Shown: positions 1 to 64,000, numbered from the stretch's first letter. The stretch is 64,000 bases of DNA from Candidatus Latescibacterota bacterium (GCA_965116885.1 OZ220741.1:1792001-1856000), one strand, 5' to 3'. Made by a program: numbers and translations. The notes: a model not told the origin generated them from the sequence alone.

Positions 1-174
1 AAAAAATATTACTCCCTTTCTTTAACTTTAAGGAGAAAGTCGGGAGTGGTAGCAGAGGGGAACTATCTTTTACTTTTTTGTAAAACTTTGTAGCATAGTA
101 CCACTACGGCACTATGCTACATAATCGCCTCCCTTTGTTTTTTACACTTCCGGCACTATTCTATATAATCCCCA

Positions 175-891
175 TCAAAAAGCCTCTTGATGCGCCTTTA
201 CGAGTTCTGCCATGCTATTAAATCGAAAATTGTAGTTTGGCATTTCGCCCGGGTCTATGGTCGCGCCGAAGCCTTCTTCATTGGAGCGCCTGTAGATCCA
301 GCAGGAGGCGAGTCCGTTTTTGTTCGCGGGTATGTGATCGTGGAATAAGCTTTCTGCGGTGTGTAGTATTTCCGATTTTTCAATGCCGAGCGATTTCAGG
401 TGTTCCAGCATGTATTTGAAGTTTCGATCCGCGGGTTTGTACGATCCTATGTCTTCAGCCGTGTATATGGCGTCAAATTCGACACCGAGACGGTCGTTGC
501 TGTATTTGAAGCTGTGGTTATCGACGTTGGACAGGATCGCGAGCTTGTAGTGCTTTTTGAGATATTGCAGGGCGTCGGGAGAATCGGAGAACGCCAGCCA
601 TTGTTTTATCGATTGACCATAAGCGGCGCACTCATCGGGCGTGACGGCGACGTCCCATTCTTCGGCGAGGCGTTTATATACGATGGCGAGGAGTTCGGAA
701 TAGCGCATGCCCGGCGTCCAGGCTTGTTGCGTTGATTCGTGTCGCGCGTGCGCTTGAAGAATTTCATTGCGCGATAATTTTCGTTCGACCTTTGAGAGAA
801 GCGGCTCCAGTCCTTTGATCATTCCGGTTTCCCAATCGATGAGTGTGCCATAGCAGTCGAATGTGAGGACTTTGAAATCGGTGAGTTTCAT
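175..891 (-). CDS. Haloacid dehalogenase type II (HAD superfamily hydrolase)
   Basis: HAD motif I FDCYGTLIDWE, ILSNVD, SYKP; start taken at MKLTDFK (ATG 891). Confidence 0.9.
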   Translation of the reverse strand: MKLTDFKVLTFDCYGTLIDWETGMIKGLEPLLSKVERKLSRNEILQAHARHESTQQAWTPGMRYSELLAIVYKRLAEEWDVAVTPDECAAYGQSIKQWLAFSDSPDALQYLKKHYKLAILSNVDNHSFKYSNDRLGVEFDAIYTAEDIGSYKPADRNFKYMLEHLKSLGIEKSEILHTAESLFHDHIPANKNGLASCWIYRRSNEEGFGATIDPGEMPNYNFRFNSMAELVKAHQEAF

Positions 892-893
892 TT

Positions 894-1601
894 TTAATGA
901 CATCCCAGTTGATCGGCGAGGTCGTGAAAGTCATGGGCTATGATGTCGAAGTCGAGATCGGGGGGTAAGTCTTTTTTTGCGTCGGGTCCCCGCTCGAAGG
1001 GGCGGAATACATAAGCCGTTTTCATGCCGACGCGCGCTGCGTGGTGCAGGTCGCCCTGATGAGCGGCGACCATCATGACTTCATGGGGTTTACAACTGAG
1101 CAGTTCGATGGCTTTCAAATAGGTCTCGGCGTCGGGTTTGTAATGCCCCGCCAATTCGGCTGATAAGATGCAATCCCAGGGTAATCCGCCGTATTTCGCC
1201 ATGTTGGCGAGGAGCGATACGTTGCCGTTGGATAATGTGGCGATGAGGTACCGCGATTTTAACCGCCATAAGCCGCCTGCGGCGTCGGGCCAGGGGTCCA
1301 GGCGATGCCAGACGCGATTGAAGTCCGCGATTTCTTTTTCGGATAATCCCGAGATGCCGAATTTTTTCAGGAGTTTGTCCAGGATCATGCGGTGCAGGTC
1401 GTCGATTTTTGTCCAGGGCAATTCGCCCGTGCGGACGCGATTCATGGATGGGCCATAGCCCCCGCGCCACGCATCGGCAAATGCAGCCCAATCTACGTCC
1501 AATGCCAATCGTTCGCCCAATCGCTCGCCGTCGCGGATGACTGAACTGCGCCAATCGACCACCGTGCCGAATACGTCAAATGTCAATGCTTTGAGTGTCA
1601 T
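894..1601 (-). CDS. Haloacid dehalogenase type II
   Basis: FDVFGTVVDW, TLSNGN, YKP and VAAH..DL motifs. Confidence 0.9.
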   Translation of the reverse strand: MTLKALTFDVFGTVVDWRSSVIRDGERLGERLALDVDWAAFADAWRGGYGPSMNRVRTGELPWTKIDDLHRMILDKLLKKFGISGLSEKEIADFNRVWHRLDPWPDAAGGLWRLKSRYLIATLSNGNVSLLANMAKYGGLPWDCILSAELAGHYKPDAETYLKAIELLSCKPHEVMMVAAHQGDLHHAARVGMKTAYVFRPFERGPDAKKDLPPDLDFDIIAHDFHDLADQLGCH

Positions 1602-1611
1602 TTTTTGTTCT

Positions 1612-2709
1612 CTACGGTACTGCGCCCACTGCTTTGTTCAAAGCTGGCATTAGTTCACGGGCGAATAATTCCATGCTGTATATCCAACTGTCTTTGTCGT
1701 CCCAGTCGTAGCCCATTAGCACGAGCGTGCCATAGGGACCGGTTTCCTCGAACAGGTCCAGCAAGCGACGCAGTGCTTCATCGACGTCGCCAGCGATGAT
1801 CTGTTCGGTCATCAGATAGTCCAGATTGCACTCTGAGTCGGGCATGTCCAGGTCGCGCTTGTACACCTGGCGCCCCAGGCCTCTGTCGAATAGACGCCCG
1901 ATGTACTCGTAATTTTTTGCCAGGGAATTGTGCCGCGCCTTTTTCACGGCTTCGGCCGTGGTGTCGGCCAGAAAGATTGAACGGGCGATTTTCCAGTCGG
2001 TTCGCTGCGGTTGCCGTCCCGCCTGCAGGGTGCTCTGCTCATAGATCTGCCAGTTGTCGGCTACCACATTGCCCGATATCAGGCAGGCGGAAAAGGGCTG
2101 GAAGCCGCGCTCGCCAGCTGTTTGCATGCTGTGTGAGTTGCGGCTCATTCCCGGCATGGCGATGGGCGGGTAGGGCTGTTGAAAGGGTTTGTGGATGAAG
2201 CCGATCTGGGTTTCTTCGTCAATATTGTCTTTGAGCTGGAATTGCCAGTATTTTCCCCGGTGCTCATAGGGTGGATCCGATGTCCATAAATTTAGGATGG
2301 CGTCAATGGCTTCCCCGGTCATTGCGCCGCCCGCTTTGGGATCCAGGCCGTACAGCTCCTGATCTGAGGTGACACTGCCCGGGCCAAAGCACAGATTGAG
2401 TCGGCCTTTGGATAGGTGATCCAGGAAAGATAGACGACTGGCGACATAGGCGGGGTGGTGCAGGTTCAAACAGACCGGTGCCGGTCCCAGGCGGATGCTC
2501 TGGGTCTCACCCAGGGCGCGTCCGATGAAAATTTCGGGCGTGACAATGGTCTCGTATTTCATGGTGTGGTGTTCGCCGATCCAAAATTCATCAAAGCCCA
2601 GTTCCTCGGCTTTGACAACGAGTTCCAAATCCTCGTCAAATCCCTGACTCAAAGGCTTGTCCGGGGCGTGGAAGGGCATGATGAACATACCGTATTTGAT
2701 GGGTTCCAT
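1612..2709 (-). CDS. LLM-class (luciferase-like) flavin-dependent monooxygenase
   Basis: AEELGFDEFWIGEHH, LDHLSKGRLNL, C-terminal SMELFARELMP; RBS-like GGAG upstream. Confidence 0.9.
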   Translation of the reverse strand: MEPIKYGMFIMPFHAPDKPLSQGFDEDLELVVKAEELGFDEFWIGEHHTMKYETIVTPEIFIGRALGETQSIRLGPAPVCLNLHHPAYVASRLSFLDHLSKGRLNLCFGPGSVTSDQELYGLDPKAGGAMTGEAIDAILNLWTSDPPYEHRGKYWQFQLKDNIDEETQIGFIHKPFQQPYPPIAMPGMSRNSHSMQTAGERGFQPFSACLISGNVVADNWQIYEQSTLQAGRQPQRTDWKIARSIFLADTTAEAVKKARHNSLAKNYEYIGRLFDRGLGRQVYKRDLDMPDSECNLDYLMTEQIIAGDVDEALRRLLDLFEETGPYGTLVLMGYDWDDKDSWIYSMELFARELMPALNKAVGAVP

Positions 2710-2761
2710 AGAGGTGCTCCTTCCTGCGGGTTTTTATCCTGAAAATCCTTTCATCCTGCTT

Positions 2762-3469
2762 TTATCCCGATCCGTATTTGTTCACGATTACCAGATCAGA
2801 AGTTTCGGGGTGGATGAATTTTACGAGTAGTGAAACGCGGTTGTCTTCGTCCAACAGGTTCCAGAATATATCGGCGGTTTGCTGTATGTCGTCGAATAAT
2901 TCGACGGCATAAGGCTCTCCCTGGAATGAGGGCAGGGGATTGCCGTCGTCTATGTATGTTGTGATGCAGTGGCCCGTGCCGGGGATCGCGGTTTCATAAT
3001 TGAAGAATTGACGCGAACAGTAGCGCGCATCACCACCAACGGTTTTTAAGACTGATAGTCGATAGGCTTGCGCGTCGCCCATGTCGGTAAGGCCAGAGAT
3101 GCGCGGTGTAAAATTGGGGGCGTCGGGTTCATAAGTGCGCGTTTTCAGGGCGGATTCAAACGAGCCGCCGTTTTGCAGGGTATGGACAATGGTGTCGGTC
3201 TGGTCGCCATTTGTGACGATGTGCGCGTTGCCCAGTACGCGGATGGGGTAATACATGGTTAGCGGATCAATGTCATGGGATTTATCCACGGTGTCGGTTT
3301 TTACCGCGTCACCTTCGCGCACAAATACGCGATTGCGACTGCTGGGACTGCGTCCCATGATCCAGTAGATCTGAACCATGCATGAAGTATCTGGGGTTTG
3401 CCCTATTACGATTCCACGGCCGGGGTAGGTGGCGTTTTTTAAGCGATCCATGCGGGCATCTATGGTCAT
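2762..3469 (-). CDS. IMP cyclohydrolase-like protein (PurO/Ntn-hydrolase type)
   Basis: YPGRGIVIG, YWIMGRS.SSRNR, VTNGDQTD, YEPDAPNFTPRISG motifs; ATG at 3469 overlaps the upstream stop (ATGA). Confidence 0.8.
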   Translation of the reverse strand: MTIDARMDRLKNATYPGRGIVIGQTPDTSCMVQIYWIMGRSPSSRNRVFVREGDAVKTDTVDKSHDIDPLTMYYPIRVLGNAHIVTNGDQTDTIVHTLQNGGSFESALKTRTYEPDAPNFTPRISGLTDMGDAQAYRLSVLKTVGGDARYCSRQFFNYETAIPGTGHCITTYIDDGNPLPSFQGEPYAVELFDDIQQTADIFWNLLDEDNRVSLLVKFIHPETSDLVIVNKYGSG

Positions 3470-6318
3470 TTTTCCGCCATCCCTTCTTCTGGCAATAGGA
3501 CGAATCGCGCGTAGTTTTCCATGTTGAAGTATTGCTGCGTCGCTTTTTGTACGTGTTCTGCTGTGAGTTTTTTGATGACTTCGTCTTCGTATGTCAGCCA
3601 CGCCATCAAGTCGATCTCATTCTGGTAATACGTACTCAGCGTATTGCGCCAGTATCCGTTTTCTTTTTTGTTGGTTTCTCGACCCCGCAGATCCATTTCG
3701 GTCACTTTGTCGATGTAGGATTGTTCGACGGGTTTTTGCTTCATGCTGTCGATTTGGGCAAAGACGAGTTGCGTCAATTCTTCCAACCGTTCGGGATCGC
3801 ATCCAAAGCTGATTGAGATGCTGTATCGGCCTTCGGGCCAACGCGAGCGAGATGTGCGCACGCCAACGCCGTACGTGCCGCCCTCATCTTCTCGGAGTAC
3901 TTCCCGAAGTTTTATCTGCAAGACATCGCCCATTGAACCATAGACATATCGCTTAAATCGGTCGTTGTAATCAAAAGGTCCCGTGAAGATCAGCCGTGTG
4001 CTACTTTTGGGTTCTTGTCCCCGTCGCACGGTTTTTTCAATGACGCCTTTTGGCGCTCTGACGCCTGTGTCGCGCCAGGTTTCTTCTCGGTTGAGTGCGG
4101 GTAATCCGCCGAGATAGGTTTCTATGAGGGGTTTTATTTTTTCTGGGTCAAAGTTGCCGACAAATACGAATGTGAAGTCACTGGCATCGGCAAATCGGTC
4201 TTTGTAAAATGCCAGCGATTTTTGCAGGTCCATTTCCCCCAGTATTTCGTTTGATAGCGGGCGCGATCTGACGTGGTATTGAGACATGGTAACTTGAATT
4301 GTATCGGAATAAGCTGTCGTTGGTCTCATATCCCGGTTTTGCAATATGCCTCGATAGCGGTCCAGGAGTGCTTGAAATGCCAGTGAGTCTGCACGCGGTT
4401 CCGTGAAGATGAGATAGATGAGTTGAAACATGGTTTCTATGTCTTCGGGAGACGCGCTGCCCGATACGCCTTCGCTGAGGCTGCTGATGCGAGGCGACAC
4501 GCGCACGACTTTGCCAGCGAGTTTTTTATTGAGTTCAATTTGATTGAATTTGCCCAGCCCGCTTTCCATTATGGCCGATGTCGCTGTGGATGCCGCCATG
4601 TAGTTTTCGTCACTTGATAGAGAATGACCGCCCGGGCTGAAGGATGTGAACAGGATTTCGTCGTTTTTGAAGTCCGTGGGTTTCATGACGACTTTTACCC
4701 CATTGCTCAATGTCCATTCTGTGACGCCAAAGGTGTCGATTGATGTTTCGCGTACGACCTTTCCCGGCGTTGGCATATTCGCGATGAGGGGGTCGTCGGA
4801 GACATCTTCTTGATATGGTTCCACGTCTTTTTGCTGGACTTCGTTGATTATGTTTAGCAGGTCAGTTTCAGAAGGTACAGGTAGGCCTTCTTTCTCGGGT
4901 GCGCTGACTACGATGACGCGGTTTTTGTCGGTGATCCATTCGCCGACGAGGCGGTTGATTTCTTCGACTTGAATGCCGGGGAGTAATTCTCGAAATAAGT
5001 CGCGTTCGATTTCAATGCCCGGAATGGGTTCGCCTGTCAATATGTGACGGATGTATTCCGATGCAAAACCGCGCGAACGGCGTCTGTCGCGTTCGCGATA
5101 AGATTGTTCGATGCCACGCAACATGTTGGTTTTTAAGCGATCTACTTCGGGTTGCGTAAATCCGTGGCGTTGGACGCGAGTGACTTCTGTTAAGACGGCT
5201 TCCAGACCTCGTTCAATTCCCCCTTCTTTGACGCCTGCGCCCAGGATGTACGCCGCTTTGGTTCTGACGAAGTTCCCGCGGCTGGAGCCTGCGCCCAGAA
5301 ATGGCGGATCGGGTTTTTTGGTTATTTCTCTAAATCGCTGATTGAGCATGCTGTTGAACATGTTGCGAACGAGCATGCTGCGATAATTTTCCACTGTACC
5401 TTCGGGTGCGATATCTTGCATGAAATAGATAGAGACGGAAGATCGGGAATTTTCCGGATCGGTTGCAATTGCAAACAGGGTTTCACCGTGGTCGGGAACC
5501 GTATAGGTGGTTCGGGCACGCGGGTTCTCTGCTTTTGGTATTGGGTCAAAGGTTTTTTTAATCAGGGTTTCAATCGCGTCCGTTTCAAAGTCTCCCACTG
5601 CAATGACTGCCATGAGGTCGGGACGATACCAGTCGCGATAAAAGCGCGTGAGGGATTCGTGCTTGAATGTGTCGAGCAATGCTTTTTGGCCGATGGGCAA
5701 ACGCTCGGCATAGCGCGAGTCTTTGAGCAAGACCGGCAATTGTTTGTCGCGCATGCGCGCTCCGGCTCCGCGTCCCGAACGCCATTCTTCAATGACCACG
5801 CCTCTTTCTTTTTCGATTTCTTCGGGATCAAATTTTACCCGATGCGCCCAGTCGCCCAGAATGCGAAATGCTTTTTCTATTACTTCGGTGCTGTCTGTGG
5901 GCACGCGAAGCATATAGACGGTCTCGTCAAAACTCGTGTAGGCATTTAAGTGCGCGCCAAAGCGCATGCCAATACTTTCGAGGAAATCGATTATTTCCTG
6001 TTTGGGAAAGTTGGCCGTGCCATTAAATGCCATGTGTTCGGCAAAGTGCGCCAGTCCCTGCTGGTCTTCGTCTTCCAGAATGGATCCCGCATTGACTACG
6101 AGGCGCAATTCAGCGCGGTTTTCCGGTCGTTTGTTTTCCCGGATTACGTAGCGAAGCCCATTTGCCAGTTTGCCCGTTCGCACAGCCGGATCAATGGGCA
6201 GGGTGGGTGATGGTGGTTGGGTAGCTGGTGGCTGAGGTGTTTCAACTTCTGTCTGTGTTGTTGCACACGAGGTTATGACACACGCGCAGCAAAGGAGGAT
6301 AAAGTAGTTCCTGATCAT
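3466..6318 (-). CDS. M16 family zinc protease (PqqL-like), probable lipoprotein
   Basis: Inverted zinc motif HFAEH, LNAYTSFDETVY, EKERGVVIEEWR; N-terminal signal ending ITSC. Confidence 0.9.
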   Translation of the reverse strand: MIRNYFILLCCACVITSCATTQTEVETPQPPATQPPSPTLPIDPAVRTGKLANGLRYVIRENKRPENRAELRLVVNAGSILEDEDQQGLAHFAEHMAFNGTANFPKQEIIDFLESIGMRFGAHLNAYTSFDETVYMLRVPTDSTEVIEKAFRILGDWAHRVKFDPEEIEKERGVVIEEWRSGRGAGARMRDKQLPVLLKDSRYAERLPIGQKALLDTFKHESLTRFYRDWYRPDLMAVIAVGDFETDAIETLIKKTFDPIPKAENPRARTTYTVPDHGETLFAIATDPENSRSSVSIYFMQDIAPEGTVENYRSMLVRNMFNSMLNQRFREITKKPDPPFLGAGSSRGNFVRTKAAYILGAGVKEGGIERGLEAVLTEVTRVQRHGFTQPEVDRLKTNMLRGIEQSYRERDRRRSRGFASEYIRHILTGEPIPGIEIERDLFRELLPGIQVEEINRLVGEWITDKNRVIVVSAPEKEGLPVPSETDLLNIINEVQQKDVEPYQEDVSDDPLIANMPTPGKVVRETSIDTFGVTEWTLSNGVKVVMKPTDFKNDEILFTSFSPGGHSLSSDENYMAASTATSAIMESGLGKFNQIELNKKLAGKVVRVSPRISSLSEGVSGSASPEDIETMFQLIYLIFTEPRADSLAFQALLDRYRGILQNRDMRPTTAYSDTIQVTMSQYHVRSRPLSNEILGEMDLQKSLAFYKDRFADASDFTFVFVGNFDPEKIKPLIETYLGGLPALNREETWRDTGVRAPKGVIEKTVRRGQEPKSSTRLIFTGPFDYNDRFKRYVYGSMGDVLQIKLREVLREDEGGTYGVGVRTSRSRWPEGRYSISISFGCDPERLEELTQLVFAQIDSMKQKPVEQSYIDKVTEMDLRGRETNKKENGYWRNTLSTYYQNEIDLMAWLTYEDEVIKKLTAEHVQKATQQYFNMENYARFVLLPEEGMAEK

Positions 6319-6341
6319 GAGATTCCCTTTTATTTCAGTTA

Positions 6342-7679
6342 TTATTCCGGACACCAGGTCGCGTCCAGTTTTCGATGTGTAAATGTTCTGGCATTTTCGC
6401 CGATGTAATCGTCCGCAATATGTCCGTCACCTGTTACTACGTATTTGTAGATGACGAGGCCTTCCAGACCTACGGGTCCGCGGCTGTGCAGGCGGTTGGT
6501 GCTGATGCCCACTTCGGCGCCGAGGCCATAGCGAAATCCGTCGGCAAATCGCGTGGAGGCATTGTGTATGACCGATGCCGAATCTACGGCTTGCAAAAAT
6601 CTCTTCGCGGCTTGCTGGTTTTCGGTTACGATCGAGTCGGTGTGGTGGCTGCTGTATTCGTTGATGTGGGCGATTGCTTCTTCAACCGAATCGACGACTT
6701 TGACGGATAGGACATAGTCGAGGTATTCGGTTGACCAATCGCTGTCACTGGCCGGGGTCAGGGCATCTGCGCTGGCGGCGAGGTCCAGGGTGCGGGCGTC
6801 GCCGCGGATTAGAACGCCCTGATCGGTGAGTTGTTGTATCGCCGTAGCGAAAAAGTTCCTGGCAATTTCGGCGTGTACCAGCAGGGTCTCGACAGCGTTG
6901 CAGACGGCTGCGTACTGTGTCTTGGAGTCGATGGCGATGCGCACGGCTTTTTTCAGGTCGGCGTCTTTATCTACGTACACATGGCAGATGCCGTCGGCGT
7001 GTCCCATGACGGGGATTTTGGTGTTGTTCATGATGTGTTGCACGAATTCATTGCCGCCGCGCGGGATGATCAGGTCGATGAGGTCGTGTAATTCGAGAAT
7101 ACCCGCGACTTCTTCTCGCGATTCCAGAAGGTGCATCCATCCTTCGGGGATGCCATCCAGGCCAGCCGTTGCAGCGATCATAATTTCGGCCAGTGCGCGG
7201 TTGGTGTGAAATGCTTCGCTGCCGCCTTTGAGCATGACGGCATTGCCCGATTTTAGACACAGGGTCGCGATTTGTACCAGCGCGTCAGGTCGCGATTCAA
7301 AGATCACGCCGATTACGCCGATTGGGACGGTTACGCGATAGAGGTTCAGGCCTTCGTCCAATTCGGTCGCGGCCTGTGTTTTGCCAATGGGGTCTTCCTG
7401 GGCCGCGACACTGTGAACACCAACTATTATTTCGCTGTCCAGTTTTTCAGCATCTACTTTCAGGCGCTTGATTAGCGGGAGGGTGATTTCCCCCTGTGCC
7501 AGCATTTTTTCTGCTGCTGCCTGATCGCGTTTGTTGGCGTCTAAAATGCGATCGCGATTTGCATGCAATGCCTGTGCTATGGCCTCAAGCGCGGCATTGC
7601 GCTGTTTTTCCGTTGCCTGACTCAATGCGAGTGCAGCTTGCCGTGCAGTTCTCGCCGCAGCTTTGATATCATCTGCCAT
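6342..7679 (-). CDS. proA: Gamma-glutamyl phosphate reductase
   Basis: IGVIFESRP, LKGGSEA, IIPRGG, CNAVETLLVH, NASTRFADG, GISTNRLHSRGPVGL; RBS GGAGG before ATG 7679. Confidence 0.95.
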   Translation of the reverse strand: MADDIKAAARTARQAALALSQATEKQRNAALEAIAQALHANRDRILDANKRDQAAAEKMLAQGEITLPLIKRLKVDAEKLDSEIIVGVHSVAAQEDPIGKTQAATELDEGLNLYRVTVPIGVIGVIFESRPDALVQIATLCLKSGNAVMLKGGSEAFHTNRALAEIMIAATAGLDGIPEGWMHLLESREEVAGILELHDLIDLIIPRGGNEFVQHIMNNTKIPVMGHADGICHVYVDKDADLKKAVRIAIDSKTQYAAVCNAVETLLVHAEIARNFFATAIQQLTDQGVLIRGDARTLDLAASADALTPASDSDWSTEYLDYVLSVKVVDSVEEAIAHINEYSSHHTDSIVTENQQAAKRFLQAVDSASVIHNASTRFADGFRYGLGAEVGISTNRLHSRGPVGLEGLVIYKYVVTGDGHIADDYIGENARTFTHRKLDATWCPE

Positions 7680-7700
7680 GTTTCCTCCTAACACATCTAA

Positions 7701-9176
7701 CTAAAAGAATTGTCGTTTTGTGTCAATCCATCGGCTGATTGTTACTTTTTGTCGCGTGAAGAACGATATGCCTTCGGTGCCCTGTACATGTAAATCGCCG
7801 AAAAAGGAATTGTTCCACCCGGAGAAGGGGAAGAATGCCATGGGTGCGGGTACGCCGATGTTGATGCCGACCATGCCGGCATTTACCTCGTGGCGAAATT
7901 TGCGCGCGGCTCCGCCACTGGATGTGAACAATACGGCTGCGTTGCCGTATCCGCTGGCGTTGCATCGGGCAATGGCTCCGCTCAGGTCATCTGTGTGCAT
8001 GGTCGATAATACGGGTCCAAAAATTTCTTCCCGCGCAATGGACATCTGAGGTTTTACTTGATCGAAAATTGTCGCGCCCAGGTAGAAGCCATGCGGTGTT
8101 TCTTCGACGTGTACATCGCGTCCATCTACGATTAGTTCTGCGCCTTCTCGCAATCCGTTTTCAATATGTTTATGGATGCGGTCCAGGTGCGTTTTGGTCA
8201 CTACCGGTCCCATATCTACACTGGAGTCGCGGTCGGTTGGTCCCACCCGAAATTCGCGTGCGGTTTCACTGAGCGGTTCTAGGAAACGGTCGCCTGCACC
8301 TTCGGCACAGACGAGTACGCTGCCAGCCATGCACCGTTCGCCCGCGCAGCCATAAGCGGAGCCTATTACGGCTGCTACGGTTGAGTCCAGGTCGGCGTCG
8401 GGCAATACGATCAGGTAATTCTTTGCGCCACCGGCTGATTGTACGCGTTTGCCATTGCGGGTGGCTGTTTCATAGACATAGCGCGCCACGGGTGTTGATC
8501 CGACAAATGAAACGGTTTTGACTTCGGGATGGGCGAGCAGAGCATCTACCGCGTCTTTTCCACCGTGTGCGATGTTGAATACGCCGGGCGGTAATCCAGA
8601 TTCGGCCAATAATTCGCCAATTCGAATCGCACTTAAGGGTACGCGCTCCGATGGCTTTAATACGTAGGTGTTGCCACATACCAGGGCAATGGGCAATGTC
8701 CACATGGGTACCATAGATGGGAAGTTGAATGGCGTGATGCCTGCGGATACGCCTATGGGTTGTCGGATGGTGTCGCAATCAATTCCCTGTGCGATATTTT
8801 CCAGCGAGTCGCCCATCAAGAGCGCGGGCGCACCACAGGCAAATTCCGCGACTTCGATCCCGCGTCGAATTTCGCCTCGCGCATCTTCTATGGTTTTGCC
8901 GTTTTCGAGGGTTACAATTTGGGCCAGTTCTTCGAAGTGGGTTTCCATGAGCGCGACGAGTCGGAACATTACGCGCGCGCGGTCAACGGCTGGTGTATTT
9001 GCCCATTCGGGAAATGCATCTGCGGCTGATTGCACTACGCGATCTATTTCTGATGCGCCACATAAGGGTGTTGCGGCAATTTCTGTTCCATCCGATGGGT
9101 TGTAAACCGGTACTGTTTCCGTTGCTTCAGATGCCACCCATTCGCCATTGAGGAATAATTTGACTGTTTCGGCCAT
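7701..9176 (-). CDS. mmsA: CoA-acylating (methyl)malonate-semialdehyde dehydrogenase
   Basis: GITPFNFP, SFVGSTP, GKRVQSAGGAKN, AGERCMA, EEIFGPV, GINIGVPAP..FFPFSGW. Confidence 0.9.
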   Translation of the reverse strand: MAETVKLFLNGEWVASEATETVPVYNPSDGTEIAATPLCGASEIDRVVQSAADAFPEWANTPAVDRARVMFRLVALMETHFEELAQIVTLENGKTIEDARGEIRRGIEVAEFACGAPALLMGDSLENIAQGIDCDTIRQPIGVSAGITPFNFPSMVPMWTLPIALVCGNTYVLKPSERVPLSAIRIGELLAESGLPPGVFNIAHGGKDAVDALLAHPEVKTVSFVGSTPVARYVYETATRNGKRVQSAGGAKNYLIVLPDADLDSTVAAVIGSAYGCAGERCMAGSVLVCAEGAGDRFLEPLSETAREFRVGPTDRDSSVDMGPVVTKTHLDRIHKHIENGLREGAELIVDGRDVHVEETPHGFYLGATIFDQVKPQMSIAREEIFGPVLSTMHTDDLSGAIARCNASGYGNAAVLFTSSGGAARKFRHEVNAGMVGINIGVPAPMAFFPFSGWNNSFFGDLHVQGTEGISFFTRQKVTISRWIDTKRQFF

Positions 9177-9191
9177 GATTATCTCCTGTGC

Positions 9192-10649
9192 TCACTCCGC
9201 TCCGTGCTGTCGAAATTTTGGTGCTTCTCCGGGTACGGGCGAGTTGTCAAATGCGCCCCGATGGATTACGGCTTCTTCGCCACCCAGAGATTCAATCATT
9301 TCTCGTTGCGAGGTTTTGGCCAGGGTATCCACAGTTTCGGGATCGATGAGGTCGCGCAATTCGCGTTCGAAGTTTTCCACGACCTCCCGGTGATCGGGCG
9401 ATTGCGCGAGGTCGCTGCACTCTTCGGGGTCGTCTATGGTATCGAATAATTGCGGCGGGTTATTGACGTGATATATGTATTTGTATTGTCGATTGCGCAA
9501 CATATACGTCCCGTGCTGTGCGCCTATGGCGTGGTATTCGCTAAATACTGTGCGGTCGCGGTCTTCCTCTTGGGCAATAGGCCAGAGAGACTCGCCCGGC
9601 AATTCTGCGTCGTCTTCGGTTTGTTGCGCGCCCACGGCTTCCAAAATTGTTGGGAAGCTATCGACGAGCGATACGGGTGTTTCCACGACTTTACCCGCGG
9701 GAACGTCGGGACCTGCCATCAGAAAGGGTACGGCGGCCGATTCTTCATACATGGTAAATTTGCCGTATATGCCGCGTCCGCCCAGGTGTTCACCGTGGTC
9801 TGTTGTATAGATGATGCGGGTTGTGTCGGTTAGTTCCAGTTCGTCCAGGGTGTTTAGCACCCGACCAATTTGCCGATCCAGATATGTGCATACGCCGTAG
9901 TACGCGGCATTTAGCTGTCGCACGGTGGCTTCGGGAAACTGGGGATCAAATGTGAAGAATCGCCTGAAATAGTCCATTGCGGGATGGTCGGGCCAGTCCT
10001 CTGTTCGCCATTGTGGCGGCATGGGCAATTCGTCCGGGTCGTAGATGTCGTATGCGTCTGGCGGCGAGATATACGGTGGGTGTGGGCACACAAATGACAG
10101 GAACAGGCACCAGGGGGTCTGGTCTTCCCGGTGTTCTTGTAACCACTTTATGGCATTATCTGTATTGCGCTGGTCGTATTGTAAATACGTCGAGTCGCCC
10201 GGTCCCGCTTCTCGGATACCCGGCCGTTTGTTGCGAAAGGGCGGCTGTTCTCGGATAGAACCCAGTACATCGCCTATGCCATCTACGACGTTTAATGGTT
10301 CGATTTCTTCGGTGAATCCGTGATCCGTACCCTGGCCCTTAAAGTGCAATTTGCCTATTGATGTGGCGTTAAAACCCTGCTCGCGCAAGCGGTGGTGCCA
10401 GCTTGGCGTGTCTCCGATGTATGGGTGTCCATTATCCCAGTTGCCTATCTGATGTACGTAGCGTCCGGTGGCCAGAGATGCGCGCGCCGGTACGCAAATT
10501 GGACAGTTGGTGTAGGCATTGGTAAACCGCGTGCCCTGTTCGGATAGCCGATCCAGGCTGGGGGTTTGTACCATCGGGTGACCATAACATCCGAGTAGAT
10601 TGCGATTGTGTTGATCGGAGATGATGTAGAGCATGTTTGTCGGTTGCAT
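9192..10649 (-). CDS. Sulfatase (choline-sulfatase-like)
   Basis: SDQH, formylglycine motif CVPARAS, GKLH, TTDHGEHLG, GKFTMYE. Confidence 0.9.
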   Translation of the reverse strand: MQPTNMLYIISDQHNRNLLGCYGHPMVQTPSLDRLSEQGTRFTNAYTNCPICVPARASLATGRYVHQIGNWDNGHPYIGDTPSWHHRLREQGFNATSIGKLHFKGQGTDHGFTEEIEPLNVVDGIGDVLGSIREQPPFRNKRPGIREAGPGDSTYLQYDQRNTDNAIKWLQEHREDQTPWCLFLSFVCPHPPYISPPDAYDIYDPDELPMPPQWRTEDWPDHPAMDYFRRFFTFDPQFPEATVRQLNAAYYGVCTYLDRQIGRVLNTLDELELTDTTRIIYTTDHGEHLGGRGIYGKFTMYEESAAVPFLMAGPDVPAGKVVETPVSLVDSFPTILEAVGAQQTEDDAELPGESLWPIAQEEDRDRTVFSEYHAIGAQHGTYMLRNRQYKYIYHVNNPPQLFDTIDDPEECSDLAQSPDHREVVENFERELRDLIDPETVDTLAKTSQREMIESLGGEEAVIHRGAFDNSPVPGEAPKFRQHGAE

Positions 10650-10691
10650 AAAGACCTCATAGAAGGGTGGAATATTAAATCAGCGATAGCA

Positions 10692-10718
10692 GTAGGGGCG
10701 GTGCCCCTGTGCCCGCCC
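10692..10718 (+). repeat. GTAG-type REP palindrome
   Basis: GTAGGGGCGGTGCCCCTGTGCCCGCCC, identical to the copy at 13254. Confidence 0.8.
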
Positions 10719-10747
10719 GTTGAGTGGTAGAGTTACGCCGCCTATTA

Positions 10748-11269
10748 CTATTTCCATAAATTCATTACGGCACCATTTATTCCAAAGACGGGATCGGAAG
10801 CGGGCATTGGTACTTTGGGTATATTTTTCAGTGCGTGTTCGTGTTCACGGGCACTTTCTCGACACAGGTCCGAGTGCTGTCCATCGGGATACGCGCCTAC
10901 GACCAGTAAGTCTGAACTCGCGCCCAGGTTTTTGTGTCCCACGCCCGCGGGAATTACCATGACATCGCCAGGCCCGATTGTCAAGCGCACGCCCTGTTCT
11001 CCACCCATGCATACTCTGGCACTTCCCTGCGCTATGCCCAGTACTTCGTGCGCTGTGGCGTGGTAGTGGTGAAAGGGATAAATGCCATTGCGCCACGAAC
11101 GCGACCAGCGATTGGCGGCAAATACCTGCTCAAATGCCCGTGCAGGGTCGTTTTCGGGCAATGAAAGGGCGTCTTGATAGACGATGAGAGGGAACACGCT
11201 GTTTGGAACCACACCATCGTCTCGAAAATAGTGCGGTGTTATTTGCACATCTTCTTGAACGAATTCCAT
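10748..11269 (-). CDS. Cupin-domain protein (YjlB-like)
   Basis: WRNGIYPFHHYH..AHEVL, GDVMVIPAGVGH, VVGAYP. Confidence 0.85.
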   Translation of the reverse strand: MEFVQEDVQITPHYFRDDGVVPNSVFPLIVYQDALSLPENDPARAFEQVFAANRWSRSWRNGIYPFHHYHATAHEVLGIAQGSARVCMGGEQGVRLTIGPGDVMVIPAGVGHKNLGASSDLLVVGAYPDGQHSDLCRESAREHEHALKNIPKVPMPASDPVFGINGAVMNLWK

Positions 11270-11299
11270 AACTATCCTTTCGCATGGATTCAGGGGATT

Positions 11300-12082
11300 T
11301 TAAGTTATTGTCCTCATTACCTCAATGCACTCAGCTACCTGTTTCTCTGGAGATGGGGCGTTATTTTCTTCTTCCAGTACCAACCAGCCCGTGAATCCTT
11401 GTAGCGCGTTTTGCAGTGCTGATAGATCTAATATCCCTGTGCCCAATTGTGGTCGGGCTGCATTGCCTTTGGCGTCTTCTGAATGGTCTGCGAGGTGGAT
11501 GATGTGTAGTCTGTCTGAGAGTTCTCTGACCAATGCGATTGCGTCTTTGCCCGCCCGTATGTGGTGTCCGGTGTCAAAGGCGAATCCGACGTATGACGGA
11601 TCGGTATATGCCGCCAGTTTGACCAGTCCCTCTTGTTCAGATTCCCACCAGTGGTTGTGATAGGCGAGTTGAACGCCTTTGGGCGCGCAGTGTTCACCCA
11701 GGAGGTTCAGGCCTTCTGCGGTTTTTTCCCACATTTCGTCTGGCACGGATCCCTGTGTTGGTCGCCGTCCGCTGCAAACGATGTACTGTCCGCCAACAGC
11801 GGATACAAAGTCGGCGATTTGACTTCCCTCAGTTCTGATTTGTTTGCGCGAGGATTCATCCCAGTGTGCAGCACCGTAATGCGCGCCGATCAGTTCGAGA
11901 TTGGTTTCGGATAGGATGCGTTTGAATGCTTCGGGGTCTTGAAAATAGCGCTCCAGATTTTTCCAATTTGCTTCCAGGCCCCTGAAACACAGATTTCCGA
12001 TCTGGCGAACAACTGCGAGGAAGTCCGCTTCGTTGGGGTATATTCCTTTGCCAAATGATCTCGCCTGACATCCGAGTTTCAT
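11300..12082 (-). CDS. Sugar phosphate isomerase/epimerase (IolE-like TIM barrel)
   Basis: LAYHNH..E, FDTGH, HLAD, WLVLEEE. Confidence 0.85.
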   Translation of the reverse strand: MKLGCQARSFGKGIYPNEADFLAVVRQIGNLCFRGLEANWKNLERYFQDPEAFKRILSETNLELIGAHYGAAHWDESSRKQIRTEGSQIADFVSAVGGQYIVCSGRRPTQGSVPDEMWEKTAEGLNLLGEHCAPKGVQLAYHNHWWESEQEGLVKLAAYTDPSYVGFAFDTGHHIRAGKDAIALVRELSDRLHIIHLADHSEDAKGNAARPQLGTGILDLSALQNALQGFTGWLVLEEENNAPSPEKQVAECIEVMRTIT

Positions 12083-12108
12083 TTTGTTTTCCTTCGGTAA
12101 AAAAAGCG

Positions 12109-12181
12109 CGAATAGACGAATAGACGAATGGCAACACTGATTCTGGGAGGATGGGCGGGGTTCGTAGATTCGCTGATTCGT
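12109..12181. repeat. Octamer tandem repeat (CGAATAGA)n with inverted degenerate copies
   Basis: cgaatagacgaatagacgaatgg at 12109-12131; ttcgtagattcgctgattcgt at 12161-12181 is a reverse-oriented degenerate version. Confidence 0.65.
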
Positions 12182-13182
12182 TAAAGCTCGACTGTGATGG
12201 CTTTTCCTTCGCGGGAAGAGAAGTACGCGCCTTCACTTACCGCTACTTGTGCGAGTCCATCTCGCAGGCTCGCTCCGGGTGACACGTCTGTTCGCCCTTC
12301 TTTCACGCATTGCGCGAAGTGCGTCCACATGTCGGTCGGCGGCTGTCCCAAGCCCGTCCATTCTCCTTTTTTCAGGTCAATCGGTGTTTTGTCTTCTTCA
12401 AATCCGCGATGTGTCACGTATCGGATTCTATTGCGTTCTGTTGCCGAAATATTTCCCCTCAAGCCCGCCATCTGATAGATGTTCTGCATCTGGATGCCCG
12501 CCATGCTGCCGGTCATACACACGATTTGTCCGTTTTCGCACCGGGTTGTGATGTTGACAAATTCTACGGCGTCTTTGTCGGGTTTGAACAGGCCGCAACG
12601 CTCGTGTCCCATGACTTCCACGGGCAAAGAGCCTGTCCACCACAAAGCGAGGTCCATGGTGTGTGAGAGCGCGTCGAGGATGCCGCTGTAGTGTTCGGGG
12701 AAGAAATACTGCGGGTTAAAAAATCCGCGCTGAAGTGTTACATTGGTTTGTATCAGGTCAATCCTTGAGGCGAGTGCTTTCATTTCCTGGGCAAAAGCCG
12801 TGAAGCGAGATTGATAGCCCACCATTGCTACGACGTTATTTTTTTCTGCTATTTCACAAATTTCTACGCCCGATTCAATGCTGTCGCAGTATGGCTTTTC
12901 GACCAGGAATGGTTTGCCTGCCGCGGCGGCATCGCGCATGACGCCTGCGTGGTGTCGCGTGTGTGTCGCAATTGCCAGGGCGTCGATGTCGTCCCGCGCG
13001 ATGACTTCCCGATGGTCGAGTTCGTATTTTACGTTGAAATTTTCAGCCGCGTTTTTGGCGCGTTCTTCATCCAGGTCGCACACGAGTGCGAGTTCGGCTT
13101 CATCGCATCCCAATAGCTCGCGTGCATGCGACGGGCCGCGCTGTCCTGTGCCAATGACCGCTACGCGAATTTTGTTTGACAT
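12181..13182 (-). CDS. Gfo/Idh/MocA family oxidoreductase
   Basis: IRVAVIGTG, GKPFLVEKP, MVGYQSRF, H..DL motifs. Confidence 0.9.
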   Translation of the reverse strand: MSNKIRVAVIGTGQRGPSHARELLGCDEAELALVCDLDEERAKNAAENFNVKYELDHREVIARDDIDALAIATHTRHHAGVMRDAAAAGKPFLVEKPYCDSIESGVEICEIAEKNNVVAMVGYQSRFTAFAQEMKALASRIDLIQTNVTLQRGFFNPQYFFPEHYSGILDALSHTMDLALWWTGSLPVEVMGHERCGLFKPDKDAVEFVNITTRCENGQIVCMTGSMAGIQMQNIYQMAGLRGNISATERNRIRYVTHRGFEEDKTPIDLKKGEWTGLGQPPTDMWTHFAQCVKEGRTDVSPGASLRDGLAQVAVSEGAYFSSREGKAITVEL

Positions 13183-13197
13183 AATACGCTCCTTTGA

Positions 13198-13233
13198 ACG
13201 AATAGACGAATAGACGAATAGACGAATAGACGA
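13198..13233. repeat. Octamer tandem repeat (ACGAATAG)x4
   Basis: acgaatagacgaatagacgaatagacgaatagacga. Confidence 0.8.
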
Positions 13234-13253
13234 TAGCAGTTTATCTACACAAT

Positions 13254-13280
13254 GTAGGGGCGGTGCCCCTGTGCCCGCCC
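13254..13280 (+). repeat. GTAG-type REP palindrome
   Basis: Identical 27-mer to 10692-10718. Confidence 0.8.
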
Positions 13281-13445
13281 ATTGGGTGGTTGGGCAGGGT
13301 TCTCAAAGTTAAAAAGAAAAATAACTACCAATTTCTCAATCCGTCAACAAAAATAGCCCGTTCTGTCTTGACAAGTGCTCAAAGGTGTCAGTACTTTTGG
13401 TTTAACAGGTATTGAGACACCCATGAAGTGGATACGGAGGATTCA

Positions 13446-14591
13446 ATGAGCGATATAGGTGGAAAAATAGGTGCTGCACCCATTACGGCTCCGGGCTGGA
13501 CCGGGAAGTCCAGAGAAGGCGTTGCGATTGTCGATTGCGATGTTCACCAAAATTTTCGCCGCCCGGAAGATTTGTTGCCGCATCTTTCCAAATTCTATCA
13601 GGAGCATCTCTACGATCAGGGTTTGCATTTGCCCGGCGGTGGATATCCCAATATGCCTTTCCGCGCCAACAGACCGGATTTGAAAGATCCGGATCTCAAG
13701 GAGCGGGATTTCAATTTTTCCGTTGAGTTTTTGCAGAAGGAGCATCTCGACCGCTGGCATATCGATTACGCGCTGTTGACGGGTCCACCGCCTTTTTACG
13801 GGTATTCGGGTTTGCCGGATCCGGATTGGGCGGCTGCGCTGTGTCGCGCGTTCAACGATTGGACGATTGAGCACTGGCTCAGTCGCGATGACCGTCTCGT
13901 CAATGCGATTCTCGTTTCGCCTACCGATCCGTCTCAGGCGGTCGATGAAATTAACAGGCTGGCGCATCGCAAAGATACGGTTGCGGTGATGGTGCCGATG
14001 GGTACGATGATGCCTTTTGGCAATCGCTTTTACCATCCGATATGGGAGGCGTGTGAGAATCACGGGTTGCCAGTGGTTTCTCATGTGGGTGGCGGTGGGG
14101 GAGCGACGCGGACTGTTCCGACTCCGGTGGGTTTTCCCACGTATTATATGGAGTCCAGGATGAGCCGTCCGTATATGGCGAGTTCCCATGCGGCGTCGTT
14201 GATTTGTGAAGGTATTTTTGAGAAGTTTCCAAATTTGAAGTTTGCGCTTATTGAAGCACAGCAGTTTTGGGCTGTTCCGCTGATGTGGCACATGGATTCG
14301 GACTGGAAGGCGTTGCGCGACCAGACGCCGTGGCTCAGGCGTTTGCCGAGCGAGTATTTCCGCGACCATATTCGGGTTGGCTCACAGCCCTTGCACGAGC
14401 CTGAGCGCCCCGAGCAAATACACCAGATGCTGGATATGTTACACGCCGATGAGACGCTTATTTATTGTTCGGATTTTCCCCATTTTGACTGGAATGATCC
14501 CGTGACGACATTTCCCAGGCTGGCAGAGGATTTGCATCAGCGTATTTTTGCCGATAATGCCCTGGAGATGCTGCGTATGGAGGTTGTGTAA
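13446..14591 (+). CDS. Amidohydrolase-2 family protein
   Basis: DCDVH, RAFNDW, YHPIWEAC, FEKFPNLK, SDFPHFD; start could be 13428 or 13446. Confidence 0.85.
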   Translation: MSDIGGKIGAAPITAPGWTGKSREGVAIVDCDVHQNFRRPEDLLPHLSKFYQEHLYDQGLHLPGGGYPNMPFRANRPDLKDPDLKERDFNFSVEFLQKEHLDRWHIDYALLTGPPPFYGYSGLPDPDWAAALCRAFNDWTIEHWLSRDDRLVNAILVSPTDPSQAVDEINRLAHRKDTVAVMVPMGTMMPFGNRFYHPIWEACENHGLPVVSHVGGGGGATRTVPTPVGFPTYYMESRMSRPYMASSHAASLICEGIFEKFPNLKFALIEAQQFWAVPLMWHMDSDWKALRDQTPWLRRLPSEYFRDHIRVGSQPLHEPERPEQIHQMLDMLHADETLIYCSDFPHFDWNDPVTTFPRLAEDLHQRIFADNALEMLRMEVV

Positions 14592-14969
14592 ATGGCGCGT
14601 ATTGTGGTTGCCAGGGTTTCGGAGATACCGCCTGGACAGCGCAAAATTGTGGTGCCATTTCGCGGGCGCGCCGGGATTGGCATTTTTAATGTGGGGGGGA
14701 CGTTTTACGCGGTTCGCAATATTTGTCCGCATAAGAATGGTCCGCTTTGCACAGGGACACTCGGCGGTCGGGTGACGACTCAGGCGCCGCCTTCGACGGG
14801 GGAGGGCGAGATTTCCATTGATGGCGATGGCGAGATTCTGCACTGCCCGTGGCATCAGTGGTCTTTTGAGATTTCAACGGGACGCTGTCTGGTGGATCCG
14901 GAGGTGTATGTCAAGACCTACGCGGTAGAAATTGACGGCGATGATGTTGTCGTCACTTATGATGACTAA
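14592..14969 (+). CDS. Rieske [2Fe-2S] ferredoxin-like protein
   Basis: CPH and CPWH motifs. Confidence 0.9.
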   Translation: MARIVVARVSEIPPGQRKIVVPFRGRAGIGIFNVGGTFYAVRNICPHKNGPLCTGTLGGRVTTQAPPSTGEGEISIDGDGEILHCPWHQWSFEISTGRCLVDPEVYVKTYAVEIDGDDVVVTYDD

Positions 14970-14976
14970 GGTCGTT

Positions 14977-16971
14977 ATGGCACGCGCTCAACCTTCAGAG
15001 GATGTATCAGAACAAAAACGGCCGGTTATTACCGTGCGGGCAGTTGTATTGGGCGTGGCTACGGGGGTTTTGCTCAATACTTATACCAATTACACGGGGA
15101 TGGTGCTCGTCAATAGCGCGCTGGTCAAGTCACAACTTCCGATGTCTGTGTTGCTGCCTTTTGTGGGATGGATTGGCGTCAATCTCGTTCTCAGATTTTT
15201 TTGGCCCCGCATTGCGCTTTCCAGTTCTGAACTCGTCTTGATTTACAGTATGTCGTGGATCGTGGGGACGATTCCCGTTGCGGGATGGGCCACGTACTGG
15301 GGCGGTATTGTCAGTTCCCCGACTTATTATGCTTCGCCGGAAAACCGATGGGAGGAGTTTCTTTTTGATGTTATGCCCTGGTGGGTATTGCCCCAGGCGT
15401 CGCAGGGGTCTATAACGACCTTTTACGAGGGGCTGCCGCCGGGCGAGAGCATTCCGTGGGGCAATTGGATAGGTACACTTTGCTGGTGGTTCAGTTTGTC
15501 TATCGCGCTTGTGGTGGCCGCGCTTTGTGTTTCGGTTATTTTTCAGAGGCAGTGGGAAGATGCCGAAAAGCTGACGTTTCCTCTGGTGACGTTCCCGGTC
15601 GCGCTGACCGAGGGTTTTGACGGTAAAGAGCGCATTCCCGCGATGTTCAAAGACGGCATCTTCTGGGCGGGTGTGCTAATTGTGCTGCTGGTTTATGTCT
15701 ATAATATCATCACGTATTTTGCGCCCAATTTGCCCCATATGGGGATTTACGATTCGGTGCGTATCGCGAATAAGGATGTCATTATTGCAGAACATTTCCC
15801 GCCTTTGAGGCTGCGTATCATGCCGCCCGTTATTGGGCTGACCTATTTGTGCAATCTCGATATTCTTCTTTCTTTTTGGGCATTTCGGCTTTTTGCGATT
15901 TTGAAAGAGGGATTTATCAATCGCGTTGGATATACGGTGGGCTATACGGGTCAGCAGGCAGATGCGTATGAGATTTTGCTGCTGGAATCCCACGGGGCTT
16001 TTGTCTTTCTCGCGCTGTGGTCGGTGTGGATTGCTCGGGGGCATTTGCGCAGGGTGTTTCAGGCGGCAATAGAAGGTTGCCGATCTCCCAAAGACGATGG
16101 TCTTATTCCCTATCGGTTCGCGCTTGTGGGGTTGGTGATCTCTACGGTTTTTGTCGTGGGGTTTGTCACGTATATGGGGCTTTCGCTGCCTCTTGCGATT
16201 CTTCAGGTGGTGTTGCTCTATATTGCCTATTTTACTATTGCGAAATACACGGCGGCGAGTGGGTTCTCCTATTTGTTTCCGGTGGCGGTCCGGGGTGGAC
16301 GTATTATTGAGAGTCTGATTGGCTATTCGACGTTTACGCGCAGGGAGGTCGTCGGTCTGGGTCTCGTCAATTCCAATATGTTTTTTGGGAATTACCGCAT
16401 TCCGGTCTGGCCTTCGTTGCCCCACCATCTCAAGCTTTTTTCGTCCGAAGTGAGACGGAAGCGGGTTGTTTGGACGATTTTTTTGGCTTTTTCGACGTGT
16501 TTTTTCGCGTCTATGCTCTATACGATTTATCTGGGTTATGACAATGCGGCGCAGAATTTGGGGTTGGGTGGATTTCAAGGTGGCAATCGGAATCTCTATA
16601 ATCGCATGGTTTCAATTATTGTGCAGGCCGATAAGACGGTGTTCGATCCGGCCAAGGCGACTGTGTGGGTTCTGGGTGTGCTTTTTGCCGGGTTGCTTAC
16701 GCTTTTGAGAAATCGCGTGCCCTGGTGGCCACTGCATCCGATGGGGCTGGCTTTTCAGATTAGCCTGGGGTCGAGGACTTATGCTTTCAGTATGTTCCTG
16801 ACGTGGTCGGCCAAGCATATGATTCTGCGGTTTGGCGGTATTCCGCTTTACAATCGCGTGCGTCCGTTTTTCTTTGGTCTCGTTGTTGGATATGTGACGG
16901 GGTGCGCGCTTTCTTCGCTTGTGGATTATATTTGGTTTCCGTCAACGCCGCACTGGACGCATGGATGGTAG
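14977..16971 (+). CDS. Polytopic membrane protein, DUF6785/DUF6784 (putative peptide transporter)
   Basis: Many TM segments; YYASPENRW, RQWEDAEKLTFP, PWWPLHPMG, LRFGG..LY motifs. Confidence 0.75.
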   Translation: MARAQPSEDVSEQKRPVITVRAVVLGVATGVLLNTYTNYTGMVLVNSALVKSQLPMSVLLPFVGWIGVNLVLRFFWPRIALSSSELVLIYSMSWIVGTIPVAGWATYWGGIVSSPTYYASPENRWEEFLFDVMPWWVLPQASQGSITTFYEGLPPGESIPWGNWIGTLCWWFSLSIALVVAALCVSVIFQRQWEDAEKLTFPLVTFPVALTEGFDGKERIPAMFKDGIFWAGVLIVLLVYVYNIITYFAPNLPHMGIYDSVRIANKDVIIAEHFPPLRLRIMPPVIGLTYLCNLDILLSFWAFRLFAILKEGFINRVGYTVGYTGQQADAYEILLLESHGAFVFLALWSVWIARGHLRRVFQAAIEGCRSPKDDGLIPYRFALVGLVISTVFVVGFVTYMGLSLPLAILQVVLLYIAYFTIAKYTAASGFSYLFPVAVRGGRIIESLIGYSTFTRREVVGLGLVNSNMFFGNYRIPVWPSLPHHLKLFSSEVRRKRVVWTIFLAFSTCFFASMLYTIYLGYDNAAQNLGLGGFQGGNRNLYNRMVSIIVQADKTVFDPAKATVWVLGVLFAGLLTLLRNRVPWWPLHPMGLAFQISLGSRTYAFSMFLTWSAKHMILRFGGIPLYNRVRPFFFGLVVGYVTGCALSSLVDYIWFPSTPHWTHGW

Positions 16972-17000
16972 AAGTGTGAAATAAAAAAGATGATACAGAT

Positions 17001-17026
17001 GTAGGGGCGACCCCCTGTGGTCGCCC
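17001..17026 (+). repeat. GTAG-type REP palindrome
   Basis: GTAGGGGCGACCCCCTGTGGTCGCCC, identical to the copy at 38970. Confidence 0.85.
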
Positions 17027-17057
17027 GCGCACAGGACTATTGGGAGAGGAGAATAAA

Positions 17058-18191
17058 ATGGAGACCTCGGTAGAAGATACTATGGATGCTTATGTCCGCG
17101 AGGGCGAGGAGATGGCGTTCGCGCTTGGGAATCGCGGTGCTATCAAATTTAATGCGGATGGTACGCTGGATGAGGATATTGTAGAGGCGTATTGGCGCGT
17201 GGGTTTTTATGTGTTTGAGGGTGCGCTGGGCGATGAGGAGCTTGAGGATTTGCAGGCGGATCTGGCGCATGCGTTTGAGCGGGCGCCGCATACTAAAGAC
17301 GCGCTGGTCGATTCAATGGGCCGCAGAGCACTCGGGGCGGATCTGGCGCGACAGCCTTTTCGCTTTGTCAAACCGCTGAGCGATCCCGTGGGGGGGACGT
17401 CGAGCAATAATGGGCGGCATCCGGCCAGGATGTCGGAGCCAGAGCCTCCGGCTGATGCGCCGGATTATGTGATTTCCAATATTGCTGCGCCACTGCAAAT
17501 TATGGATTCTTGTTTGCGGCTTTATGGTCATCCCGAACTGCTGTCTGTTGCAGAGCAGATCAATGGGCCGGATTTTACGCCGTTTACGGAGTCTATTATT
17601 GTCAAGCAGCCAGGGCTGGGTGCATCGGTGGCCTGGCACCAGGACGGTACCACGCAGTGGGATAGGCCCGATTGGGATGAGGGTACGCACGGGTTTAATT
17701 TTATGGCTCAGCTTTTCGGGAGTACGGCGGTCAACGGGGTATGGGTGATTCCAGGGTCGCACAAGCAGGGCAAGCTGGATATTAAAGCGATGATTGCGGA
17801 TAACGGTGGTTCTGACCGTTTGCCGGGGGCGGTTCCCATGGTGTGTGAGCCAGGCGATGTGGTTATGTCCAACCGTCAGGCTCTGCACGCTTCTTTTGCC
17901 AATACGTCGCCAGATAAGCGGATGACGATCAATTTTGGCTTTCACCGTCGGTCTTCTGTTCTGAATGCGCGGGTGAGGCGTGGGGATGAACAGGTGATTT
18001 ACGATGAGGCGCGTATCTATGAGCGTTCTCGTTTGATCGCTTTGGGGATTGATGCGCGGCAGCAGCGTTTTCCAGATGAATCCCGCTATGTTTATCAGCC
18101 TCTGGTTGGGGAAGAGGATGCCAACCAGTGGAATGAGGAGACGCGGGAGAGTGTTTTGAAAAATTACAATATCAATGATCTCGGCCTCTAA
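17058..18191 (+). CDS. Phytanoyl-CoA dioxygenase (PhyH) family protein
   Basis: WHQD, VIPGSHK, LHASFAN.S. Confidence 0.85.
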   Translation: METSVEDTMDAYVREGEEMAFALGNRGAIKFNADGTLDEDIVEAYWRVGFYVFEGALGDEELEDLQADLAHAFERAPHTKDALVDSMGRRALGADLARQPFRFVKPLSDPVGGTSSNNGRHPARMSEPEPPADAPDYVISNIAAPLQIMDSCLRLYGHPELLSVAEQINGPDFTPFTESIIVKQPGLGASVAWHQDGTTQWDRPDWDEGTHGFNFMAQLFGSTAVNGVWVIPGSHKQGKLDIKAMIADNGGSDRLPGAVPMVCEPGDVVMSNRQALHASFANTSPDKRMTINFGFHRRSSVLNARVRRGDEQVIYDEARIYERSRLIALGIDARQQRFPDESRYVYQPLVGEEDANQWNEETRESVLKNYNINDLGL

Positions 18192-18236
18192 AGGCGGGGA
18201 TAAATAATGACACCAATAAAACGAGGAGAGCTATCT

Positions 18237-18506
18237 ATGAGAACTATTACGCTCTCGCTTCCCGACCAGCCGCTCGGAGATGTAGAATTGACGGATGATG
18301 AACTCACTGGAGAGATTCGGATGTTGGCGGCTGTTAAGCTTTATGAACTCGGGCGTATTTCCAGTGGTCGGGCTGCCGAATTTGCGGGAATTTCTCGGGT
18401 TGAATTTCTCAACGAGTTAGGACGGTACAATGTATCGCCTTTTCAAATTACCCCTGAAGAGTTAAAGGCTGAGGTTAAAGGACTACGTGCCGATCTGGAT
18501 CAGTGA
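18237..18506 (+). CDS. UPF0175 family protein (putative antitoxin)
   Basis: AVKLYELGRISSGRAAEFAGISRVEFL; RBS GAGGAG upstream. Confidence 0.85.
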   Translation: MRTITLSLPDQPLGDVELTDDELTGEIRMLAAVKLYELGRISSGRAAEFAGISRVEFLNELGRYNVSPFQITPEELKAEVKGLRADLDQ

Positions 18507-18519
18507 TAAAATTATAGAC

Positions 18520-19977
18520 ATGAAACAAAAAGAGAATACATCGAAAAATCTCCAGGCAGGCGTTGCAAAGGTAGTGATAACCGATCCGGAGGCGGGACCG
18601 GCTAATGACCCTCTTTATGTCAAGGCGCTGGTTCTGAGGTCTGGTGATGAGATAGCTGTTATTGTGACTGTAGATGCGGTGGCTATAGCTGAGATCGGTT
18701 CTATCAGAAATGATTTTCTCGCCAATGTGCGTTCGCAATTGAATAGGGAGTTAAATCTCGATCCTGCGCGTATTCTGATTAATGCCAGCCATTGTCATGG
18801 TAAGGTCTGTGCAGATGTGGAACAGCGCACGGTTCGGGCGGTCGTGGAGGCATGGCAAAATATGGTCCCCGTACGTGTCGGTGCTGGTACCGGCTGCGAG
18901 GACAGGATTATGGAAAATCGCAGGCTTGTGTTGAAGAATGGAGAGGAAGCCGATGTCCGCCACGCGTATTCGCTTCCGCCCGATGGGGAAGTCGCTTCGG
19001 TTGGGCCAGTTGATCCGGAGATTGGCATTCTTCGGCTGGATAGGGAGGATGGAGAGACGCTGGCGGTTGTTTTCAATTTCGCGTGTCATCCGATTTTGGA
19101 GGTGCCAAGTAGAGAAAATACGGCGGATATTTCCGGTTTTGCGTCAAAGGTGATTGAAGATAATTTGAGCGAGGATACGATTGCCCTGTTTTTGCAGGGA
19201 TGCGGGGGCGATGTCAATCCGATTTTGTACAAGGATGTCAATAATCCTCGGGATGCCGAGGTTCTGGGAAATATGCTGGGTCTTAGCACGTTGCAGGGGT
19301 TGAAGAAGATCTGTAGTAGTGAGAGCGGGGAGTTGAAGATTATCCGTGAGACCATTGAACTTCCGAGGGCTGATCTCGCAGAGCGTATCGAATCTTTGCA
19401 GGCCGAACAGATACAATTGCTTCAGGATCTGAAGGGGACGAGTATCAATTTGAAGACGTTTATTCCTCTGTATGTGAAATACAATCTTTCCCGCGATTTT
19501 CCATCTTATTATTCTCATCGTTATTTGCATGAGGAGATGATGGGGCGAGATGGTTTGAAGAAGCTGGATGCCGAGAATAGAGAGAATATGGACCGGTATA
19601 TTGAGAATATTTACGCGATGGAGCAATTGACGAGGATCCAGATCAATCTGAATTTGCTCAAAAAACATCAGGCGCGGAATGTGGCTGCTGGAGAGAATAC
19701 GATCGAAGTTGAGATGATGGGTTTGAGGGTTGGGAAATTTGTTCTGGTGACGTTTCCGGGAGAGTTGTCGGTGGAGATTGGTCTCAATATTAAAAAGAAG
19801 TCTCCGCATAAGTTCACTTTTGTCGCGGGTGTTACAAATGGATACATCTATTATACACCAACGGCAGAGCAACTCAAAAATCGAGGTGGTGCACAGGAAG
19901 ATAGCGATTGTATGCTGGCGCCTGAGTGGCAGATGATTTTTGAGGATAAGGTGAGGAAGATATTGGCGGTGTTGTGA
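18520..19977 (+). CDS. Neutral/alkaline ceramidase-like hypothetical hydrolase
   Basis: DPLYVKAL, INASHCH, NFACHP, FLQGCGGDVNP, TFPGE, NGYIYYTP. Confidence 0.7.
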   Translation: MKQKENTSKNLQAGVAKVVITDPEAGPANDPLYVKALVLRSGDEIAVIVTVDAVAIAEIGSIRNDFLANVRSQLNRELNLDPARILINASHCHGKVCADVEQRTVRAVVEAWQNMVPVRVGAGTGCEDRIMENRRLVLKNGEEADVRHAYSLPPDGEVASVGPVDPEIGILRLDREDGETLAVVFNFACHPILEVPSRENTADISGFASKVIEDNLSEDTIALFLQGCGGDVNPILYKDVNNPRDAEVLGNMLGLSTLQGLKKICSSESGELKIIRETIELPRADLAERIESLQAEQIQLLQDLKGTSINLKTFIPLYVKYNLSRDFPSYYSHRYLHEEMMGRDGLKKLDAENRENMDRYIENIYAMEQLTRIQINLNLLKKHQARNVAAGENTIEVEMMGLRVGKFVLVTFPGELSVEIGLNIKKKSPHKFTFVAGVTNGYIYYTPTAEQLKNRGGAQEDSDCMLAPEWQMIFEDKVRKILAVL

Positions 19978-20010
19978 AGGGTGATTTTTCATTTGATTGG
20001 AGGGTTTCCC

Positions 20011-20886
20011 ATGGAATATGGACTGAGTGTGGAACAGGTGGCGCAGTTCCACGACGATGGTTTTTTGATTGTTCGCGATCAACTTCCAGAAGAAGCGTAC
20101 CAACCGTTTGTCGATGAAGTTGTGGCTAAAATTGATGAGGTGGTGGGCGCGGCGGTGGATGAGGGGTTGCTCGATCCGGGGGATACGTTTCCCGACGCGT
20201 CTTTTGAGACCCGATTGGCTCTGGTGTCGAATGCCTGTTCGGAGCCAGAGCGGATCTGGAAGAATTTTCAGGGGAAGAGGTTTAAGACGCCCGGGATGTT
20301 TGCGCTCAGGACGCATCCCGCTATACTGGATGCGACTGAATCTCTGATTGGTCCTGAAATTTTTGCCCATCCGCAGTCCAACCTGCGCGCAAAATTGCCA
20401 GATCTGGAGGCGACCGTGGTGCCGTGGCATCAGGATCTGGCGTATCTCATACCGGAGGATGCGGGAGAGACGCTGTTCGTCAATTTCTGGATCCCACTGG
20501 TTAAGGCGACGGCTGATAACGGGTGTTTGCAGGTGCTTCGCGGCTCCCATCAGGTTGGTCTTTTGCCGCATGATTATCGGACACCTCACTTTAAAGGGGT
20601 CTTCGAAAGCGATCTTCCGGATTTTGAGGTCGTGACCTGCGAGGTGGATGTGGGCGATGTATTGTTGACGATGGAGCGCGTTTTGCATCGTTCAACTCCA
20701 CATACGACAAAATCCGTCAGGTGGAGTCTGGATGTCCGCTATAGCCGCATTGGGCTTCCGACCGGTCGTGAGAATGTGCCGGGTTTTATCGCCCGTAGTC
20801 AGGTCAATCCGGAGGGTGTGGCGAGGTCCCATCACGACTGGATCAGGAATTACGAGATGGCGGGTATCGATCCGGTCGGCAATTGA
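20011..20886 (+). CDS. PhyH family dioxygenase
   Basis: PWHQD, NFWIPL...DNGCL, GSH, LHRS, RWSLDVRY. Confidence 0.85.
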   Translation: MEYGLSVEQVAQFHDDGFLIVRDQLPEEAYQPFVDEVVAKIDEVVGAAVDEGLLDPGDTFPDASFETRLALVSNACSEPERIWKNFQGKRFKTPGMFALRTHPAILDATESLIGPEIFAHPQSNLRAKLPDLEATVVPWHQDLAYLIPEDAGETLFVNFWIPLVKATADNGCLQVLRGSHQVGLLPHDYRTPHFKGVFESDLPDFEVVTCEVDVGDVLLTMERVLHRSTPHTTKSVRWSLDVRYSRIGLPTGRENVPGFIARSQVNPEGVARSHHDWIRNYEMAGIDPVGN

Positions 20887-20899
20887 GGAGGAGTGTTTT

Positions 20900-22150
20900 A
20901 TGGAACTGACAGGAGAACAGCAGGCTGTTCTGGATGGGTCGCGGGGAGACTATCTGGCCAAGTGTATGCGCTGGCTGGTCGATTGGGGCAAGGTGATGGG
21001 GGCAAAACGGCTGGTTAAGGTGGATAATACACACGCTTTGCTGCCGGTGCCCAATTTGATGGCACAGGGGGCGTCCAAAGAGACGATGGACCGATATATG
21101 GCCGATCTCGTGGAGGCGTGTTCCCACGGGACACATCCCGGATGTACCTGTACGGTGCATGCGGCGTTTGTGACTCTGGACGATGTGGATGTGCCCGAGA
21201 ATGATCCCGAACAGGTGCAGATGCAGAAGGATCTGGCGGTTCTGGCTGCGGATGCGGGATTTATCCCCACTTTTACCTGTGCTCCGTATCTGGTGGGCAA
21301 TGTGCCGCTCAAGGACGAGGTTCTGGCGTGGACGGAGTCGTCTGCGGTGGTTTATGCCAATTCTATCCTGGGCGCGCGGACTACGCGGCACGGCACGGAG
21401 AGCGCGATTGCCGCCTCGCTTCTGGGTCTGGTTCCGGAGTTTGGCGTGTTGCTGGATGAGAACCGCAAGGGTACGCTTCGGATTGAGGTGACGGCGGAGT
21501 TGGAAGATCCACCGGATTGGGGTGCTCTGGGCTATTTTGCCGGGAAAGCAGCGGGTCTGGGTATTCCGGTGTTCAATGGCATACGACGGCCCTCTCAGGA
21601 TGAGGCCAAGCAACTGTGTGCGGCGCTGGCGACTTCGGGCGGAGTGACGATGTGTCATATCGCGGGTGTTACGCCAGAGGCGCCCACGATAGATGCGGCT
21701 TTTCAGGGGGATGTTCCAGAGGATTATCTGACGTTTGATGCAGCGACTTTGAAGGAAACGTATGAGTCTTTGCGGGTGCGCACGGGAGATGAAATCGATT
21801 CGGTAATTCTGGGCTGTCCGCATGCGTCTATTAATGAGTTGTCGAAAATTGCCGCTCTTTTGAAGGGGAAAAAGGTGGCGGAAGGCGTGCGCCTGTGGAT
21901 AGATACGGCGCGGGGTACCAAGGGGAATGCGGATAGGATGGGATATACGGAGATTATCGAGGCGGCTGGCGGGCGCATTCTCTGCGATACCTGTCCGACC
22001 AATATGCGGATTCCGGCGAAGCGCATTGTGACCCACGGTTTTAAGCAGGCGCACTATGCGCGGGGGATGGTGGGGGCGGAAGTGATTATTGCCAAGACGG
22101 AGGCCTGCATACGCGCGGCAGTTGCCGGGAGGTGGCTCGGAGATGGCTGA
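20900..22150 (+). CDS. Aconitase X catalytic subunit (DUF521)
   Basis: TCAPY, AWTESSAVVYANS, LGCPHAS, DTC motifs; RBS GAGGAG. Confidence 0.85.
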   Translation: MELTGEQQAVLDGSRGDYLAKCMRWLVDWGKVMGAKRLVKVDNTHALLPVPNLMAQGASKETMDRYMADLVEACSHGTHPGCTCTVHAAFVTLDDVDVPENDPEQVQMQKDLAVLAADAGFIPTFTCAPYLVGNVPLKDEVLAWTESSAVVYANSILGARTTRHGTESAIAASLLGLVPEFGVLLDENRKGTLRIEVTAELEDPPDWGALGYFAGKAAGLGIPVFNGIRRPSQDEAKQLCAALATSGGVTMCHIAGVTPEAPTIDAAFQGDVPEDYLTFDAATLKETYESLRVRTGDEIDSVILGCPHASINELSKIAALLKGKKVAEGVRLWIDTARGTKGNADRMGYTEIIEAAGGRILCDTCPTNMRIPAKRIVTHGFKQAHYARGMVGAEVIIAKTEACIRAAVAGRWLGDG

Positions 22151-22559
22151 GACTATTGATATCAGGGGACACGGTGTGGTTAAGGGATACGCGGCGGGCG
22201 AGGCGCTGGTGGCCGATACGACGCTGTCGTTCTGGGGCGAGGTGGATGCAATTACCGGAAAAGTGATCGGCGTGGGGCATCCTCTGGAGGGGATTTCTCT
22301 GGGGGGACGCGTGCTGGTTATCCGCTCGACCAAAGGTTCTTCGGGTACGCCTATGGTTTTAAATCTGGCACAGTTGGAGGGCAACGCGCCTGCGGCTTTT
22401 GTCAATGTGGAGGTGGATGGATTGGCCGCTCTTGGATGTATTGTCAATGAGATTCCGATGATGACAGAGTTGGAACGGGATCCGTTTGAGTTGATCGCTA
22501 CGGGCGACCATGTGGTGGTGGATGCCGATGAGGGCGTGCTGCGGGTGACGCGAAAGTGA
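22143..22559 (+). CDS. Aconitase X swivel subunit (DUF126)
   Basis: LSFWGEVD..TG, HPL.G, KGSS motifs; overlaps the DUF521 gene. Confidence 0.85.
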   Translation: MAETIDIRGHGVVKGYAAGEALVADTTLSFWGEVDAITGKVIGVGHPLEGISLGGRVLVIRSTKGSSGTPMVLNLAQLEGNAPAAFVNVEVDGLAALGCIVNEIPMMTELERDPFELIATGDHVVVDADEGVLRVTRK

Positions 22560-22664
22560 GGAGATAAATGGTATCTGGACATCCATCATGGCGTTCCCTG
22601 GTCGGAGGTCGTTGCGCGGGGCGACGGGTGATTGTGTTTCCACATCTGAATTTGGTTATACGCA

Positions 22665-23411
22665 ATGTCTTTGTCTTTTAGATCTCGCGTTCCCGTATTT
22701 GACGCCAATGTCGGGATCGGCAATCGCCACGACCGGCGCTCTCCAGTAGATTCACCCGGTCAGTTGCTCGAAGAGATGGGACGCCACGGGATTGATCGCG
22801 CGCTTGTCTATTCCGTTCAAGGCGAATGGATTAGTCCGATTCATGGGAATGATTCGCTCGCTGGGGTGACGGGGCAAAATGACGCGCTGGTTCCCCAGTT
22901 CGTCGCCGGGTGCGATTCCGGTTCGCTGAGGCAGTTGTGCGATTTCCACCGGGATGGCGTCGTTTCGAGCGTTCGGTTGCACAATACCGAGGAATGCAGG
23001 CTGCCATTTGTTTCGTGGCTCTATGGTGATTTGCTCGCATGGCTGAGTGCTGAGGGTATTCCCCTCTGGGTCTCGCTGGCGGATACGCCTCCGGCTGAGA
23101 TCGTCGATACGCTGGGTGGGTATCCGGATCTGACTGTTGTGCTGGTCGGCGCGCACTATACGCATTCGATGATGATCCGTCCGATGGTGCGGGTGTTGCC
23201 CAATGCGTTTCTCGAGCTCAGCCGTTATGAGAATATCTGCGGGATTGAGAAGCTGGTGCGGGAGTTTGGTGCGAGTCGTCTGCTGTACGGGTCGTTTTTC
23301 CCGCGGTATGCGATGGGTCCGATGCTGTTCGCGCTCCATCATCTGGAGATATCAGACGATGATCTCCGGTTGATTTGTGCGGCGAATCTGGAGCGGGTTC
23401 TCTATGATTGA
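22665..23411 (+). CDS. Amidohydrolase-like protein (degenerate metal motif DAN)
   Basis: VFDANVGIG, RLLYGS.FP, NLERVL. Confidence 0.7.
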   Translation: MSLSFRSRVPVFDANVGIGNRHDRRSPVDSPGQLLEEMGRHGIDRALVYSVQGEWISPIHGNDSLAGVTGQNDALVPQFVAGCDSGSLRQLCDFHRDGVVSSVRLHNTEECRLPFVSWLYGDLLAWLSAEGIPLWVSLADTPPAEIVDTLGGYPDLTVVLVGAHYTHSMMIRPMVRVLPNAFLELSRYENICGIEKLVREFGASRLLYGSFFPRYAMGPMLFALHHLEISDDDLRLICAANLERVLYD

Positions 23412-24153
23412 CGGTTGGGAAGTTATCGATTTTCACGGGCACGTCGGCCGATGGGATATTTTTGAGATGGGCGATGATGCCGACGAGATTCTCCACGCGA
23501 TGGATGCCGTGGGAATTGATCGCTGTTGTATGTTCAATATTTTTCATCCAGATGGCGCGACGGGTAATGATCAGACTGCGGCTTTTGTGGGTCGCTATCC
23601 GGAGAGGTTTATCGGTTTTGCCTATGTTTCTCCCCTGATGCCCGAGTTTATGGTGCCGGAGTTGGAACGGGCGATCGACGCGCTCGGATTTTTGGCGATT
23701 AAGATCTACCCGCCCTATTCCCGCTGGCTGTTGAACGATCCGGTGTGGGATCCGGTCTATCAGTTTGCGGATGACCGCGGTCTGGCGATTATTTCGCACA
23801 CGGGTGGGGAAGAGACGTGTTGGCCCGTTTATGTTGAGGATATTGCCGGGCGCTATCCGAATGCGAATTTTGTGATCGCGCATGCGGGCAATTCCGAGCC
23901 GTATAGAAGTCAGGCGATTCGGGCGGCGCAGCGGTTTTCAAATGTTTATGTCGAGACGTGTTCCACTTTCCGCGAGCCTGGTGTGATCGAAAGGCTGGTG
24001 GCAGAAGCGGGTGCCGATCGCGTACTTTTCGGTTCGGATGTTCCGCTTATGGATCCGCGAACGCAACTGGGGAAGATTATTACCGCGAGGATTGGCGATT
24101 GGGAAAAGCGCCTGGTGCTTGGTGAAAATGCGAGACGTTTGTTGAAATTGTGA
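23404..24153 (+). CDS. Amidohydrolase family protein
   Basis: IDFHGH, IAHAG, RVLFGSDVP, LGENARRL. Confidence 0.85.
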   Translation: MIDGWEVIDFHGHVGRWDIFEMGDDADEILHAMDAVGIDRCCMFNIFHPDGATGNDQTAAFVGRYPERFIGFAYVSPLMPEFMVPELERAIDALGFLAIKIYPPYSRWLLNDPVWDPVYQFADDRGLAIISHTGGEETCWPVYVEDIAGRYPNANFVIAHAGNSEPYRSQAIRAAQRFSNVYVETCSTFREPGVIERLVAEAGADRVLFGSDVPLMDPRTQLGKIITARIGDWEKRLVLGENARRLLKL

Positions 24154-24166
24154 TGGAGATTGTGCC

Positions 24167-25488
24167 ATGTCGCAAGAGACTATTGAAGTTAGATACCGCG
24201 AATTGACGCCGATGTCCCGTCAGATGTTTGAGGATGGTCGATCGGTAAATGCCGGCGCCGCCAAGGGCGCCTATTTTTTTGCGCCGTATCCGATCGCGCT
24301 GCGGCGGGGAAAGGGATGTGTGCTCGAAGATGTTGATGGCAGGTCCTATGTCGATTTCTCGAATCACCACACTGCGCAGGTTCTGGGGCATAACCATCCT
24401 GCGATAGTAGGAGCGGTGGAGAGGCAGTTGGTCGATGGTATCGCGCTTGGCGCTGCAACGGGGGTCGAGACCCGGTTGGCGCGGATGATGTGCGAGCGCA
24501 TATCTTCGGTTGAGCGCATCCGTTTTGCAGTTCCGGGACCGAGGCTACATTGCACGCTGTCCGGCTGGCGAGGTGTTTTAGCGGCAGGCCAAAGATCGCG
24601 AAGTTCGAGGGCGGTTACCACGGGAGTCACGATGCTGTGGAGATCAGCACTGCTCCGCCCCTGGAATCCGCGGGCGAAGCGTCTGCGCCCAATGCGGTTC
24701 CCAGTGCGGGGGGTATGGCGTTGCACGCGCTTGAGGATGTGATTGTTTTGCCTTATAACGACGAGGAGAGTGTCGAGCGGCTTTTGTCGCGCCACCGGGA
24801 TGAACTGGCGTGTGTAATTCTCGATCCAAAGGCGGGTATTATTCCGATCCGGCACGATTTTATCCAGCGGGTGCGCGCGATTACCGAGGAACTCGGCATT
24901 TTGCTGATTCTCGACGAGATTGTCGGTTTTCGTCAGGCGAAGGGTGGCTTGCAGAGTCATGTGGGGATCAAGCCCGATTTGACGTGTTTTGGCAAGATGA
25001 TCGGCGGTGGGTTTCCCGTCGGGGCTTTTGGCGGGCGAGCGGATGTTATGGATCTGGTGGATAATTCCAGCGGGTCTTCACCTGTTTTTCAGAGTGGTAC
25101 CCACAGCAGTCACGCGGTGGCGATGGCCGCGGGGATCGCTACGCTTGAATCTATGACGGACGAGGCTTACGCTCATCTGAATCGTCTGGGGAATCGGCTG
25201 AAGATCGGTCTGGAAGATTTGTTCGCCGAACGGGGTGTTATGGCACAGGTTGTTGTGACGGGGTCGGTGTTCGGTATTCACTTTGGTATTGACCGGTTGC
25301 GCGATTATCGCGATTTGACCCGGTCGGATAAGGCAATGGCACACGCTGTGTTTCTGTCTCTGCTCAATCAGGGCTATTTCTGCGGGCAGGGGCTGACGAT
25401 GTGTGCGATCAGTCTGCCGACGCAAGACGAGCACATCGATGGTTTGATTCTATCGGTTGGAAATGCCCTCAATGAGGTTGCTTCATAG
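24167..25488 (+). pseudogene. Class III aminotransferase (glutamate-1-semialdehyde aminomutase-like), frameshifted
   Basis: N-terminal ORF 24167 and C-terminal ORF 24550 join if one T is added in cgttttgcag (~24523-24526), restoring RFCSSGTEAT; FEGGYHG, LDEIVGFR, FGKMIGGG motifs. Confidence 0.8.
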
Positions 25489-25529
25489 GGCGGATTATAC
25501 GAGGTCAGACTCTGTAGAAGGAATTGAAT

Positions 25530-27443
25530 ATGTTATTCCGCATGCGTTTAGTACAAATCATACTCATCGCGCTGTTGACCCAACCGCTGTCTGCGGCACC
25601 TTCACCGGATTTTGACGAGAGTGGTGTGGTCGATTTTACCGACTTTTTGCTATTTGTCAGCGCGTTTGCGTCTCGGGAAGGTCAGGAGAGGTACGATGCA
25701 AAATACGATTTGAACGGCGATGGCGAGATTGGGTTTGGCGATTTTTTGCTCTTTGCCAGCGACTTTGGCAGGACAGCGGAATTTCTGCGGAATGCGAGGA
25801 CCTATCAGCAGTTTGTGAAGGACAAAGAGAATGGGAGAGAACCCATTTTACCCGATTTTTCTTATTCGGGGTATCACTATTTCAATAAGCCCGTGCCCGA
25901 TGTAGCGCACCCCATATTCGACGTTACGACGTATGGTGCGATTCCCAATGATGATGTGTCTGACCAGCCTGCTATTGTACGTGCTATTGCCGCAGCAGAG
26001 GAAAATGGCAGGGGGGTCGTGTTCTTTCCACCGGGTGAATTTCTCGTCAATACCGATACGGATAAAAACGATGAGGGCTACAACGAGCCTATCTATATCT
26101 ACAGTAGCAATATTGTTTTGCGAGGCAGCGGCAGCCGAGAGGGTGGGACTATTATCCGAATGGTCAATTACATGGTCCCCCCTCCCGATAGACCCGGTTA
26201 TGTGCCCAGTATGTTCAATTTCCAGCCTGTTAGCTTCAGCCGTTCTACCTTAGCGCGTATTACTGAGAGTGCGGAGCGAGAAACTTTTTGGATTACAGTG
26301 AATAATGCTTCCAGGCTCTCAGTCGGTCAGTGGATTTGGGTCTCTATGACTGTCAGGGATGCAGAAGGAATTAATGCGTTTATTGCCCCTCGTTCGCCAT
26401 CCGGCTTGTCAGAACTTTTCGACGTGGGGCTTGATATACGGGAAGAACACAGCATTGCCGAGATTCAAGGCAATCGGGTTCGCCTCAATGAACCTCTGCA
26501 TACCCGTGTGAATCAAGGGTCGGCGGTGCAGTCCTTGCCTCACCTTGCAGAAGTCGGTGTTGAGGACATCAGTTTTCACGGCTCGTTTTTTGAGTCATTT
26601 GTCCATCACCTGAATCTCATCCACAATGCGGGCTGGAAGCCGCTCTCATTCAATCGGTGTGTCAATTCCTGGGTTCGGCGCGTCTCTTTCATGCATGTCA
26701 GTGGCGCAATTGGTTTTACTGTCAGTGCTGCCTCATCGGTTTACCAGGTTACAATCGCGGGAAATAAGGGGCATACTGCTTTTAATAGTCAAGGTAGTTA
26801 CGGGATATGGTTTGGTCTGTCAGAAGATATTGCGGGTCAGGCGCCTTATAGCACAGCCCCTCTCATCGATGCTCAGAGGAACACCCGTGCGATTCCAGGA
26901 CAGCATCATGGCACGGGTATGAGTCATGTCTCAACGGGCAATGTAATTTACCGCTATGATATGTCTCCAGACCAGCCACTCGATATCCATAAGACGGATC
27001 CCAGCTACGCAAATTTGTACGATTGTGTGAATAATGGCAGGCTTTCTGGTAGCAGTGGTGGCGGGGTCGAGCCACATCATCTCAGGCGTCTCGTGTTCTG
27101 GAATTACAACCACGGGGGCGATGTTACTCACTATGATTTTTGGGCGGGGTATCTCAAATTTTTGTTTCCGATTATTGTGGGCTTTCACGGCAATCCCGCG
27201 ACCTTTAATGAGAGTGATCTCGAGGTTTTGGAATCCAATGGCGAGGCGGTTGCTCCGGAATCGCTTTTTGACGCCCAACTCGAATTGCGTTTGGGCGCTT
27301 TGCCGGTCTGGGTAAAAGATCTACGCACGGAGTGGGAAACGATTCGCAGTATTCCACTTGCAATCTCAAGAGGTAAGCCTTCTGGAATAGGACTTACTGT
27401 GAATTCAAAAGCGTACAACCCAAATTTTTATAGCTGTTATTAG
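25530..27443 (+). CDS. Secreted protein: signal peptide + EF-hand/dockerin-like module + DUF4955/pectate-lyase-like beta-helix
   Basis: DFDESGVVDFTDFLLF, DLNGDGEIGFGDF; LPDFSYSGY, YGAIPNDD, FFPPGEF, PESLFDAQLELRL. Confidence 0.75.
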   Translation: MLFRMRLVQIILIALLTQPLSAAPSPDFDESGVVDFTDFLLFVSAFASREGQERYDAKYDLNGDGEIGFGDFLLFASDFGRTAEFLRNARTYQQFVKDKENGREPILPDFSYSGYHYFNKPVPDVAHPIFDVTTYGAIPNDDVSDQPAIVRAIAAAEENGRGVVFFPPGEFLVNTDTDKNDEGYNEPIYIYSSNIVLRGSGSREGGTIIRMVNYMVPPPDRPGYVPSMFNFQPVSFSRSTLARITESAERETFWITVNNASRLSVGQWIWVSMTVRDAEGINAFIAPRSPSGLSELFDVGLDIREEHSIAEIQGNRVRLNEPLHTRVNQGSAVQSLPHLAEVGVEDISFHGSFFESFVHHLNLIHNAGWKPLSFNRCVNSWVRRVSFMHVSGAIGFTVSAASSVYQVTIAGNKGHTAFNSQGSYGIWFGLSEDIAGQAPYSTAPLIDAQRNTRAIPGQHHGTGMSHVSTGNVIYRYDMSPDQPLDIHKTDPSYANLYDCVNNGRLSGSSGGGVEPHHLRRLVFWNYNHGGDVTHYDFWAGYLKFLFPIIVGFHGNPATFNESDLEVLESNGEAVAPESLFDAQLELRLGALPVWVKDLRTEWETIRSIPLAISRGKPSGIGLTVNSKAYNPNFYSCY

Positions 27444-27455
27444 GATGAGTTTAAT

Positions 27456-29699
27456 ATGCTACTTCGAATGCGTGTAACACAAATGTTTACGATTATACTC
27501 ATTGCGCTGTTGATTCAATCGCTGTCTGCGGTGCCTTCGCCCGACTTTGATGAGAATGGTGTGGTCGATTTTCCCGACTTTTTGCTGTTTGTAGGTGCAT
27601 TTGGGTCTCAGGAAGGTCAAAAGATGTATGAGGCAAGATACGATCTGAATAGCGATGGTGCGATTGGATTTGACGATTTTCTGGTTTTTGCCAGTAGCTT
27701 TGGCAAAAGAACCACCGGGTCCGTCAGTGATCTTCAAGGCGAATCGCGCTTTGGGGTTTCGACGCTTGCCAAAACAGGCGAGTCCATTGGCGTCATTCTT
27801 CTCAAAGGGAATCTTGCAGCCGTTCACCATTACGTTTTGGAACCCACACAAGAAGATCACCAACAAAAAGCAGCCACTTTTGCTATTGATGAAAAAACAG
27901 GAGAAGTGCGATTGAAAATCGAACCTGCGGAGTGGGAAAACGAGACTTATCTTCTCGATGTAGAATTGCTGTCGCAACAGAGGGAAAGAATAGCTACAAC
28001 GACTGTGTCAATTTACAAAAAACAGACCGTTACGGTTTCTCCCACCACCGAGGATATCGCCAGCGTCATAGAGGATGTATCGGGTCCAGCGACCATCGCT
28101 TTTTCAGATGGTACTTACATGGATTTAGGGCGCATTGCGTTTTCAAAAACAGGCGTCAGCCGGTACGACACCTTTGAAATGCGAGCGATAAATCCCGGTG
28201 AAGTCACGATTACGGGGAACACTGTTTTTGATATCTCAGGCGATCACAATGTGTTTCATGGATTTATCTTTCGCGATGTCAGTTCAAATACCAGAATAGG
28301 CAGAGCGCAGTTTAAAACGCCGCTTACCCTCAGAGGGGATCACAATCGCATCACAGAGTGTGTTTTTTACCCTCGCAGGCCAGACGAGAGGGGAAGCCTC
28401 CTCAGTACCTCCCTCAAAGCAGGTATTGACAAAGTCGCTCGGTTCACTCGCATTGACCATTGTGCCTTCATTGAGAAGGCTTATCTCACACTCGACAATA
28501 CTCATGTCGGCACCGGCGATGGCGACGGAGGGCTAGAACGGGGGCAAGGAACAAACAATCCCATCAGCGTGCGGGTTGATCACAGCTTTTTTCAAAATAT
28601 AGAGAATAGCTTTTTGAGACTCGGCCGCATTGGTAATCGGGATTCTGAGAGTATCTTTGATGCAAATCTAATTGCTGGCAACCGAGAAGGTGATGAAGAA
28701 CACTTTGTCGGAAAAATGGGAGGTTTTCTTTGGCTCAACAACACGGTGGAAGACTGTAACAAATATCTCAGTCTGCGAGGGGGAGGCTATACTTATATTG
28801 TTCACAGCTATTTTTTACAACGAGCGGCGATGTCCATCATCGGGTGGGATAGGAACCACATCATAGTCGGCAACTATTTTCGCGTCAACGGAAGAAATAC
28901 ACCTGGGGGCAATCGAAATACCATCGCTATAATTCGAATGGGTGAAGGCGCAGCAGGTCCGCATGGAGGGCACAGTGCCACTACCGATTGGTGTGTTGCT
29001 TACAACACGTTTGATGCACCAGCCGATGTGCCTTTTGTAAACTTTATGGGGAAATATTCTCGAAGGGCCTTTGTCGCACAAAGACTCAGCCAGTCACAAC
29101 AGGCAGTCGAACAAGGTACGTACACTCACACCACGCCCCCGGAAGAGCGATTCAGGTTCACACATCCCATTAATAATACCTTCATAGGCAATCTCTTTTA
29201 CCACCGCGAAGCTGCCACCTCCAACCCCCCAAAAACCTTTTCACTCATTCACTATGGCGTCTGGGCACAAAACGCGTTTATCTCCAATCTCATCTCAAGT
29301 CCCGTGACAGAAATTTATGAACACGATACCTCCAACGGCAAAGAAGAAAACGCAAGACAAATAACTCAAAACCTGAAAGGGCTTACCTTTATCTCAAGAG
29401 GAACCGTCAGCCGAGACCAAAACAACTTACTTATTACACCTATAGAGATACCTCAAATCTTTCGCGTTCCAAACTACGAGATGCTTCCCATTGATCTCTA
29501 TGGGGTTATCCACAAGCAAAAAGATAAATTTATCGATAAAGGACATCCTCTTTACAAGCTCATGGATCTCAGGGACCTGGGAGATAAGTTAGATCTGAAT
29601 CGTCCTCTAACCACACGGGATGTGGGCCCGAGTTGGGATTGGCAGCCGCTTTACAATGCGTTACATGGGGCAAATCCCTACCAGGACAACTATTGGTAA
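27456..29699 (+). CDS. Secreted protein: same EF-hand module + cadherin-like segment + PL6 (chondroitinase B/alginate lyase-like) beta-helix
   Basis: FAIDEKTGEV (cadherin-like); DGTY, PGEVTITG, HNRITEC, RIDHC, LSLRGG motifs. Confidence 0.6.
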   Translation: MLLRMRVTQMFTIILIALLIQSLSAVPSPDFDENGVVDFPDFLLFVGAFGSQEGQKMYEARYDLNSDGAIGFDDFLVFASSFGKRTTGSVSDLQGESRFGVSTLAKTGESIGVILLKGNLAAVHHYVLEPTQEDHQQKAATFAIDEKTGEVRLKIEPAEWENETYLLDVELLSQQRERIATTTVSIYKKQTVTVSPTTEDIASVIEDVSGPATIAFSDGTYMDLGRIAFSKTGVSRYDTFEMRAINPGEVTITGNTVFDISGDHNVFHGFIFRDVSSNTRIGRAQFKTPLTLRGDHNRITECVFYPRRPDERGSLLSTSLKAGIDKVARFTRIDHCAFIEKAYLTLDNTHVGTGDGDGGLERGQGTNNPISVRVDHSFFQNIENSFLRLGRIGNRDSESIFDANLIAGNREGDEEHFVGKMGGFLWLNNTVEDCNKYLSLRGGGYTYIVHSYFLQRAAMSIIGWDRNHIIVGNYFRVNGRNTPGGNRNTIAIIRMGEGAAGPHGGHSATTDWCVAYNTFDAPADVPFVNFMGKYSRRAFVAQRLSQSQQAVEQGTYTHTTPPEERFRFTHPINNTFIGNLFYHREAATSNPPKTFSLIHYGVWAQNAFISNLISSPVTEIYEHDTSNGKEENARQITQNLKGLTFISRGTVSRDQNNLLITPIEIPQIFRVPNYEMLPIDLYGVIHKQKDKFIDKGHPLYKLMDLRDLGDKLDLNRPLTTRDVGPSWDWQPLYNALHGANPYQDNYW

Positions 29700-29778
29700 A
29701 ACTCCTTGATCTTTTCACTATAGGGCTTTGAAAAGTGCCTTATATTTTGTGTATAGGTGAAGACCTTTACGGTTTATT

Positions 29779-29960
29779 GCCCTGGTGGGAGGTGGCCGCT
29801 AATAACGGTCGCCGCCCTGAAAAGGGGCCCGCCAGGGCTCTTTTTTCCTGAAGTCTTGACACCAAAGAGTATCTGAGATATATTGAGATTGATAAAATAA
29901 AGGCCAAAGATTACGCCTTTGGCCAGCCCAGCCGCTAATAACGGTTGGATGGGCCTTTTC
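29779..29960 (+). ncRNA. Two candidate structured RNA units sharing GCCGCTAATAACGGT
   Basis: GC-rich stems followed by T-rich tracts; TTGACA(29856)-17 bp-TATATT promoter lies between the units. Confidence 0.4.
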
Positions 29961-30045
29961 TACTATTCTAATGGAAAGGGGCTGTTCAACCGTGTTTTTT
30001 TTGGCCCGACACCCCCTCTCCGCTGCAGTGACAGGAGGTGTCGGT

Positions 30046-30483
30046 TTGAGCAAGTCCTACAACAAATCCCAAACCAGGCTTTCCCGCAGAACGAAATTCA
30101 ATCCTGATTTCTGGGAAGTTCGGGTTGACCAGAACATCCTTGACCAGTTCTCTCTTGAACAGAATCCGCACTACGAGACAGAGGAAGATGTCCAGGCACG
30201 ATTTCGTCAGCGTGAGTGGACATCCCGATTAATACCGCTGGTTCTCAAGCTGATGGATGAGGTTCTTACCCCCAGACAAAGGGAAATAGTACACCTTTAC
30301 TTTTTCAGGAAAATGACCGAACACGAAATTTCCCAACAACTCGGCATCTCAGTTCCCAGCGTGAGCCAACATCTGTTTGGTAAGTCGCGCGGTGGAAAGA
30401 CGGTTGGAGGCGCGATTCCCAAACTGCGCAAGAAACTGGCCCAGATGCATATTGGAGAATTTGAAATTCCTGATTGCCAGTAG
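30046..30483 (+). CDS. Sigma-70 region-4-like HTH protein
   Basis: LTPRQREIVHLYFF..MT..EISQQLGIS..SVSQH; TTG start after GGAGGT. Confidence 0.7.
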   Translation: MSKSYNKSQTRLSRRTKFNPDFWEVRVDQNILDQFSLEQNPHYETEEDVQARFRQREWTSRLIPLVLKLMDEVLTPRQREIVHLYFFRKMTEHEISQQLGISVPSVSQHLFGKSRGGKTVGGAIPKLRKKLAQMHIGEFEIPDCQ

Positions 30484-30535
30484 ATTCTGCAAGTACACTT
30501 TGAAAAGCCCTTAGATGGGTGCAGAGCTTGGGTCT

Positions 30536-32137
30536 TCAACGCGGTTCGACGAATATCTCTACTTCGTCGATTACAATTGTGGGGGATGTGGCTTCGGGGT
30601 CGCTTTTGGTGAGTGCGATGGACAGGTAGTTATCGCCGCGTTTGACGAGTGGGTCCGAGAGCGCAAACCAGCGTGTGGAAAAGGTGGGTTTTTCCGCGAG
30701 TGCGCGAAATTCGATCCGCCCGCCCTGTGCGGTACAGGGTATGTTTCTGCCGTCTTTTTCTCGTGTCGAATCTACGGTCGTGACGCGATCAGAAGATGCG
30801 GTGCGTCCGATGGCTTCGTCGGGGATGGTATGGCTGTTGAGGCGTACGTCTAATTCATCGATCCCGGTCAGGCCGAATCCCCGAAAGAGGAGTGTCGCGC
30901 AATGCGCGTGTTGCAGGTTTTCGAAGAGTTGAAAGCGAAATTCACCCGTGGGGCGCTGGTCGCTGCGCGATAGTCGAAGTTGTTGTGCGTTGATTACCCC
31001 TGTGCTGCGTCTGCCATTGGCTCCAAAACCGCTGAATCCGTCCCAGGTGGGATCGAAAATGTAGTGCCGTTCGCCGCGCGCGACGCGCTCGGGGTCGCGG
31101 AGCTGGTGGAAGACTTGCATGCCCTGAGGATAAAAAGGCGGTTGCCATACGGAAGGCACAAAATGGTTGTAGATCGATATGCCATTTGCTCCGGCGCCGT
31201 ACATGGTGTGCGCGAGTGCGCGGCAGGTGGCGTGGCTTAAGGGGATGCGACCGAGGCGGTAGCGCGCGCGGTAGCTGTTCCACGGTAGCAGGCCGGGGTA
31301 GAGCCGGCACGCCGTTTTCCGGGTTAGTGCCGCCCATTCCGAATAGGGCAAATTGTGGTCGGCATACATCGTGTCTTGTGGGCTGATGTAGTCGAGCAAT
31401 CCATTCTGGACCCAATGGCAAATGTCCAGGCCCTGACTCTCGCATTCTGCCGGTGTTGCGTATATGCGCGCGCCAAGCATGAGTTTTTTGCCGATTTCTT
31501 TGCCGCGTTCATTCAGTCGCGTGCGGATATTTTGTATGAGATCTGTCATGAGGTGTGCGCGTTCGACAGCATGGTGCGGGGGGAAGTAGGCCGTGTCTCG
31601 AAAACACAGTTCCACACCGTCGATGTCGAATCTGCAGGCGACTTCTTCTACGACGCCATAAGTGAATTCTCGAACTTCGCGATGTGTGAAGTCGAGTGCT
31701 TCTGGCTCCTGGTAGTTCTGTCCGGGACGCGGGTCGTGCAATCGCAGATGCGGGTTGGATTCAATATATTCGGCAATGCCGACGCCCTGTTTGCGATTGT
31801 GTGCGGCATGGCCGTCGTTCATGCGGAAGCCTGCGATAAATTGCATGTTGCGCCGGTGCGATTGGTCGATGAGGATGTCCAGGGGCTGTGTGCCCGCTTC
31901 GATCAATGGTCTGAACCGCTGGTGCTGAGGGCGCTGGTCGTATTCATAGTGTTCGGATTGCCAGTAGGCCGTCCATCCTTGAGAGAATATCTCCTGATTG
32001 AATATATCTATTCCGCTACCTGCGACCATATCCACCCATTGGCGCAGGTCTGCTTCTCTTACTGGATCGGGCAATACCGTGCGTGCGATCGTGGATGGAT
32101 CGCTCACATAGAGGATCCGATGGGCTGTTTCTGTCAT
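30536..32137 (-). CDS. GHL10-like TIM-barrel protein (putative glycoside hydrolase)
   Basis: FRMNDGH, LDFTHREVR, FDIDGVELCF, GLDI..WV..GLLDY, GANGISIYN. Confidence 0.65.
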   Translation of the reverse strand: MTETAHRILYVSDPSTIARTVLPDPVREADLRQWVDMVAGSGIDIFNQEIFSQGWTAYWQSEHYEYDQRPQHQRFRPLIEAGTQPLDILIDQSHRRNMQFIAGFRMNDGHAAHNRKQGVGIAEYIESNPHLRLHDPRPGQNYQEPEALDFTHREVREFTYGVVEEVACRFDIDGVELCFRDTAYFPPHHAVERAHLMTDLIQNIRTRLNERGKEIGKKLMLGARIYATPAECESQGLDICHWVQNGLLDYISPQDTMYADHNLPYSEWAALTRKTACRLYPGLLPWNSYRARYRLGRIPLSHATCRALAHTMYGAGANGISIYNHFVPSVWQPPFYPQGMQVFHQLRDPERVARGERHYIFDPTWDGFSGFGANGRRSTGVINAQQLRLSRSDQRPTGEFRFQLFENLQHAHCATLLFRGFGLTGIDELDVRLNSHTIPDEAIGRTASSDRVTTVDSTREKDGRNIPCTAQGGRIEFRALAEKPTFSTRWFALSDPLVKRGDNYLSIALTKSDPEATSPTIVIDEVEIFVEPR

Positions 32138-32160
32138 AATCCCTCTCCGTGCCGAGAATT

Positions 32161-33501
32161 TTACTTACTCAGCTGTGCCGAGACCTCTACAATGGTTTCA
32201 CTTATCACATTGACAACGTGCTGTACTTCAGATTCGGTGATGGTGAAAGGGGGGCTGATGGCGATATGGTCGCCTTCGACACCATCGACCAGGCCGGGGG
32301 CTCCGGGCATGACCAGTACCCCTTTTTCGAAGGCCAGATCCACGATTCTTGAGGTTACCCCTTTTGAGAGGTCGAAGGGGGCACGCGTGGATTTGTCGGC
32401 CACGAATTCGATGCCGGTCAGCAGGCCCTTCCCGCGTATGCCCCCGACGATCGGCAGGTCCTGCAAGGGCATGAGTTTTTCCAGCATCAGGTCGCCCATC
32501 CGGGCACAGTTCGATACCAGATCATGAGTCTGAATGTAGTTTTGCACGGCCAGGGCCGTGGCGCAGGAAAGGGCGTTTCCGCCATAGGTGTGTCCGTGTA
32601 CAAAAGAGACGGATTCTCTGTAGATGGCGTTGTAGATCTTTTCGTGGACGACGGTTGCGGCAATGGGCGTATAGCCGCTACTCAATCCTTTTCCGGTCGC
32701 CATAATATCGGGGATCACATCCCAGTGTTCGATGCCGAAGTTGCGGCCTGTCCTGCCAAAGCCAGTGACGACTTCATCGACGATCATCAGGATATTGTGC
32801 CGGTCACAGATCTCCCGAATGAGCGGGTAGTAGTCCTGAGGAGGGGTCACACCGGCAGCAGAGGTGCCGAGGATCGGTTCGGCGATAAAGGCGGAGATCG
32901 ACTCGCTCCCCTCCTGTTTGATGACCCGCTCCAGTTCCTCTGCGCAGTGGAGCTGGCATTCCGAGTGGTCCTTACAGTAGGCGCACCGGTAGGGGTAGGG
33001 CGGCGAGATATGGGGGAAATTCAGCAGGTAGGGGATATAGTCCTCACGCCAGGGCGATCGCCCGGACATGGAGAGGGCACCAACCGTATTCCCGTGCCAG
33101 GCTTGCCACCGGGAGATGACTCTGTACTTTCCGGGATTGCCGGTTGCGATATGGTACTTCCGGGCGATTTTCATGGCCGACTCTGTGGCTTCTGACCCCC
33201 CGGAAACAAAAAAGACCCGGTTCAGGTCTTCCGGCGTGAGGCCGGCGATCCTGTCCGCCAGATCGATCTGGGGCTGAGTGAGGAACCGGGCGTAGGTGAA
33301 ACAGACCTTCTCCGCCTGTTCGGCCATGACCTCTGCGATCTCTTTGACTCCGTGGCCGATACTGACCACATGCACGCCCGCACAGGCGTCGAGATAGCGC
33401 TTTCCTTCGGTATCGAACAGGTAAATGCCTTCTCCGTGTGATATCTTCGGCCATTCTTTTTTGAGGGTTCTGTGAAAGATGTGGTCTTTATGCCGGGACA
33501 T
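32161..33501 (-). CDS. Class III aminotransferase
   Basis: SGGSEATE, WHGNT, FIAEPI, DEVVTGFGRTG, GKGLSSGY; RBS AAGGA. Confidence 0.9.
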   Translation of the reverse strand: MSRHKDHIFHRTLKKEWPKISHGEGIYLFDTEGKRYLDACAGVHVVSIGHGVKEIAEVMAEQAEKVCFTYARFLTQPQIDLADRIAGLTPEDLNRVFFVSGGSEATESAMKIARKYHIATGNPGKYRVISRWQAWHGNTVGALSMSGRSPWREDYIPYLLNFPHISPPYPYRCAYCKDHSECQLHCAEELERVIKQEGSESISAFIAEPILGTSAAGVTPPQDYYPLIREICDRHNILMIVDEVVTGFGRTGRNFGIEHWDVIPDIMATGKGLSSGYTPIAATVVHEKIYNAIYRESVSFVHGHTYGGNALSCATALAVQNYIQTHDLVSNCARMGDLMLEKLMPLQDLPIVGGIRGKGLLTGIEFVADKSTRAPFDLSKGVTSRIVDLAFEKGVLVMPGAPGLVDGVEGDHIAISPPFTITESEVQHVVNVISETIVEVSAQLSK

Positions 33502-33836
33502 TGTGTTCCTTTCTTTTATAAAATTGCCAGGTAGCAGGCAAGATAGCCTTTCGGCACCGGTCCCGCAAGCAATTCGGGATCTCTTTCCGCGCATTCACTA
33601 TTTTGAAACCTTTATATATATGGCGTGTATCTAAGATGTAACAGGGGATAGACAGTAATCGAGAAATATGTTCGAGATTGTGAAACTTTGTCAATGTTCA
33701 ATGCGTTTAAGGAAGGTATATAACAATTCATTAAACAATGCTGGGAGGGGGGTGACAATCAAAAGTGGAAACGCCAACTGTTGGATCAAAATTTCGTGTC
33801 GAGTCGGGTAAGAAGGAACAAGTGGTAGGAGATAAA

Positions 33837-34700
33837 ATGGAATACACGCAACAAGAGACGCAGTACACACGCGAAGCTTCTGTTCAGAGCTATCTCAAGG
33901 AACTGCGTAAGTACCCCCCATTGAGCCGAGAAGAGGAACAAAAAATCCTTCGCAAGGCCAAACGGGGAAATCAAGCGGCGATTGACAAAGTTATTACGTC
34001 AAACTTGCGTTTTGTGGTCAGTGTTGCGCTCGAATATCAGGGTCGAGGCGTGCCTCTTGCCGATTTGATTGCCGAGGGCAATATGGGGTTGATGGAAGCC
34101 CTCAAGCGTTTTGACGAAGAACGCGGGTTTAAGTTCATCAGCTATGCAGTGTGGTGGATTCGGCAGTGTATTCTCAATGCGCTCAAGCGCACGTCTAATG
34201 TGGTTATGCCTGCAAATCGCCAGGAGGATATGGACCGGATGGCGCGTCGCTGGGGGCAGATGACCCAGGAACTGGGGCGCGTGCCCACGCTGGACGAAGT
34301 TGCCAGCGATATGAAGATCAGCAATAAACGCGCAGAGCGGGCATTGCGCTGTGTGCGTCCAGATCTGTCTTTGTCCGCGCCTATAGACACGGCGGGCGAG
34401 CAACCGCTGATGAATCTACTCGAGGCGGATGAAGAGGACCCAGATCAACTCGTGATATACCGGGATCAGTCTGAGTTTATATCGCGGTCTCTCAATGATT
34501 CTTTAGACCCCCGGGAACGAGAGGTTATTCGAGGTTATTTTGGTCTCGACGGAAATGAGCGCCAGACGCTAAGTGATATCGGTCAGTCTCTGGGTGTTAC
34601 CCGAGAGCGCGTGCGCCAGATTCGCAACCGCGCGCTTGCCAAGTTGCAGCGATATTTTCGGAGGAATGTTCCGGGTGGAAAAGTGGAAGATCTGGTCTGA
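33837..34700 (+). CDS. RpoD/RpoS-family sigma factor lacking region 1.1
   Basis: YLKEL, NLRFVVSVA, DLIAEGNMGL, GFKFISYAVWWIRQ, TRERVRQI. Confidence 0.9.
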   Translation: MEYTQQETQYTREASVQSYLKELRKYPPLSREEEQKILRKAKRGNQAAIDKVITSNLRFVVSVALEYQGRGVPLADLIAEGNMGLMEALKRFDEERGFKFISYAVWWIRQCILNALKRTSNVVMPANRQEDMDRMARRWGQMTQELGRVPTLDEVASDMKISNKRAERALRCVRPDLSLSAPIDTAGEQPLMNLLEADEEDPDQLVIYRDQSEFISRSLNDSLDPREREVIRGYFGLDGNERQTLSDIGQSLGVTRERVRQIRNRALAKLQRYFRRNVPGGKVEDLV

Positions 34701-34722
34701 TACCATCTTATCTTCGGCGTAG

Positions 34723-34759
34723 TAAAGGCGGTTCTGGTTTTTCCAGGACCGCCTTTATT
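34723..34759 (+). terminator. Intrinsic terminator-like hairpin
   Basis: taaaggcggttctgg...ccaggaccgccttta downstream of the sigma gene. Confidence 0.7.
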
Positions 34760-34868
34760 GTGCGGGTCCTTTCAGCGAAAAGGGTTGATTTATTCAAAAA
34801 TGGAGTGTAGATTCTACACGCTTTCTGGATCCTTTTAACCCGCCTTATTTTTGAGCTTCCCCCTCGCT

Positions 34869-35642
34869 ATGGGCCGATTATTCACATTCCTCGGTGGGCA
34901 ACTCGCCGCATTTTTTGTCCAGGTTTTCCAGATGTTCTGCTATGGCGTCCAGTGCGTGACAGAAATGCGGCATCTCTACCTCTATCGACATCAGATTATC
35001 GAACAGTGTTATGCTGTTGGTGTTAGCTCTCTGCCCCTGGTCTGCCTGATTTCGGCTTTTAGCGGGATGGCGGTCGCTATTCAGACGGCTTATCAGATGG
35101 AAGAGTACGTGCCCGACTATATGGTTGGTGCGCTTATGGTCCGCTCTGTGATACTTGTGCTGTCGCCTATTTTGATAGGTCTCGTGCTCGCGGGCAGGGT
35201 AGGTGCGGGCGTTGCGTCTGAACTCGGCACTATGAAAGTCTCAGAGCAAGTGGATGCGCTTACGTCAATGGCTGTCGATCCAGTGGGATATCTCATGTTG
35301 CCCCGAATGCTCGCTGGCGCGATTATGGTTCCCATTCTCGTGATTTACTCTTTTTTGGTCGCGAATATCTGCGGGTTTGGTATGTCGATGATCAAGATGG
35401 CTATTACGCCCACAGAGTTGGTCAAAGGTATGAAGCTCTATTTTGAAGTGTATGATGTTTTTGTCGGGTTGGTCAAATCCGTTGTTTATGGTGGGTTGTT
35501 GACGTTTATGGGATCTTACATGGGGCTTTGCGCCGCGGGCGGCGCGCAGGGTGTTGGACGGGCTGCCACGGCTGCAGTTGTGATATCTTCTGCGCTGGTT
35601 CTCATTCTCGATTATTTTTTGACACACGCGTTGTTGTATTAA
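34869..35642 (+). CDS. mlaE: MlaE family ABC permease
   Basis: AGRVGAGVASELGTMKVSEQVDAL..MAVDP..YL..PR, GAQGVGRA. Confidence 0.9.
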   Translation: MGRLFTFLGGQLAAFFVQVFQMFCYGVQCVTEMRHLYLYRHQIIEQCYAVGVSSLPLVCLISAFSGMAVAIQTAYQMEEYVPDYMVGALMVRSVILVLSPILIGLVLAGRVGAGVASELGTMKVSEQVDALTSMAVDPVGYLMLPRMLAGAIMVPILVIYSFLVANICGFGMSMIKMAITPTELVKGMKLYFEVYDVFVGLVKSVVYGGLLTFMGSYMGLCAAGGAQGVGRAATAAVVISSALVLILDYFLTHALLY

Positions 35643-35646
35643 TATT

Positions 35647-36390
35647 ATGGCAAATGAAACGGCTATTGAGTTTGTCGAGGTATTTAAGTCTTTTGACGCG
35701 CAATCTGTGCTGAAAGGGCTTGACCTGCGGGTTCCATGGTCTGAGATTACGACTATTCTGGGACCGAGTGGGTGCGGCAAAAGTGTGACCTTAAAGCATG
35801 TTATTGGGATTGAGCGAGCTGATATGGGAAAGGTCGTTGTTGCCGGTTATGACATGGCGCAGATTCGCCATGGTGAGTTGATCGAATTGCGCAAGCGCAT
35901 CGGGGTTTTATTTCAGTCTTCGGCGCTTTTTGATTCTATGACGGTGAAGGAAAATGTGGCTTTTGGGTTGCGTATGCATACCAGGATGACCGAAGAAGAA
36001 ATTTCAGAGCGCGTGCATGTCTGCCTCGATGCTGTGCGGTTAGCGGGTACAGAGGCCAAGATGCCGGTTGAGTTGTCGGGGGGAATGAGAAAACGCGCGG
36101 CACTTGCGCGGGCTATTGCGATGGAACCCGATTTTATTCTTTACGATGAACCCACAACGGGTCTGGATCCAAATACATCCAGTGTTGTGGGCGACTATAT
36201 ACTTAAATTGCAATCGGAACTCAATGTGACATCGGTGGTCGTTACCCACGATATGCCCCTTGCCCGACGCGTTTCAGATCGGGTTGCCTTGCTCTATGAT
36301 GGTAAAACAGTGGTTCAAGGTGCAATGGAAGATGTCGAAGCATCTGGCAATGAGGTTTTCGAATTGTTTGTTCAGGGCAGATTGGGGTAG
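35647..36390 (+). CDS. mlaF: MlaF/Mkl ABC ATP-binding protein
   Basis: GPSGCGKS, FQSSALFDSM, LSGGMRKR, YDEPTTGLDP. Confidence 0.9.
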   Translation: MANETAIEFVEVFKSFDAQSVLKGLDLRVPWSEITTILGPSGCGKSVTLKHVIGIERADMGKVVVAGYDMAQIRHGELIELRKRIGVLFQSSALFDSMTVKENVAFGLRMHTRMTEEEISERVHVCLDAVRLAGTEAKMPVELSGGMRKRAALARAIAMEPDFILYDEPTTGLDPNTSSVVGDYILKLQSELNVTSVVVTHDMPLARRVSDRVALLYDGKTVVQGAMEDVEASGNEVFELFVQGRLG

Positions 36391-36393
36391 CGT

Positions 36394-37305
36394 ATGAGAA
36401 ATCGTCGGCAGGAGATTATTCTGGGCGCAGTTGTATTTTTTGCAGCCGTTATTCTGGTGGTCGGTACGGTGTGGCTCTCTGAGCGTTATGCAGGTGCGGC
36501 TGGCGGATATCGCATCCATGCTAAGTTCGACAGTGTGCCGGGGCTTCAAGTGGGCAATCCCGTGACGTTTCGCGGGGTGCGGGTGGGAAAGGTGCTGTCT
36601 ATCACCCTTGAGGATGGGCTGCCTTATGTTGCACTCGGGTTTGCCGCGGTGAGAGATTTGCCCGTGGATTCGCGTTTTTTACTCAAATCCGATGGTCTGC
36701 TGGGTGGGCAGATGATCGAAATTCAGTTGGGAGAGTCGGAACAGCGTCTTCCAGATGGTGCTGTTGTGCAGGGGACTTCTGCTTCTGACCTCGATGCAAT
36801 GGTGTCTGAAAGCAGGCTTATGATTGAAAAAATTCGCGGTGCAGTAGATGGCGTAGCCAGTGAGACTAATCTCGCGCATCTGGAAAGTGTTCTTTCGCGT
36901 ATTGATACGACCACGTACTATCTCAACCGATTATTGAATGACGATAATCTGGGTAAGGTCGATAAGATGCTCGACAGTTTGGCGGCGGCAACGGGCGATG
37001 CGAGTGGTTTGATGCGGGATAATCGCCAGAATTTGAGCATTGCCGTGACCAATATAGCTGTGACGATGGAACGCCTTGCGCGAATTTCGGCACAGATGGA
37101 ATCGACTTCGGTTGCTATGCAGAATACATTTGCCAATCTCGATGATATTTCCAAAGGGATACGAGACGGACGCGGTACGGTCGGGCGTTTGGTTAAGGAC
37201 GAAGCGGTGTACGAGCATCTGGATCGCACACTGACGTCTGTGGATAGTCTTATTGCAGATATCAAGCGGAATCCCAAACGCTATCTCACTATTGAGATAT
37301 TTTGA
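36394..37305 (+). CDS. mlaD: MlaD/MCE family protein
   Basis: N-terminal TM, GLQVGNPVTFRGVRVGKV, GLLG, DIKRNPKRY. Confidence 0.85.
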   Translation: MRNRRQEIILGAVVFFAAVILVVGTVWLSERYAGAAGGYRIHAKFDSVPGLQVGNPVTFRGVRVGKVLSITLEDGLPYVALGFAAVRDLPVDSRFLLKSDGLLGGQMIEIQLGESEQRLPDGAVVQGTSASDLDAMVSESRLMIEKIRGAVDGVASETNLAHLESVLSRIDTTTYYLNRLLNDDNLGKVDKMLDSLAAATGDASGLMRDNRQNLSIAVTNIAVTMERLARISAQMESTSVAMQNTFANLDDISKGIRDGRGTVGRLVKDEAVYEHLDRTLTSVDSLIADIKRNPKRYLTIEIF

Positions 37306-37315
37306 GGAGTTCACT

Positions 37316-38188
37316 ATGGTTATCAGGATTCTGCTTTTGCTCGTTGCTCTTACAGCTACTATCTCAGCGACCGATCTGGCGTGGTTTCATTGGAAGGATA
37401 ATGACGCGATCTCTTTTGGCGGGTTTGTACCCGAAATGAGAGCTGTAAAAGCAATTGTGGGAAAAGGTGATGAGGCACCGCGCATTGTGTATGGCGACCG
37501 TCATGGGGCAGTTTACGTGTTGGAAATGCAAGAGGGGCGCTTTCGAGAGGTGTGGAGAAGTCCGCCATTGAGGGCGGAGATTGCAGAAGTTTTTGTTCTG
37601 GATATCGATGTCGATGACGAGCTTGAGATCGTCGCATATACCCATGCTGGAGATATTGCGTTTTATCGCGCCAGCGATTTTCAGGAGATATGGCGAAGTC
37701 CAGACGATGAGTTTGCATCGGTTTCGGCTATGGTGATTGAAAATATTGACGACGATCCGCAGCTCGAACTGGTGTTTTGCGGCGAGAATGCTGCAGAGAG
37801 TCGGAGCTATCGGTCGCCGACCGGATCGCGCGATAATCTCGCCCAGGATCGCGCTGCGCAGATTGGGCGCTTGTTTGTGTTCGATTGCAAAAATCTGTTT
37901 TTAGAATGGAGCAGTGAGCAGGGGCTGTGGGCACAGAGTATGGCTGTTGGCGATCTCGACGATGACGGTGAGCTTGAGATTGTACTCAATACGGGGTTTG
38001 TTATTGGCGCGACTTATCAGCGCGTTGAGTGGGAATACCGCGATGGCTTTGGTGAGAAAATTGGCTACGCGGATCTCGATGGCGATGGCATACCCGAGTT
38101 GATCGGCGAGACGAAAAAGCCCCATCAATTTATTCGCATTTTTGATGTGGATCTGCAATCTGAGAGTTTTCTGAGTTCGGGGAGGTAG
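37316..38188 (+). CDS. Secreted FG-GAP/VCBS-repeat protein
   Basis: Signal peptide; repeated D.D.D..LEI motifs. Confidence 0.7.
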   Translation: MVIRILLLLVALTATISATDLAWFHWKDNDAISFGGFVPEMRAVKAIVGKGDEAPRIVYGDRHGAVYVLEMQEGRFREVWRSPPLRAEIAEVFVLDIDVDDELEIVAYTHAGDIAFYRASDFQEIWRSPDDEFASVSAMVIENIDDDPQLELVFCGENAAESRSYRSPTGSRDNLAQDRAAQIGRLFVFDCKNLFLEWSSEQGLWAQSMAVGDLDDDGELEIVLNTGFVIGATYQRVEWEYRDGFGEKIGYADLDGDGIPELIGETKKPHQFIRIFDVDLQSESFLSSGR

Positions 38189-38212
38189 AAGTGGGCGATT
38201 AGGCTGACTGCC

Positions 38213-38280
38213 GGGACAGCACAGAGGCCGTCCCCTACGATGATAGTGTGGTTTGTAGGGGCGACCCCCTGCGGTCGCCC
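38213..38280. repeat. Divergent pair of GTAG-type REPs
   Basis: Reverse REP 38213-38238 (GTAGGGGACGGCCTCTGTGCTGTCCC) and forward REP 38255-38280. Confidence 0.75.
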
Positions 38281-38344
38281 GCTGAATGCCTTTAATCTTG
38301 ACGGTCTCTGGCAAAATGGGTAAATTCATTCTCGAACGAGTTGT

Positions 38345-38421
38345 CGGAGCGTAGCGCAGCTCGGTAGCGCACCATCTTGGGGTGATGGGGGTCGCTGGTT
38401 CAAATCCAGTCGCTCCGACCA
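38345..38421 (+). tRNA. tRNA-Pro(GGG)
   Basis: Acceptor CGGAGCG/CGCTCCG, anticodon arm ccatc-TTGGGGT-gatgg, T-loop GGTTCAAATCC, encoded CCA; TTGACG..TAAATT promoter upstream. Confidence 0.95.
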
Positions 38422-38430
38422 TAATAATAC

Positions 38431-38465
38431 AGGGGTTATGCTTTTATTGCATAACCCCTTGTTTT
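38431..38465 (+). terminator. tRNA terminator hairpin
   Basis: aggggttatgc-tttta-tgcataacccct followed by a T-rich tract. Confidence 0.8.
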
Positions 38466-38777
38466 GTGACTGTTAGACAGAAAGTCCTTCAGGATGCTCA
38501 GAACATGCGGTCTTTGCTGACTGATTACCAACCTATTCACGAACCTGCGCCTGTTCTGGAGGAGGAACGCGAGAGAAGACCCAGGCGGGTGAAGCTGGAG
38601 AATCGCGCGTTAAAGATAACCCATTCATTCATCCCAAAGCCGTGTGGGACGCGCTACAATGGCTGGCGACCACGTATTATGGGGCTCGTATGGGGAAAAA
38701 CAGTCTAACAAGTCCCGATATGTCCATTCGGAAAGCGTGTAAGTGGTGGTATAAGGGGGCACCAGAGTGATATAACA

Positions 38778-38966
38778 ATGAACAAATACAAGGATTGGTA
38801 CACCACTAAGGTTGGGAATAAGGTCCATACGCTACAAAAGCACATCAGAACGGGGAGCAGTAGGAATGCGCGTTACACAATTCGAATCGCTTTTGATTGG
38901 GACAAGAGCAAGGAGCGCGTTGTTATTGGTTTTATCGGCCAGCACCAACAGACAGACGCGACATGA
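38778..38966 (+). pseudogene. C-terminal fragment of a hypothetical protein with a RelE-like motif
   Basis: KHIRTG...YTIRIAFDWD....VVIGFIGQH; upstream frame is disrupted. Confidence 0.45.
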
Positions 38967-38969
38967 AAT

Positions 38970-38995
38970 GTAGGGGCGACCCCCTGTGGTCGCCC
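38970..38995 (+). repeat. GTAG-type REP palindrome
   Basis: Identical to 17001-17026. Confidence 0.85.
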
Positions 38996-39025
38996 GTTCG
39001 CAAGAAGTATGAAGTGTGATTTCCC

Positions 39026-39196
39026 ATACTCGTCATCGCGCCATTTCTCAAGCCTTACTGGCATCGCTACGCGCATTAGCGACGATGTGCGACAACTGCG
39101 TTCGCTCAGGGCAGGTACGTACATTGAAGGTTTGAGTAGTATCGCTCTGCTGCTCGTTGGTCTGGGTATCATGGTTACTATTCATCCGGGACTGGC
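39026..39196 (+). pseudogene. Remnant of the ABC exporter gene found intact at 46881
   Basis: 39026-39062 matches ~46890-46926; 39063-39196 matches ~47223-47356 (IATRISDDVRQLRSL..GTYIEGLSSIALLLVGLGIMVTIHPGLA). Confidence 0.9.
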
Positions 39197-39228
39197 CCTG
39201 ATCCAGGAGCGGGCCGCGAGGATTTGCT

Positions 39229-39567
39229 ATGTTTTTTCGTCTGTTTAAAGCAAAATGCCCAAACTGTGGAGTTCGAGGGCCTTGGGATGACGTTGTGTGG
39301 GAAGGAAGTGGATGGAAATTGTTTTATCCCATCTGGCCTTGTAAAGCGTGTGGCATCATGCTTAAAAATGATCTTGGAAGGCTAATTTTAACAATACCAA
39401 TATATGTAGCTCTGTTATTGTTTTTAGAAATCTGGGTTGAGGATTGGGGCCTTCTTGTCTATTGCCTATCTCTAATTATTATCAGCTTTATTTATGGGAG
39501 ATTACAACGTCTTAAAGTTGTGCAGTCTTCAATCGAAAACACTGACCCTGAGAAAGGTACTTCTTAA
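39229..39567 (+). CDS. CxxC-x24-CxxC zinc-ribbon + 2 TM protein (cxxc_20_cxxc-like)
   Basis: CPNC..CKAC followed by two hydrophobic helices. Confidence 0.75.
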   Translation: MFFRLFKAKCPNCGVRGPWDDVVWEGSGWKLFYPIWPCKACGIMLKNDLGRLILTIPIYVALLLFLEIWVEDWGLLVYCLSLIIISFIYGRLQRLKVVQSSIENTDPEKGTS

Positions 39568-39580
39568 CATAGAGCAAGCG

Positions 39581-39925
39581 ATGGGATTTAATATGTTTAA
39601 AGCAAAGTGTCCAAACTGTGGATGTAAAAACGATTGGGGAGGATCATTTAAATGGTTTAATCCCCCTCGCACTTGGCCCTGTAAGAAATGTGGCAGCATA
39701 CTTGAAATGGACCGTAGAAGAGGGGTTGTGTTGCTACTCATATATGCGGTTTTCTGGTTATTTTTTGAACTCTGGATCAGAGATTGGAGCCTTCTTGTTT
39801 ATTGTCTCCTACCAGTTGGCATTTTTATCATTCTTTCATTGAAGCGCGTTAAAATTGTACAATCTCCAGACCAAACTTCTGACGCTGATAGTCAAAAAGC
39901 ACCTCTTAATAAGGAAAGGGAGTAA
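39581..39925 (+). CDS. CxxC-x20-CxxC zinc-ribbon + 2 TM protein
   Basis: FKAKCPNCG..CKKC; paralog of 39229 (shared DW.LLVYCL); start 39581 or 39593. Confidence 0.75.
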   Translation: MGFNMFKAKCPNCGCKNDWGGSFKWFNPPRTWPCKKCGSILEMDRRRGVVLLLIYAVFWLFFELWIRDWSLLVYCLLPVGIFIILSLKRVKIVQSPDQTSDADSQKAPLNKERE

Positions 39926-40008
39926 CTGAGAGGTCACTACACGGTGCTTTGTCCATGGTGAATGGAAAACATTCATCGATTTTAATCTTTACAGTATTGG
40001 AGGATCAA

Positions 40009-40470
40009 ATGCAAAAACTGGTCAAAAAAACGCTGCATTACGAGACCATTATGCCCGTTGAGGCTTATCATCCTGAAGATGATACCTGGGAGGATGAAAT
40101 TAACCTTGCTCTTACTATCGGAAGTTGCGTCTGGGCGATTGCCTCACCTGATCCTTTTGGAGAGGTTGCTTGCGCTGGATTCGTCCTGAATACCCTCGCA
40201 CATGATGAACCTACTGTCGAATTTGTGACAGATGTAATGGAGGCCAATATCGAGGCTGATAGGCAAAGGATGGAACAGCAGGCGGATATGGCTGAAGCAG
40301 TCATAGATACTGCCCGAACTATTGTTATTTTAAAACTCTGGCCTGTATTAAACAATCCGCCTGCTGGTTCATCTCTCTCTGCTCGTGTTGAATCAGGTAA
40401 GGATGTTGTGTCAGCAGACAAGGATACTACAAACAGGCTTGCTCAACAGACGAGTCAGGACTGCGATTAA
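40009..40470 (+). CDS. Hypothetical 153-aa protein, candidate peptide precursor/toxin
   Basis: RBS GGAGG; N-terminal TIMPVEAYHPEDDTWE resembles the 44271 precursor; hydrophobic segment with two Cys. Confidence 0.6.
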   Translation: MQKLVKKTLHYETIMPVEAYHPEDDTWEDEINLALTIGSCVWAIASPDPFGEVACAGFVLNTLAHDEPTVEFVTDVMEANIEADRQRMEQQADMAEAVIDTARTIVILKLWPVLNNPPAGSSLSARVESGKDVVSADKDTTNRLAQQTSQDCD

Positions 40471-40526
40471 AACAATTTTGTAGAGGATGTAGGAAATTCT
40501 CCGATCCAGGATGAAGGACCCAAAAT

Positions 40527-40835
40527 ATGCCAAGAATCATTAAAAGCATTTACACCTGCCCCAAATGTGGACATTCCGTTGGATGGCGTCGCAAATTATT
40601 TACCGGTATATTGGCTCAATGGTCCTGTAAAAATTGCGGTACGGCCCTGGAATTTAGCATCAATAGATACCCAATATTGCTTCCTGTGGTTATTATATCA
40701 ATCAATTTATGGATTACGCCTCATGTAGTTTTTTGGGTCTCTGCGGTAATAAACGGTTTAGGGATATTTTTTGTATGTTTTATAAGTCTGGTAGTTATAG
40801 AGAAGTATGAACCACAGAGGCCTGACGCAAAGTGA
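40527..40835 (+). CDS. CxxC-x19-CxxC zinc-ribbon + 2 TM protein
   Basis: YTCPKCGH..CKNC, two TM helices, C-terminal QRPDAK. Confidence 0.75.
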   Translation: MPRIIKSIYTCPKCGHSVGWRRKLFTGILAQWSCKNCGTALEFSINRYPILLPVVIISINLWITPHVVFWVSAVINGLGIFFVCFISLVVIEKYEPQRPDAK

Positions 40836-40854
40836 GAGATTGGAATTACCATAT

Positions 40855-41175
40855 ATGTCAATAAATATAAAAAATCTTTATACCTGTCCGAAATGTGGGC
40901 ATCCTGTTGGGTGGTGGCGCAAGTTGCGTGCTGGTACTATCAAATATCCCTGCAAAAATTGTGGCACGATTTGGAGCGTTGATTACTGGAGACGCGGTAT
41001 TTTGATCCTCATATTTCTCTTGTTACTCTACTCATTACTCTACTTATGGATTAACATTGAAATAACTCTATTGCATTTTCTTTTAGGGGGCTATGTTTTG
41101 TTAGATATTTTAGGAAAAATGTTTATCAGTCCGATTGTGGAGAAAGGCGCGAGTCAGCGACCGGATGCAAAGTGA
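40855..41175 (+). CDS. CxxC-x18-CxxC zinc-ribbon + 2 TM protein
   Basis: Paralog of 40527 (YTCPKCGH.VGW.RKL, QRPDAK). Confidence 0.75.
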   Translation: MSINIKNLYTCPKCGHPVGWWRKLRAGTIKYPCKNCGTIWSVDYWRRGILILIFLLLLYSLLYLWINIEITLLHFLLGGYVLLDILGKMFISPIVEKGASQRPDAK

Positions 41176-41193
41176 GCGTATCGAAGATGGTGT

Positions 41194-41281
41194 GTGGACA
41201 ACAGTGGGCTAACTATAAAATACAAGTGCAATTTCCATGATCTAAACGGAGAGGGTGTCAAGGTTGCAATTATTGATAGCG
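41194..41281 (+). pseudogene. 5' remnant of an S8 protease gene
   Basis: LNGEGVKVAIIDS versus LTGRNVKVAIIDSG in 50306; unrelated sequence follows. Confidence 0.7.
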
Positions 41282-41410
41282 CATTTGTTTGTTCATCCCC
41301 GGTTGTGGGATCGGCGGCATCTGTTCACGCTTTGGGAGCACAAGCGTTGTATGCTGAACAGGCTTGCTTATCTGGAGGAGCAAGGGTATTTGCGTCCGTC
41401 AGACCAGTTT

Positions 41411-41492
41411 CATCCTTGAGGTGATGGAGGTCGCTGGTTCCTCCGACCATAATAATACAGGGGTTATGCATTTATTGCATAACCCCTTTTTT
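41411..41492 (+). repeat. att-like direct repeat: degenerate tRNA-Pro 3' half + terminator
   Basis: ggtgatggaggtcgctggttc[11-nt deletion]ctccgaccataataatacaggggttatgc...gcataacccc. Confidence 0.9.
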
Positions 41493-41532
41493 TAATTCCC
41501 CCATGATCCTTCTGCCTCATTCTAATCTCTAC

Positions 41533-41661
41533 TGTTTCAAATGAAACACTTACTGTTTCATTTGAAACACTTGCCTGTAGTTCCTCTCAGCAGAATTTTA
41601 TAGAAATACACTCTCCTGCAAGCAGTTATGAGTGATTCGCTTGTCTGGCATAGTATTTGCA
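41533..41661 (+). promoter_or_regulatory. Sigma-54 promoter with tandem TGT-N10-ACA upstream activator sites
   Basis: TGTTTCAAATGAAACA (41533) and TGTTTCATTTGAAACA (41554); TGGCATAGTATTTGCA at 41646-41661. Confidence 0.7.
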
Positions 41662-41975
41662 TTACCTGAAGGCACGAATGTGCTTGAGGCCCCGCCGTTT
41701 TACTCATGGAAGCGTGGGTCTGACTACAGATAGGCGACTTTTTTCAAAATATTCTCAAAAAAGTAGAAGTATGAGGAAAAATGAGCAATACGGGGAATAT
41801 TTTTGAATTGCGATTCAGGAAGCCGTGGTGGTATAATTAAAAAGCCGCCGACAAGACCTGGAAAGTCACCTGTCAGCGGCGGGTTAAGTATCTCAAGCGG
41901 ACAACTTGAGAATATCCAAAAATAACGATCCAAATCTCAATTGTCAACCATTGAGATTTGGGTCTCGCTGGTGCT

Positions 41976-42659
41976 ATGGACAAGCAGAAAATTCTGATTA
42001 TAGGTCATGCAACCTATACTATGTCGGCATTTGTAAGCTTCCTGATTGATGGCCCCCATGAAGTATTTACTGCGGCAGATGGGCGAGAAGGGCTTGAAAT
42101 TTTAAGAAGCGAGCAGATAGACCTTGCCATAGCCGAGATGTATATAGAGGACGTTGATGGGGTACACTTTGTGAAGCGCGTACGGGCAGAGAAAGTTCAG
42201 ACAGATATCTTGCTCAGAGCGAGGTCTGGATCTCAGGATTTGGACCTACTCGAGACAAGCGTAAGTGTGTTCCCCATTATGAGAGATAAATTTTTGGTGA
42301 AGATCAAAACGTCTATGCCTTCGCAATATCCGTGGAAAACAGAGTTGGAATCATTTCTGAATGAGAAATACTGCAATCCAGAGCTAAAATTTGACGATCT
42401 TATGGACCATTTCCTGTTCTGTAGATCCTATGGTTGCAAACTGTTTAAAAAACATCTTGGCAAGACCTTCTCGGAAATATTGAGAGAGACGAGAGTTGCA
42501 AAGGCACAACAATATTTGATAGAAGAACCGTCATTGCTGATCTATGAAATATCAGACAAATGTGGGTTTCGTGAACAAAAGCGTTTGTATGAGGCTTTTA
42601 TTAAAGTACAGGGCATTTCGCCTACTGAGTACCGAAGAAGAAATGTAAATCAGGGCTGA
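41976..42659 (+). CDS. Atypical response regulator: receiver + AraC HTH
   Basis: MDKQKILII, DLAIAEM (Glu at the phospho-Asp site); FKKHLGKTF, EISDKCGF, GISPTEYR. Confidence 0.85.
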   Translation: MDKQKILIIGHATYTMSAFVSFLIDGPHEVFTAADGREGLEILRSEQIDLAIAEMYIEDVDGVHFVKRVRAEKVQTDILLRARSGSQDLDLLETSVSVFPIMRDKFLVKIKTSMPSQYPWKTELESFLNEKYCNPELKFDDLMDHFLFCRSYGCKLFKKHLGKTFSEILRETRVAKAQQYLIEEPSLLIYEISDKCGFREQKRLYEAFIKVQGISPTEYRRRNVNQG

Positions 42660-42705
42660 GCGTATTCGCTGTAATCCCGTCACATAAATTTTCATTGGAC
42701 TGAAG

Positions 42706-44190
42706 GTGAATAAAATTCTATCTCACAAGACGCTATCAGCCCTCTGGTCGTTCGGGAGACACAGGGAAAAGCCTGTAGATTTTGAACATGTCCACCTCCC
42801 GGACGATGGCAAGGAGTTTCTAAAGCCGCCTCTGAAGATGTTGCTTCGAGAACTGGAGGAAGCGTCCGCGTCTCAACAGAAGGAGGCTTTAGCTCACTTT
42901 CGGATGGGGGAAGATAGATTCAAAAACTGGCAATATCGGGATGCTGCTGAGTCCTATCAGGCATCCCATGAAGTATTTGAGAGCTTGTCGGCACTTCTGG
43001 CCCAAGGAGTAGCTTTGATGATGGTGTCGGAATTGAAGGAAGCGGCTGAAGTATTTGAAAAGGGGAGGAACCTGTCACAGATGCGGAAGGTTGATCGGTT
43101 GGAGGCGGTTTTCGGGATCAATTTGGGACAGGTATGCAACGATCTTGGCGAGCCAAACCGGTCCCAGAAAGCCCTGAAAGGAGCAGGAGATCTCTGTAGG
43201 GAGATTGAGGATGCCGCGCTGGAGGCAATGGCACTCCGACATCTGGGTATGATATTCTTAGCACAGGCTTTATATAATGAAGCCCTGACGTGTTGTGAAG
43301 AAGCCATTCAGATTTCTGAGGAGATAAAAGATAAAATAAGCGTTGGCCATATCTTGTGTAATAAGGCTATTATCCTTGTTTCCAAAGGAAATCTTAATGA
43401 CGCCGAGAAGATTTTTCTACAAGGACTTGTGTTGGGGCGGGAGTTGGAAGATCCATATATACAGGGGCGAATCTATACAAATTTGGCAAGCCTTGATCTG
43501 ATCCGTGGAAGAGTTCAGGAGGCCTCTTCTGCTTTGGAACGAGCACTCGATATTCATCGCAGCATAGACTATCGCCAGGGTGAAGCCAGAAACCTTGGAG
43601 TACTTGCAGTAATACAGATAGCTAAGGGTAATCCCGATATGGGACACCATATATTTAAAAGTGCGGTTGAGATGGATCGCCAGCTCGAGTACCGGCGAGG
43701 GGAAATAAGAGAACTATTCACGATGGCGAAGGCTCAACTTCGAGATGGTCCAGATGATAAGACATTACAGCTATTTCAAGCTGTTTACGATCTCGCCAAA
43801 AGGATAAATCATAGACATATTCAGGTTGAGATTTCCGTGATATTGGCCTCATTGATGTCTGACATTTCGACGGAAAGACGGATTTCTATATTGAAAGATA
43901 ATATGGAGCTAAGCAAGTCCATAAATAGCCCGATGTTACAGATACGAATTTCCAACGCTCTTGGTGGTCTCTATATATTTTTTGGATCCTTTGATAAAGC
44001 AATATCTTGTTTTCAGAAAGCTGTTAATGACAGTCGAAAGATCGGTAACTTGATTGAGGAAGCAAAGTCGCTTGTGAGCCTTTCCCATATCCATGATCAG
44101 ATGGGAAAAACAGAACTCGCAGCAGAGAACATGAGCATCGCTCAAGCATTGTTTCAAAGTCAGACTATCAATTTTGCCATAATTGAGTAG
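42706..44190 (+). CDS. Tetratricopeptide repeat protein
   Basis: Repeated EA..L..LG / NL helical TPR units. Confidence 0.8.
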   Translation: MNKILSHKTLSALWSFGRHREKPVDFEHVHLPDDGKEFLKPPLKMLLRELEEASASQQKEALAHFRMGEDRFKNWQYRDAAESYQASHEVFESLSALLAQGVALMMVSELKEAAEVFEKGRNLSQMRKVDRLEAVFGINLGQVCNDLGEPNRSQKALKGAGDLCREIEDAALEAMALRHLGMIFLAQALYNEALTCCEEAIQISEEIKDKISVGHILCNKAIILVSKGNLNDAEKIFLQGLVLGRELEDPYIQGRIYTNLASLDLIRGRVQEASSALERALDIHRSIDYRQGEARNLGVLAVIQIAKGNPDMGHHIFKSAVEMDRQLEYRRGEIRELFTMAKAQLRDGPDDKTLQLFQAVYDLAKRINHRHIQVEISVILASLMSDISTERRISILKDNMELSKSINSPMLQIRISNALGGLYIFFGSFDKAISCFQKAVNDSRKIGNLIEEAKSLVSLSHIHDQMGKTELAAENMSIAQALFQSQTINFAIIE

Positions 44191-44270
44191 ATATTGAAAT
44201 GACTTTTTTGAATGTGCTGTAGCACTACTACTGAGATATTTTCTATTCTATTAGAAAGGGGGGATAATCT

Positions 44271-44525
44271 ATGGACCTGAAAAAAGTAGCTATAATCAAA
44301 CCGGCTCGCGGCAATTATGATGCCGGGACGATCTATACCTATCATTCCGAGACTTGGGAATGTGTTACTGGTGTATTAGGAGATGCGTTATTGGGCAGTG
44401 GCGTTGGTGCAGGCGTAGCCATAGCCGGTAGAGCCGCTTCTCTAATATCGGGCCCTGTAGGTTGGGGAATATTCGCAGTCACAGTTGTTGGCGGAGCCCT
44501 AAACGGCTACGCAGATCATTGCTAA
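44271..44525 (+). CDS. Putative bacteriocin/RiPP precursor (84 aa, Gly/Ala-rich, Cys31 and terminal Cys84)
   Basis: Purine-rich RBS; polar leader then GxxxG-rich hydrophobic core; immediately upstream of the transport/maturation operon. Confidence 0.75.
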   Translation: MDLKKVAIIKPARGNYDAGTIYTYHSETWECVTGVLGDALLGSGVGAGVAIAGRAASLISGPVGWGIFAVTVVGGALNGYADHC

Positions 44526-44723
44526 AAACTTTGGTCAAAAGGTGTGCAGTATAGTAACTTGCATGCATCTTAAACTTTTTGTATACCTTTCTCATAGGCA
44601 GTGCTACAGCACGTTATCTCCACAGATGATGCGTTTTTGGAAAGTATGCAGTTAGGCAGGGTACAGGCTGCGAAGTTCGCCTTGATAGTTTGGTTTTTTT
44701 GGGGACAGCACAGCTAATTTAGA

Positions 44724-45416
44724 ATGGTCATAATAATGAATAAGATTGTACCTTTTCTTGAGCTTCATTTAACCATTGGAAAACGTATTGGTATCCAGGG
44801 CCCAATCCGTTTTTTAATCTTGGGTTTTTATTTTTTATTCTCCTTTCTTCCACTTTTACAAGCGTTTACTCATGAAACGAATTATGGACAGGGTTTCATT
44901 ATTCTCGTTTATTCTATTTTTACTTTTTTTATTATAGGTATGATGAGAGGGGGTGAGCAGAAATACAACATCCAGTTACATCAGATCAAGATATATCCTT
45001 TGCCAGACCGATTGATTTTTCGTCTTCTTTGGATTATCAACTTGTTGGATTACAACCTCTTAATGTTTCTTGTGCCAGCTATAGGGATGTTCTGGATGTT
45101 ATATCCCGATTTTTACCTGATTCTACTTTGTCTGGTCTGCCTGAGTTTGAGCTATGCCTTGGTAACCTTACTCGTTTCAGAGCTTAAACTTCTGATTTCG
45201 CTTTACCCTCCGGCAGGTTATATTTTTAGTTTATTTATAATAGCATTAGTGATAGCCTGTTTACAGATGGAGGAAGTTGATCCTACTTTCATCTCCCAGT
45301 TTGTGTCGAATTGGAAAGCCCAAATATTTGTTTTTGGCATTTTGTTAGTCATTATAGTTTCTCTTTACAAGATAGGCATCCTTATGGTCTCGAAAATATA
45401 CAAAATATCCAAATGA
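44724..45416 (+). CDS. Membrane protein, putative ABC-2/immunity permease
   Basis: About 6 hydrophobic helices; precedes ABC ATPase; start 44724 or 44736. Confidence 0.65.
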   Translation: MVIIMNKIVPFLELHLTIGKRIGIQGPIRFLILGFYFLFSFLPLLQAFTHETNYGQGFIILVYSIFTFFIIGMMRGGEQKYNIQLHQIKIYPLPDRLIFRLLWIINLLDYNLLMFLVPAIGMFWMLYPDFYLILLCLVCLSLSYALVTLLVSELKLLISLYPPAGYIFSLFIIALVIACLQMEEVDPTFISQFVSNWKAQIFVFGILLVIIVSLYKIGILMVSKIYKISK

Positions 45417-46105
45417 CTCATTTTAGCCTACAGCGTATAATCCAGATCTGTTTGAGTGATCTGCGTCTGAGGTTACGTCTGCCAAATATGCCGGGCGGTG
45501 TTCCTGGTTGGTTGATTTTTACGGGTTTTATAGGTGTAGGATATTACTTTCTGTTATCATTTCTTCAACTATCCTTTATGGCTCCTTTTTTAATTTCTTT
45601 TTTTTTGTTAGCAGGCCCGTTCGGTTTTCTACTGATATACCCTAAAGATTTCAAGTACTATGTTGTTTCTGGTATCAATCTCAGAGATGTTTTTTTGGGA
45701 AAAAATCTAAGCCTGTTTTCGCTGGGTGCTTTTGGTGCAATAGTTTGTGGGTTTGGTTTTCAATGGAAGTCTTCGATTACGCTCTGGCATAGTATTTCAG
45801 TGTTGCTGTATTTCGGGATGATCATTTTTCCTTTTCTCCTGATTTTTAACTATGTTGCCGTATTCCGGCAGTTCTTCCGCGCTGTTCTCCTTCAAATGCT
45901 TGTATTCTTTGCGATATTACTTTTTTCTTCTATTCCCTATCTGATCTGTTGGATATATTTTGAGTCCTCTATCCTGTGTTTGTTGATCATTGTCATAGAA
46001 TTTATCGCGTATTATTTCACATTATTATACCATATTGCGCCACTTGCTCATCATAAGGCCCCTAAAATTGTCGAGATTAGCAATGAAATGTATTCAGCTC
46101 GATAA
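45413..46105 (+). CDS. Membrane protein, putative ABC-2/immunity permease
   Basis: About 6 TM helices; ATGA overlap with the preceding gene. Confidence 0.65.
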   Translation: MTHFSLQRIIQICLSDLRLRLRLPNMPGGVPGWLIFTGFIGVGYYFLLSFLQLSFMAPFLISFFLLAGPFGFLLIYPKDFKYYVVSGINLRDVFLGKNLSLFSLGAFGAIVCGFGFQWKSSITLWHSISVLLYFGMIIFPFLLIFNYVAVFRQFFRAVLLQMLVFFAILLFSSIPYLICWIYFESSILCLLIIVIEFIAYYFTLLYHIAPLAHHKAPKIVEISNEMYSAR

Positions 46106-46865
46106 CTTGCACTTAGAATATCGACGAGGAAAAACAAAAGCTTTAAATGGCCTGAATCTACAGGTAGATCAAGGTAGCTTTTTGGGGCTTGTGGGGCCAA
46201 ATGGATCTGGTAAGACCACTTTGATCCACATACTTGCAGGGTTGCTTAAGCAAGATCGTGGGCAGATTCGTCTGTTTGACCAGGAGATTCTCTCTGCATC
46301 CTTCTCTCACAGACAGCGAATGGGGTTTGTGCTGGATCAACCAGTTTATTTTGACAGATTAACCTGTAGAGAGTTCTTGATGTTTGCAGGCAGGATGTAC
46401 GAGATTCCCAAAGAAGAGTTAGAGAGCAAGATTGAGGAATTATTGCGTTTTTTCGATCTTATAGATGCAGAAGATAAATGGATTGAGACCTATTCAAAGG
46501 GGATGAAACAGAAGGTGTCTATAGCAGCGGCCATTATTCATGAACCCGATTTGTTAATTCTGGATGAACCTTTTGACGGCATCGATACAACATCAGCGGA
46601 AGAGATCAAAGAGATACTATTACAAATGAATAAAAAAGGGGTGACGATTGTGATTACTTCTCACCAGCTTGAGTTAATTGAAGCCTTGTGTACAGAGTGT
46701 GCGATTCTTCACAAGGGGCAGATCGTTTTCCAGAGTAAGATAGATGAATTGGAGAAACAGTTGCAGGAGTCAGGCAACAGCAAAGCGCAGACGTCATTAA
46801 AAGAGATTTTTCTCCAGATTACATCGGCAGATCGTCCGCATAAATCTTTATCCTGGCTTTCGTAA
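46083..46865 (+). CDS. ABC transporter ATP-binding protein
   Basis: GPNGSGKTT, YSKGMKQK, LDEPFDGID. Confidence 0.9.
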   Translation: MKCIQLDNLHLEYRRGKTKALNGLNLQVDQGSFLGLVGPNGSGKTTLIHILAGLLKQDRGQIRLFDQEILSASFSHRQRMGFVLDQPVYFDRLTCREFLMFAGRMYEIPKEELESKIEELLRFFDLIDAEDKWIETYSKGMKQKVSIAAAIIHEPDLLILDEPFDGIDTTSAEEIKEILLQMNKKGVTIVITSHQLELIEALCTECAILHKGQIVFQSKIDELEKQLQESGNSKAQTSLKEIFLQITSADRPHKSLSWLS

Positions 46866-46880
46866 CGAGATAACGAAGAA

Positions 46881-48605
46881 ATGACAATGATACTTCGTCT
46901 TATACCTTTTCTCAAGCCTTACTGGCTACGCGCTGTTGAAGCCAGTGTGTGCATGGCCTTCACGACTGTTCTGGCATTGCCCATGCCGTTGCTTTCTGTC
47001 TATATCATCGATCATGTTATCGCAAATGGGCAAATGCAAACCCTGTACATCGTGTGCGGTGCCCTTGCTCTTGCTGTCATGCTCGGCCTGGGTCTTGGAT
47101 TTCTCCAACGCCTGTTGCTGCTTATTTTTACCCGCCGAGTCTTTTTTGACCTGGAAATGCACCTTTTCGATAAGACGCACACACTGCCGATTCATTTTTT
47201 TCAGAAGCACGGGTCGGGGTACATTGCTACGCGCATCAGCGACGATGTGAGACAACTGCGTTCGCTGATGGCAGGGACGTATATCGAAGGCTTGAGTAGT
47301 ATCGCTCTGCTGCTCGTTGGGCTGGGTATTATGGTTACGATTCATCCGGGACTGGCAATTGCTGTGCTCATAATTGCGCCGGGTTTTTTTTGGGTCAATC
47401 TGCATTTTGGTCACAAGGTGCGTGGGTTGAGTGACCAGGTACAGGAAAAAAAGGCTATTACTACTGCCACGCGCCTGGAGTCTCTGGACGCTGCGCCCGT
47501 TGTCCGCGCTTTTGAACGCGGTCGTGGGGAAGCTCGTCGCCTTGCCCGCGATATGCACAGCGAAGTGAACGCAAGGCTAAAACGCGATGTTACGCTTGCC
47601 AGTGCGGGTGTGCTTCAGATGGCACTTTACAGCATGGGAGGGTTATTTCTTCTGTGGTATGGTGCGCACGAAATTATGGTGGGTCGGCTCACGTTGGGTC
47701 AATTTGTCGCGTTCAATACGCTTATGGCTTATGTGTACGGCCCAATGAACCAGCTTTCTGGTCTCTACGTGAATGTTCAAAAAGGTCTCGGCATTCTCAA
47801 GCGCGTCTGTGAGATTATGAATATGTCGCCGGAAAAAGGGCGAAGAATCGAAACGAGTAGCATTGGAACAGGCGAGATCGCGTTTGAAAATGTCTGTTTT
47901 GGTTACGAGCCGCACCAGCCAATCTTAAACAATCTCAATTTTAGTCTGAAATCCGATCGCATCACGGCTATTGTTGGCCCCACAGGTGCGGGTAAAACGA
48001 CGCTCGTAAATCTCTTGCTCCGCTTTTGTGATCCCAACGCAGGTCGCATTTTGATTGATGGGACAGATATTCTTGAGTTTAATCCGCGAATTTTGCGTCG
48101 TGCAATTGGCATGGTTGAACAGGATATTAGAATCATTTCTGGAACAATCCGCGAAAATATCTCGTATGGCAAATTCGGTGCTTCTCAAAGAGAAATTATC
48201 GATGCGGCTAAAGCGATGAACTGTATGGAGTTTATCGAGCGTTTTCCGGATGGTCTGAACACGCGCATCGGTTCAGGCGGTGTGCAGCTTTCCGGGGGTC
48301 AGAAGCAGCGCGTGGCACTTGCACGGGCGATAATTCGAGATCCGAAAATTTTGATCTTAGATGAAGCGACATCTTCACTCGATCCGCGCTCAGAAGGCCT
48401 CGTGCAAGACGCGCTTAAACGCGCGACAAAGGGGCGCACAACACTTTTGATTGCCCACCGGCTCTCCACAGTGTCCATTGCAGATTATATTTATGTGCTC
48501 GCTGATGGACGTGTTGTGGAAGAAGGTCATTTTGACGACCTCATTGAACGGGATGGGCACTTCAAAACTTATTATCAACAAGACAGGATTGCTGCAACGG
48601 CATGA
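46881..48605 (+). CDS. ABC exporter (TMD+NBD) without a C39 peptidase domain
   Basis: GPTGAGKTT, LSGGQKQR, LDEATSSLD, IAHRLST; N-terminal TM domain. Confidence 0.9.
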   Translation: MTMILRLIPFLKPYWLRAVEASVCMAFTTVLALPMPLLSVYIIDHVIANGQMQTLYIVCGALALAVMLGLGLGFLQRLLLLIFTRRVFFDLEMHLFDKTHTLPIHFFQKHGSGYIATRISDDVRQLRSLMAGTYIEGLSSIALLLVGLGIMVTIHPGLAIAVLIIAPGFFWVNLHFGHKVRGLSDQVQEKKAITTATRLESLDAAPVVRAFERGRGEARRLARDMHSEVNARLKRDVTLASAGVLQMALYSMGGLFLLWYGAHEIMVGRLTLGQFVAFNTLMAYVYGPMNQLSGLYVNVQKGLGILKRVCEIMNMSPEKGRRIETSSIGTGEIAFENVCFGYEPHQPILNNLNFSLKSDRITAIVGPTGAGKTTLVNLLLRFCDPNAGRILIDGTDILEFNPRILRRAIGMVEQDIRIISGTIRENISYGKFGASQREIIDAAKAMNCMEFIERFPDGLNTRIGSGGVQLSGGQKQRVALARAIIRDPKILILDEATSSLDPRSEGLVQDALKRATKGRTTLLIAHRLSTVSIADYIYVLADGRVVEEGHFDDLIERDGHFKTYYQQDRIAATA

Positions 48606-49024
48606 AAATTCCTCGTACTATTGAATGGCGTGCAGGCGCGATTCTGTTGTGCGCTGCGGTCGTTCTTCTCTGTCTGCTCATAGCCCTGACGCTCGTCCGC
48701 ATGGATGTGGGGCTGAAAGTGGAGGGTGTGATGAGCCTTTCGGAAACGGGATGGATACTTACCACTGAAATTCCCGAAGGGCAGTTGGCTCTGGTACGTA
48801 GTTGTGAACATATTTATTTATTTAAAAGCAAAGAATATAAGCAAATTTCTAATATTGATGTGTCTTTGGCAAACCCATCGGGCATAAGTGCAAAAATAAC
48901 AATCAGTGATTTGAAAATCGAGGCTGCACCCGATACAAGCCAAACGGTTATGCTGATTAAATTAAAAAAGGTTCCTGTTCTCAAAATGCTGTTGGACAGT
49001 GTATTCAGGCGGCAACGTGCATAA
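48602..49024 (+). CDS. Hypothetical single-TM protein
   Basis: N-terminal hydrophobic helix; ATGA-coupled to the exporter. Confidence 0.6.
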   Translation: MKIPRTIEWRAGAILLCAAVVLLCLLIALTLVRMDVGLKVEGVMSLSETGWILTTEIPEGQLALVRSCEHIYLFKSKEYKQISNIDVSLANPSGISAKITISDLKIEAAPDTSQTVMLIKLKKVPVLKMLLDSVFRRQRA

Positions 49025-49030
49025 AGGGGT

Positions 49031-49585
49031 ATGTTCGTGGTTACTTTAAACCGGCGGAGGATAGCCCTTGCAAGTCTTCTCATTATTGTGACAGGATCGG
49101 CGGGCGGTCTCTTTGCTTTCTACAATTATTTTCTTCCGGATAGCGTTGCAGAAGTTGGTCAGGCTCTGCCCAGTTTAACCTTACAGGATATGGATGGACA
49201 GTCTGTGAGTCTGGATAGCTACCGCGGAAAACTGATTTTAGCCAGCTTTATTGAGGTCAATTGTCATCATTGTCGGGATCAGCTTTCAGTGTTTGAAACG
49301 CTTCACGGCGAGATGCCAGACGAAAATTTGACGCTTCTTGCTATTTCGACCAGTTCGGTCAAAAAAACGGCTGTTTTCTTTCAAGAACATCCCATTTCAT
49401 TTTCCATTTGGATTGACGCAAACCGCAATCTGTACAAGAAACTGGGTGTCTTCAATGTTCCAGCACTGTTTTTTTTAGACGAAACAGGCGTCTTGCGCTA
49501 TAAAGCCGTGGGGTATCAATCAACCGATGCTGTGAGTGGGATTATCGACAGTTTGTTTCTGCGGGAAGAAACATCTGAGGAATAG
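49031..49585 (+). CDS. TlpA/peroxiredoxin-like thioredoxin-fold protein
   Basis: N-terminal TM anchor, SLDSYRGK, CHHC, VPALFFLD..G. Confidence 0.85.
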   Translation: MFVVTLNRRRIALASLLIIVTGSAGGLFAFYNYFLPDSVAEVGQALPSLTLQDMDGQSVSLDSYRGKLILASFIEVNCHHCRDQLSVFETLHGEMPDENLTLLAISTSSVKKTAVFFQEHPISFSIWIDANRNLYKKLGVFNVPALFFLDETGVLRYKAVGYQSTDAVSGIIDSLFLREETSEE

Positions 49586-49591
49586 ATAGCC

Positions 49592-50293
49592 GTGTTCAAA
49601 CGACTGGCGTTAACAATTTGGACGCCCAATAGGGCCTTTGAGGATATTCGGGAAAATCCGACCTATTTGGGTGCGTTCCTGGTAATTGGTCTGGGTTCGA
49701 TTGTTGTCGCCTATGCTACATTGCCTGTCTTTCAGAAAATCTACCTTCTATCCGTAACGGAATCTTTGAATCCCAGCCAGTTGGAACGCTTGCATCGCTA
49801 TCAAAAAACTATGCGTTATGTTTATCCCGTCGGCACATTGATAGGTATTCTGTTTTTCTGGTTCATTTCTGCATTTCTGATCTGGTTAATTGCTCAAGTC
49901 TTTGAATGTCGCGGGCGGTTCAAATCCATTTTCTCGGTCATCTCTCATGCCAGCATTACGTCTTTGATCTCCAGTATTCTCGTCGTTGCGATTATCTACT
50001 TCAAAGTGAATAAAGGACTGATGGACTTGTCAAATCTCGAAATCAAACTTGGCGCAGATCTGTTTATAAGCAGCCCTGTGCATCCCGCTTTGCAGGTTGT
50101 ACTGGCAAATCTAAATCCATTTACATTCTGGTACTATGCATTGCTCACTATTGGTATTGCAACGGTGTGCGAAGAGTGTAGCCGCGTCCGCGCCGCTGGT
50201 GTGGTCGGTACGTTCTGGGCTATTTCAATGGCTTTTAGCGCGGGTATCGCCTGGGTGTTCTCTATCTTTCAGGCATTGGATACTGCTTCGTGA
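49592..50293 (+). CDS. Yip1 family membrane protein
   Basis: P..AFE.I, NPF.FW, about 5 TM helices. Confidence 0.7.
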   Translation: MFKRLALTIWTPNRAFEDIRENPTYLGAFLVIGLGSIVVAYATLPVFQKIYLLSVTESLNPSQLERLHRYQKTMRYVYPVGTLIGILFFWFISAFLIWLIAQVFECRGRFKSIFSVISHASITSLISSILVVAIIYFKVNKGLMDLSNLEIKLGADLFISSPVHPALQVVLANLNPFTFWYYALLTIGIATVCEECSRVRAAGVVGTFWAISMAFSAGIAWVFSIFQALDTAS

Positions 50294-50305
50294 AAGGTCT
50301 ATGCA

Positions 50306-52258
50306 ATGACTTTAGACAAGACAACAAAAATTGCTTTCTCTCAATTGACGGGACGAAATGTTAAGGTTGCCATTATTGATAGTGGTATTGAAGCTGAGCA
50401 TCCCAAAATTGGGCATGTTGCAGGGGGTGTGGGATTTATCGTCAAGTCGGGTGAGCGCGTTATTCAACAACCAGACCACAACGATTGTGCAGGGCACGGT
50501 ACAGCCTGTGCGGGTATTATCCACAAAAAAGCACCTGATGCCGAGCTCTACAGTATTCGCATTTTTGATGAGACCCTTTCAGCAGACGGTCATGCGCTTG
50601 TCACTGCTATTCAATGGGCAACAGAACAGCGCGTAGATGTTATCAATCTCAGCCTGGGTACAACTGACGCTGCGTACAAAGATGGCATTGCGGAAGCCTG
50701 TCAGTGTGCTGTTGAAGCAGGTATCATCCTTATTGCCGCCGAACATAACGACGGCCTACCGAGTTACCCGACGAATTCGCCCGAGGTCATCGGCGTGACC
50801 GGTGGCAAAATCTACGACCGCTACGGTTATTACTATAGACCCGGCAACACGATTGAATGCGTAGCGCGAGGCGATGAACAGCGCGTGTGCTGGAAAGATG
50901 GGCGTGAGATTATGATATCTGGAACCAGCTATGCGGCTCCCCACATTACCGGTATTGTCACCCTGATTCGGGAAGCCTATCCCAACGCGACACTGAAAGA
51001 AGTGCGCGAAATTTTAAAAGCCAATGCTCTGGAAGAAAGAATCGAACGGGTTTCCAACGTTGCTACACACATGACGCCATCTTTTCCCGTTTCCTTTTCA
51101 GAGCAGTCGGGCATTTCAAATTACAATTGGATCAAGAAAGCCGCTCTGTATCCCTACAACAAGGAAATGCATGCATTGGTCCGGTTCCGGGATCTATTGC
51201 ACTTTGAAATTACAGCCGTAGCGGATCCCGTTGGCAAAGGGCTTGTTGGAAAAGATCCGGGTGAAGCAATTGGAACGGAACCTACCGGGTTAAAAGTCGT
51301 GCCGAATTTGCAGAAAGCACTTCGGGGAGCGGATACGCTCATTCTCGGATATGTGGATCAACTCGGCCGCATTAGCAAACGCGACTTGCTGCGGGAATCG
51401 ATCCAGACAGCGTTGGACCAGGGCGTTCACGTCTTTAGCTTTTTGCAAGTTCCTGCAGGCATATACGGTGACCTGTACGCTCAGGCTCGAAAAAAGGGTC
51501 TCCGAATTGTCTATCCATCTATTTCTATGGGTGAAGTGCATAATATTCTTAAAAAGGACCAAAAAGGTACACCCGTCGATGTTCCAGTTCTAGGGGTTAT
51601 GGGTACGAGTTCACAACAGGGCAAGTTCACCTTGCAACTTGCGCTCAGGCGCAAGCTCATTCAAATGGGGTATAAAGTCGGTCAGATCGGCACTGAACAT
51701 CACGCGGAATTATTCGGTATGGATCTCGCGTTTCCGATAGGCTATGCATCACCTCTGGAACTGCCGCTTCAGGTGTACGTTCCTTATCTCGATTACAAAA
51801 TGCGCGAAATTAACCGGAAAAAGCAGCCGGAAATCATTCTCGTTGGCTCCCAGTCTGGCACGATTCCCTATGATGTCAACGAACACAAGACGCACTCTTT
51901 GTCCTCTATTGCATTTATGCTGGGGACAAAACCCGACGCTTGCATTCTTGTCGTCAATAGCATTGATGCAGATGATTATATCCGCGATACGATGGATGGG
52001 ATACGCGCTGTGTGCAAAGCTCCGACTATCTTGCTGGCGATGAGCGATAAGGAAAAACACATTCGAGCAGCTTATGGACGCACGATGATTAATCCACAAC
52101 AGATGTCTCGTGAACAAATAGATGAAAAATTGCAATATCTGGAACAGACATTTAACCTGTCCGCTGTCGAAATTGTCTCTGAAGAAGGCCAACAGAAAAT
52201 GCTGGAGACAGTTCTAAAATTCTTTTCTGCAGACGAAACAGAGACACAAACTGATTAG
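50306..52258 (+). CDS. S8 subtilase fused to a DUF1611/TIGR04066-like peptide maturation domain
   Basis: Triad IIDSG, GHGTACAG, SGTSYAAPH; no signal peptide; C-half LYPYNKE..., GTSSQQGKFTLQL, GYKVGQIGTE, VGSQSG. Confidence 0.85.
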   Translation: MTLDKTTKIAFSQLTGRNVKVAIIDSGIEAEHPKIGHVAGGVGFIVKSGERVIQQPDHNDCAGHGTACAGIIHKKAPDAELYSIRIFDETLSADGHALVTAIQWATEQRVDVINLSLGTTDAAYKDGIAEACQCAVEAGIILIAAEHNDGLPSYPTNSPEVIGVTGGKIYDRYGYYYRPGNTIECVARGDEQRVCWKDGREIMISGTSYAAPHITGIVTLIREAYPNATLKEVREILKANALEERIERVSNVATHMTPSFPVSFSEQSGISNYNWIKKAALYPYNKEMHALVRFRDLLHFEITAVADPVGKGLVGKDPGEAIGTEPTGLKVVPNLQKALRGADTLILGYVDQLGRISKRDLLRESIQTALDQGVHVFSFLQVPAGIYGDLYAQARKKGLRIVYPSISMGEVHNILKKDQKGTPVDVPVLGVMGTSSQQGKFTLQLALRRKLIQMGYKVGQIGTEHHAELFGMDLAFPIGYASPLELPLQVYVPYLDYKMREINRKKQPEIILVGSQSGTIPYDVNEHKTHSLSSIAFMLGTKPDACILVVNSIDADDYIRDTMDGIRAVCKAPTILLAMSDKEKHIRAAYGRTMINPQQMSREQIDEKLQYLEQTFNLSAVEIVSEEGQQKMLETVLKFFSADETETQTD

Positions 52259-52285
52259 GTTCTCTCTTGTGATAGGGATAATTCT

Positions 52286-52561
52286 ATGCTCCCCGAAAGA
52301 ATTGAAGATCGCGTTAAATGTGTCATCGTTAATACGCTTAGTCTGGAGATTGCCCCGGCAGAGATTGGGGATGCGGATGTTTTGTTTGGTGGAGAAATGG
52401 GACTTAATTCAATGGCTATGATTGAGCTTGTCATAGGTTTGGAAGAAGAATTTGGTTTTGAAGTATCCGATGAAGATTTGCGTGCCGAGGTATTTGAAAG
52501 TGTGCAGACCATGGCCGATTATGTTCGGTCTGCACTCGGAAGCGTTTCGACTGCTATTTGA
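52286..52561 (+). CDS. Acyl carrier protein
   Basis: Small and acidic; GLNSMAMIELVIGLEEEFG with the conserved Ser. Confidence 0.85.
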   Translation: MLPERIEDRVKCVIVNTLSLEIAPAEIGDADVLFGGEMGLNSMAMIELVIGLEEEFGFEVSDEDLRAEVFESVQTMADYVRSALGSVSTAI

Positions 52562-52583
52562 AAGTTGAATCTGGAGTTGATAG

Positions 52584-53714
52584 ATGTCAAAAAAACGCAT
52601 TGTTTTTTATAGCCAACATCTCGTGGGTGTTGGTCACCATTTTCGCAATCGCCAGATTATTCGCGCATTGGCCGACGAATACAATGTCTATTTTGTTGAC
52701 GGGGGTAGGCCGGTGCCGGGCGCGACGCTACCGGTTTCGGTTCAAATACACCATCTCACACCTGTCTTTAAAGATCTGATTACCGGGCACTTAACCTCGG
52801 AAACCGAATGTGATATCCAGACAGTATTAAAGGCGCGGAAACAGGCTTTGAACAGTCTGATTACTCGTGTTTATCCCGATATCTTCATTATCGAATACTT
52901 TCCCTTTGCGCGTTGGGAACTGGCAGACGAACTGCTTGCGGCTATCGATACAGGCCAATCTGTTAATCCCGATATTCGCATTATATGTTCATTACGCGAC
53001 GTACCCAGGCTCCTATCAGACCCCGACCAAGTGTGTTCGGTTTTAAACCACCACTTCCACGCGTTGTTGATACACGCAGATCCCCAGGTGACCCGGTTGG
53101 AAGATCATTTTCCACACATAGACAATATTCACCTACCGGTTCATTATACGGGGTATGTCGTAGAACCATTGGATAGCGATGGTTGTGAGTTACAGATACA
53201 GAAATGCGTGTTGGTCAGTGCTGGCGGTGGGGCCGATGGCTATGAACTGATCAAACCGTGTATCAAAGCCTGGCAGCGATTATCTCAAAGGGGCATAGTT
53301 GAGGACCGAAAGATGATCATTTTTACAGGTCCTTTTATGCCACAGACGCAATACGATGCCCTTGAACGCCTGTGCAAGGGCGGCCCTTTTCATATAGATC
53401 GGTTTACATCCCACTTTCTCCATTGGATGCGGTGTGCTGATCTCTCCATTAGTCGTGCGGGATACAATACCTGTATGAATATCCTGGAAACTCGTACGAG
53501 AGCTATTCTGGTTCCTGGATCTCTCGTTAGCGACCAGGAATTTCGCGCTCACAGACTGTCTGAGTTGGGGTTGGTCTATACACTTTTACCACAAAATCTG
53601 ACCACCGATAATATGGCGAAAGCTATTTTGGAAGCATTATCAAGTAGGCCGTCTGTTCACAATATTGCCCTGAATGGTGCGGTCAAAACTCGTGATATAA
53701 TTAGAGTCATTTAG
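52584..53714 (+). CDS. GT-B glycosyltransferase (GT28 C-terminal-like)
   Basis: YSQHLVGVGH, VSAGGGADG, SISRAGYNT, DQEFRA. Confidence 0.8.
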   Translation: MSKKRIVFYSQHLVGVGHHFRNRQIIRALADEYNVYFVDGGRPVPGATLPVSVQIHHLTPVFKDLITGHLTSETECDIQTVLKARKQALNSLITRVYPDIFIIEYFPFARWELADELLAAIDTGQSVNPDIRIICSLRDVPRLLSDPDQVCSVLNHHFHALLIHADPQVTRLEDHFPHIDNIHLPVHYTGYVVEPLDSDGCELQIQKCVLVSAGGGADGYELIKPCIKAWQRLSQRGIVEDRKMIIFTGPFMPQTQYDALERLCKGGPFHIDRFTSHFLHWMRCADLSISRAGYNTCMNILETRTRAILVPGSLVSDQEFRAHRLSELGLVYTLLPQNLTTDNMAKAILEALSSRPSVHNIALNGAVKTRDIIRVI

Positions 53715-53719
53715 ACAAC

Positions 53720-54754
53720 ATGAAAAAAATACTTCCCATCACTACACCTCCCGTTATCGGCTATCTGCATCATGCCTATCCGCTATCTATCCTCGCCAAC
53801 TGGGAAGTTTATTTGCCGTGGTTCCACAGCAATTACATTCAGCTATACTGTCCTCAAAATCTTCAGGCCCTACAAGGTCAGAGAACTATGAAATTCAATT
53901 TTTATCGCAGGCCCGATCAGCGTGTCTCCTTTTCGCCCTATTTGAAGGTGCAACTTCTGAACAGAGACTTGATTTTCAAATCTCCGCCAGATATCCTGCC
54001 CTTCATTGTTGACTGTATTGATAAAGGCTACTACGTCCAACCCACTGTGGATGAATATTTCTTGCCGGACAGTGCCGCGTATGAGAAAAGACCTCTGGTT
54101 CACGAGACCCTCATCTATGGCTACGATAAACAGACCTTCGTTGGTATAGGTTACAACAAAAATGGCGATTACGCTTCATACCACATCATGTTTTCTGAGT
54201 TGAAACAGGCGGTTGTACTGGCCGACCTGACCGGTCATTACGATCCGGATGGATTGCGATTGTTTAAATATATCCCGCAGGCTGAGTATGATTTTGACAT
54301 ACATCTGGTACGAGAACAATTCACCGACTTGCTCTATTCGCGAAATACATCTCATCGCTTTCGCATGGTTGCCAATCCATCCGATGGTGCGTATGGCCTG
54401 GCGACATATCCTTGTCTAAAAAGCTATATCGAATCCTTTTTATATTCTCCTTTCTCTTTTGACATTCGACCTGCTCATATTCTATGGGAGCACAAAAAAT
54501 GTATGGTTGATAGGCTCAAGTACATGGAAACGCAAGGCTATTTGAAGTCCGAAGATGGGTTCTCTGCTCAGTATGAAGCACTGGCGCGAAAGACCGGTAT
54601 GCTTAGAATGATGTTGCTCAAATTCAAAATCACACGTAGTCCCGATCTAATACGCCGCGTGCTTTCAAATTTGGACGACATCGGAGAAGCAGAACAAAGT
54701 CTTCTTCAAGATTTGGTCAAAAAACTCGAGACAGTTTGTGATGATTCGAGATGA
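53720..54754 (+). CDS. Hypothetical protein, BtrH/papain-like fold suspected
   Basis: CIDKGYYV..VDEYFLP, HETLIYGYD, LWEHKKCM resemble proteins of NRPS/RiPP-associated BtrH-like families. Confidence 0.5.
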   Translation: MKKILPITTPPVIGYLHHAYPLSILANWEVYLPWFHSNYIQLYCPQNLQALQGQRTMKFNFYRRPDQRVSFSPYLKVQLLNRDLIFKSPPDILPFIVDCIDKGYYVQPTVDEYFLPDSAAYEKRPLVHETLIYGYDKQTFVGIGYNKNGDYASYHIMFSELKQAVVLADLTGHYDPDGLRLFKYIPQAEYDFDIHLVREQFTDLLYSRNTSHRFRMVANPSDGAYGLATYPCLKSYIESFLYSPFSFDIRPAHILWEHKKCMVDRLKYMETQGYLKSEDGFSAQYEALARKTGMLRMMLLKFKITRSPDLIRRVLSNLDDIGEAEQSLLQDLVKKLETVCDDSR

Positions 54755-55175
54755 ATGGGTGTTCGATACCAGTTTGTCTATCTGGTTTATCCGCGTTCTT
54801 CGCATAATTTTGGGTGCGCTGTTCCTCTGGACAGGGCTTAGCAAAATGTCGCAGATAGAAGATTTTGCCAGGACCATTGATACCTTCAATTTATTGCCTC
54901 AAATACTCATTCTTCCCGCTGCTATTATCATTCCTTGGGTCGAATTTCTCACCGGTTTGAGCCTCCTTCTGGGTTTTAAAACGCGACTGAGTGCCTGTGT
55001 CTGTTCAGGTCTCTTATGTTTGTTCGTCATTGCTCTGGGCATTAACATCCTCCGAGGAATGGATAACATGGCCTGTGGCTGCTTTGGAGTTGGCATAAGT
55101 GATACGCTTTCTACTGCTTTGATTCGAAATATCGTGCTGATAGCCATTTGTGTGCCCCTTGTGCGTACCCGCTAA
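54738..55175 (+). CDS. MauE/DoxX family membrane protein
   Basis: RIILG..F...GLSK, PWVE, CGCFG, RN motifs. Confidence 0.85.
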   Translation: MMIRDEWVFDTSLSIWFIRVLRIILGALFLWTGLSKMSQIEDFARTIDTFNLLPQILILPAAIIIPWVEFLTGLSLLLGFKTRLSACVCSGLLCLFVIALGINILRGMDNMACGCFGVGISDTLSTALIRNIVLIAICVPLVRTR

Positions 55176-55362
55176 TGCGGAACATTTTTTCTTTTACTTT
55201 CTCAAACGATTGTATTATTTAAAAGCCAAGCCGCCGACACGATCTGGAAAAGTCTCCTTTCAGTCGAAGTCGGATGCCGCGAGAAACTCCGCGAAGAAGG
55301 CTATCATCAACAGGTATGTTTCAAACAAACATACTTCATCGTATTTAACACAGGAGGGTGTT

Positions 55363-56049
55363 ATGGCAGATTCAACAGAAGCAATGGGACTTGGCAGACG
55401 CATGGTGGGCGTGTTCTTTTCGCCGGGTGCAACATTTGAGTCGGTGCGGTCGCGTGTTGGCACGTCAGATTGGTTGGTGCCACTCATTATACTGGCGATT
55501 GTGGTAGCTATTACCGCGTACCTGGTCACGCCTATGGCAATGGAACAAGAACAGGCCAAGATGGCACAGGCCGAAATCAATATGGAGGATATGCAGACCA
55601 TTAGCATGATAGCTGGAACGATTAGTGCGCCATTAGGTATTGCTCTGATCATGTTTTTGATCTCTGCTATATTGCTCGTGCTCGTGCGATTTGTGCTGGG
55701 AGGCGAGACGACGTATAAACAGGTGCTAACGGTCAACTGCCTCAGTTCTCTGATATGTATTCCGAGTGCGATTGTGTCAGTACCCCTGATGCTTGCCAAA
55801 GAATCGGTATATGTACAGGTTGGATTTGGGCTGTTGTTGCCCGATTCTATGGCAGAGACTTTTCTCGCGCGCCTGTTGTTTAACCTGAACTTTTTCTCCA
55901 TCTGGCAATATGCACTGGTCGGCATTGGATTGGGGATTGTCTCGGGCATTTCCACGAAGAAGGCTGTGATCGGTGTTTTTGTGTTACTCGTTCTTTACGC
56001 GGTAGGCAGCGCGGCATTGCAAACGATGTTTGCTGGTTTGGGAGGATAA
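55363..56049 (+). CDS. Yip1 family membrane protein
   Basis: VFFSPGATFE, FFSIW; RBS GGAGG. Confidence 0.75.
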   Translation: MADSTEAMGLGRRMVGVFFSPGATFESVRSRVGTSDWLVPLIILAIVVAITAYLVTPMAMEQEQAKMAQAEINMEDMQTISMIAGTISAPLGIALIMFLISAILLVLVRFVLGGETTYKQVLTVNCLSSLICIPSAIVSVPLMLAKESVYVQVGFGLLLPDSMAETFLARLLFNLNFFSIWQYALVGIGLGIVSGISTKKAVIGVFVLLVLYAVGSAALQTMFAGLGG

Positions 56050-57249
56050 GTGGCGACATCTTGGTCGAATAAGCGCAAGGCACTCCTCGGTGCAGGTGGG
56101 CTGATCATTGTGGTTGCGATGGTGGTGCTCAATTTGCAACAAGAGAGTAAAACCGAGCGTTCGACTCAGGATGCCGAGACTTTGCCCGTGCGCCGGGGGG
56201 CTGTCGTTGAACAACTGAAGGAAACCGGGCGTATTGAATTTGTTCGCACTGTGGAGGTCAAGTCAACGGTATCGGGTGAAATTGTGCATTTGTTTGCCGA
56301 GGCGGGAGATGCGGTGTCCGAAGGCGATATGCTGGCGATTATTCGACCGGATCCCAACCAGACGCTTCAGCTTTACAACAAGAGGGCGGCGGTTGAGCGG
56401 GCGCGTATTGACCTCGATCGGGTGCGTAAGGATTTGGCGCGCAAAGAAGCGTTAAAAAAACGGAATTTGATTGCCGAAGAAGAAATTGAGCGGATTCGGG
56501 ATCAGTTTGAAAAGGCATTAAATGCTTATCAACTGGCGCAACTCGAATTGGAAACGCTGGTGAAGCGGTCGAATATTCAGCAATCGAAAGGGCGTTCGTC
56601 TTCGGCGCAACTGGACAATGTGCGGGTGCTGGCTCCCGCCTCGGGTATTGTGATTGCACGTCCCGTAGAAATCGGCGAGGTGGTGGTTTCGGGTATTCTT
56701 TCTACGGTGACGGGTACCAAACTGTTTGAAATTGGCGATCCGAGCCTGATGATGGTGAAAGCCTATATCAGCGAAGTGGATGTGGGAAGGCTGGCACCGG
56801 GGCAGGCTGTTCATATTATTGCAGATGCTTATCCGGATACGACGTATCAGGGCGAGGTGTATCGCATTGCACCTGTGGGGCAAATCAGGCAGGGTAGCAA
56901 TATCGTGTCGTTTGAAACCGAAATCCGCGTTCTGGATCGCGAGCCGAGACTGCGCCAGGGTATGTCATGCGATGTGGATATTGTTTTTGCCCGGCGCGAT
57001 TCCGCGCTTTATTTGCCCCTTGAGGCCGTGTATGAAGATTTTGGAGACGATGTTCGGGAAGGCGATAAAAAAGGGATTCAAGGACGATTTGTCGTCTTTG
57101 TGAAAGAAGATACTTTTGTCGTACGTGAGATTCAGGTGGGTTTGAAGTCAGATGTCCGCGTGGAAGTTTTGTCGGGTGTGACAAGTGCAGATTCGGTTGC
57201 TGCAGATGCTGAAAAATTGTTCAAGGAGCGGGCAAAGGAAAGCGATTGA
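56050..57249 (+). CDS. MacA-like efflux membrane fusion protein
   Basis: VEVKSTVSG, APASGIV, ISEVDVG, LRQGMS. Confidence 0.85.
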   Translation: MATSWSNKRKALLGAGGLIIVVAMVVLNLQQESKTERSTQDAETLPVRRGAVVEQLKETGRIEFVRTVEVKSTVSGEIVHLFAEAGDAVSEGDMLAIIRPDPNQTLQLYNKRAAVERARIDLDRVRKDLARKEALKKRNLIAEEEIERIRDQFEKALNAYQLAQLELETLVKRSNIQQSKGRSSSAQLDNVRVLAPASGIVIARPVEIGEVVVSGILSTVTGTKLFEIGDPSLMMVKAYISEVDVGRLAPGQAVHIIADAYPDTTYQGEVYRIAPVGQIRQGSNIVSFETEIRVLDREPRLRQGMSCDVDIVFARRDSALYLPLEAVYEDFGDDVREGDKKGIQGRFVVFVKEDTFVVREIQVGLKSDVRVEVLSGVTSADSVAADAEKLFKERAKESD

Positions 57250-58475
57250 TGAATGCGCTCGATTTGTTTTTGGTCGGCCTCTCCCAATTGCAGGCAAACG
57301 CGCTGCGGTCGCTGTTGACGATATTGGGCATTACGATTGGGGTGGGGGCAGTGATCGGGGTTGTATCGATTGGAGAGGGTCTGCGGCGCAATATTGTGTC
57401 GCAGTTTTCACAGGTGGGCGGTGCCAATCTGGTGATCGTTCAGCCGCCTCGAACCTATGAGGTCAAAGACGGACGGCGGGTGCCGCGCGCCTGGCGGGAG
57501 TATTTGACGGCACGGGATTTAGCCGCGCTTGAAGGGGAAGTCAATCACATCCAGGCAGCGTATCCCCTGGTGGGATGGAATACGCAGGTGCGCTATCAAA
57601 AAGCATCGGCAACTGGCGAGGTGCAGGGTACGTTGCCGGGGTATCACCAGGCGATGGATTGGGAACTGGATCAGGGGCGGTTTTTGTCGAATTGGGATGT
57701 GAAGACCTGGCGGCGCGTGTGTGTGATTGGAGATAAGATCGCCGAAGAGCTTTTCGGAGAGATGAATCCCGTGACCCGGGAAGTGAAGTTAAATGGTGAA
57801 CGCTATACAGTTATCGGGGTGATGAAACCCCGATTGTTATTTGGCCGCGATTGGGGTCGCCAGATTGTCGTGCCAGTGACCACATTGCAAAAGCGCGTGG
57901 TGGGCAACGATTATTACAGTGTGATTTTTGTGTATGTGGAAAATGCCGCACATGTGAAGTCCGTCACGCAGAATATTGAGAAAGTGTTGAATCGGTTGCA
58001 CGTACACGGAGATGCTTTTCGCGTGTCGAGCGGCGAGAGTGTTTTGGAAAATGTAGATCAGGTAACGCTGATTATGAAATTGGTGGCCGGGGGCATTGCG
58101 GGCATTTCTCTATTGGTGGGTGGGATTGGCATTATGAATATTATGCTGGTGTCGGTAACAGAGCGCACGCGAGAAATCGGCATCCGCAAGGCCGTAGGTG
58201 CTAAGCGCGTGCATATTCTCATTCAGTTTATCATCGAGTCGGCTGTGTTGAGCCTGTTCGGCGGTTTGATCGGCATTTTGTGCGGGCTTGGGTTCGGGTT
58301 TGGCATTTCCTATTTGATTGAATATTATTCTGAGGCGGAATTTCCCAGCGTGGTTTCGTGGAGCGCAGTGATGCTGGCAGTTGCTGTTTCAGGGGGTATT
58401 GGCGTGTTTTTTGGCGTTTATCCGGCAGCGCGGGCATCTGGGCTGGATCCTGTGGAGGCGTTGCGCTATGAGTAA
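57249..58475 (+). CDS. MacB-like ABC permease
   Basis: [50 protein letters not shown]. Confidence 0.9.
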
Positions 58476-59154
58476 GGTGCAGATCCAAATTGACGCGGTT
58501 CGGAAAATTTATCAGATGGGAAGTGAAACCGTTTACGCGCTGCGGGATATTTCGTTTTCTGTGTTTCAAAACGAGTATCTGGCAATTATGGGGCCGTCTG
58601 GATCGGGGAAATCGACGTTGCTCAATATCTTGGGGTGTTTGGATACGCCTTCGAAAGGTCGATATATTTTAGATGGTGAAGCCGTTAGTGAGATGAAGGG
58701 AGATGCGCTGGCGGATGTGCGCAATCGGAAGATCGGATTTGTTTTTCAGACGTTCAATTTACTCAGCCGGGCGACGGCTCTACAGAATGTGGAGTTGCCG
58801 CTGATTTATGCGGGTCTGTCCAGACGCCGCCGCAGGGAAAGGGCCAGAGCCACTCTGGAGCGCGTTGGGTTGGCAGATCGAATGACGCATCGGCCAAATG
58901 AGTTGTCGGGCGGGCAGCGTCAGCGCGTTGCTATTGCGCGGGCACTGGTGAACGATCCGGCGATTCTGCTGGCAGACGAACCCACCGGGAATCTGGATAC
59001 GCGAACGGGTGAAGAGATACTCTCTACGTTTGAAGACCTTCACCAACAGGGGCAAACAGTTCTGGTGGTGACCCATGAAGAAGATGTGGCGCGGCGTACC
59101 TGGCGCGTTGTACGGCTTCGAGATGGACGCATTGAAAGCGATGCACCTCCATGA
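58468..59154 (+). CDS. ABC ATP-binding protein (MacB/LolD type)
   Basis: [27 protein letters not shown]. Confidence 0.9.
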
Positions 59155-59266
59155 GAATATGAATAAATCAAAAATTTTGAGCCGCGACCCCGTATTTGCG
59201 AACGGTGGACGGGAAAAATTTAATAATCCATTCACAGTTTTTTTTATGGAAAAAAATCAGAAATAC

Positions 59267-59340
59267 GTAGCTGGTTCAAATCCAATCGCTCCGACCATAA
59301 TAAGACAGGGGTTATGTATTTATTGCATAATCCCTTTTTT
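59267..59340 (+). repeat. att-like direct repeat: tRNA-Pro 3' end + terminator
   Basis: gctggttcaaatccaatcgctccgaccataataagacaggggttatg...gcataatccc. Confidence 0.9.
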
Positions 59341-59440
59341 CATGGCTATAATATAGTGGGAAAATATAGTCTGAGGATTGTATTTCATCCATTTTTGAAC
59401 AGCATGAAGGGGATAGGTCTCAAATTCTCCAGGAGGCATT

Positions 59441-60142
59441 ATGGACAAGCAGAAAATTCTGATTGTAGATCATGACCTGCTTGTAATCTCAGAGCTTGCA
59501 GGATTCTTGTGGGATGAACCCTATGAAATATGCCTGGCAGGATATGGGATAGAAGGTCTTGAAATTTTAAGACAAGGGGAGATTGATCTTGCTGTCGTTG
59601 AGCTACATGTAGAGGGTATAGATGGTATAACGCTCTTGAAGCATGTGAAGGAGGAAAAAATTCAGACAGCTATGCTGATCATGACGAGTTTGCGATCTGC
59701 AGAATTGGGCGAACAACTGATCAAGGCTGGCGCTGCAAGTGTATTTGACAAACCAATAGAGAGAGATGTTTTTTTGAAACAGGTCAAAAGATATATGCCT
59801 CCACAAGATATGTGGAAGACCAGGTTTGAAGTGTATTTGGAGGAGTATTACGGCAATTCAGATCTAAAATTTGAAGACGTCATGCGCTATTTCCGATTTT
59901 CTAAGTCGCATGGTTACGCATTGTTCAAAAAACATTTGGGCAAGACCTTTCGTGAAGCATTGAGGGAGGTTAGAATTGAAAAGGCAAAATTATTGATTGA
60001 AGAAACGCCATTGCCAATTTTTGAAATTGCAGCACACTGTGGTTTTCGTTCATCATCGCGTTTAAACGAAGCTTTTAAGAGATTATATGGCATGTCTCCT
60101 CGTGCTTATCGAGAAAAAGAGGACATACGCGTAAGAAATTAG
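59441..60142 (+). CDS. Atypical response regulator: receiver + AraC HTH (paralog of 41976)
   Basis: MDKQKILIVD, DLAVVEL, FKKHLGKTF, EIAAHCGF, GMSPRAYR. Confidence 0.85.
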   Translation: MDKQKILIVDHDLLVISELAGFLWDEPYEICLAGYGIEGLEILRQGEIDLAVVELHVEGIDGITLLKHVKEEKIQTAMLIMTSLRSAELGEQLIKAGAASVFDKPIERDVFLKQVKRYMPPQDMWKTRFEVYLEEYYGNSDLKFEDVMRYFRFSKSHGYALFKKHLGKTFREALREVRIEKAKLLIEETPLPIFEIAAHCGFRSSSRLNEAFKRLYGMSPRAYREKEDIRVRN

Positions 60143-60195
60143 ACATATAATGCAAAAAAGTGGACATACGCGTAATAAATCAGACGTACGCGTAA
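60121..60195 (+). promoter_or_regulatory. Four ~20-21 bp-spaced direct repeats (RGACRTACGCGTAA-like), candidate operator array
   Basis: Units start at 60121, 60141 (degenerate), 60162 and 60182. Confidence 0.55.
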
Positions 60196-60353
60196 TTTTT
60201 TGCTGTTGAAATTGTAGTAGCAATTGTGTTATTTTTGGAAACGTGTGAATAAAAATTCAGGAAAGCTCAACGGCTGCGGGTTGTTTTTCTGGGTCCTTCC
60301 AGAAAAATTAGGGACCGGTCCTCCCTTCCCGCAGCCTATTTTATTTTTCTTAC

Positions 60354-62900
60354 CTATGGATTGAAGACCTCAAATTTGCCGTTCTTGACGATCAGGATAA
60401 TCGGGTTGTAAATCGCGTCTCCATTGGCGTCAAAGGAGAATTTGCCCAAAATTGTGTCCAGGTTTGTGATATGCGCCAGTGCGTCTCGAATCGCTTCTGA
60501 ATCAGTTGATGGGGCAGCGGCGATGGCGTTTGCAAGGATATAGACGGTGGTGTATGCTTGTGCGACGAATTCGTCTGGTTCGGAATTGTATTTCATCGTG
60601 TAATTTTCGACGAATGCGCGATTTCCAGGTGTGTCAGCCAGGCTGCTCCAGGATGTAATGCTAATCGCTCCTTCGGCGGCATCACCCGCGCGCTGTACAT
60701 TGCCTGTGGTCAAAGACACCGTGATAAAGTGAATTTCGGCGGGGATGCCGATTTGCCGAGTCTGGATCAGAACGGCTTCCTTTTCCACGGGTAATGCGGA
60801 GAGAAAGATGGCGTCTGGGTTCAATTCTTTTATTCGGGTTAATTGTTCCGAGAAGTCGGTGTCGCCGGTTTGGAAAGTTTCTGAGATGATCACTTCGACG
60901 CCATTCTGTTGGAGTGCGTCTGTAATCGCCTGATGATTGCTCTGGGAAAAGACATCATCACTTTGATATATGGCAGCGACTCTCTGATAGCCGAGTTTCT
61001 CATGTGTAGTCTTAACACTAACGGGCACGAAGCGATCTACGGTAATAATCGTGCGAAAGACAAAATCGCCTATTTCGCTGAGGCCCTGGGCGGCGGCGGT
61101 CGGGCTAATCGCCACGATCCGATTTTGTTGGGCAATGGGAAAAGCCTCTCGAGTCGTAGTTGAGGCGAACGGGCCGATGATGACAGATAAGCCATCTCGA
61201 TGAATCAGTTTGTTATAAGCTGCAATTGTCCCCGCTGAGGTGGTCTCATTGTCTTCTATAATAAACTCGATTTTCGTTCCGCCGAGTAGCGGTGATTGGT
61301 TGATTTCTTCGCGCGCGAGTTCGAGACCATTTTTTATCGCAGGACTAAGTGTCGCAAGATGGCCTGTCAGAGGCAAGACGATGCCAATGGGTATTTCTTT
61401 TTTTTGTGGTGACGAACTGAAGATTTCGAGTTTGCCGTTTCTGACGATCAGTACAACCGGGTTGTAAACCCCATCTCCATTGGCGTCGAAAGAGAATGTG
61501 CCCAGGATTGTGTCCAGGTCTCTGGTTTTTGCCAGGGCGTCTCGAATGGCTCTTGAGTCAACTGATTGGGCATTGGCGATGGCGTTCGCCAGGATATGGA
61601 CGGTGGCATAGGATTGTGCGGTGAATGCGCTGGGTTCGACGCCGGCTATCATCGTGTAATTTTCGACAAAGGCGCGATTTCTCGGGGTGTCGGCCGTGCT
61701 GGTCCAGGCGGTAAAACTAATCGCGCCCTCAGCGGCAGCACCTGCGCGTTCTATTTCGCCTGGGGTCAGGGTTTGTGTGATGAAGTGAACTTCGGGGGGG
61801 ATGCCGATTTGCCGAGTCTGGATTAGTATATCATTTGCCTCTGTTATTGGAAGCGCAGAGAGGAAGATGGCGTCTGGATTCGATTCTTTTATTCGGGTTA
61901 ATTGTTCCGAGAAGTCAGTCTGACCGACCTGGAAGGTCTCTGTGATCAAAACTTCGACGCCGTTTTGATGGAGTATTTCTTTGATTATAGCGTCGCTATT
62001 TTGGGCAAAGACATCGCCAGCCTGGAATATTGTAGCGACTTTCTGATAGCCGAGTTGCTCATGAGTGGCCGTGACGCCACGGGGTATAAGCCAGTTGACC
62101 GTGAGACTGGTGCGGAAGAGGAAGTCACCCATTGCGCTGAGGCCTGGGGAGGCTGAGGTTGGACTGATCGCCACGACTTCATTTTGTTGGGCAATGGGAA
62201 AAGCTTCTCTGGCGTCACTTGAGGTGAACGGACCGATGATGACAGATACGCCATCGCGGTGAATCAGTTTGTTATAAGCTTCGACAGAGCCTTCTGGGGT
62301 GCTGCGATTGTCTTCCATAATGAAATTGATTTTTGCCCCGCCGAGTAGCGATGAACGGTTAATTTCTTCGCGTGCGAGTTCAAAGCCAGCTATAAGCGAC
62401 TGACCACCTGCACCGAGTTGACCCGTCAGAGGCAGGACGATGCCTATGGTGATTTCTGAGGGGAGACCTTCTAATGTCAGTTGTGCTTTCCCGCCGATGG
62501 GCAAGTTGAGCCGTATTTTTTGGCCTTCGTTAATTGGAATGCTGGTCCAGGATCCGATCTCGATCCCGTCCTGTGAGGCGCGCGCTTGATAATAGCCATT
62601 GCCCGCTGTGATCTCTATCCGCGCACGACCGTTTTCATCGGTCGTATTTGACCACTGATAATCCGGTTTTTGTCCCGCAATAGAACGCGCAAATTCTACT
62701 TTTGCTCCGCTCACAGGTGCGTCATTCTGCTGTACAGTAGCTAAGACTACAGCATTTTGTTGCGCAGCCAATTTGCTCAGGGGACGGCCAATTTGTTCGT
62801 CTGTCCCGATTTCTGACTGCGTTACGCGCTCACCGCCACAGTTCCATATTGTTCCTGCGACAAGGGCTATTGCGATTATAATGCGAATATTTTGTAACAT
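60354..62900 (-). CDS. Lipoprotein with N-terminal Ig-like segment and two tandem LivJ-type ABC substrate-binding domains
   Basis: Lipobox IWNC; duplicated IGIVLPLTG...ELAREEIN...LDTILG.FSFDANGD units. Confidence 0.85.
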   Translation of the reverse strand: MLQNIRIIIAIALVAGTIWNCGGERVTQSEIGTDEQIGRPLSKLAAQQNAVVLATVQQNDAPVSGAKVEFARSIAGQKPDYQWSNTTDENGRARIEITAGNGYYQARASQDGIEIGSWTSIPINEGQKIRLNLPIGGKAQLTLEGLPSEITIGIVLPLTGQLGAGGQSLIAGFELAREEINRSSLLGGAKINFIMEDNRSTPEGSVEAYNKLIHRDGVSVIIGPFTSSDAREAFPIAQQNEVVAISPTSASPGLSAMGDFLFRTSLTVNWLIPRGVTATHEQLGYQKVATIFQAGDVFAQNSDAIIKEILHQNGVEVLITETFQVGQTDFSEQLTRIKESNPDAIFLSALPITEANDILIQTRQIGIPPEVHFITQTLTPGEIERAGAAAEGAISFTAWTSTADTPRNRAFVENYTMIAGVEPSAFTAQSYATVHILANAIANAQSVDSRAIRDALAKTRDLDTILGTFSFDANGDGVYNPVVLIVRNGKLEIFSSSPQKKEIPIGIVLPLTGHLATLSPAIKNGLELAREEINQSPLLGGTKIEFIIEDNETTSAGTIAAYNKLIHRDGLSVIIGPFASTTTREAFPIAQQNRIVAISPTAAAQGLSEIGDFVFRTIITVDRFVPVSVKTTHEKLGYQRVAAIYQSDDVFSQSNHQAITDALQQNGVEVIISETFQTGDTDFSEQLTRIKELNPDAIFLSALPVEKEAVLIQTRQIGIPAEIHFITVSLTTGNVQRAGDAAEGAISITSWSSLADTPGNRAFVENYTMKYNSEPDEFVAQAYTTVYILANAIAAAPSTDSEAIRDALAHITNLDTILGKFSFDANGDAIYNPIILIVKNGKFEVFNP

Positions 62901-62928
62901 GGCGATCCCCATAGACTCTGTATAGAGC

Positions 62929-62966
62929 AAATCCCAGAATGTGGAAAACCCATTCTGGGATTTTTT
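62929..62966. terminator. Terminator-like hairpin
   Basis: aaatcccagaatg...cattctgggattt with flanking T/A tracts. Confidence 0.6.
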
Positions 62967-62985
62967 GTGCGAGATAGACGAGTGT

Positions 62986-63426
62986 CTATCCCGTCAGTTG
63001 TGCGTGAAATTCTGTCCAGTCATCGAGGTTGTTCAGGTTGATGGCGTCGAGAATTGTGCCGTCGTCGTCAATGCCTGCCCCACCGAGGATGGCCCCGCGG
63101 ACATCGTCTGCGTGGTTATAACCTTCAATTGCCGCGTTGAGTTCTGCAACGGCATTGCTATCGAGGCTGCCACCGCTCTGTGCGATTACCCATGCTTCGA
63201 ATTCCGGATAGGAGGGTAGATTTTCAGTGAGATAGGCGACGGTGGCATCGCGGTCGAGACCCAGACCATCGAGAACCATCTGGTCGTAACCCATGCCACA
63301 CTGGTCATATCCTTCTTCGAGGTTGCCCGTGGCGCCCAACAGGACTTTGCTCCACAGGCGAGGAAGATGGAGTACACCCGCTGGTCCTGCAACACCTGAA
63401 CTGATGAGGGGGATTGTTCCTGCCAT
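62986..63426 (-). CDS. DUF5069-like protein
   Basis: HLPRLWSK, GY..CGMGYD..VL, LDDW; RBS AAGGAG. Confidence 0.6.
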   Translation of the reverse strand: MAGTIPLISSGVAGPAGVLHLPRLWSKVLLGATGNLEEGYDQCGMGYDQMVLDGLGLDRDATVAYLTENLPSYPEFEAWVIAQSGGSLDSNAVAELNAAIEGYNHADDVRGAILGGAGIDDDGTILDAINLNNLDDWTEFHAQLTG

Positions 63427-63518
63427 TTTTTACTCCTTTTGAATATGGTTCATCGACCAGCACGCGAATGATTGGGGAGGTGCTGGTGCGATTTGAACCG
63501 CGTTTTGAGAATGCCTTT

Positions 63519-64000
63519 TTATTTTGCCAAAACACCTTTTTGATCTTTGTTGAGTGTCCAGGTATCGACTATACCGTTTGAATATGTTATGGTAAGTTGT
63601 GTGCCGATGAATTCAAATTGCGTTCCGTTGTCGTGGGTGAGTGTGACGCGCGCATCGTCAGAGGAGATTTGTCCCGTGCCATTTTGGGATGTTGTGTCAT
63701 AAACTGCATCTGAGCTATCTGTTTCTATTGAGCCGATTCTGAGTTTGGATTGATATGTAAATGCCGTGCCCTGTAGATCGTATAAACGGTCGATGACTCT
63801 GATGCTCTGTCTGTCGTCCGTTAGAGAGAGATGCACCTTGGCCTGGGTGGGTGTAGTTGGAAACCATTCGATGAGGCCGCTGATTTGCGGGCTTTGGATG
63901 ATTTCACCCTGCGCGGGTTTACGAGACTCCAACAGCCAGGTTCCGCGAAGCTCTGCCTGATATTTGGTGTCGTCACCACAACCGATTAGTAGGGCGCAAA
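63519..64000 (-). CDS. Hypothetical lipoprotein, 5' end outside the window
   Basis: Frame stays open to the window edge and reads ..CALLIGCGDDTKYQAELRGTWLLESRK. Confidence 0.55.
   Translation of the reverse strand, partial: CALLIGCGDDTKYQAELRGTWLLESRKPAQGEIIQSPQISGLIEWFPTTPTQAKVHLSLTDDRQSIRVIDRLYDLQGTAFTYQSKLRIGSIETDSSDAVYDTTSQNGTGQISSDDARVTLTHDNGTQFEFIGTQLTITYSNGIVDTWTLNKDQKGVLAK

Follow-up and report, generated by a model that had tools for sequence, protein, structure and literature searches.

Why do two small open reading frames (ORFs) in neighboring genomic islands share a short motif at the end of a lysine-rich N-terminus? The question is raised by a 64,000-nucleotide stretch of DNA from a Candidatus Latescibacterota bacterium, hereafter the window, in which the initial annotation had picked out two peptide precursor candidates. 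Both ORFs are real and have the N-termini quoted for them: one encodes 153 aa at 40009-40470, the other 84 aa at 44271-44525, and both lie on the plus strand, as do the genes, relics and signals described below. In each, a Lys-rich start is followed by YH at residues 20-25, then by TWE and a hydrophobic, Cys-containing stretch. This had been taken as a shared processing signal with interchangeable payloads. The reading that we favor, with some confidence, is that a leader-bearing precursor gene survives in the 153-aa ORF as a truncated, chimeric remnant in a decayed tRNA-Pro island, and that the 'AYH.E' of this ORF is the end of a leader type common in the phylum.

Conservation in the longer ORF is concentrated at its N-terminus. 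Together with 51 other database relatives (E ≤ 0.01, among 74 candidates), it constitutes family A, in which no homologue spans more than about 69-85% of the 153-aa query. The alignment used 45 of the 52 hits; two of the seven that were dropped (P0023 and P0025) align to the tail of the query only, and five (P0041, P0046-P0048 and P0052) give only short local matches to the leader. Across the 45 sequences, residues 1-23 hold 12 invariant and six nearly invariant columns, and beyond residue 23, G51 alone reaches 90% conservation. This conserved block is regarded as the leader; it occupies codons 1-23 (40009-40077) and ends in V-E-A-Y-H-P-E in the window ORF, which has all 12 invariant residues and a K7-T8-L9 variant that is seen in other members. 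At the DNA level, in nine related loci, conservation drops sharply after codon 23, indels included, and there are synonymous differences within the leader, at codons 2-5, 16, 17, 19 and 23. The Shine-Dalgarno sequence GGAGGA, located in the window at 39999-40004, 4 nt 5' of the ATG at 40009, is kept in all nine. The payload that follows has a Gly/Ala-rich stretch of marginal hydrophobicity, TM-like only at the margin (median maximum Kyte-Doolittle value over 19 residues of 1.67, near residue 37), and then a very acidic region; the median net charge is -18. The median length is 133 aa, and a few C-terminal endings recur. The same pattern of conserved leader and variable core is found in the families designated B, H, C and G below. 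Family A occurs in eight of the 20 other genomes of the genus and in none of the 148 others sampled in the phylum. With some 100 very acidic residues, its payloads are unusual for a bacteriocin.

The window ORF departs from this family at its 3' end. It is a chimera, in which a family-A peptide gene has been fused in frame to the tail of a CPBP protease gene. Residues 1-106 (40009-40326), which are 49% identical over 110 aa to the homologue in the related locus L019, comprise the leader, a hydrophobic Gly/Ala/Cys stretch and an acidic region. Residues 107-153 and the stop codon (40327-40470) derive from a CPBP/Rce1-like protease gene, of which they are the 3' end, 42 of the 47 residues being identical to the C-terminus of a 310-aa protein in L019 that belongs to PF02517 (E 1.4e-18, with the Pfam domain spanning residues 138-221). 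In L019 that protein is encoded immediately 3' of the family-A gene, a similar arrangement is found in L015, and the DNA at 40322-40864 is 92% identical to L019 2032-1490. Since the first 106 residues align to family A and the remainder to the CPBP tail, a deletion must have created the in-frame fusion near nt 40327. The native family-A C-terminal region is missing, the CPBP tail standing in its place, and the catalytic transmembrane core of the CPBP protein is absent as well, since the last 47 residues lie downstream of the Pfam domain. The earlier comparison of unrelated cores of 153 versus 84 aa must therefore be amended, because 153 aa is not a natural length and the last 47 residues come from another gene. 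Proteins of 303 aa (L015) and 310 aa (L019) were considered as large payloads on the same leader and were rejected; both are CPBP proteases and match the tail of the ORF alone. Searches of Pfam and NCBIfam gave no family match for either the 153-aa ORF or the 84-aa peptide, and the best Atlas match to residues 1-106, at 0.86, offered no lead. This copy of the family-A gene is probably dead.

What would a living copy look like? In nine related loci from sister species, gene order is conserved: an AraC-type response regulator, an HlyD-type adaptor, a 571-aa ABC exporter, one or two Zn-ribbon proteins and the peptide are followed, sometimes after a CPBP gene, by two or three more Zn-ribbon proteins, an S8-DUF1611 protein, an acyl carrier protein (ACP) and a 344-aa BtrH/CtaG-like protein. 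Around the family-A gene of the window, the Zn-ribbon genes are intact, and the exporter and protease exist as fragments only. The locus is a decayed tRNA-Pro island of about 3 kb, minus its regulator, HlyD adaptor, exporter, protease, ACP and ligase. The attachment point of two tandem islands is a tRNA-Pro(GGG) gene at 38345-38421 (ARAGORN). A repeat search places the reference copy of a direct repeat, which comprises the 3' end of the tRNA and a hairpin, at 38391-38480; further copies at 41419-41508 and 59267-59356 delimit the two islands, of which island 1 measures about 3 kb and island 2 about 18 kb. These copies have 63% and 84% identity (83-94% over their cores by blastn), and the repeat also flanks an intact cassette in L014.

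Within island 1, a 135-nt fragment of an ABC exporter gene of island-2 type (39062-39196) is 91% identical to 47222-47356, and 84% identical at the amino acid level to residues 105-160 of the island-2 exporter. Four genes for Zn-ribbon membrane proteins follow on either side of the peptide gene. The first (39229-39567), from the ORF list, is intact and encodes a two-TM protein, a paralogue of the product of its neighbor; homologues of this gene flank the peptide gene in relatives, and the protein is presumably immunity-like. The second (39494-39925; TIGR04104 E 3.3e-5, below cut-off) probably has its true start at an internal Met near 39590, and its product has homologues of 58-84% identity in L012-L020. 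The third and fourth, at 40527-40835 and 40807-41175, are both intact, with TIGR04104 matches (E 1.4e-5 and 4.9e-6, respectively) below the cut-off and with homologues up to 90% and 87% identical. Then come two relics. The first ~29 codons of an S8-DUF1611 gene remain at 41194-41281, with an N-terminal string (..KYKCNFHDLNGEGVKVAIIDS) that is the same as in the A-type enzymes of relatives and unlike that of the island-2 enzyme; the DNA match to L013, L014 and L020 stops at 41294. At 41280-41414 the lost cassette has left a piece from the 3' part of its BtrH/CtaG-like gene, recognized by its nucleotide identity of 92-96% to L012, L013, L014 and L016. By comparison with the syntenic L014, the window lacks 4836-9044 (regulator, adaptor and exporter) and 11138-13947 (protease, ACP and the bulk of the 344-aa gene), and it has gained the 135-nt exporter piece. 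The claim that the gene lies between relics of the same exporter and S8 protease as in island 2 was accordingly half right: the relics are real and the exporter piece is of island-2 type, but the S8 fragment derives from a different, A-type paralogue.

Three deletions would account for this arrangement. One would have removed the regulator, adaptor and exporter; another, the 3' end of the peptide gene and most of the CPBP gene, giving the in-frame fusion; and a third, the protease, ACP and ligase, leaving the four Zn-ribbon genes intact. As the leader and ribosome-binding site are intact, the remnant might still serve a paralogous enzyme as a target for binding or cleavage, but most likely it yields no normal product.

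The enzymes lost from island 1 are represented in island 2 by an ABC exporter without a C39 domain (46881-48605; Pfam ABC_membrane and ABC_tran), a 650-aa S8-DUF1611 fusion protein (50306-52258; Pfam S8 and DUF1611_N/C), an ACP (52286-52561; PP-binding, E 9.4e-9) and a candidate papain-fold ligase of BtrH/CtaG type (53720-54754; Foldseek and Atlas). The fusion protein scores 158 bits against QhpE (NCBIfam NF049966, cut-off 165) and 136 bits against TIGR04066, "peptide maturation system protein" (cut-off 200). Its S8 catalytic residues D25, H64 and S208 are invariant in 11 sequences, and the protein is presumably cytoplasmic, as it has no hydrophobic N-terminus. Both response regulators match the NCBIfam AraC-like QhpR model weakly. 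The 344-aa protein, which comes after the ACP in most cassettes, had no Pfam hit at E ≤ 0.01; Foldseek matched it to AziU3/U2, CtaG and CcbD (E 2e-6 to 1e-3, TM about 0.42), and in the Atlas it matched BtrH_N clusters at 0.97-0.98. The AF2 model used is of low confidence (pLDDT 62.5) and poor at residues 8-88, so that no catalytic residues can be read from it. No invariant N-terminal Cys was seen in this protein, and an invariant Ser23 may take its place. S8-DUF1611 matches, some of them partial, occur in 89 of the 168 phylum genomes sampled (E ≤ 1e-40). Of the 80 top-ranking loci in a species-wide scan, just five carry the full-length fusion, all titled Candidatus Latescibacterota, and the other 75 have the S8 domain alone. 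The S8-DUF1611 alignment includes one chimeric row, a 735-aa ORF of L018 that appears to join the S8 part to the C-terminus of an exporter. Owing to this row, positions 334-644 of the profile also matched ABC exporter genes; these matches, which had been candidates for DUF1611-only proteins, were rejected.

From this gene content, a working scheme can be proposed for the intact cassettes. The cytoplasmic, QhpE-like S8 domain would recognize the Lys-rich leader of ~23 residues and cleave it within its conserved end, V-E-A-Y-x-x-E, or immediately behind it. A group carried by the ACP may then be attached with the help of the DUF1611 domain and the ligase; the product, acidic and membrane-active, would leave the cell through the ABC exporter and adaptor; and the small membrane proteins and CPBP would protect the producer. 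In L022, an A-type protease, together with an exporter 60-61% identical to the A-type ones, is found without a family-A gene and without Zn-ribbon genes. A-type proteases are 91-96% identical across species, and they are 93-94% identical whether paired with family A (five loci) or with a different peptide, D, in L022; one enzyme type would therefore accept different leaders and payloads.

Is the leader end of family A part of something more general? Besides the decayed cassette, the genome holds four intact S8-DUF1611 cassettes, each with a small ORF on the coding strand that has a strong Shine-Dalgarno sequence, a Lys-rich N-terminus and a conserved part ending in a small residue, a Tyr and then acidic residues. 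These ORFs form families F, G, H and B, of which G consists of two paralogues that share a leader and differ in their Cys/Asp-rich cores. In relatives there are also three B-like peptides in tandem (family C, L026), D (L022) and E (L012); families C-H were chosen by eye in gaps between annotated genes. The five sequences of family H are conserved exactly as far as E-A-Y, where an insertion of nine residues follows in one member, and all 26 columns of the H leader align with that of family A (hhalign P 1.9e-4, probability 48%). The corresponding comparison of H with B gave nothing, and those of C with A and with B were weak (P 0.044 and 0.051). When each family was left out in turn from the leader HMM, its own ORF in the genome ranked 14th (F), 51st (H), 482nd (A), 1363rd (G) and 4427th (B) among 75,717 stop-to-stop ORFs of at least 40 aa, ranks that are suggestive for some families and weak for A and B.

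An independent comparison used 20 S8-DUF1611 regions of 19.9 kb each from genomes outside the genus. They were picked from the highest-scoring matches on long contigs, and a region at a distance of 500 kb in the respective genome served as the control for each; one cassette region came from the genome used to train family C and was excluded, leaving 19. In eight of the 19 cassette regions, but in none of the 20 controls, the leader profile scored above 6.7 bits, the highest value among the controls (Fisher 0.0012, Mann-Whitney 0.012), and the small-ORF hits listed were all on the strand of the S8-DUF1611 gene. The eight positive regions come from four genera only, many of the 19 belong to one genus, and in 11 of the 19 the profile search had no hit. 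Leader endings in other genera include IQAYHDE, VSAYGSED, VLAYSEE and VQAYNNE, and two genomes have AVEAQ.EY at this point, with short Cys-rich cores behind it. A cut directly after the Tyr is uncertain, since this residue is replaced by Gln or Cys in some genera. Taken together, these comparisons support a shared type of Lys-rich leader that appears to end in [VIL]-x-A-Y-x-x-E, to carry interchangeable payloads and to be encoded beside S8-DUF1611 genes. That much of the proposed common processing signal stands; the TWE is not conserved, and direct homology between families A and B is statistically weak.

The relationship between A and B bears on an alternative that we consider unlikely, though not negligible: the two leaders may be unrelated, each being read by its own cassette only, and 'YH..TWE' may be a coincidence spotted in hindsight. 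Family B comprises the 84-aa island-2 precursor candidate and 11 homologues; its residues 1-27 are conserved, with Y24, H25, S26 and E27 invariant, and its core is Gly-rich and hydrophobic, with C31 and C84 invariant. BLASTP of the 153-aa against the 84-aa protein was not significant (E 1.4, 12 of 30 positions identical, six gap positions), and hhalign of the two families gave a probability of 1.5% (P 0.035) over six columns, EAYHPE and YAYHSE. An HMM trained on the leaders of B, C, D and E did not have the family-A ORF among the 954 matches listed from the 75,717 ORFs, nor did the A-leader HMM have the family-B ORF among its 247. The exact pattern, YH.{1,4}TWE, is found in eight of 45 family-A and three of 12 family-B members, and about one match would be expected by chance in 7.1 million six-frame residues (a rough estimate from typical residue frequencies). 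All of this would suit a coincidence. On the other hand, genome-wide the pattern matches exactly two of the 75,717 ORFs, namely these two, at residues 20-31 of small ORFs preceded by Shine-Dalgarno sequences, and only 4.3 kb separates the two, whose islands belong to the same gene family. Moreover, the part of the motif that counts at the family level is A-Y-x-x-E, which in A and B alike coincides with invariant columns where the conserved block ends: it is present in 45 of 45 family-A sequences, and as [AT]-Y-x-x-E in 12 of 12 family-B sequences (AY..E in eight of these). The same ending recurs in independent cassettes, as AYHDE (L109), AYDQE (L022) and AYGDDE (family H). A Trp soon after the Tyr is common, not fixed (33/45 in A, 9/12 in B), and TWE itself is not a family feature. 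The match between the two strings in their exact form is thus real but partly accidental, and the 'AYH.E' common to A and B would denote a class of signal, rather than being evidence of close homology.

Granted such a signal, the remnant might still be a working precursor, matured in trans by island 2, as the initial annotation had suggested, and exported by it too. Leader and Shine-Dalgarno site are intact, and the island-2 protease is the closest resident paralogue of the lost one, having 54-55% identity to the A-type proteases compared with 50% for the R1 cassette, 39% for R3 and 36% for R4, which makes it the best resident candidate to cut the orphan family-A leader. The identical chimeric protein is recorded on five contigs, and a 216-nt contig from an RNA library, identical to 40044-40256, is a weak hint of transcription, DNA carry-over being possible. 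(Runs labelled sponge metagenome, three from one study, contain 0.97 of the sampled words. The contigs leave gaps, 40352-40579 among them in all four runs, and neither such gaps nor the runs with a small share carry any weight.) However, the natural C-terminal 20-30 residues have been swapped for 47 residues of a CPBP tail, the same specificity is not assured at 55% identity, and the island-2 exporter is just 32% identical to the A-type exporter, as is that of R3, compared with 63-64% for R1 and 47% for R4. A complex prediction for the island-2 S8-DUF1611 protein and residues 1-60 of the ORF, made with the alignment that contains the chimeric L018 row, scored 0.01 (mark 0.32) and speaks neither for nor against binding. 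That island 2 would mature the remnant into a normal product seems unlikely, and a fully working precursor of this kind is quite improbable. Equally improbable is that family-A proteins are not precursors at all but membrane-anchored accessory or regulatory subunits, whose invariant N-terminus would dock with the Zn-ribbon proteins or the exporter instead of being cleaved off as a leader. At about 125-140 aa they are larger than usual precursors of ribosomally synthesized, post-translationally modified peptides (RiPPs), they combine a marginal TM-like segment with a long acidic region, and their genes are always found among three to five genes for small membrane proteins. Yet the hypervariability and indels right after residue 23 are the pattern of a leader plus a diversifying payload, the same position elsewhere is held by short Cys- or Gly-rich peptides with the same style of leader, and L022 has the A-type protease and the exporter related to the A-type ones without family-A and Zn-ribbon genes.

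The preferred reading, of a disabled precursor with a widespread type of leader, places the cassettes among several known systems without equating them with any. In double-glycine bacteriocins, whose ABC exporters have a C39 peptidase domain, a short conserved leader precedes a variable, often Gly-rich and hydrophobic payload, a dedicated ABC exporter and adaptor are present, and small membrane immunity-like genes and CPBP proteins lie nearby. The cassettes here resemble them in the layout of leader and payload, the exporter and adaptor, the immunity-like genes and the CPBP protein. They differ in that their exporters (567-591 aa) consist of ABC_membrane and ABC_tran only, with no C39 domain, and in that the leader ends in A-Y-x-x-E, with no GG at the boundary, and is apparently served by a separate cytoplasmic S8 enzyme.

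A cytoplasmic protease of this kind has a counterpart in the Qhp system, which matures the gamma subunit of quinohemoprotein amine dehydrogenase and for which passages of PMC7876137 describe the removal of the 28-residue QhpC leader by QhpE in the cytoplasm before ABC export, and mention an inducible regulator. As far as these passages go, the likeness to QhpC, QhpE and QhpF lies in the subtilisin-like cytoplasmic protease, the short N-terminal leader and the ABC export (PMC7876137). The cassettes here, by contrast, are without the radical-SAM enzyme QhpD, QhpG and the dehydrogenase subunits; their protease carries a DUF1611/TIGR04066-like domain as a fusion, an ACP and a BtrH-like protein come next in the cassette, and their substrates would be diverse small ORFs. 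Another parallel is the CLI_3235/CcpM type of system, whose models are the TIGR04065 precursor, the TIGR04068 radical SAM enzyme, TIGR04066 and the ACP-related TIGR04069. The SacP23 cluster of Paenibacillus polymyxa, as outlined in parts of PMC10731318, has TIGR04066, an ACP-like TIGR04069 protein, a subtilisin-like protease and an ABC transporter, together with a CLI_3235 precursor and a radical SAM enzyme. To the extent described there, what is shared with the cassettes here is a TIGR04066/DUF1611-like protein, an ACP-like protein, a subtilisin-like protease and an ABC transporter beside a precursor. NCBIfam searches of the 26 ORFs of 39229-60139 found no radical SAM enzyme and no match to TIGR04065 or TIGR04068, and the island-2 ACP matches generic ACP models, not TIGR04069. 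Further differences are the fusion of protease and TIGR04066-like domain, the added BtrH-like ligase and Zn-ribbon proteins, the Gram-negative phylum and the HlyD adaptor. Finally, the 344-aa protein, in its low-confidence model, matches the structures of CtaG, BtrH, CcbD and AziU3, as well as BtrH_N clusters. CtaG is described, in the abstract of PMC12865890, as a papain-like ligase that forms amide bonds between carrier-bound substrates; in the candidate role considered here the acceptor would, unlike in CtaG-type ligases, be a ribosomal peptide.

What does the locus imply for the phylum? The loss of the production genes and the retention of four genes for small membrane proteins is what would be expected if immunity outlasts a toxin-like product. 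A more far-reaching possibility, which we offer as tentative and somewhat doubtful, is that of a phylum-wide platform in which the fusion of a QhpE-type protease with DUF1611, an ACP and a CtaG/BtrH-type ligase read a common leader and attach a carrier-borne group. The leader in question would be Lys-rich, 20-27 residues long and end in [VIL]-x-A-Y-x-x-E, and the products would range from Cys-rich peptides of ~20 residues to acidic proteins of ~100 residues. With a signal so generic, orphan precursors like the remnant described here could be processed by paralogous cassettes. Full-text literature searches found no functional study of the S8-DUF1611 module, and in the parts of PMC10731318 that touch on it, a module of this kind appears merely as annotation. 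If the leader class is real, it would provide a simple handle for mining precursors beside S8-DUF1611 genes, which are found in about half of the sampled Latescibacterota genomes: a small ORF preceded by a Shine-Dalgarno sequence, Lys-rich at its start, in which the conserved block closes with A-Y-x-x-E. The combination of a leader peptidase, an ACP and a CtaG-like ligase may, in turn, point to a new modification of ribosomal peptides, by transfer from a carrier protein.

The tRNA-Pro(GGG) gene, together with its 3'-end/hairpin repeat, lies at 38345-38480 of the window, and the tRNA 3' end and hairpin recur at 41419-41508 and 59267-59356. This arrangement bears the signature of tandem integration, with two genomic islands inserted at a single tRNA gene. 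In the syntenic locus of a sister genome (L014), a single island is present between the same repeats. Two paralogous response-regulator/AraC-HTH genes bound island 2, one of them opening it (41958-42659) and the other lying just after it (59441-60142). The former shares 92% identity with the regulator at the start of the intact family-A cassette in L014, suggesting inter-island recombination at the regulator gene. Another type of repeat, 28-29 nt long and 96-100% identical between copies, is found at 16999-17027, 38254-38281 and 38968-38996, as well as in two related loci (L013 and L016). Since metagenome contigs pile up on this sequence (summed depth ~100, versus ~6 nearby), it is a dispersed short repeat.

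The family of the island-2 peptide (44271-44525) has an invariant Cys31 and a C-terminal Cys84, and the same island encodes a membrane-anchored TlpA/ResA-like thiol-disulfide oxidoreductase (49031-49585). Together, these features suggest that the mature peptide carries an end-to-end disulfide. The protein encoded at 53720-54754, which has no family assignment, is a candidate carrier-protein-dependent ligase of the BtrH/CtaG/CcbD type. Its homologues follow the ACP in most cassettes, and its conserved Ser23, His128 and Asp136 could constitute a triad.

Outside the window, the source genome contains three further S8-DUF1611 cassettes, which carry a fused S8 protease/DUF1611 gene (whole-genome contig C1, 1759139-1769081, 1933327-1947281 and 5478364-5488085), and a separate candidate precursor accompanies each of them. 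Two peptides are encoded in the 1.94-Mb cassette; they share a leader and differ in their Cys/Asp-rich cores. (The protease gene of this cassette reads as a single open ORF of 635 aa, yet the profile match was flagged with one in-frame TGA.)

Other genomes provide related cases. At a two-cassette junction in a sister genome (L018), a 735-aa ORF (7360-9567) matches S8-DUF1611 over its first ~342 aa only and beyond that apparently runs into the C-terminus of an ABC exporter; it appears to be another deletion chimera. In another genus, small ORFs occur in pairs at two loci, L114 (14766-15104 and 18370-18621) and L115 (3509-3736 and 14302-14520). These share the leader ..HKPER.TY.QAVEAQ.E. and have short Cys-rich cores of ~20-25 residues, and they look like textbook candidate precursors of RiPPs (ribosomally synthesised, post-translationally modified peptides).
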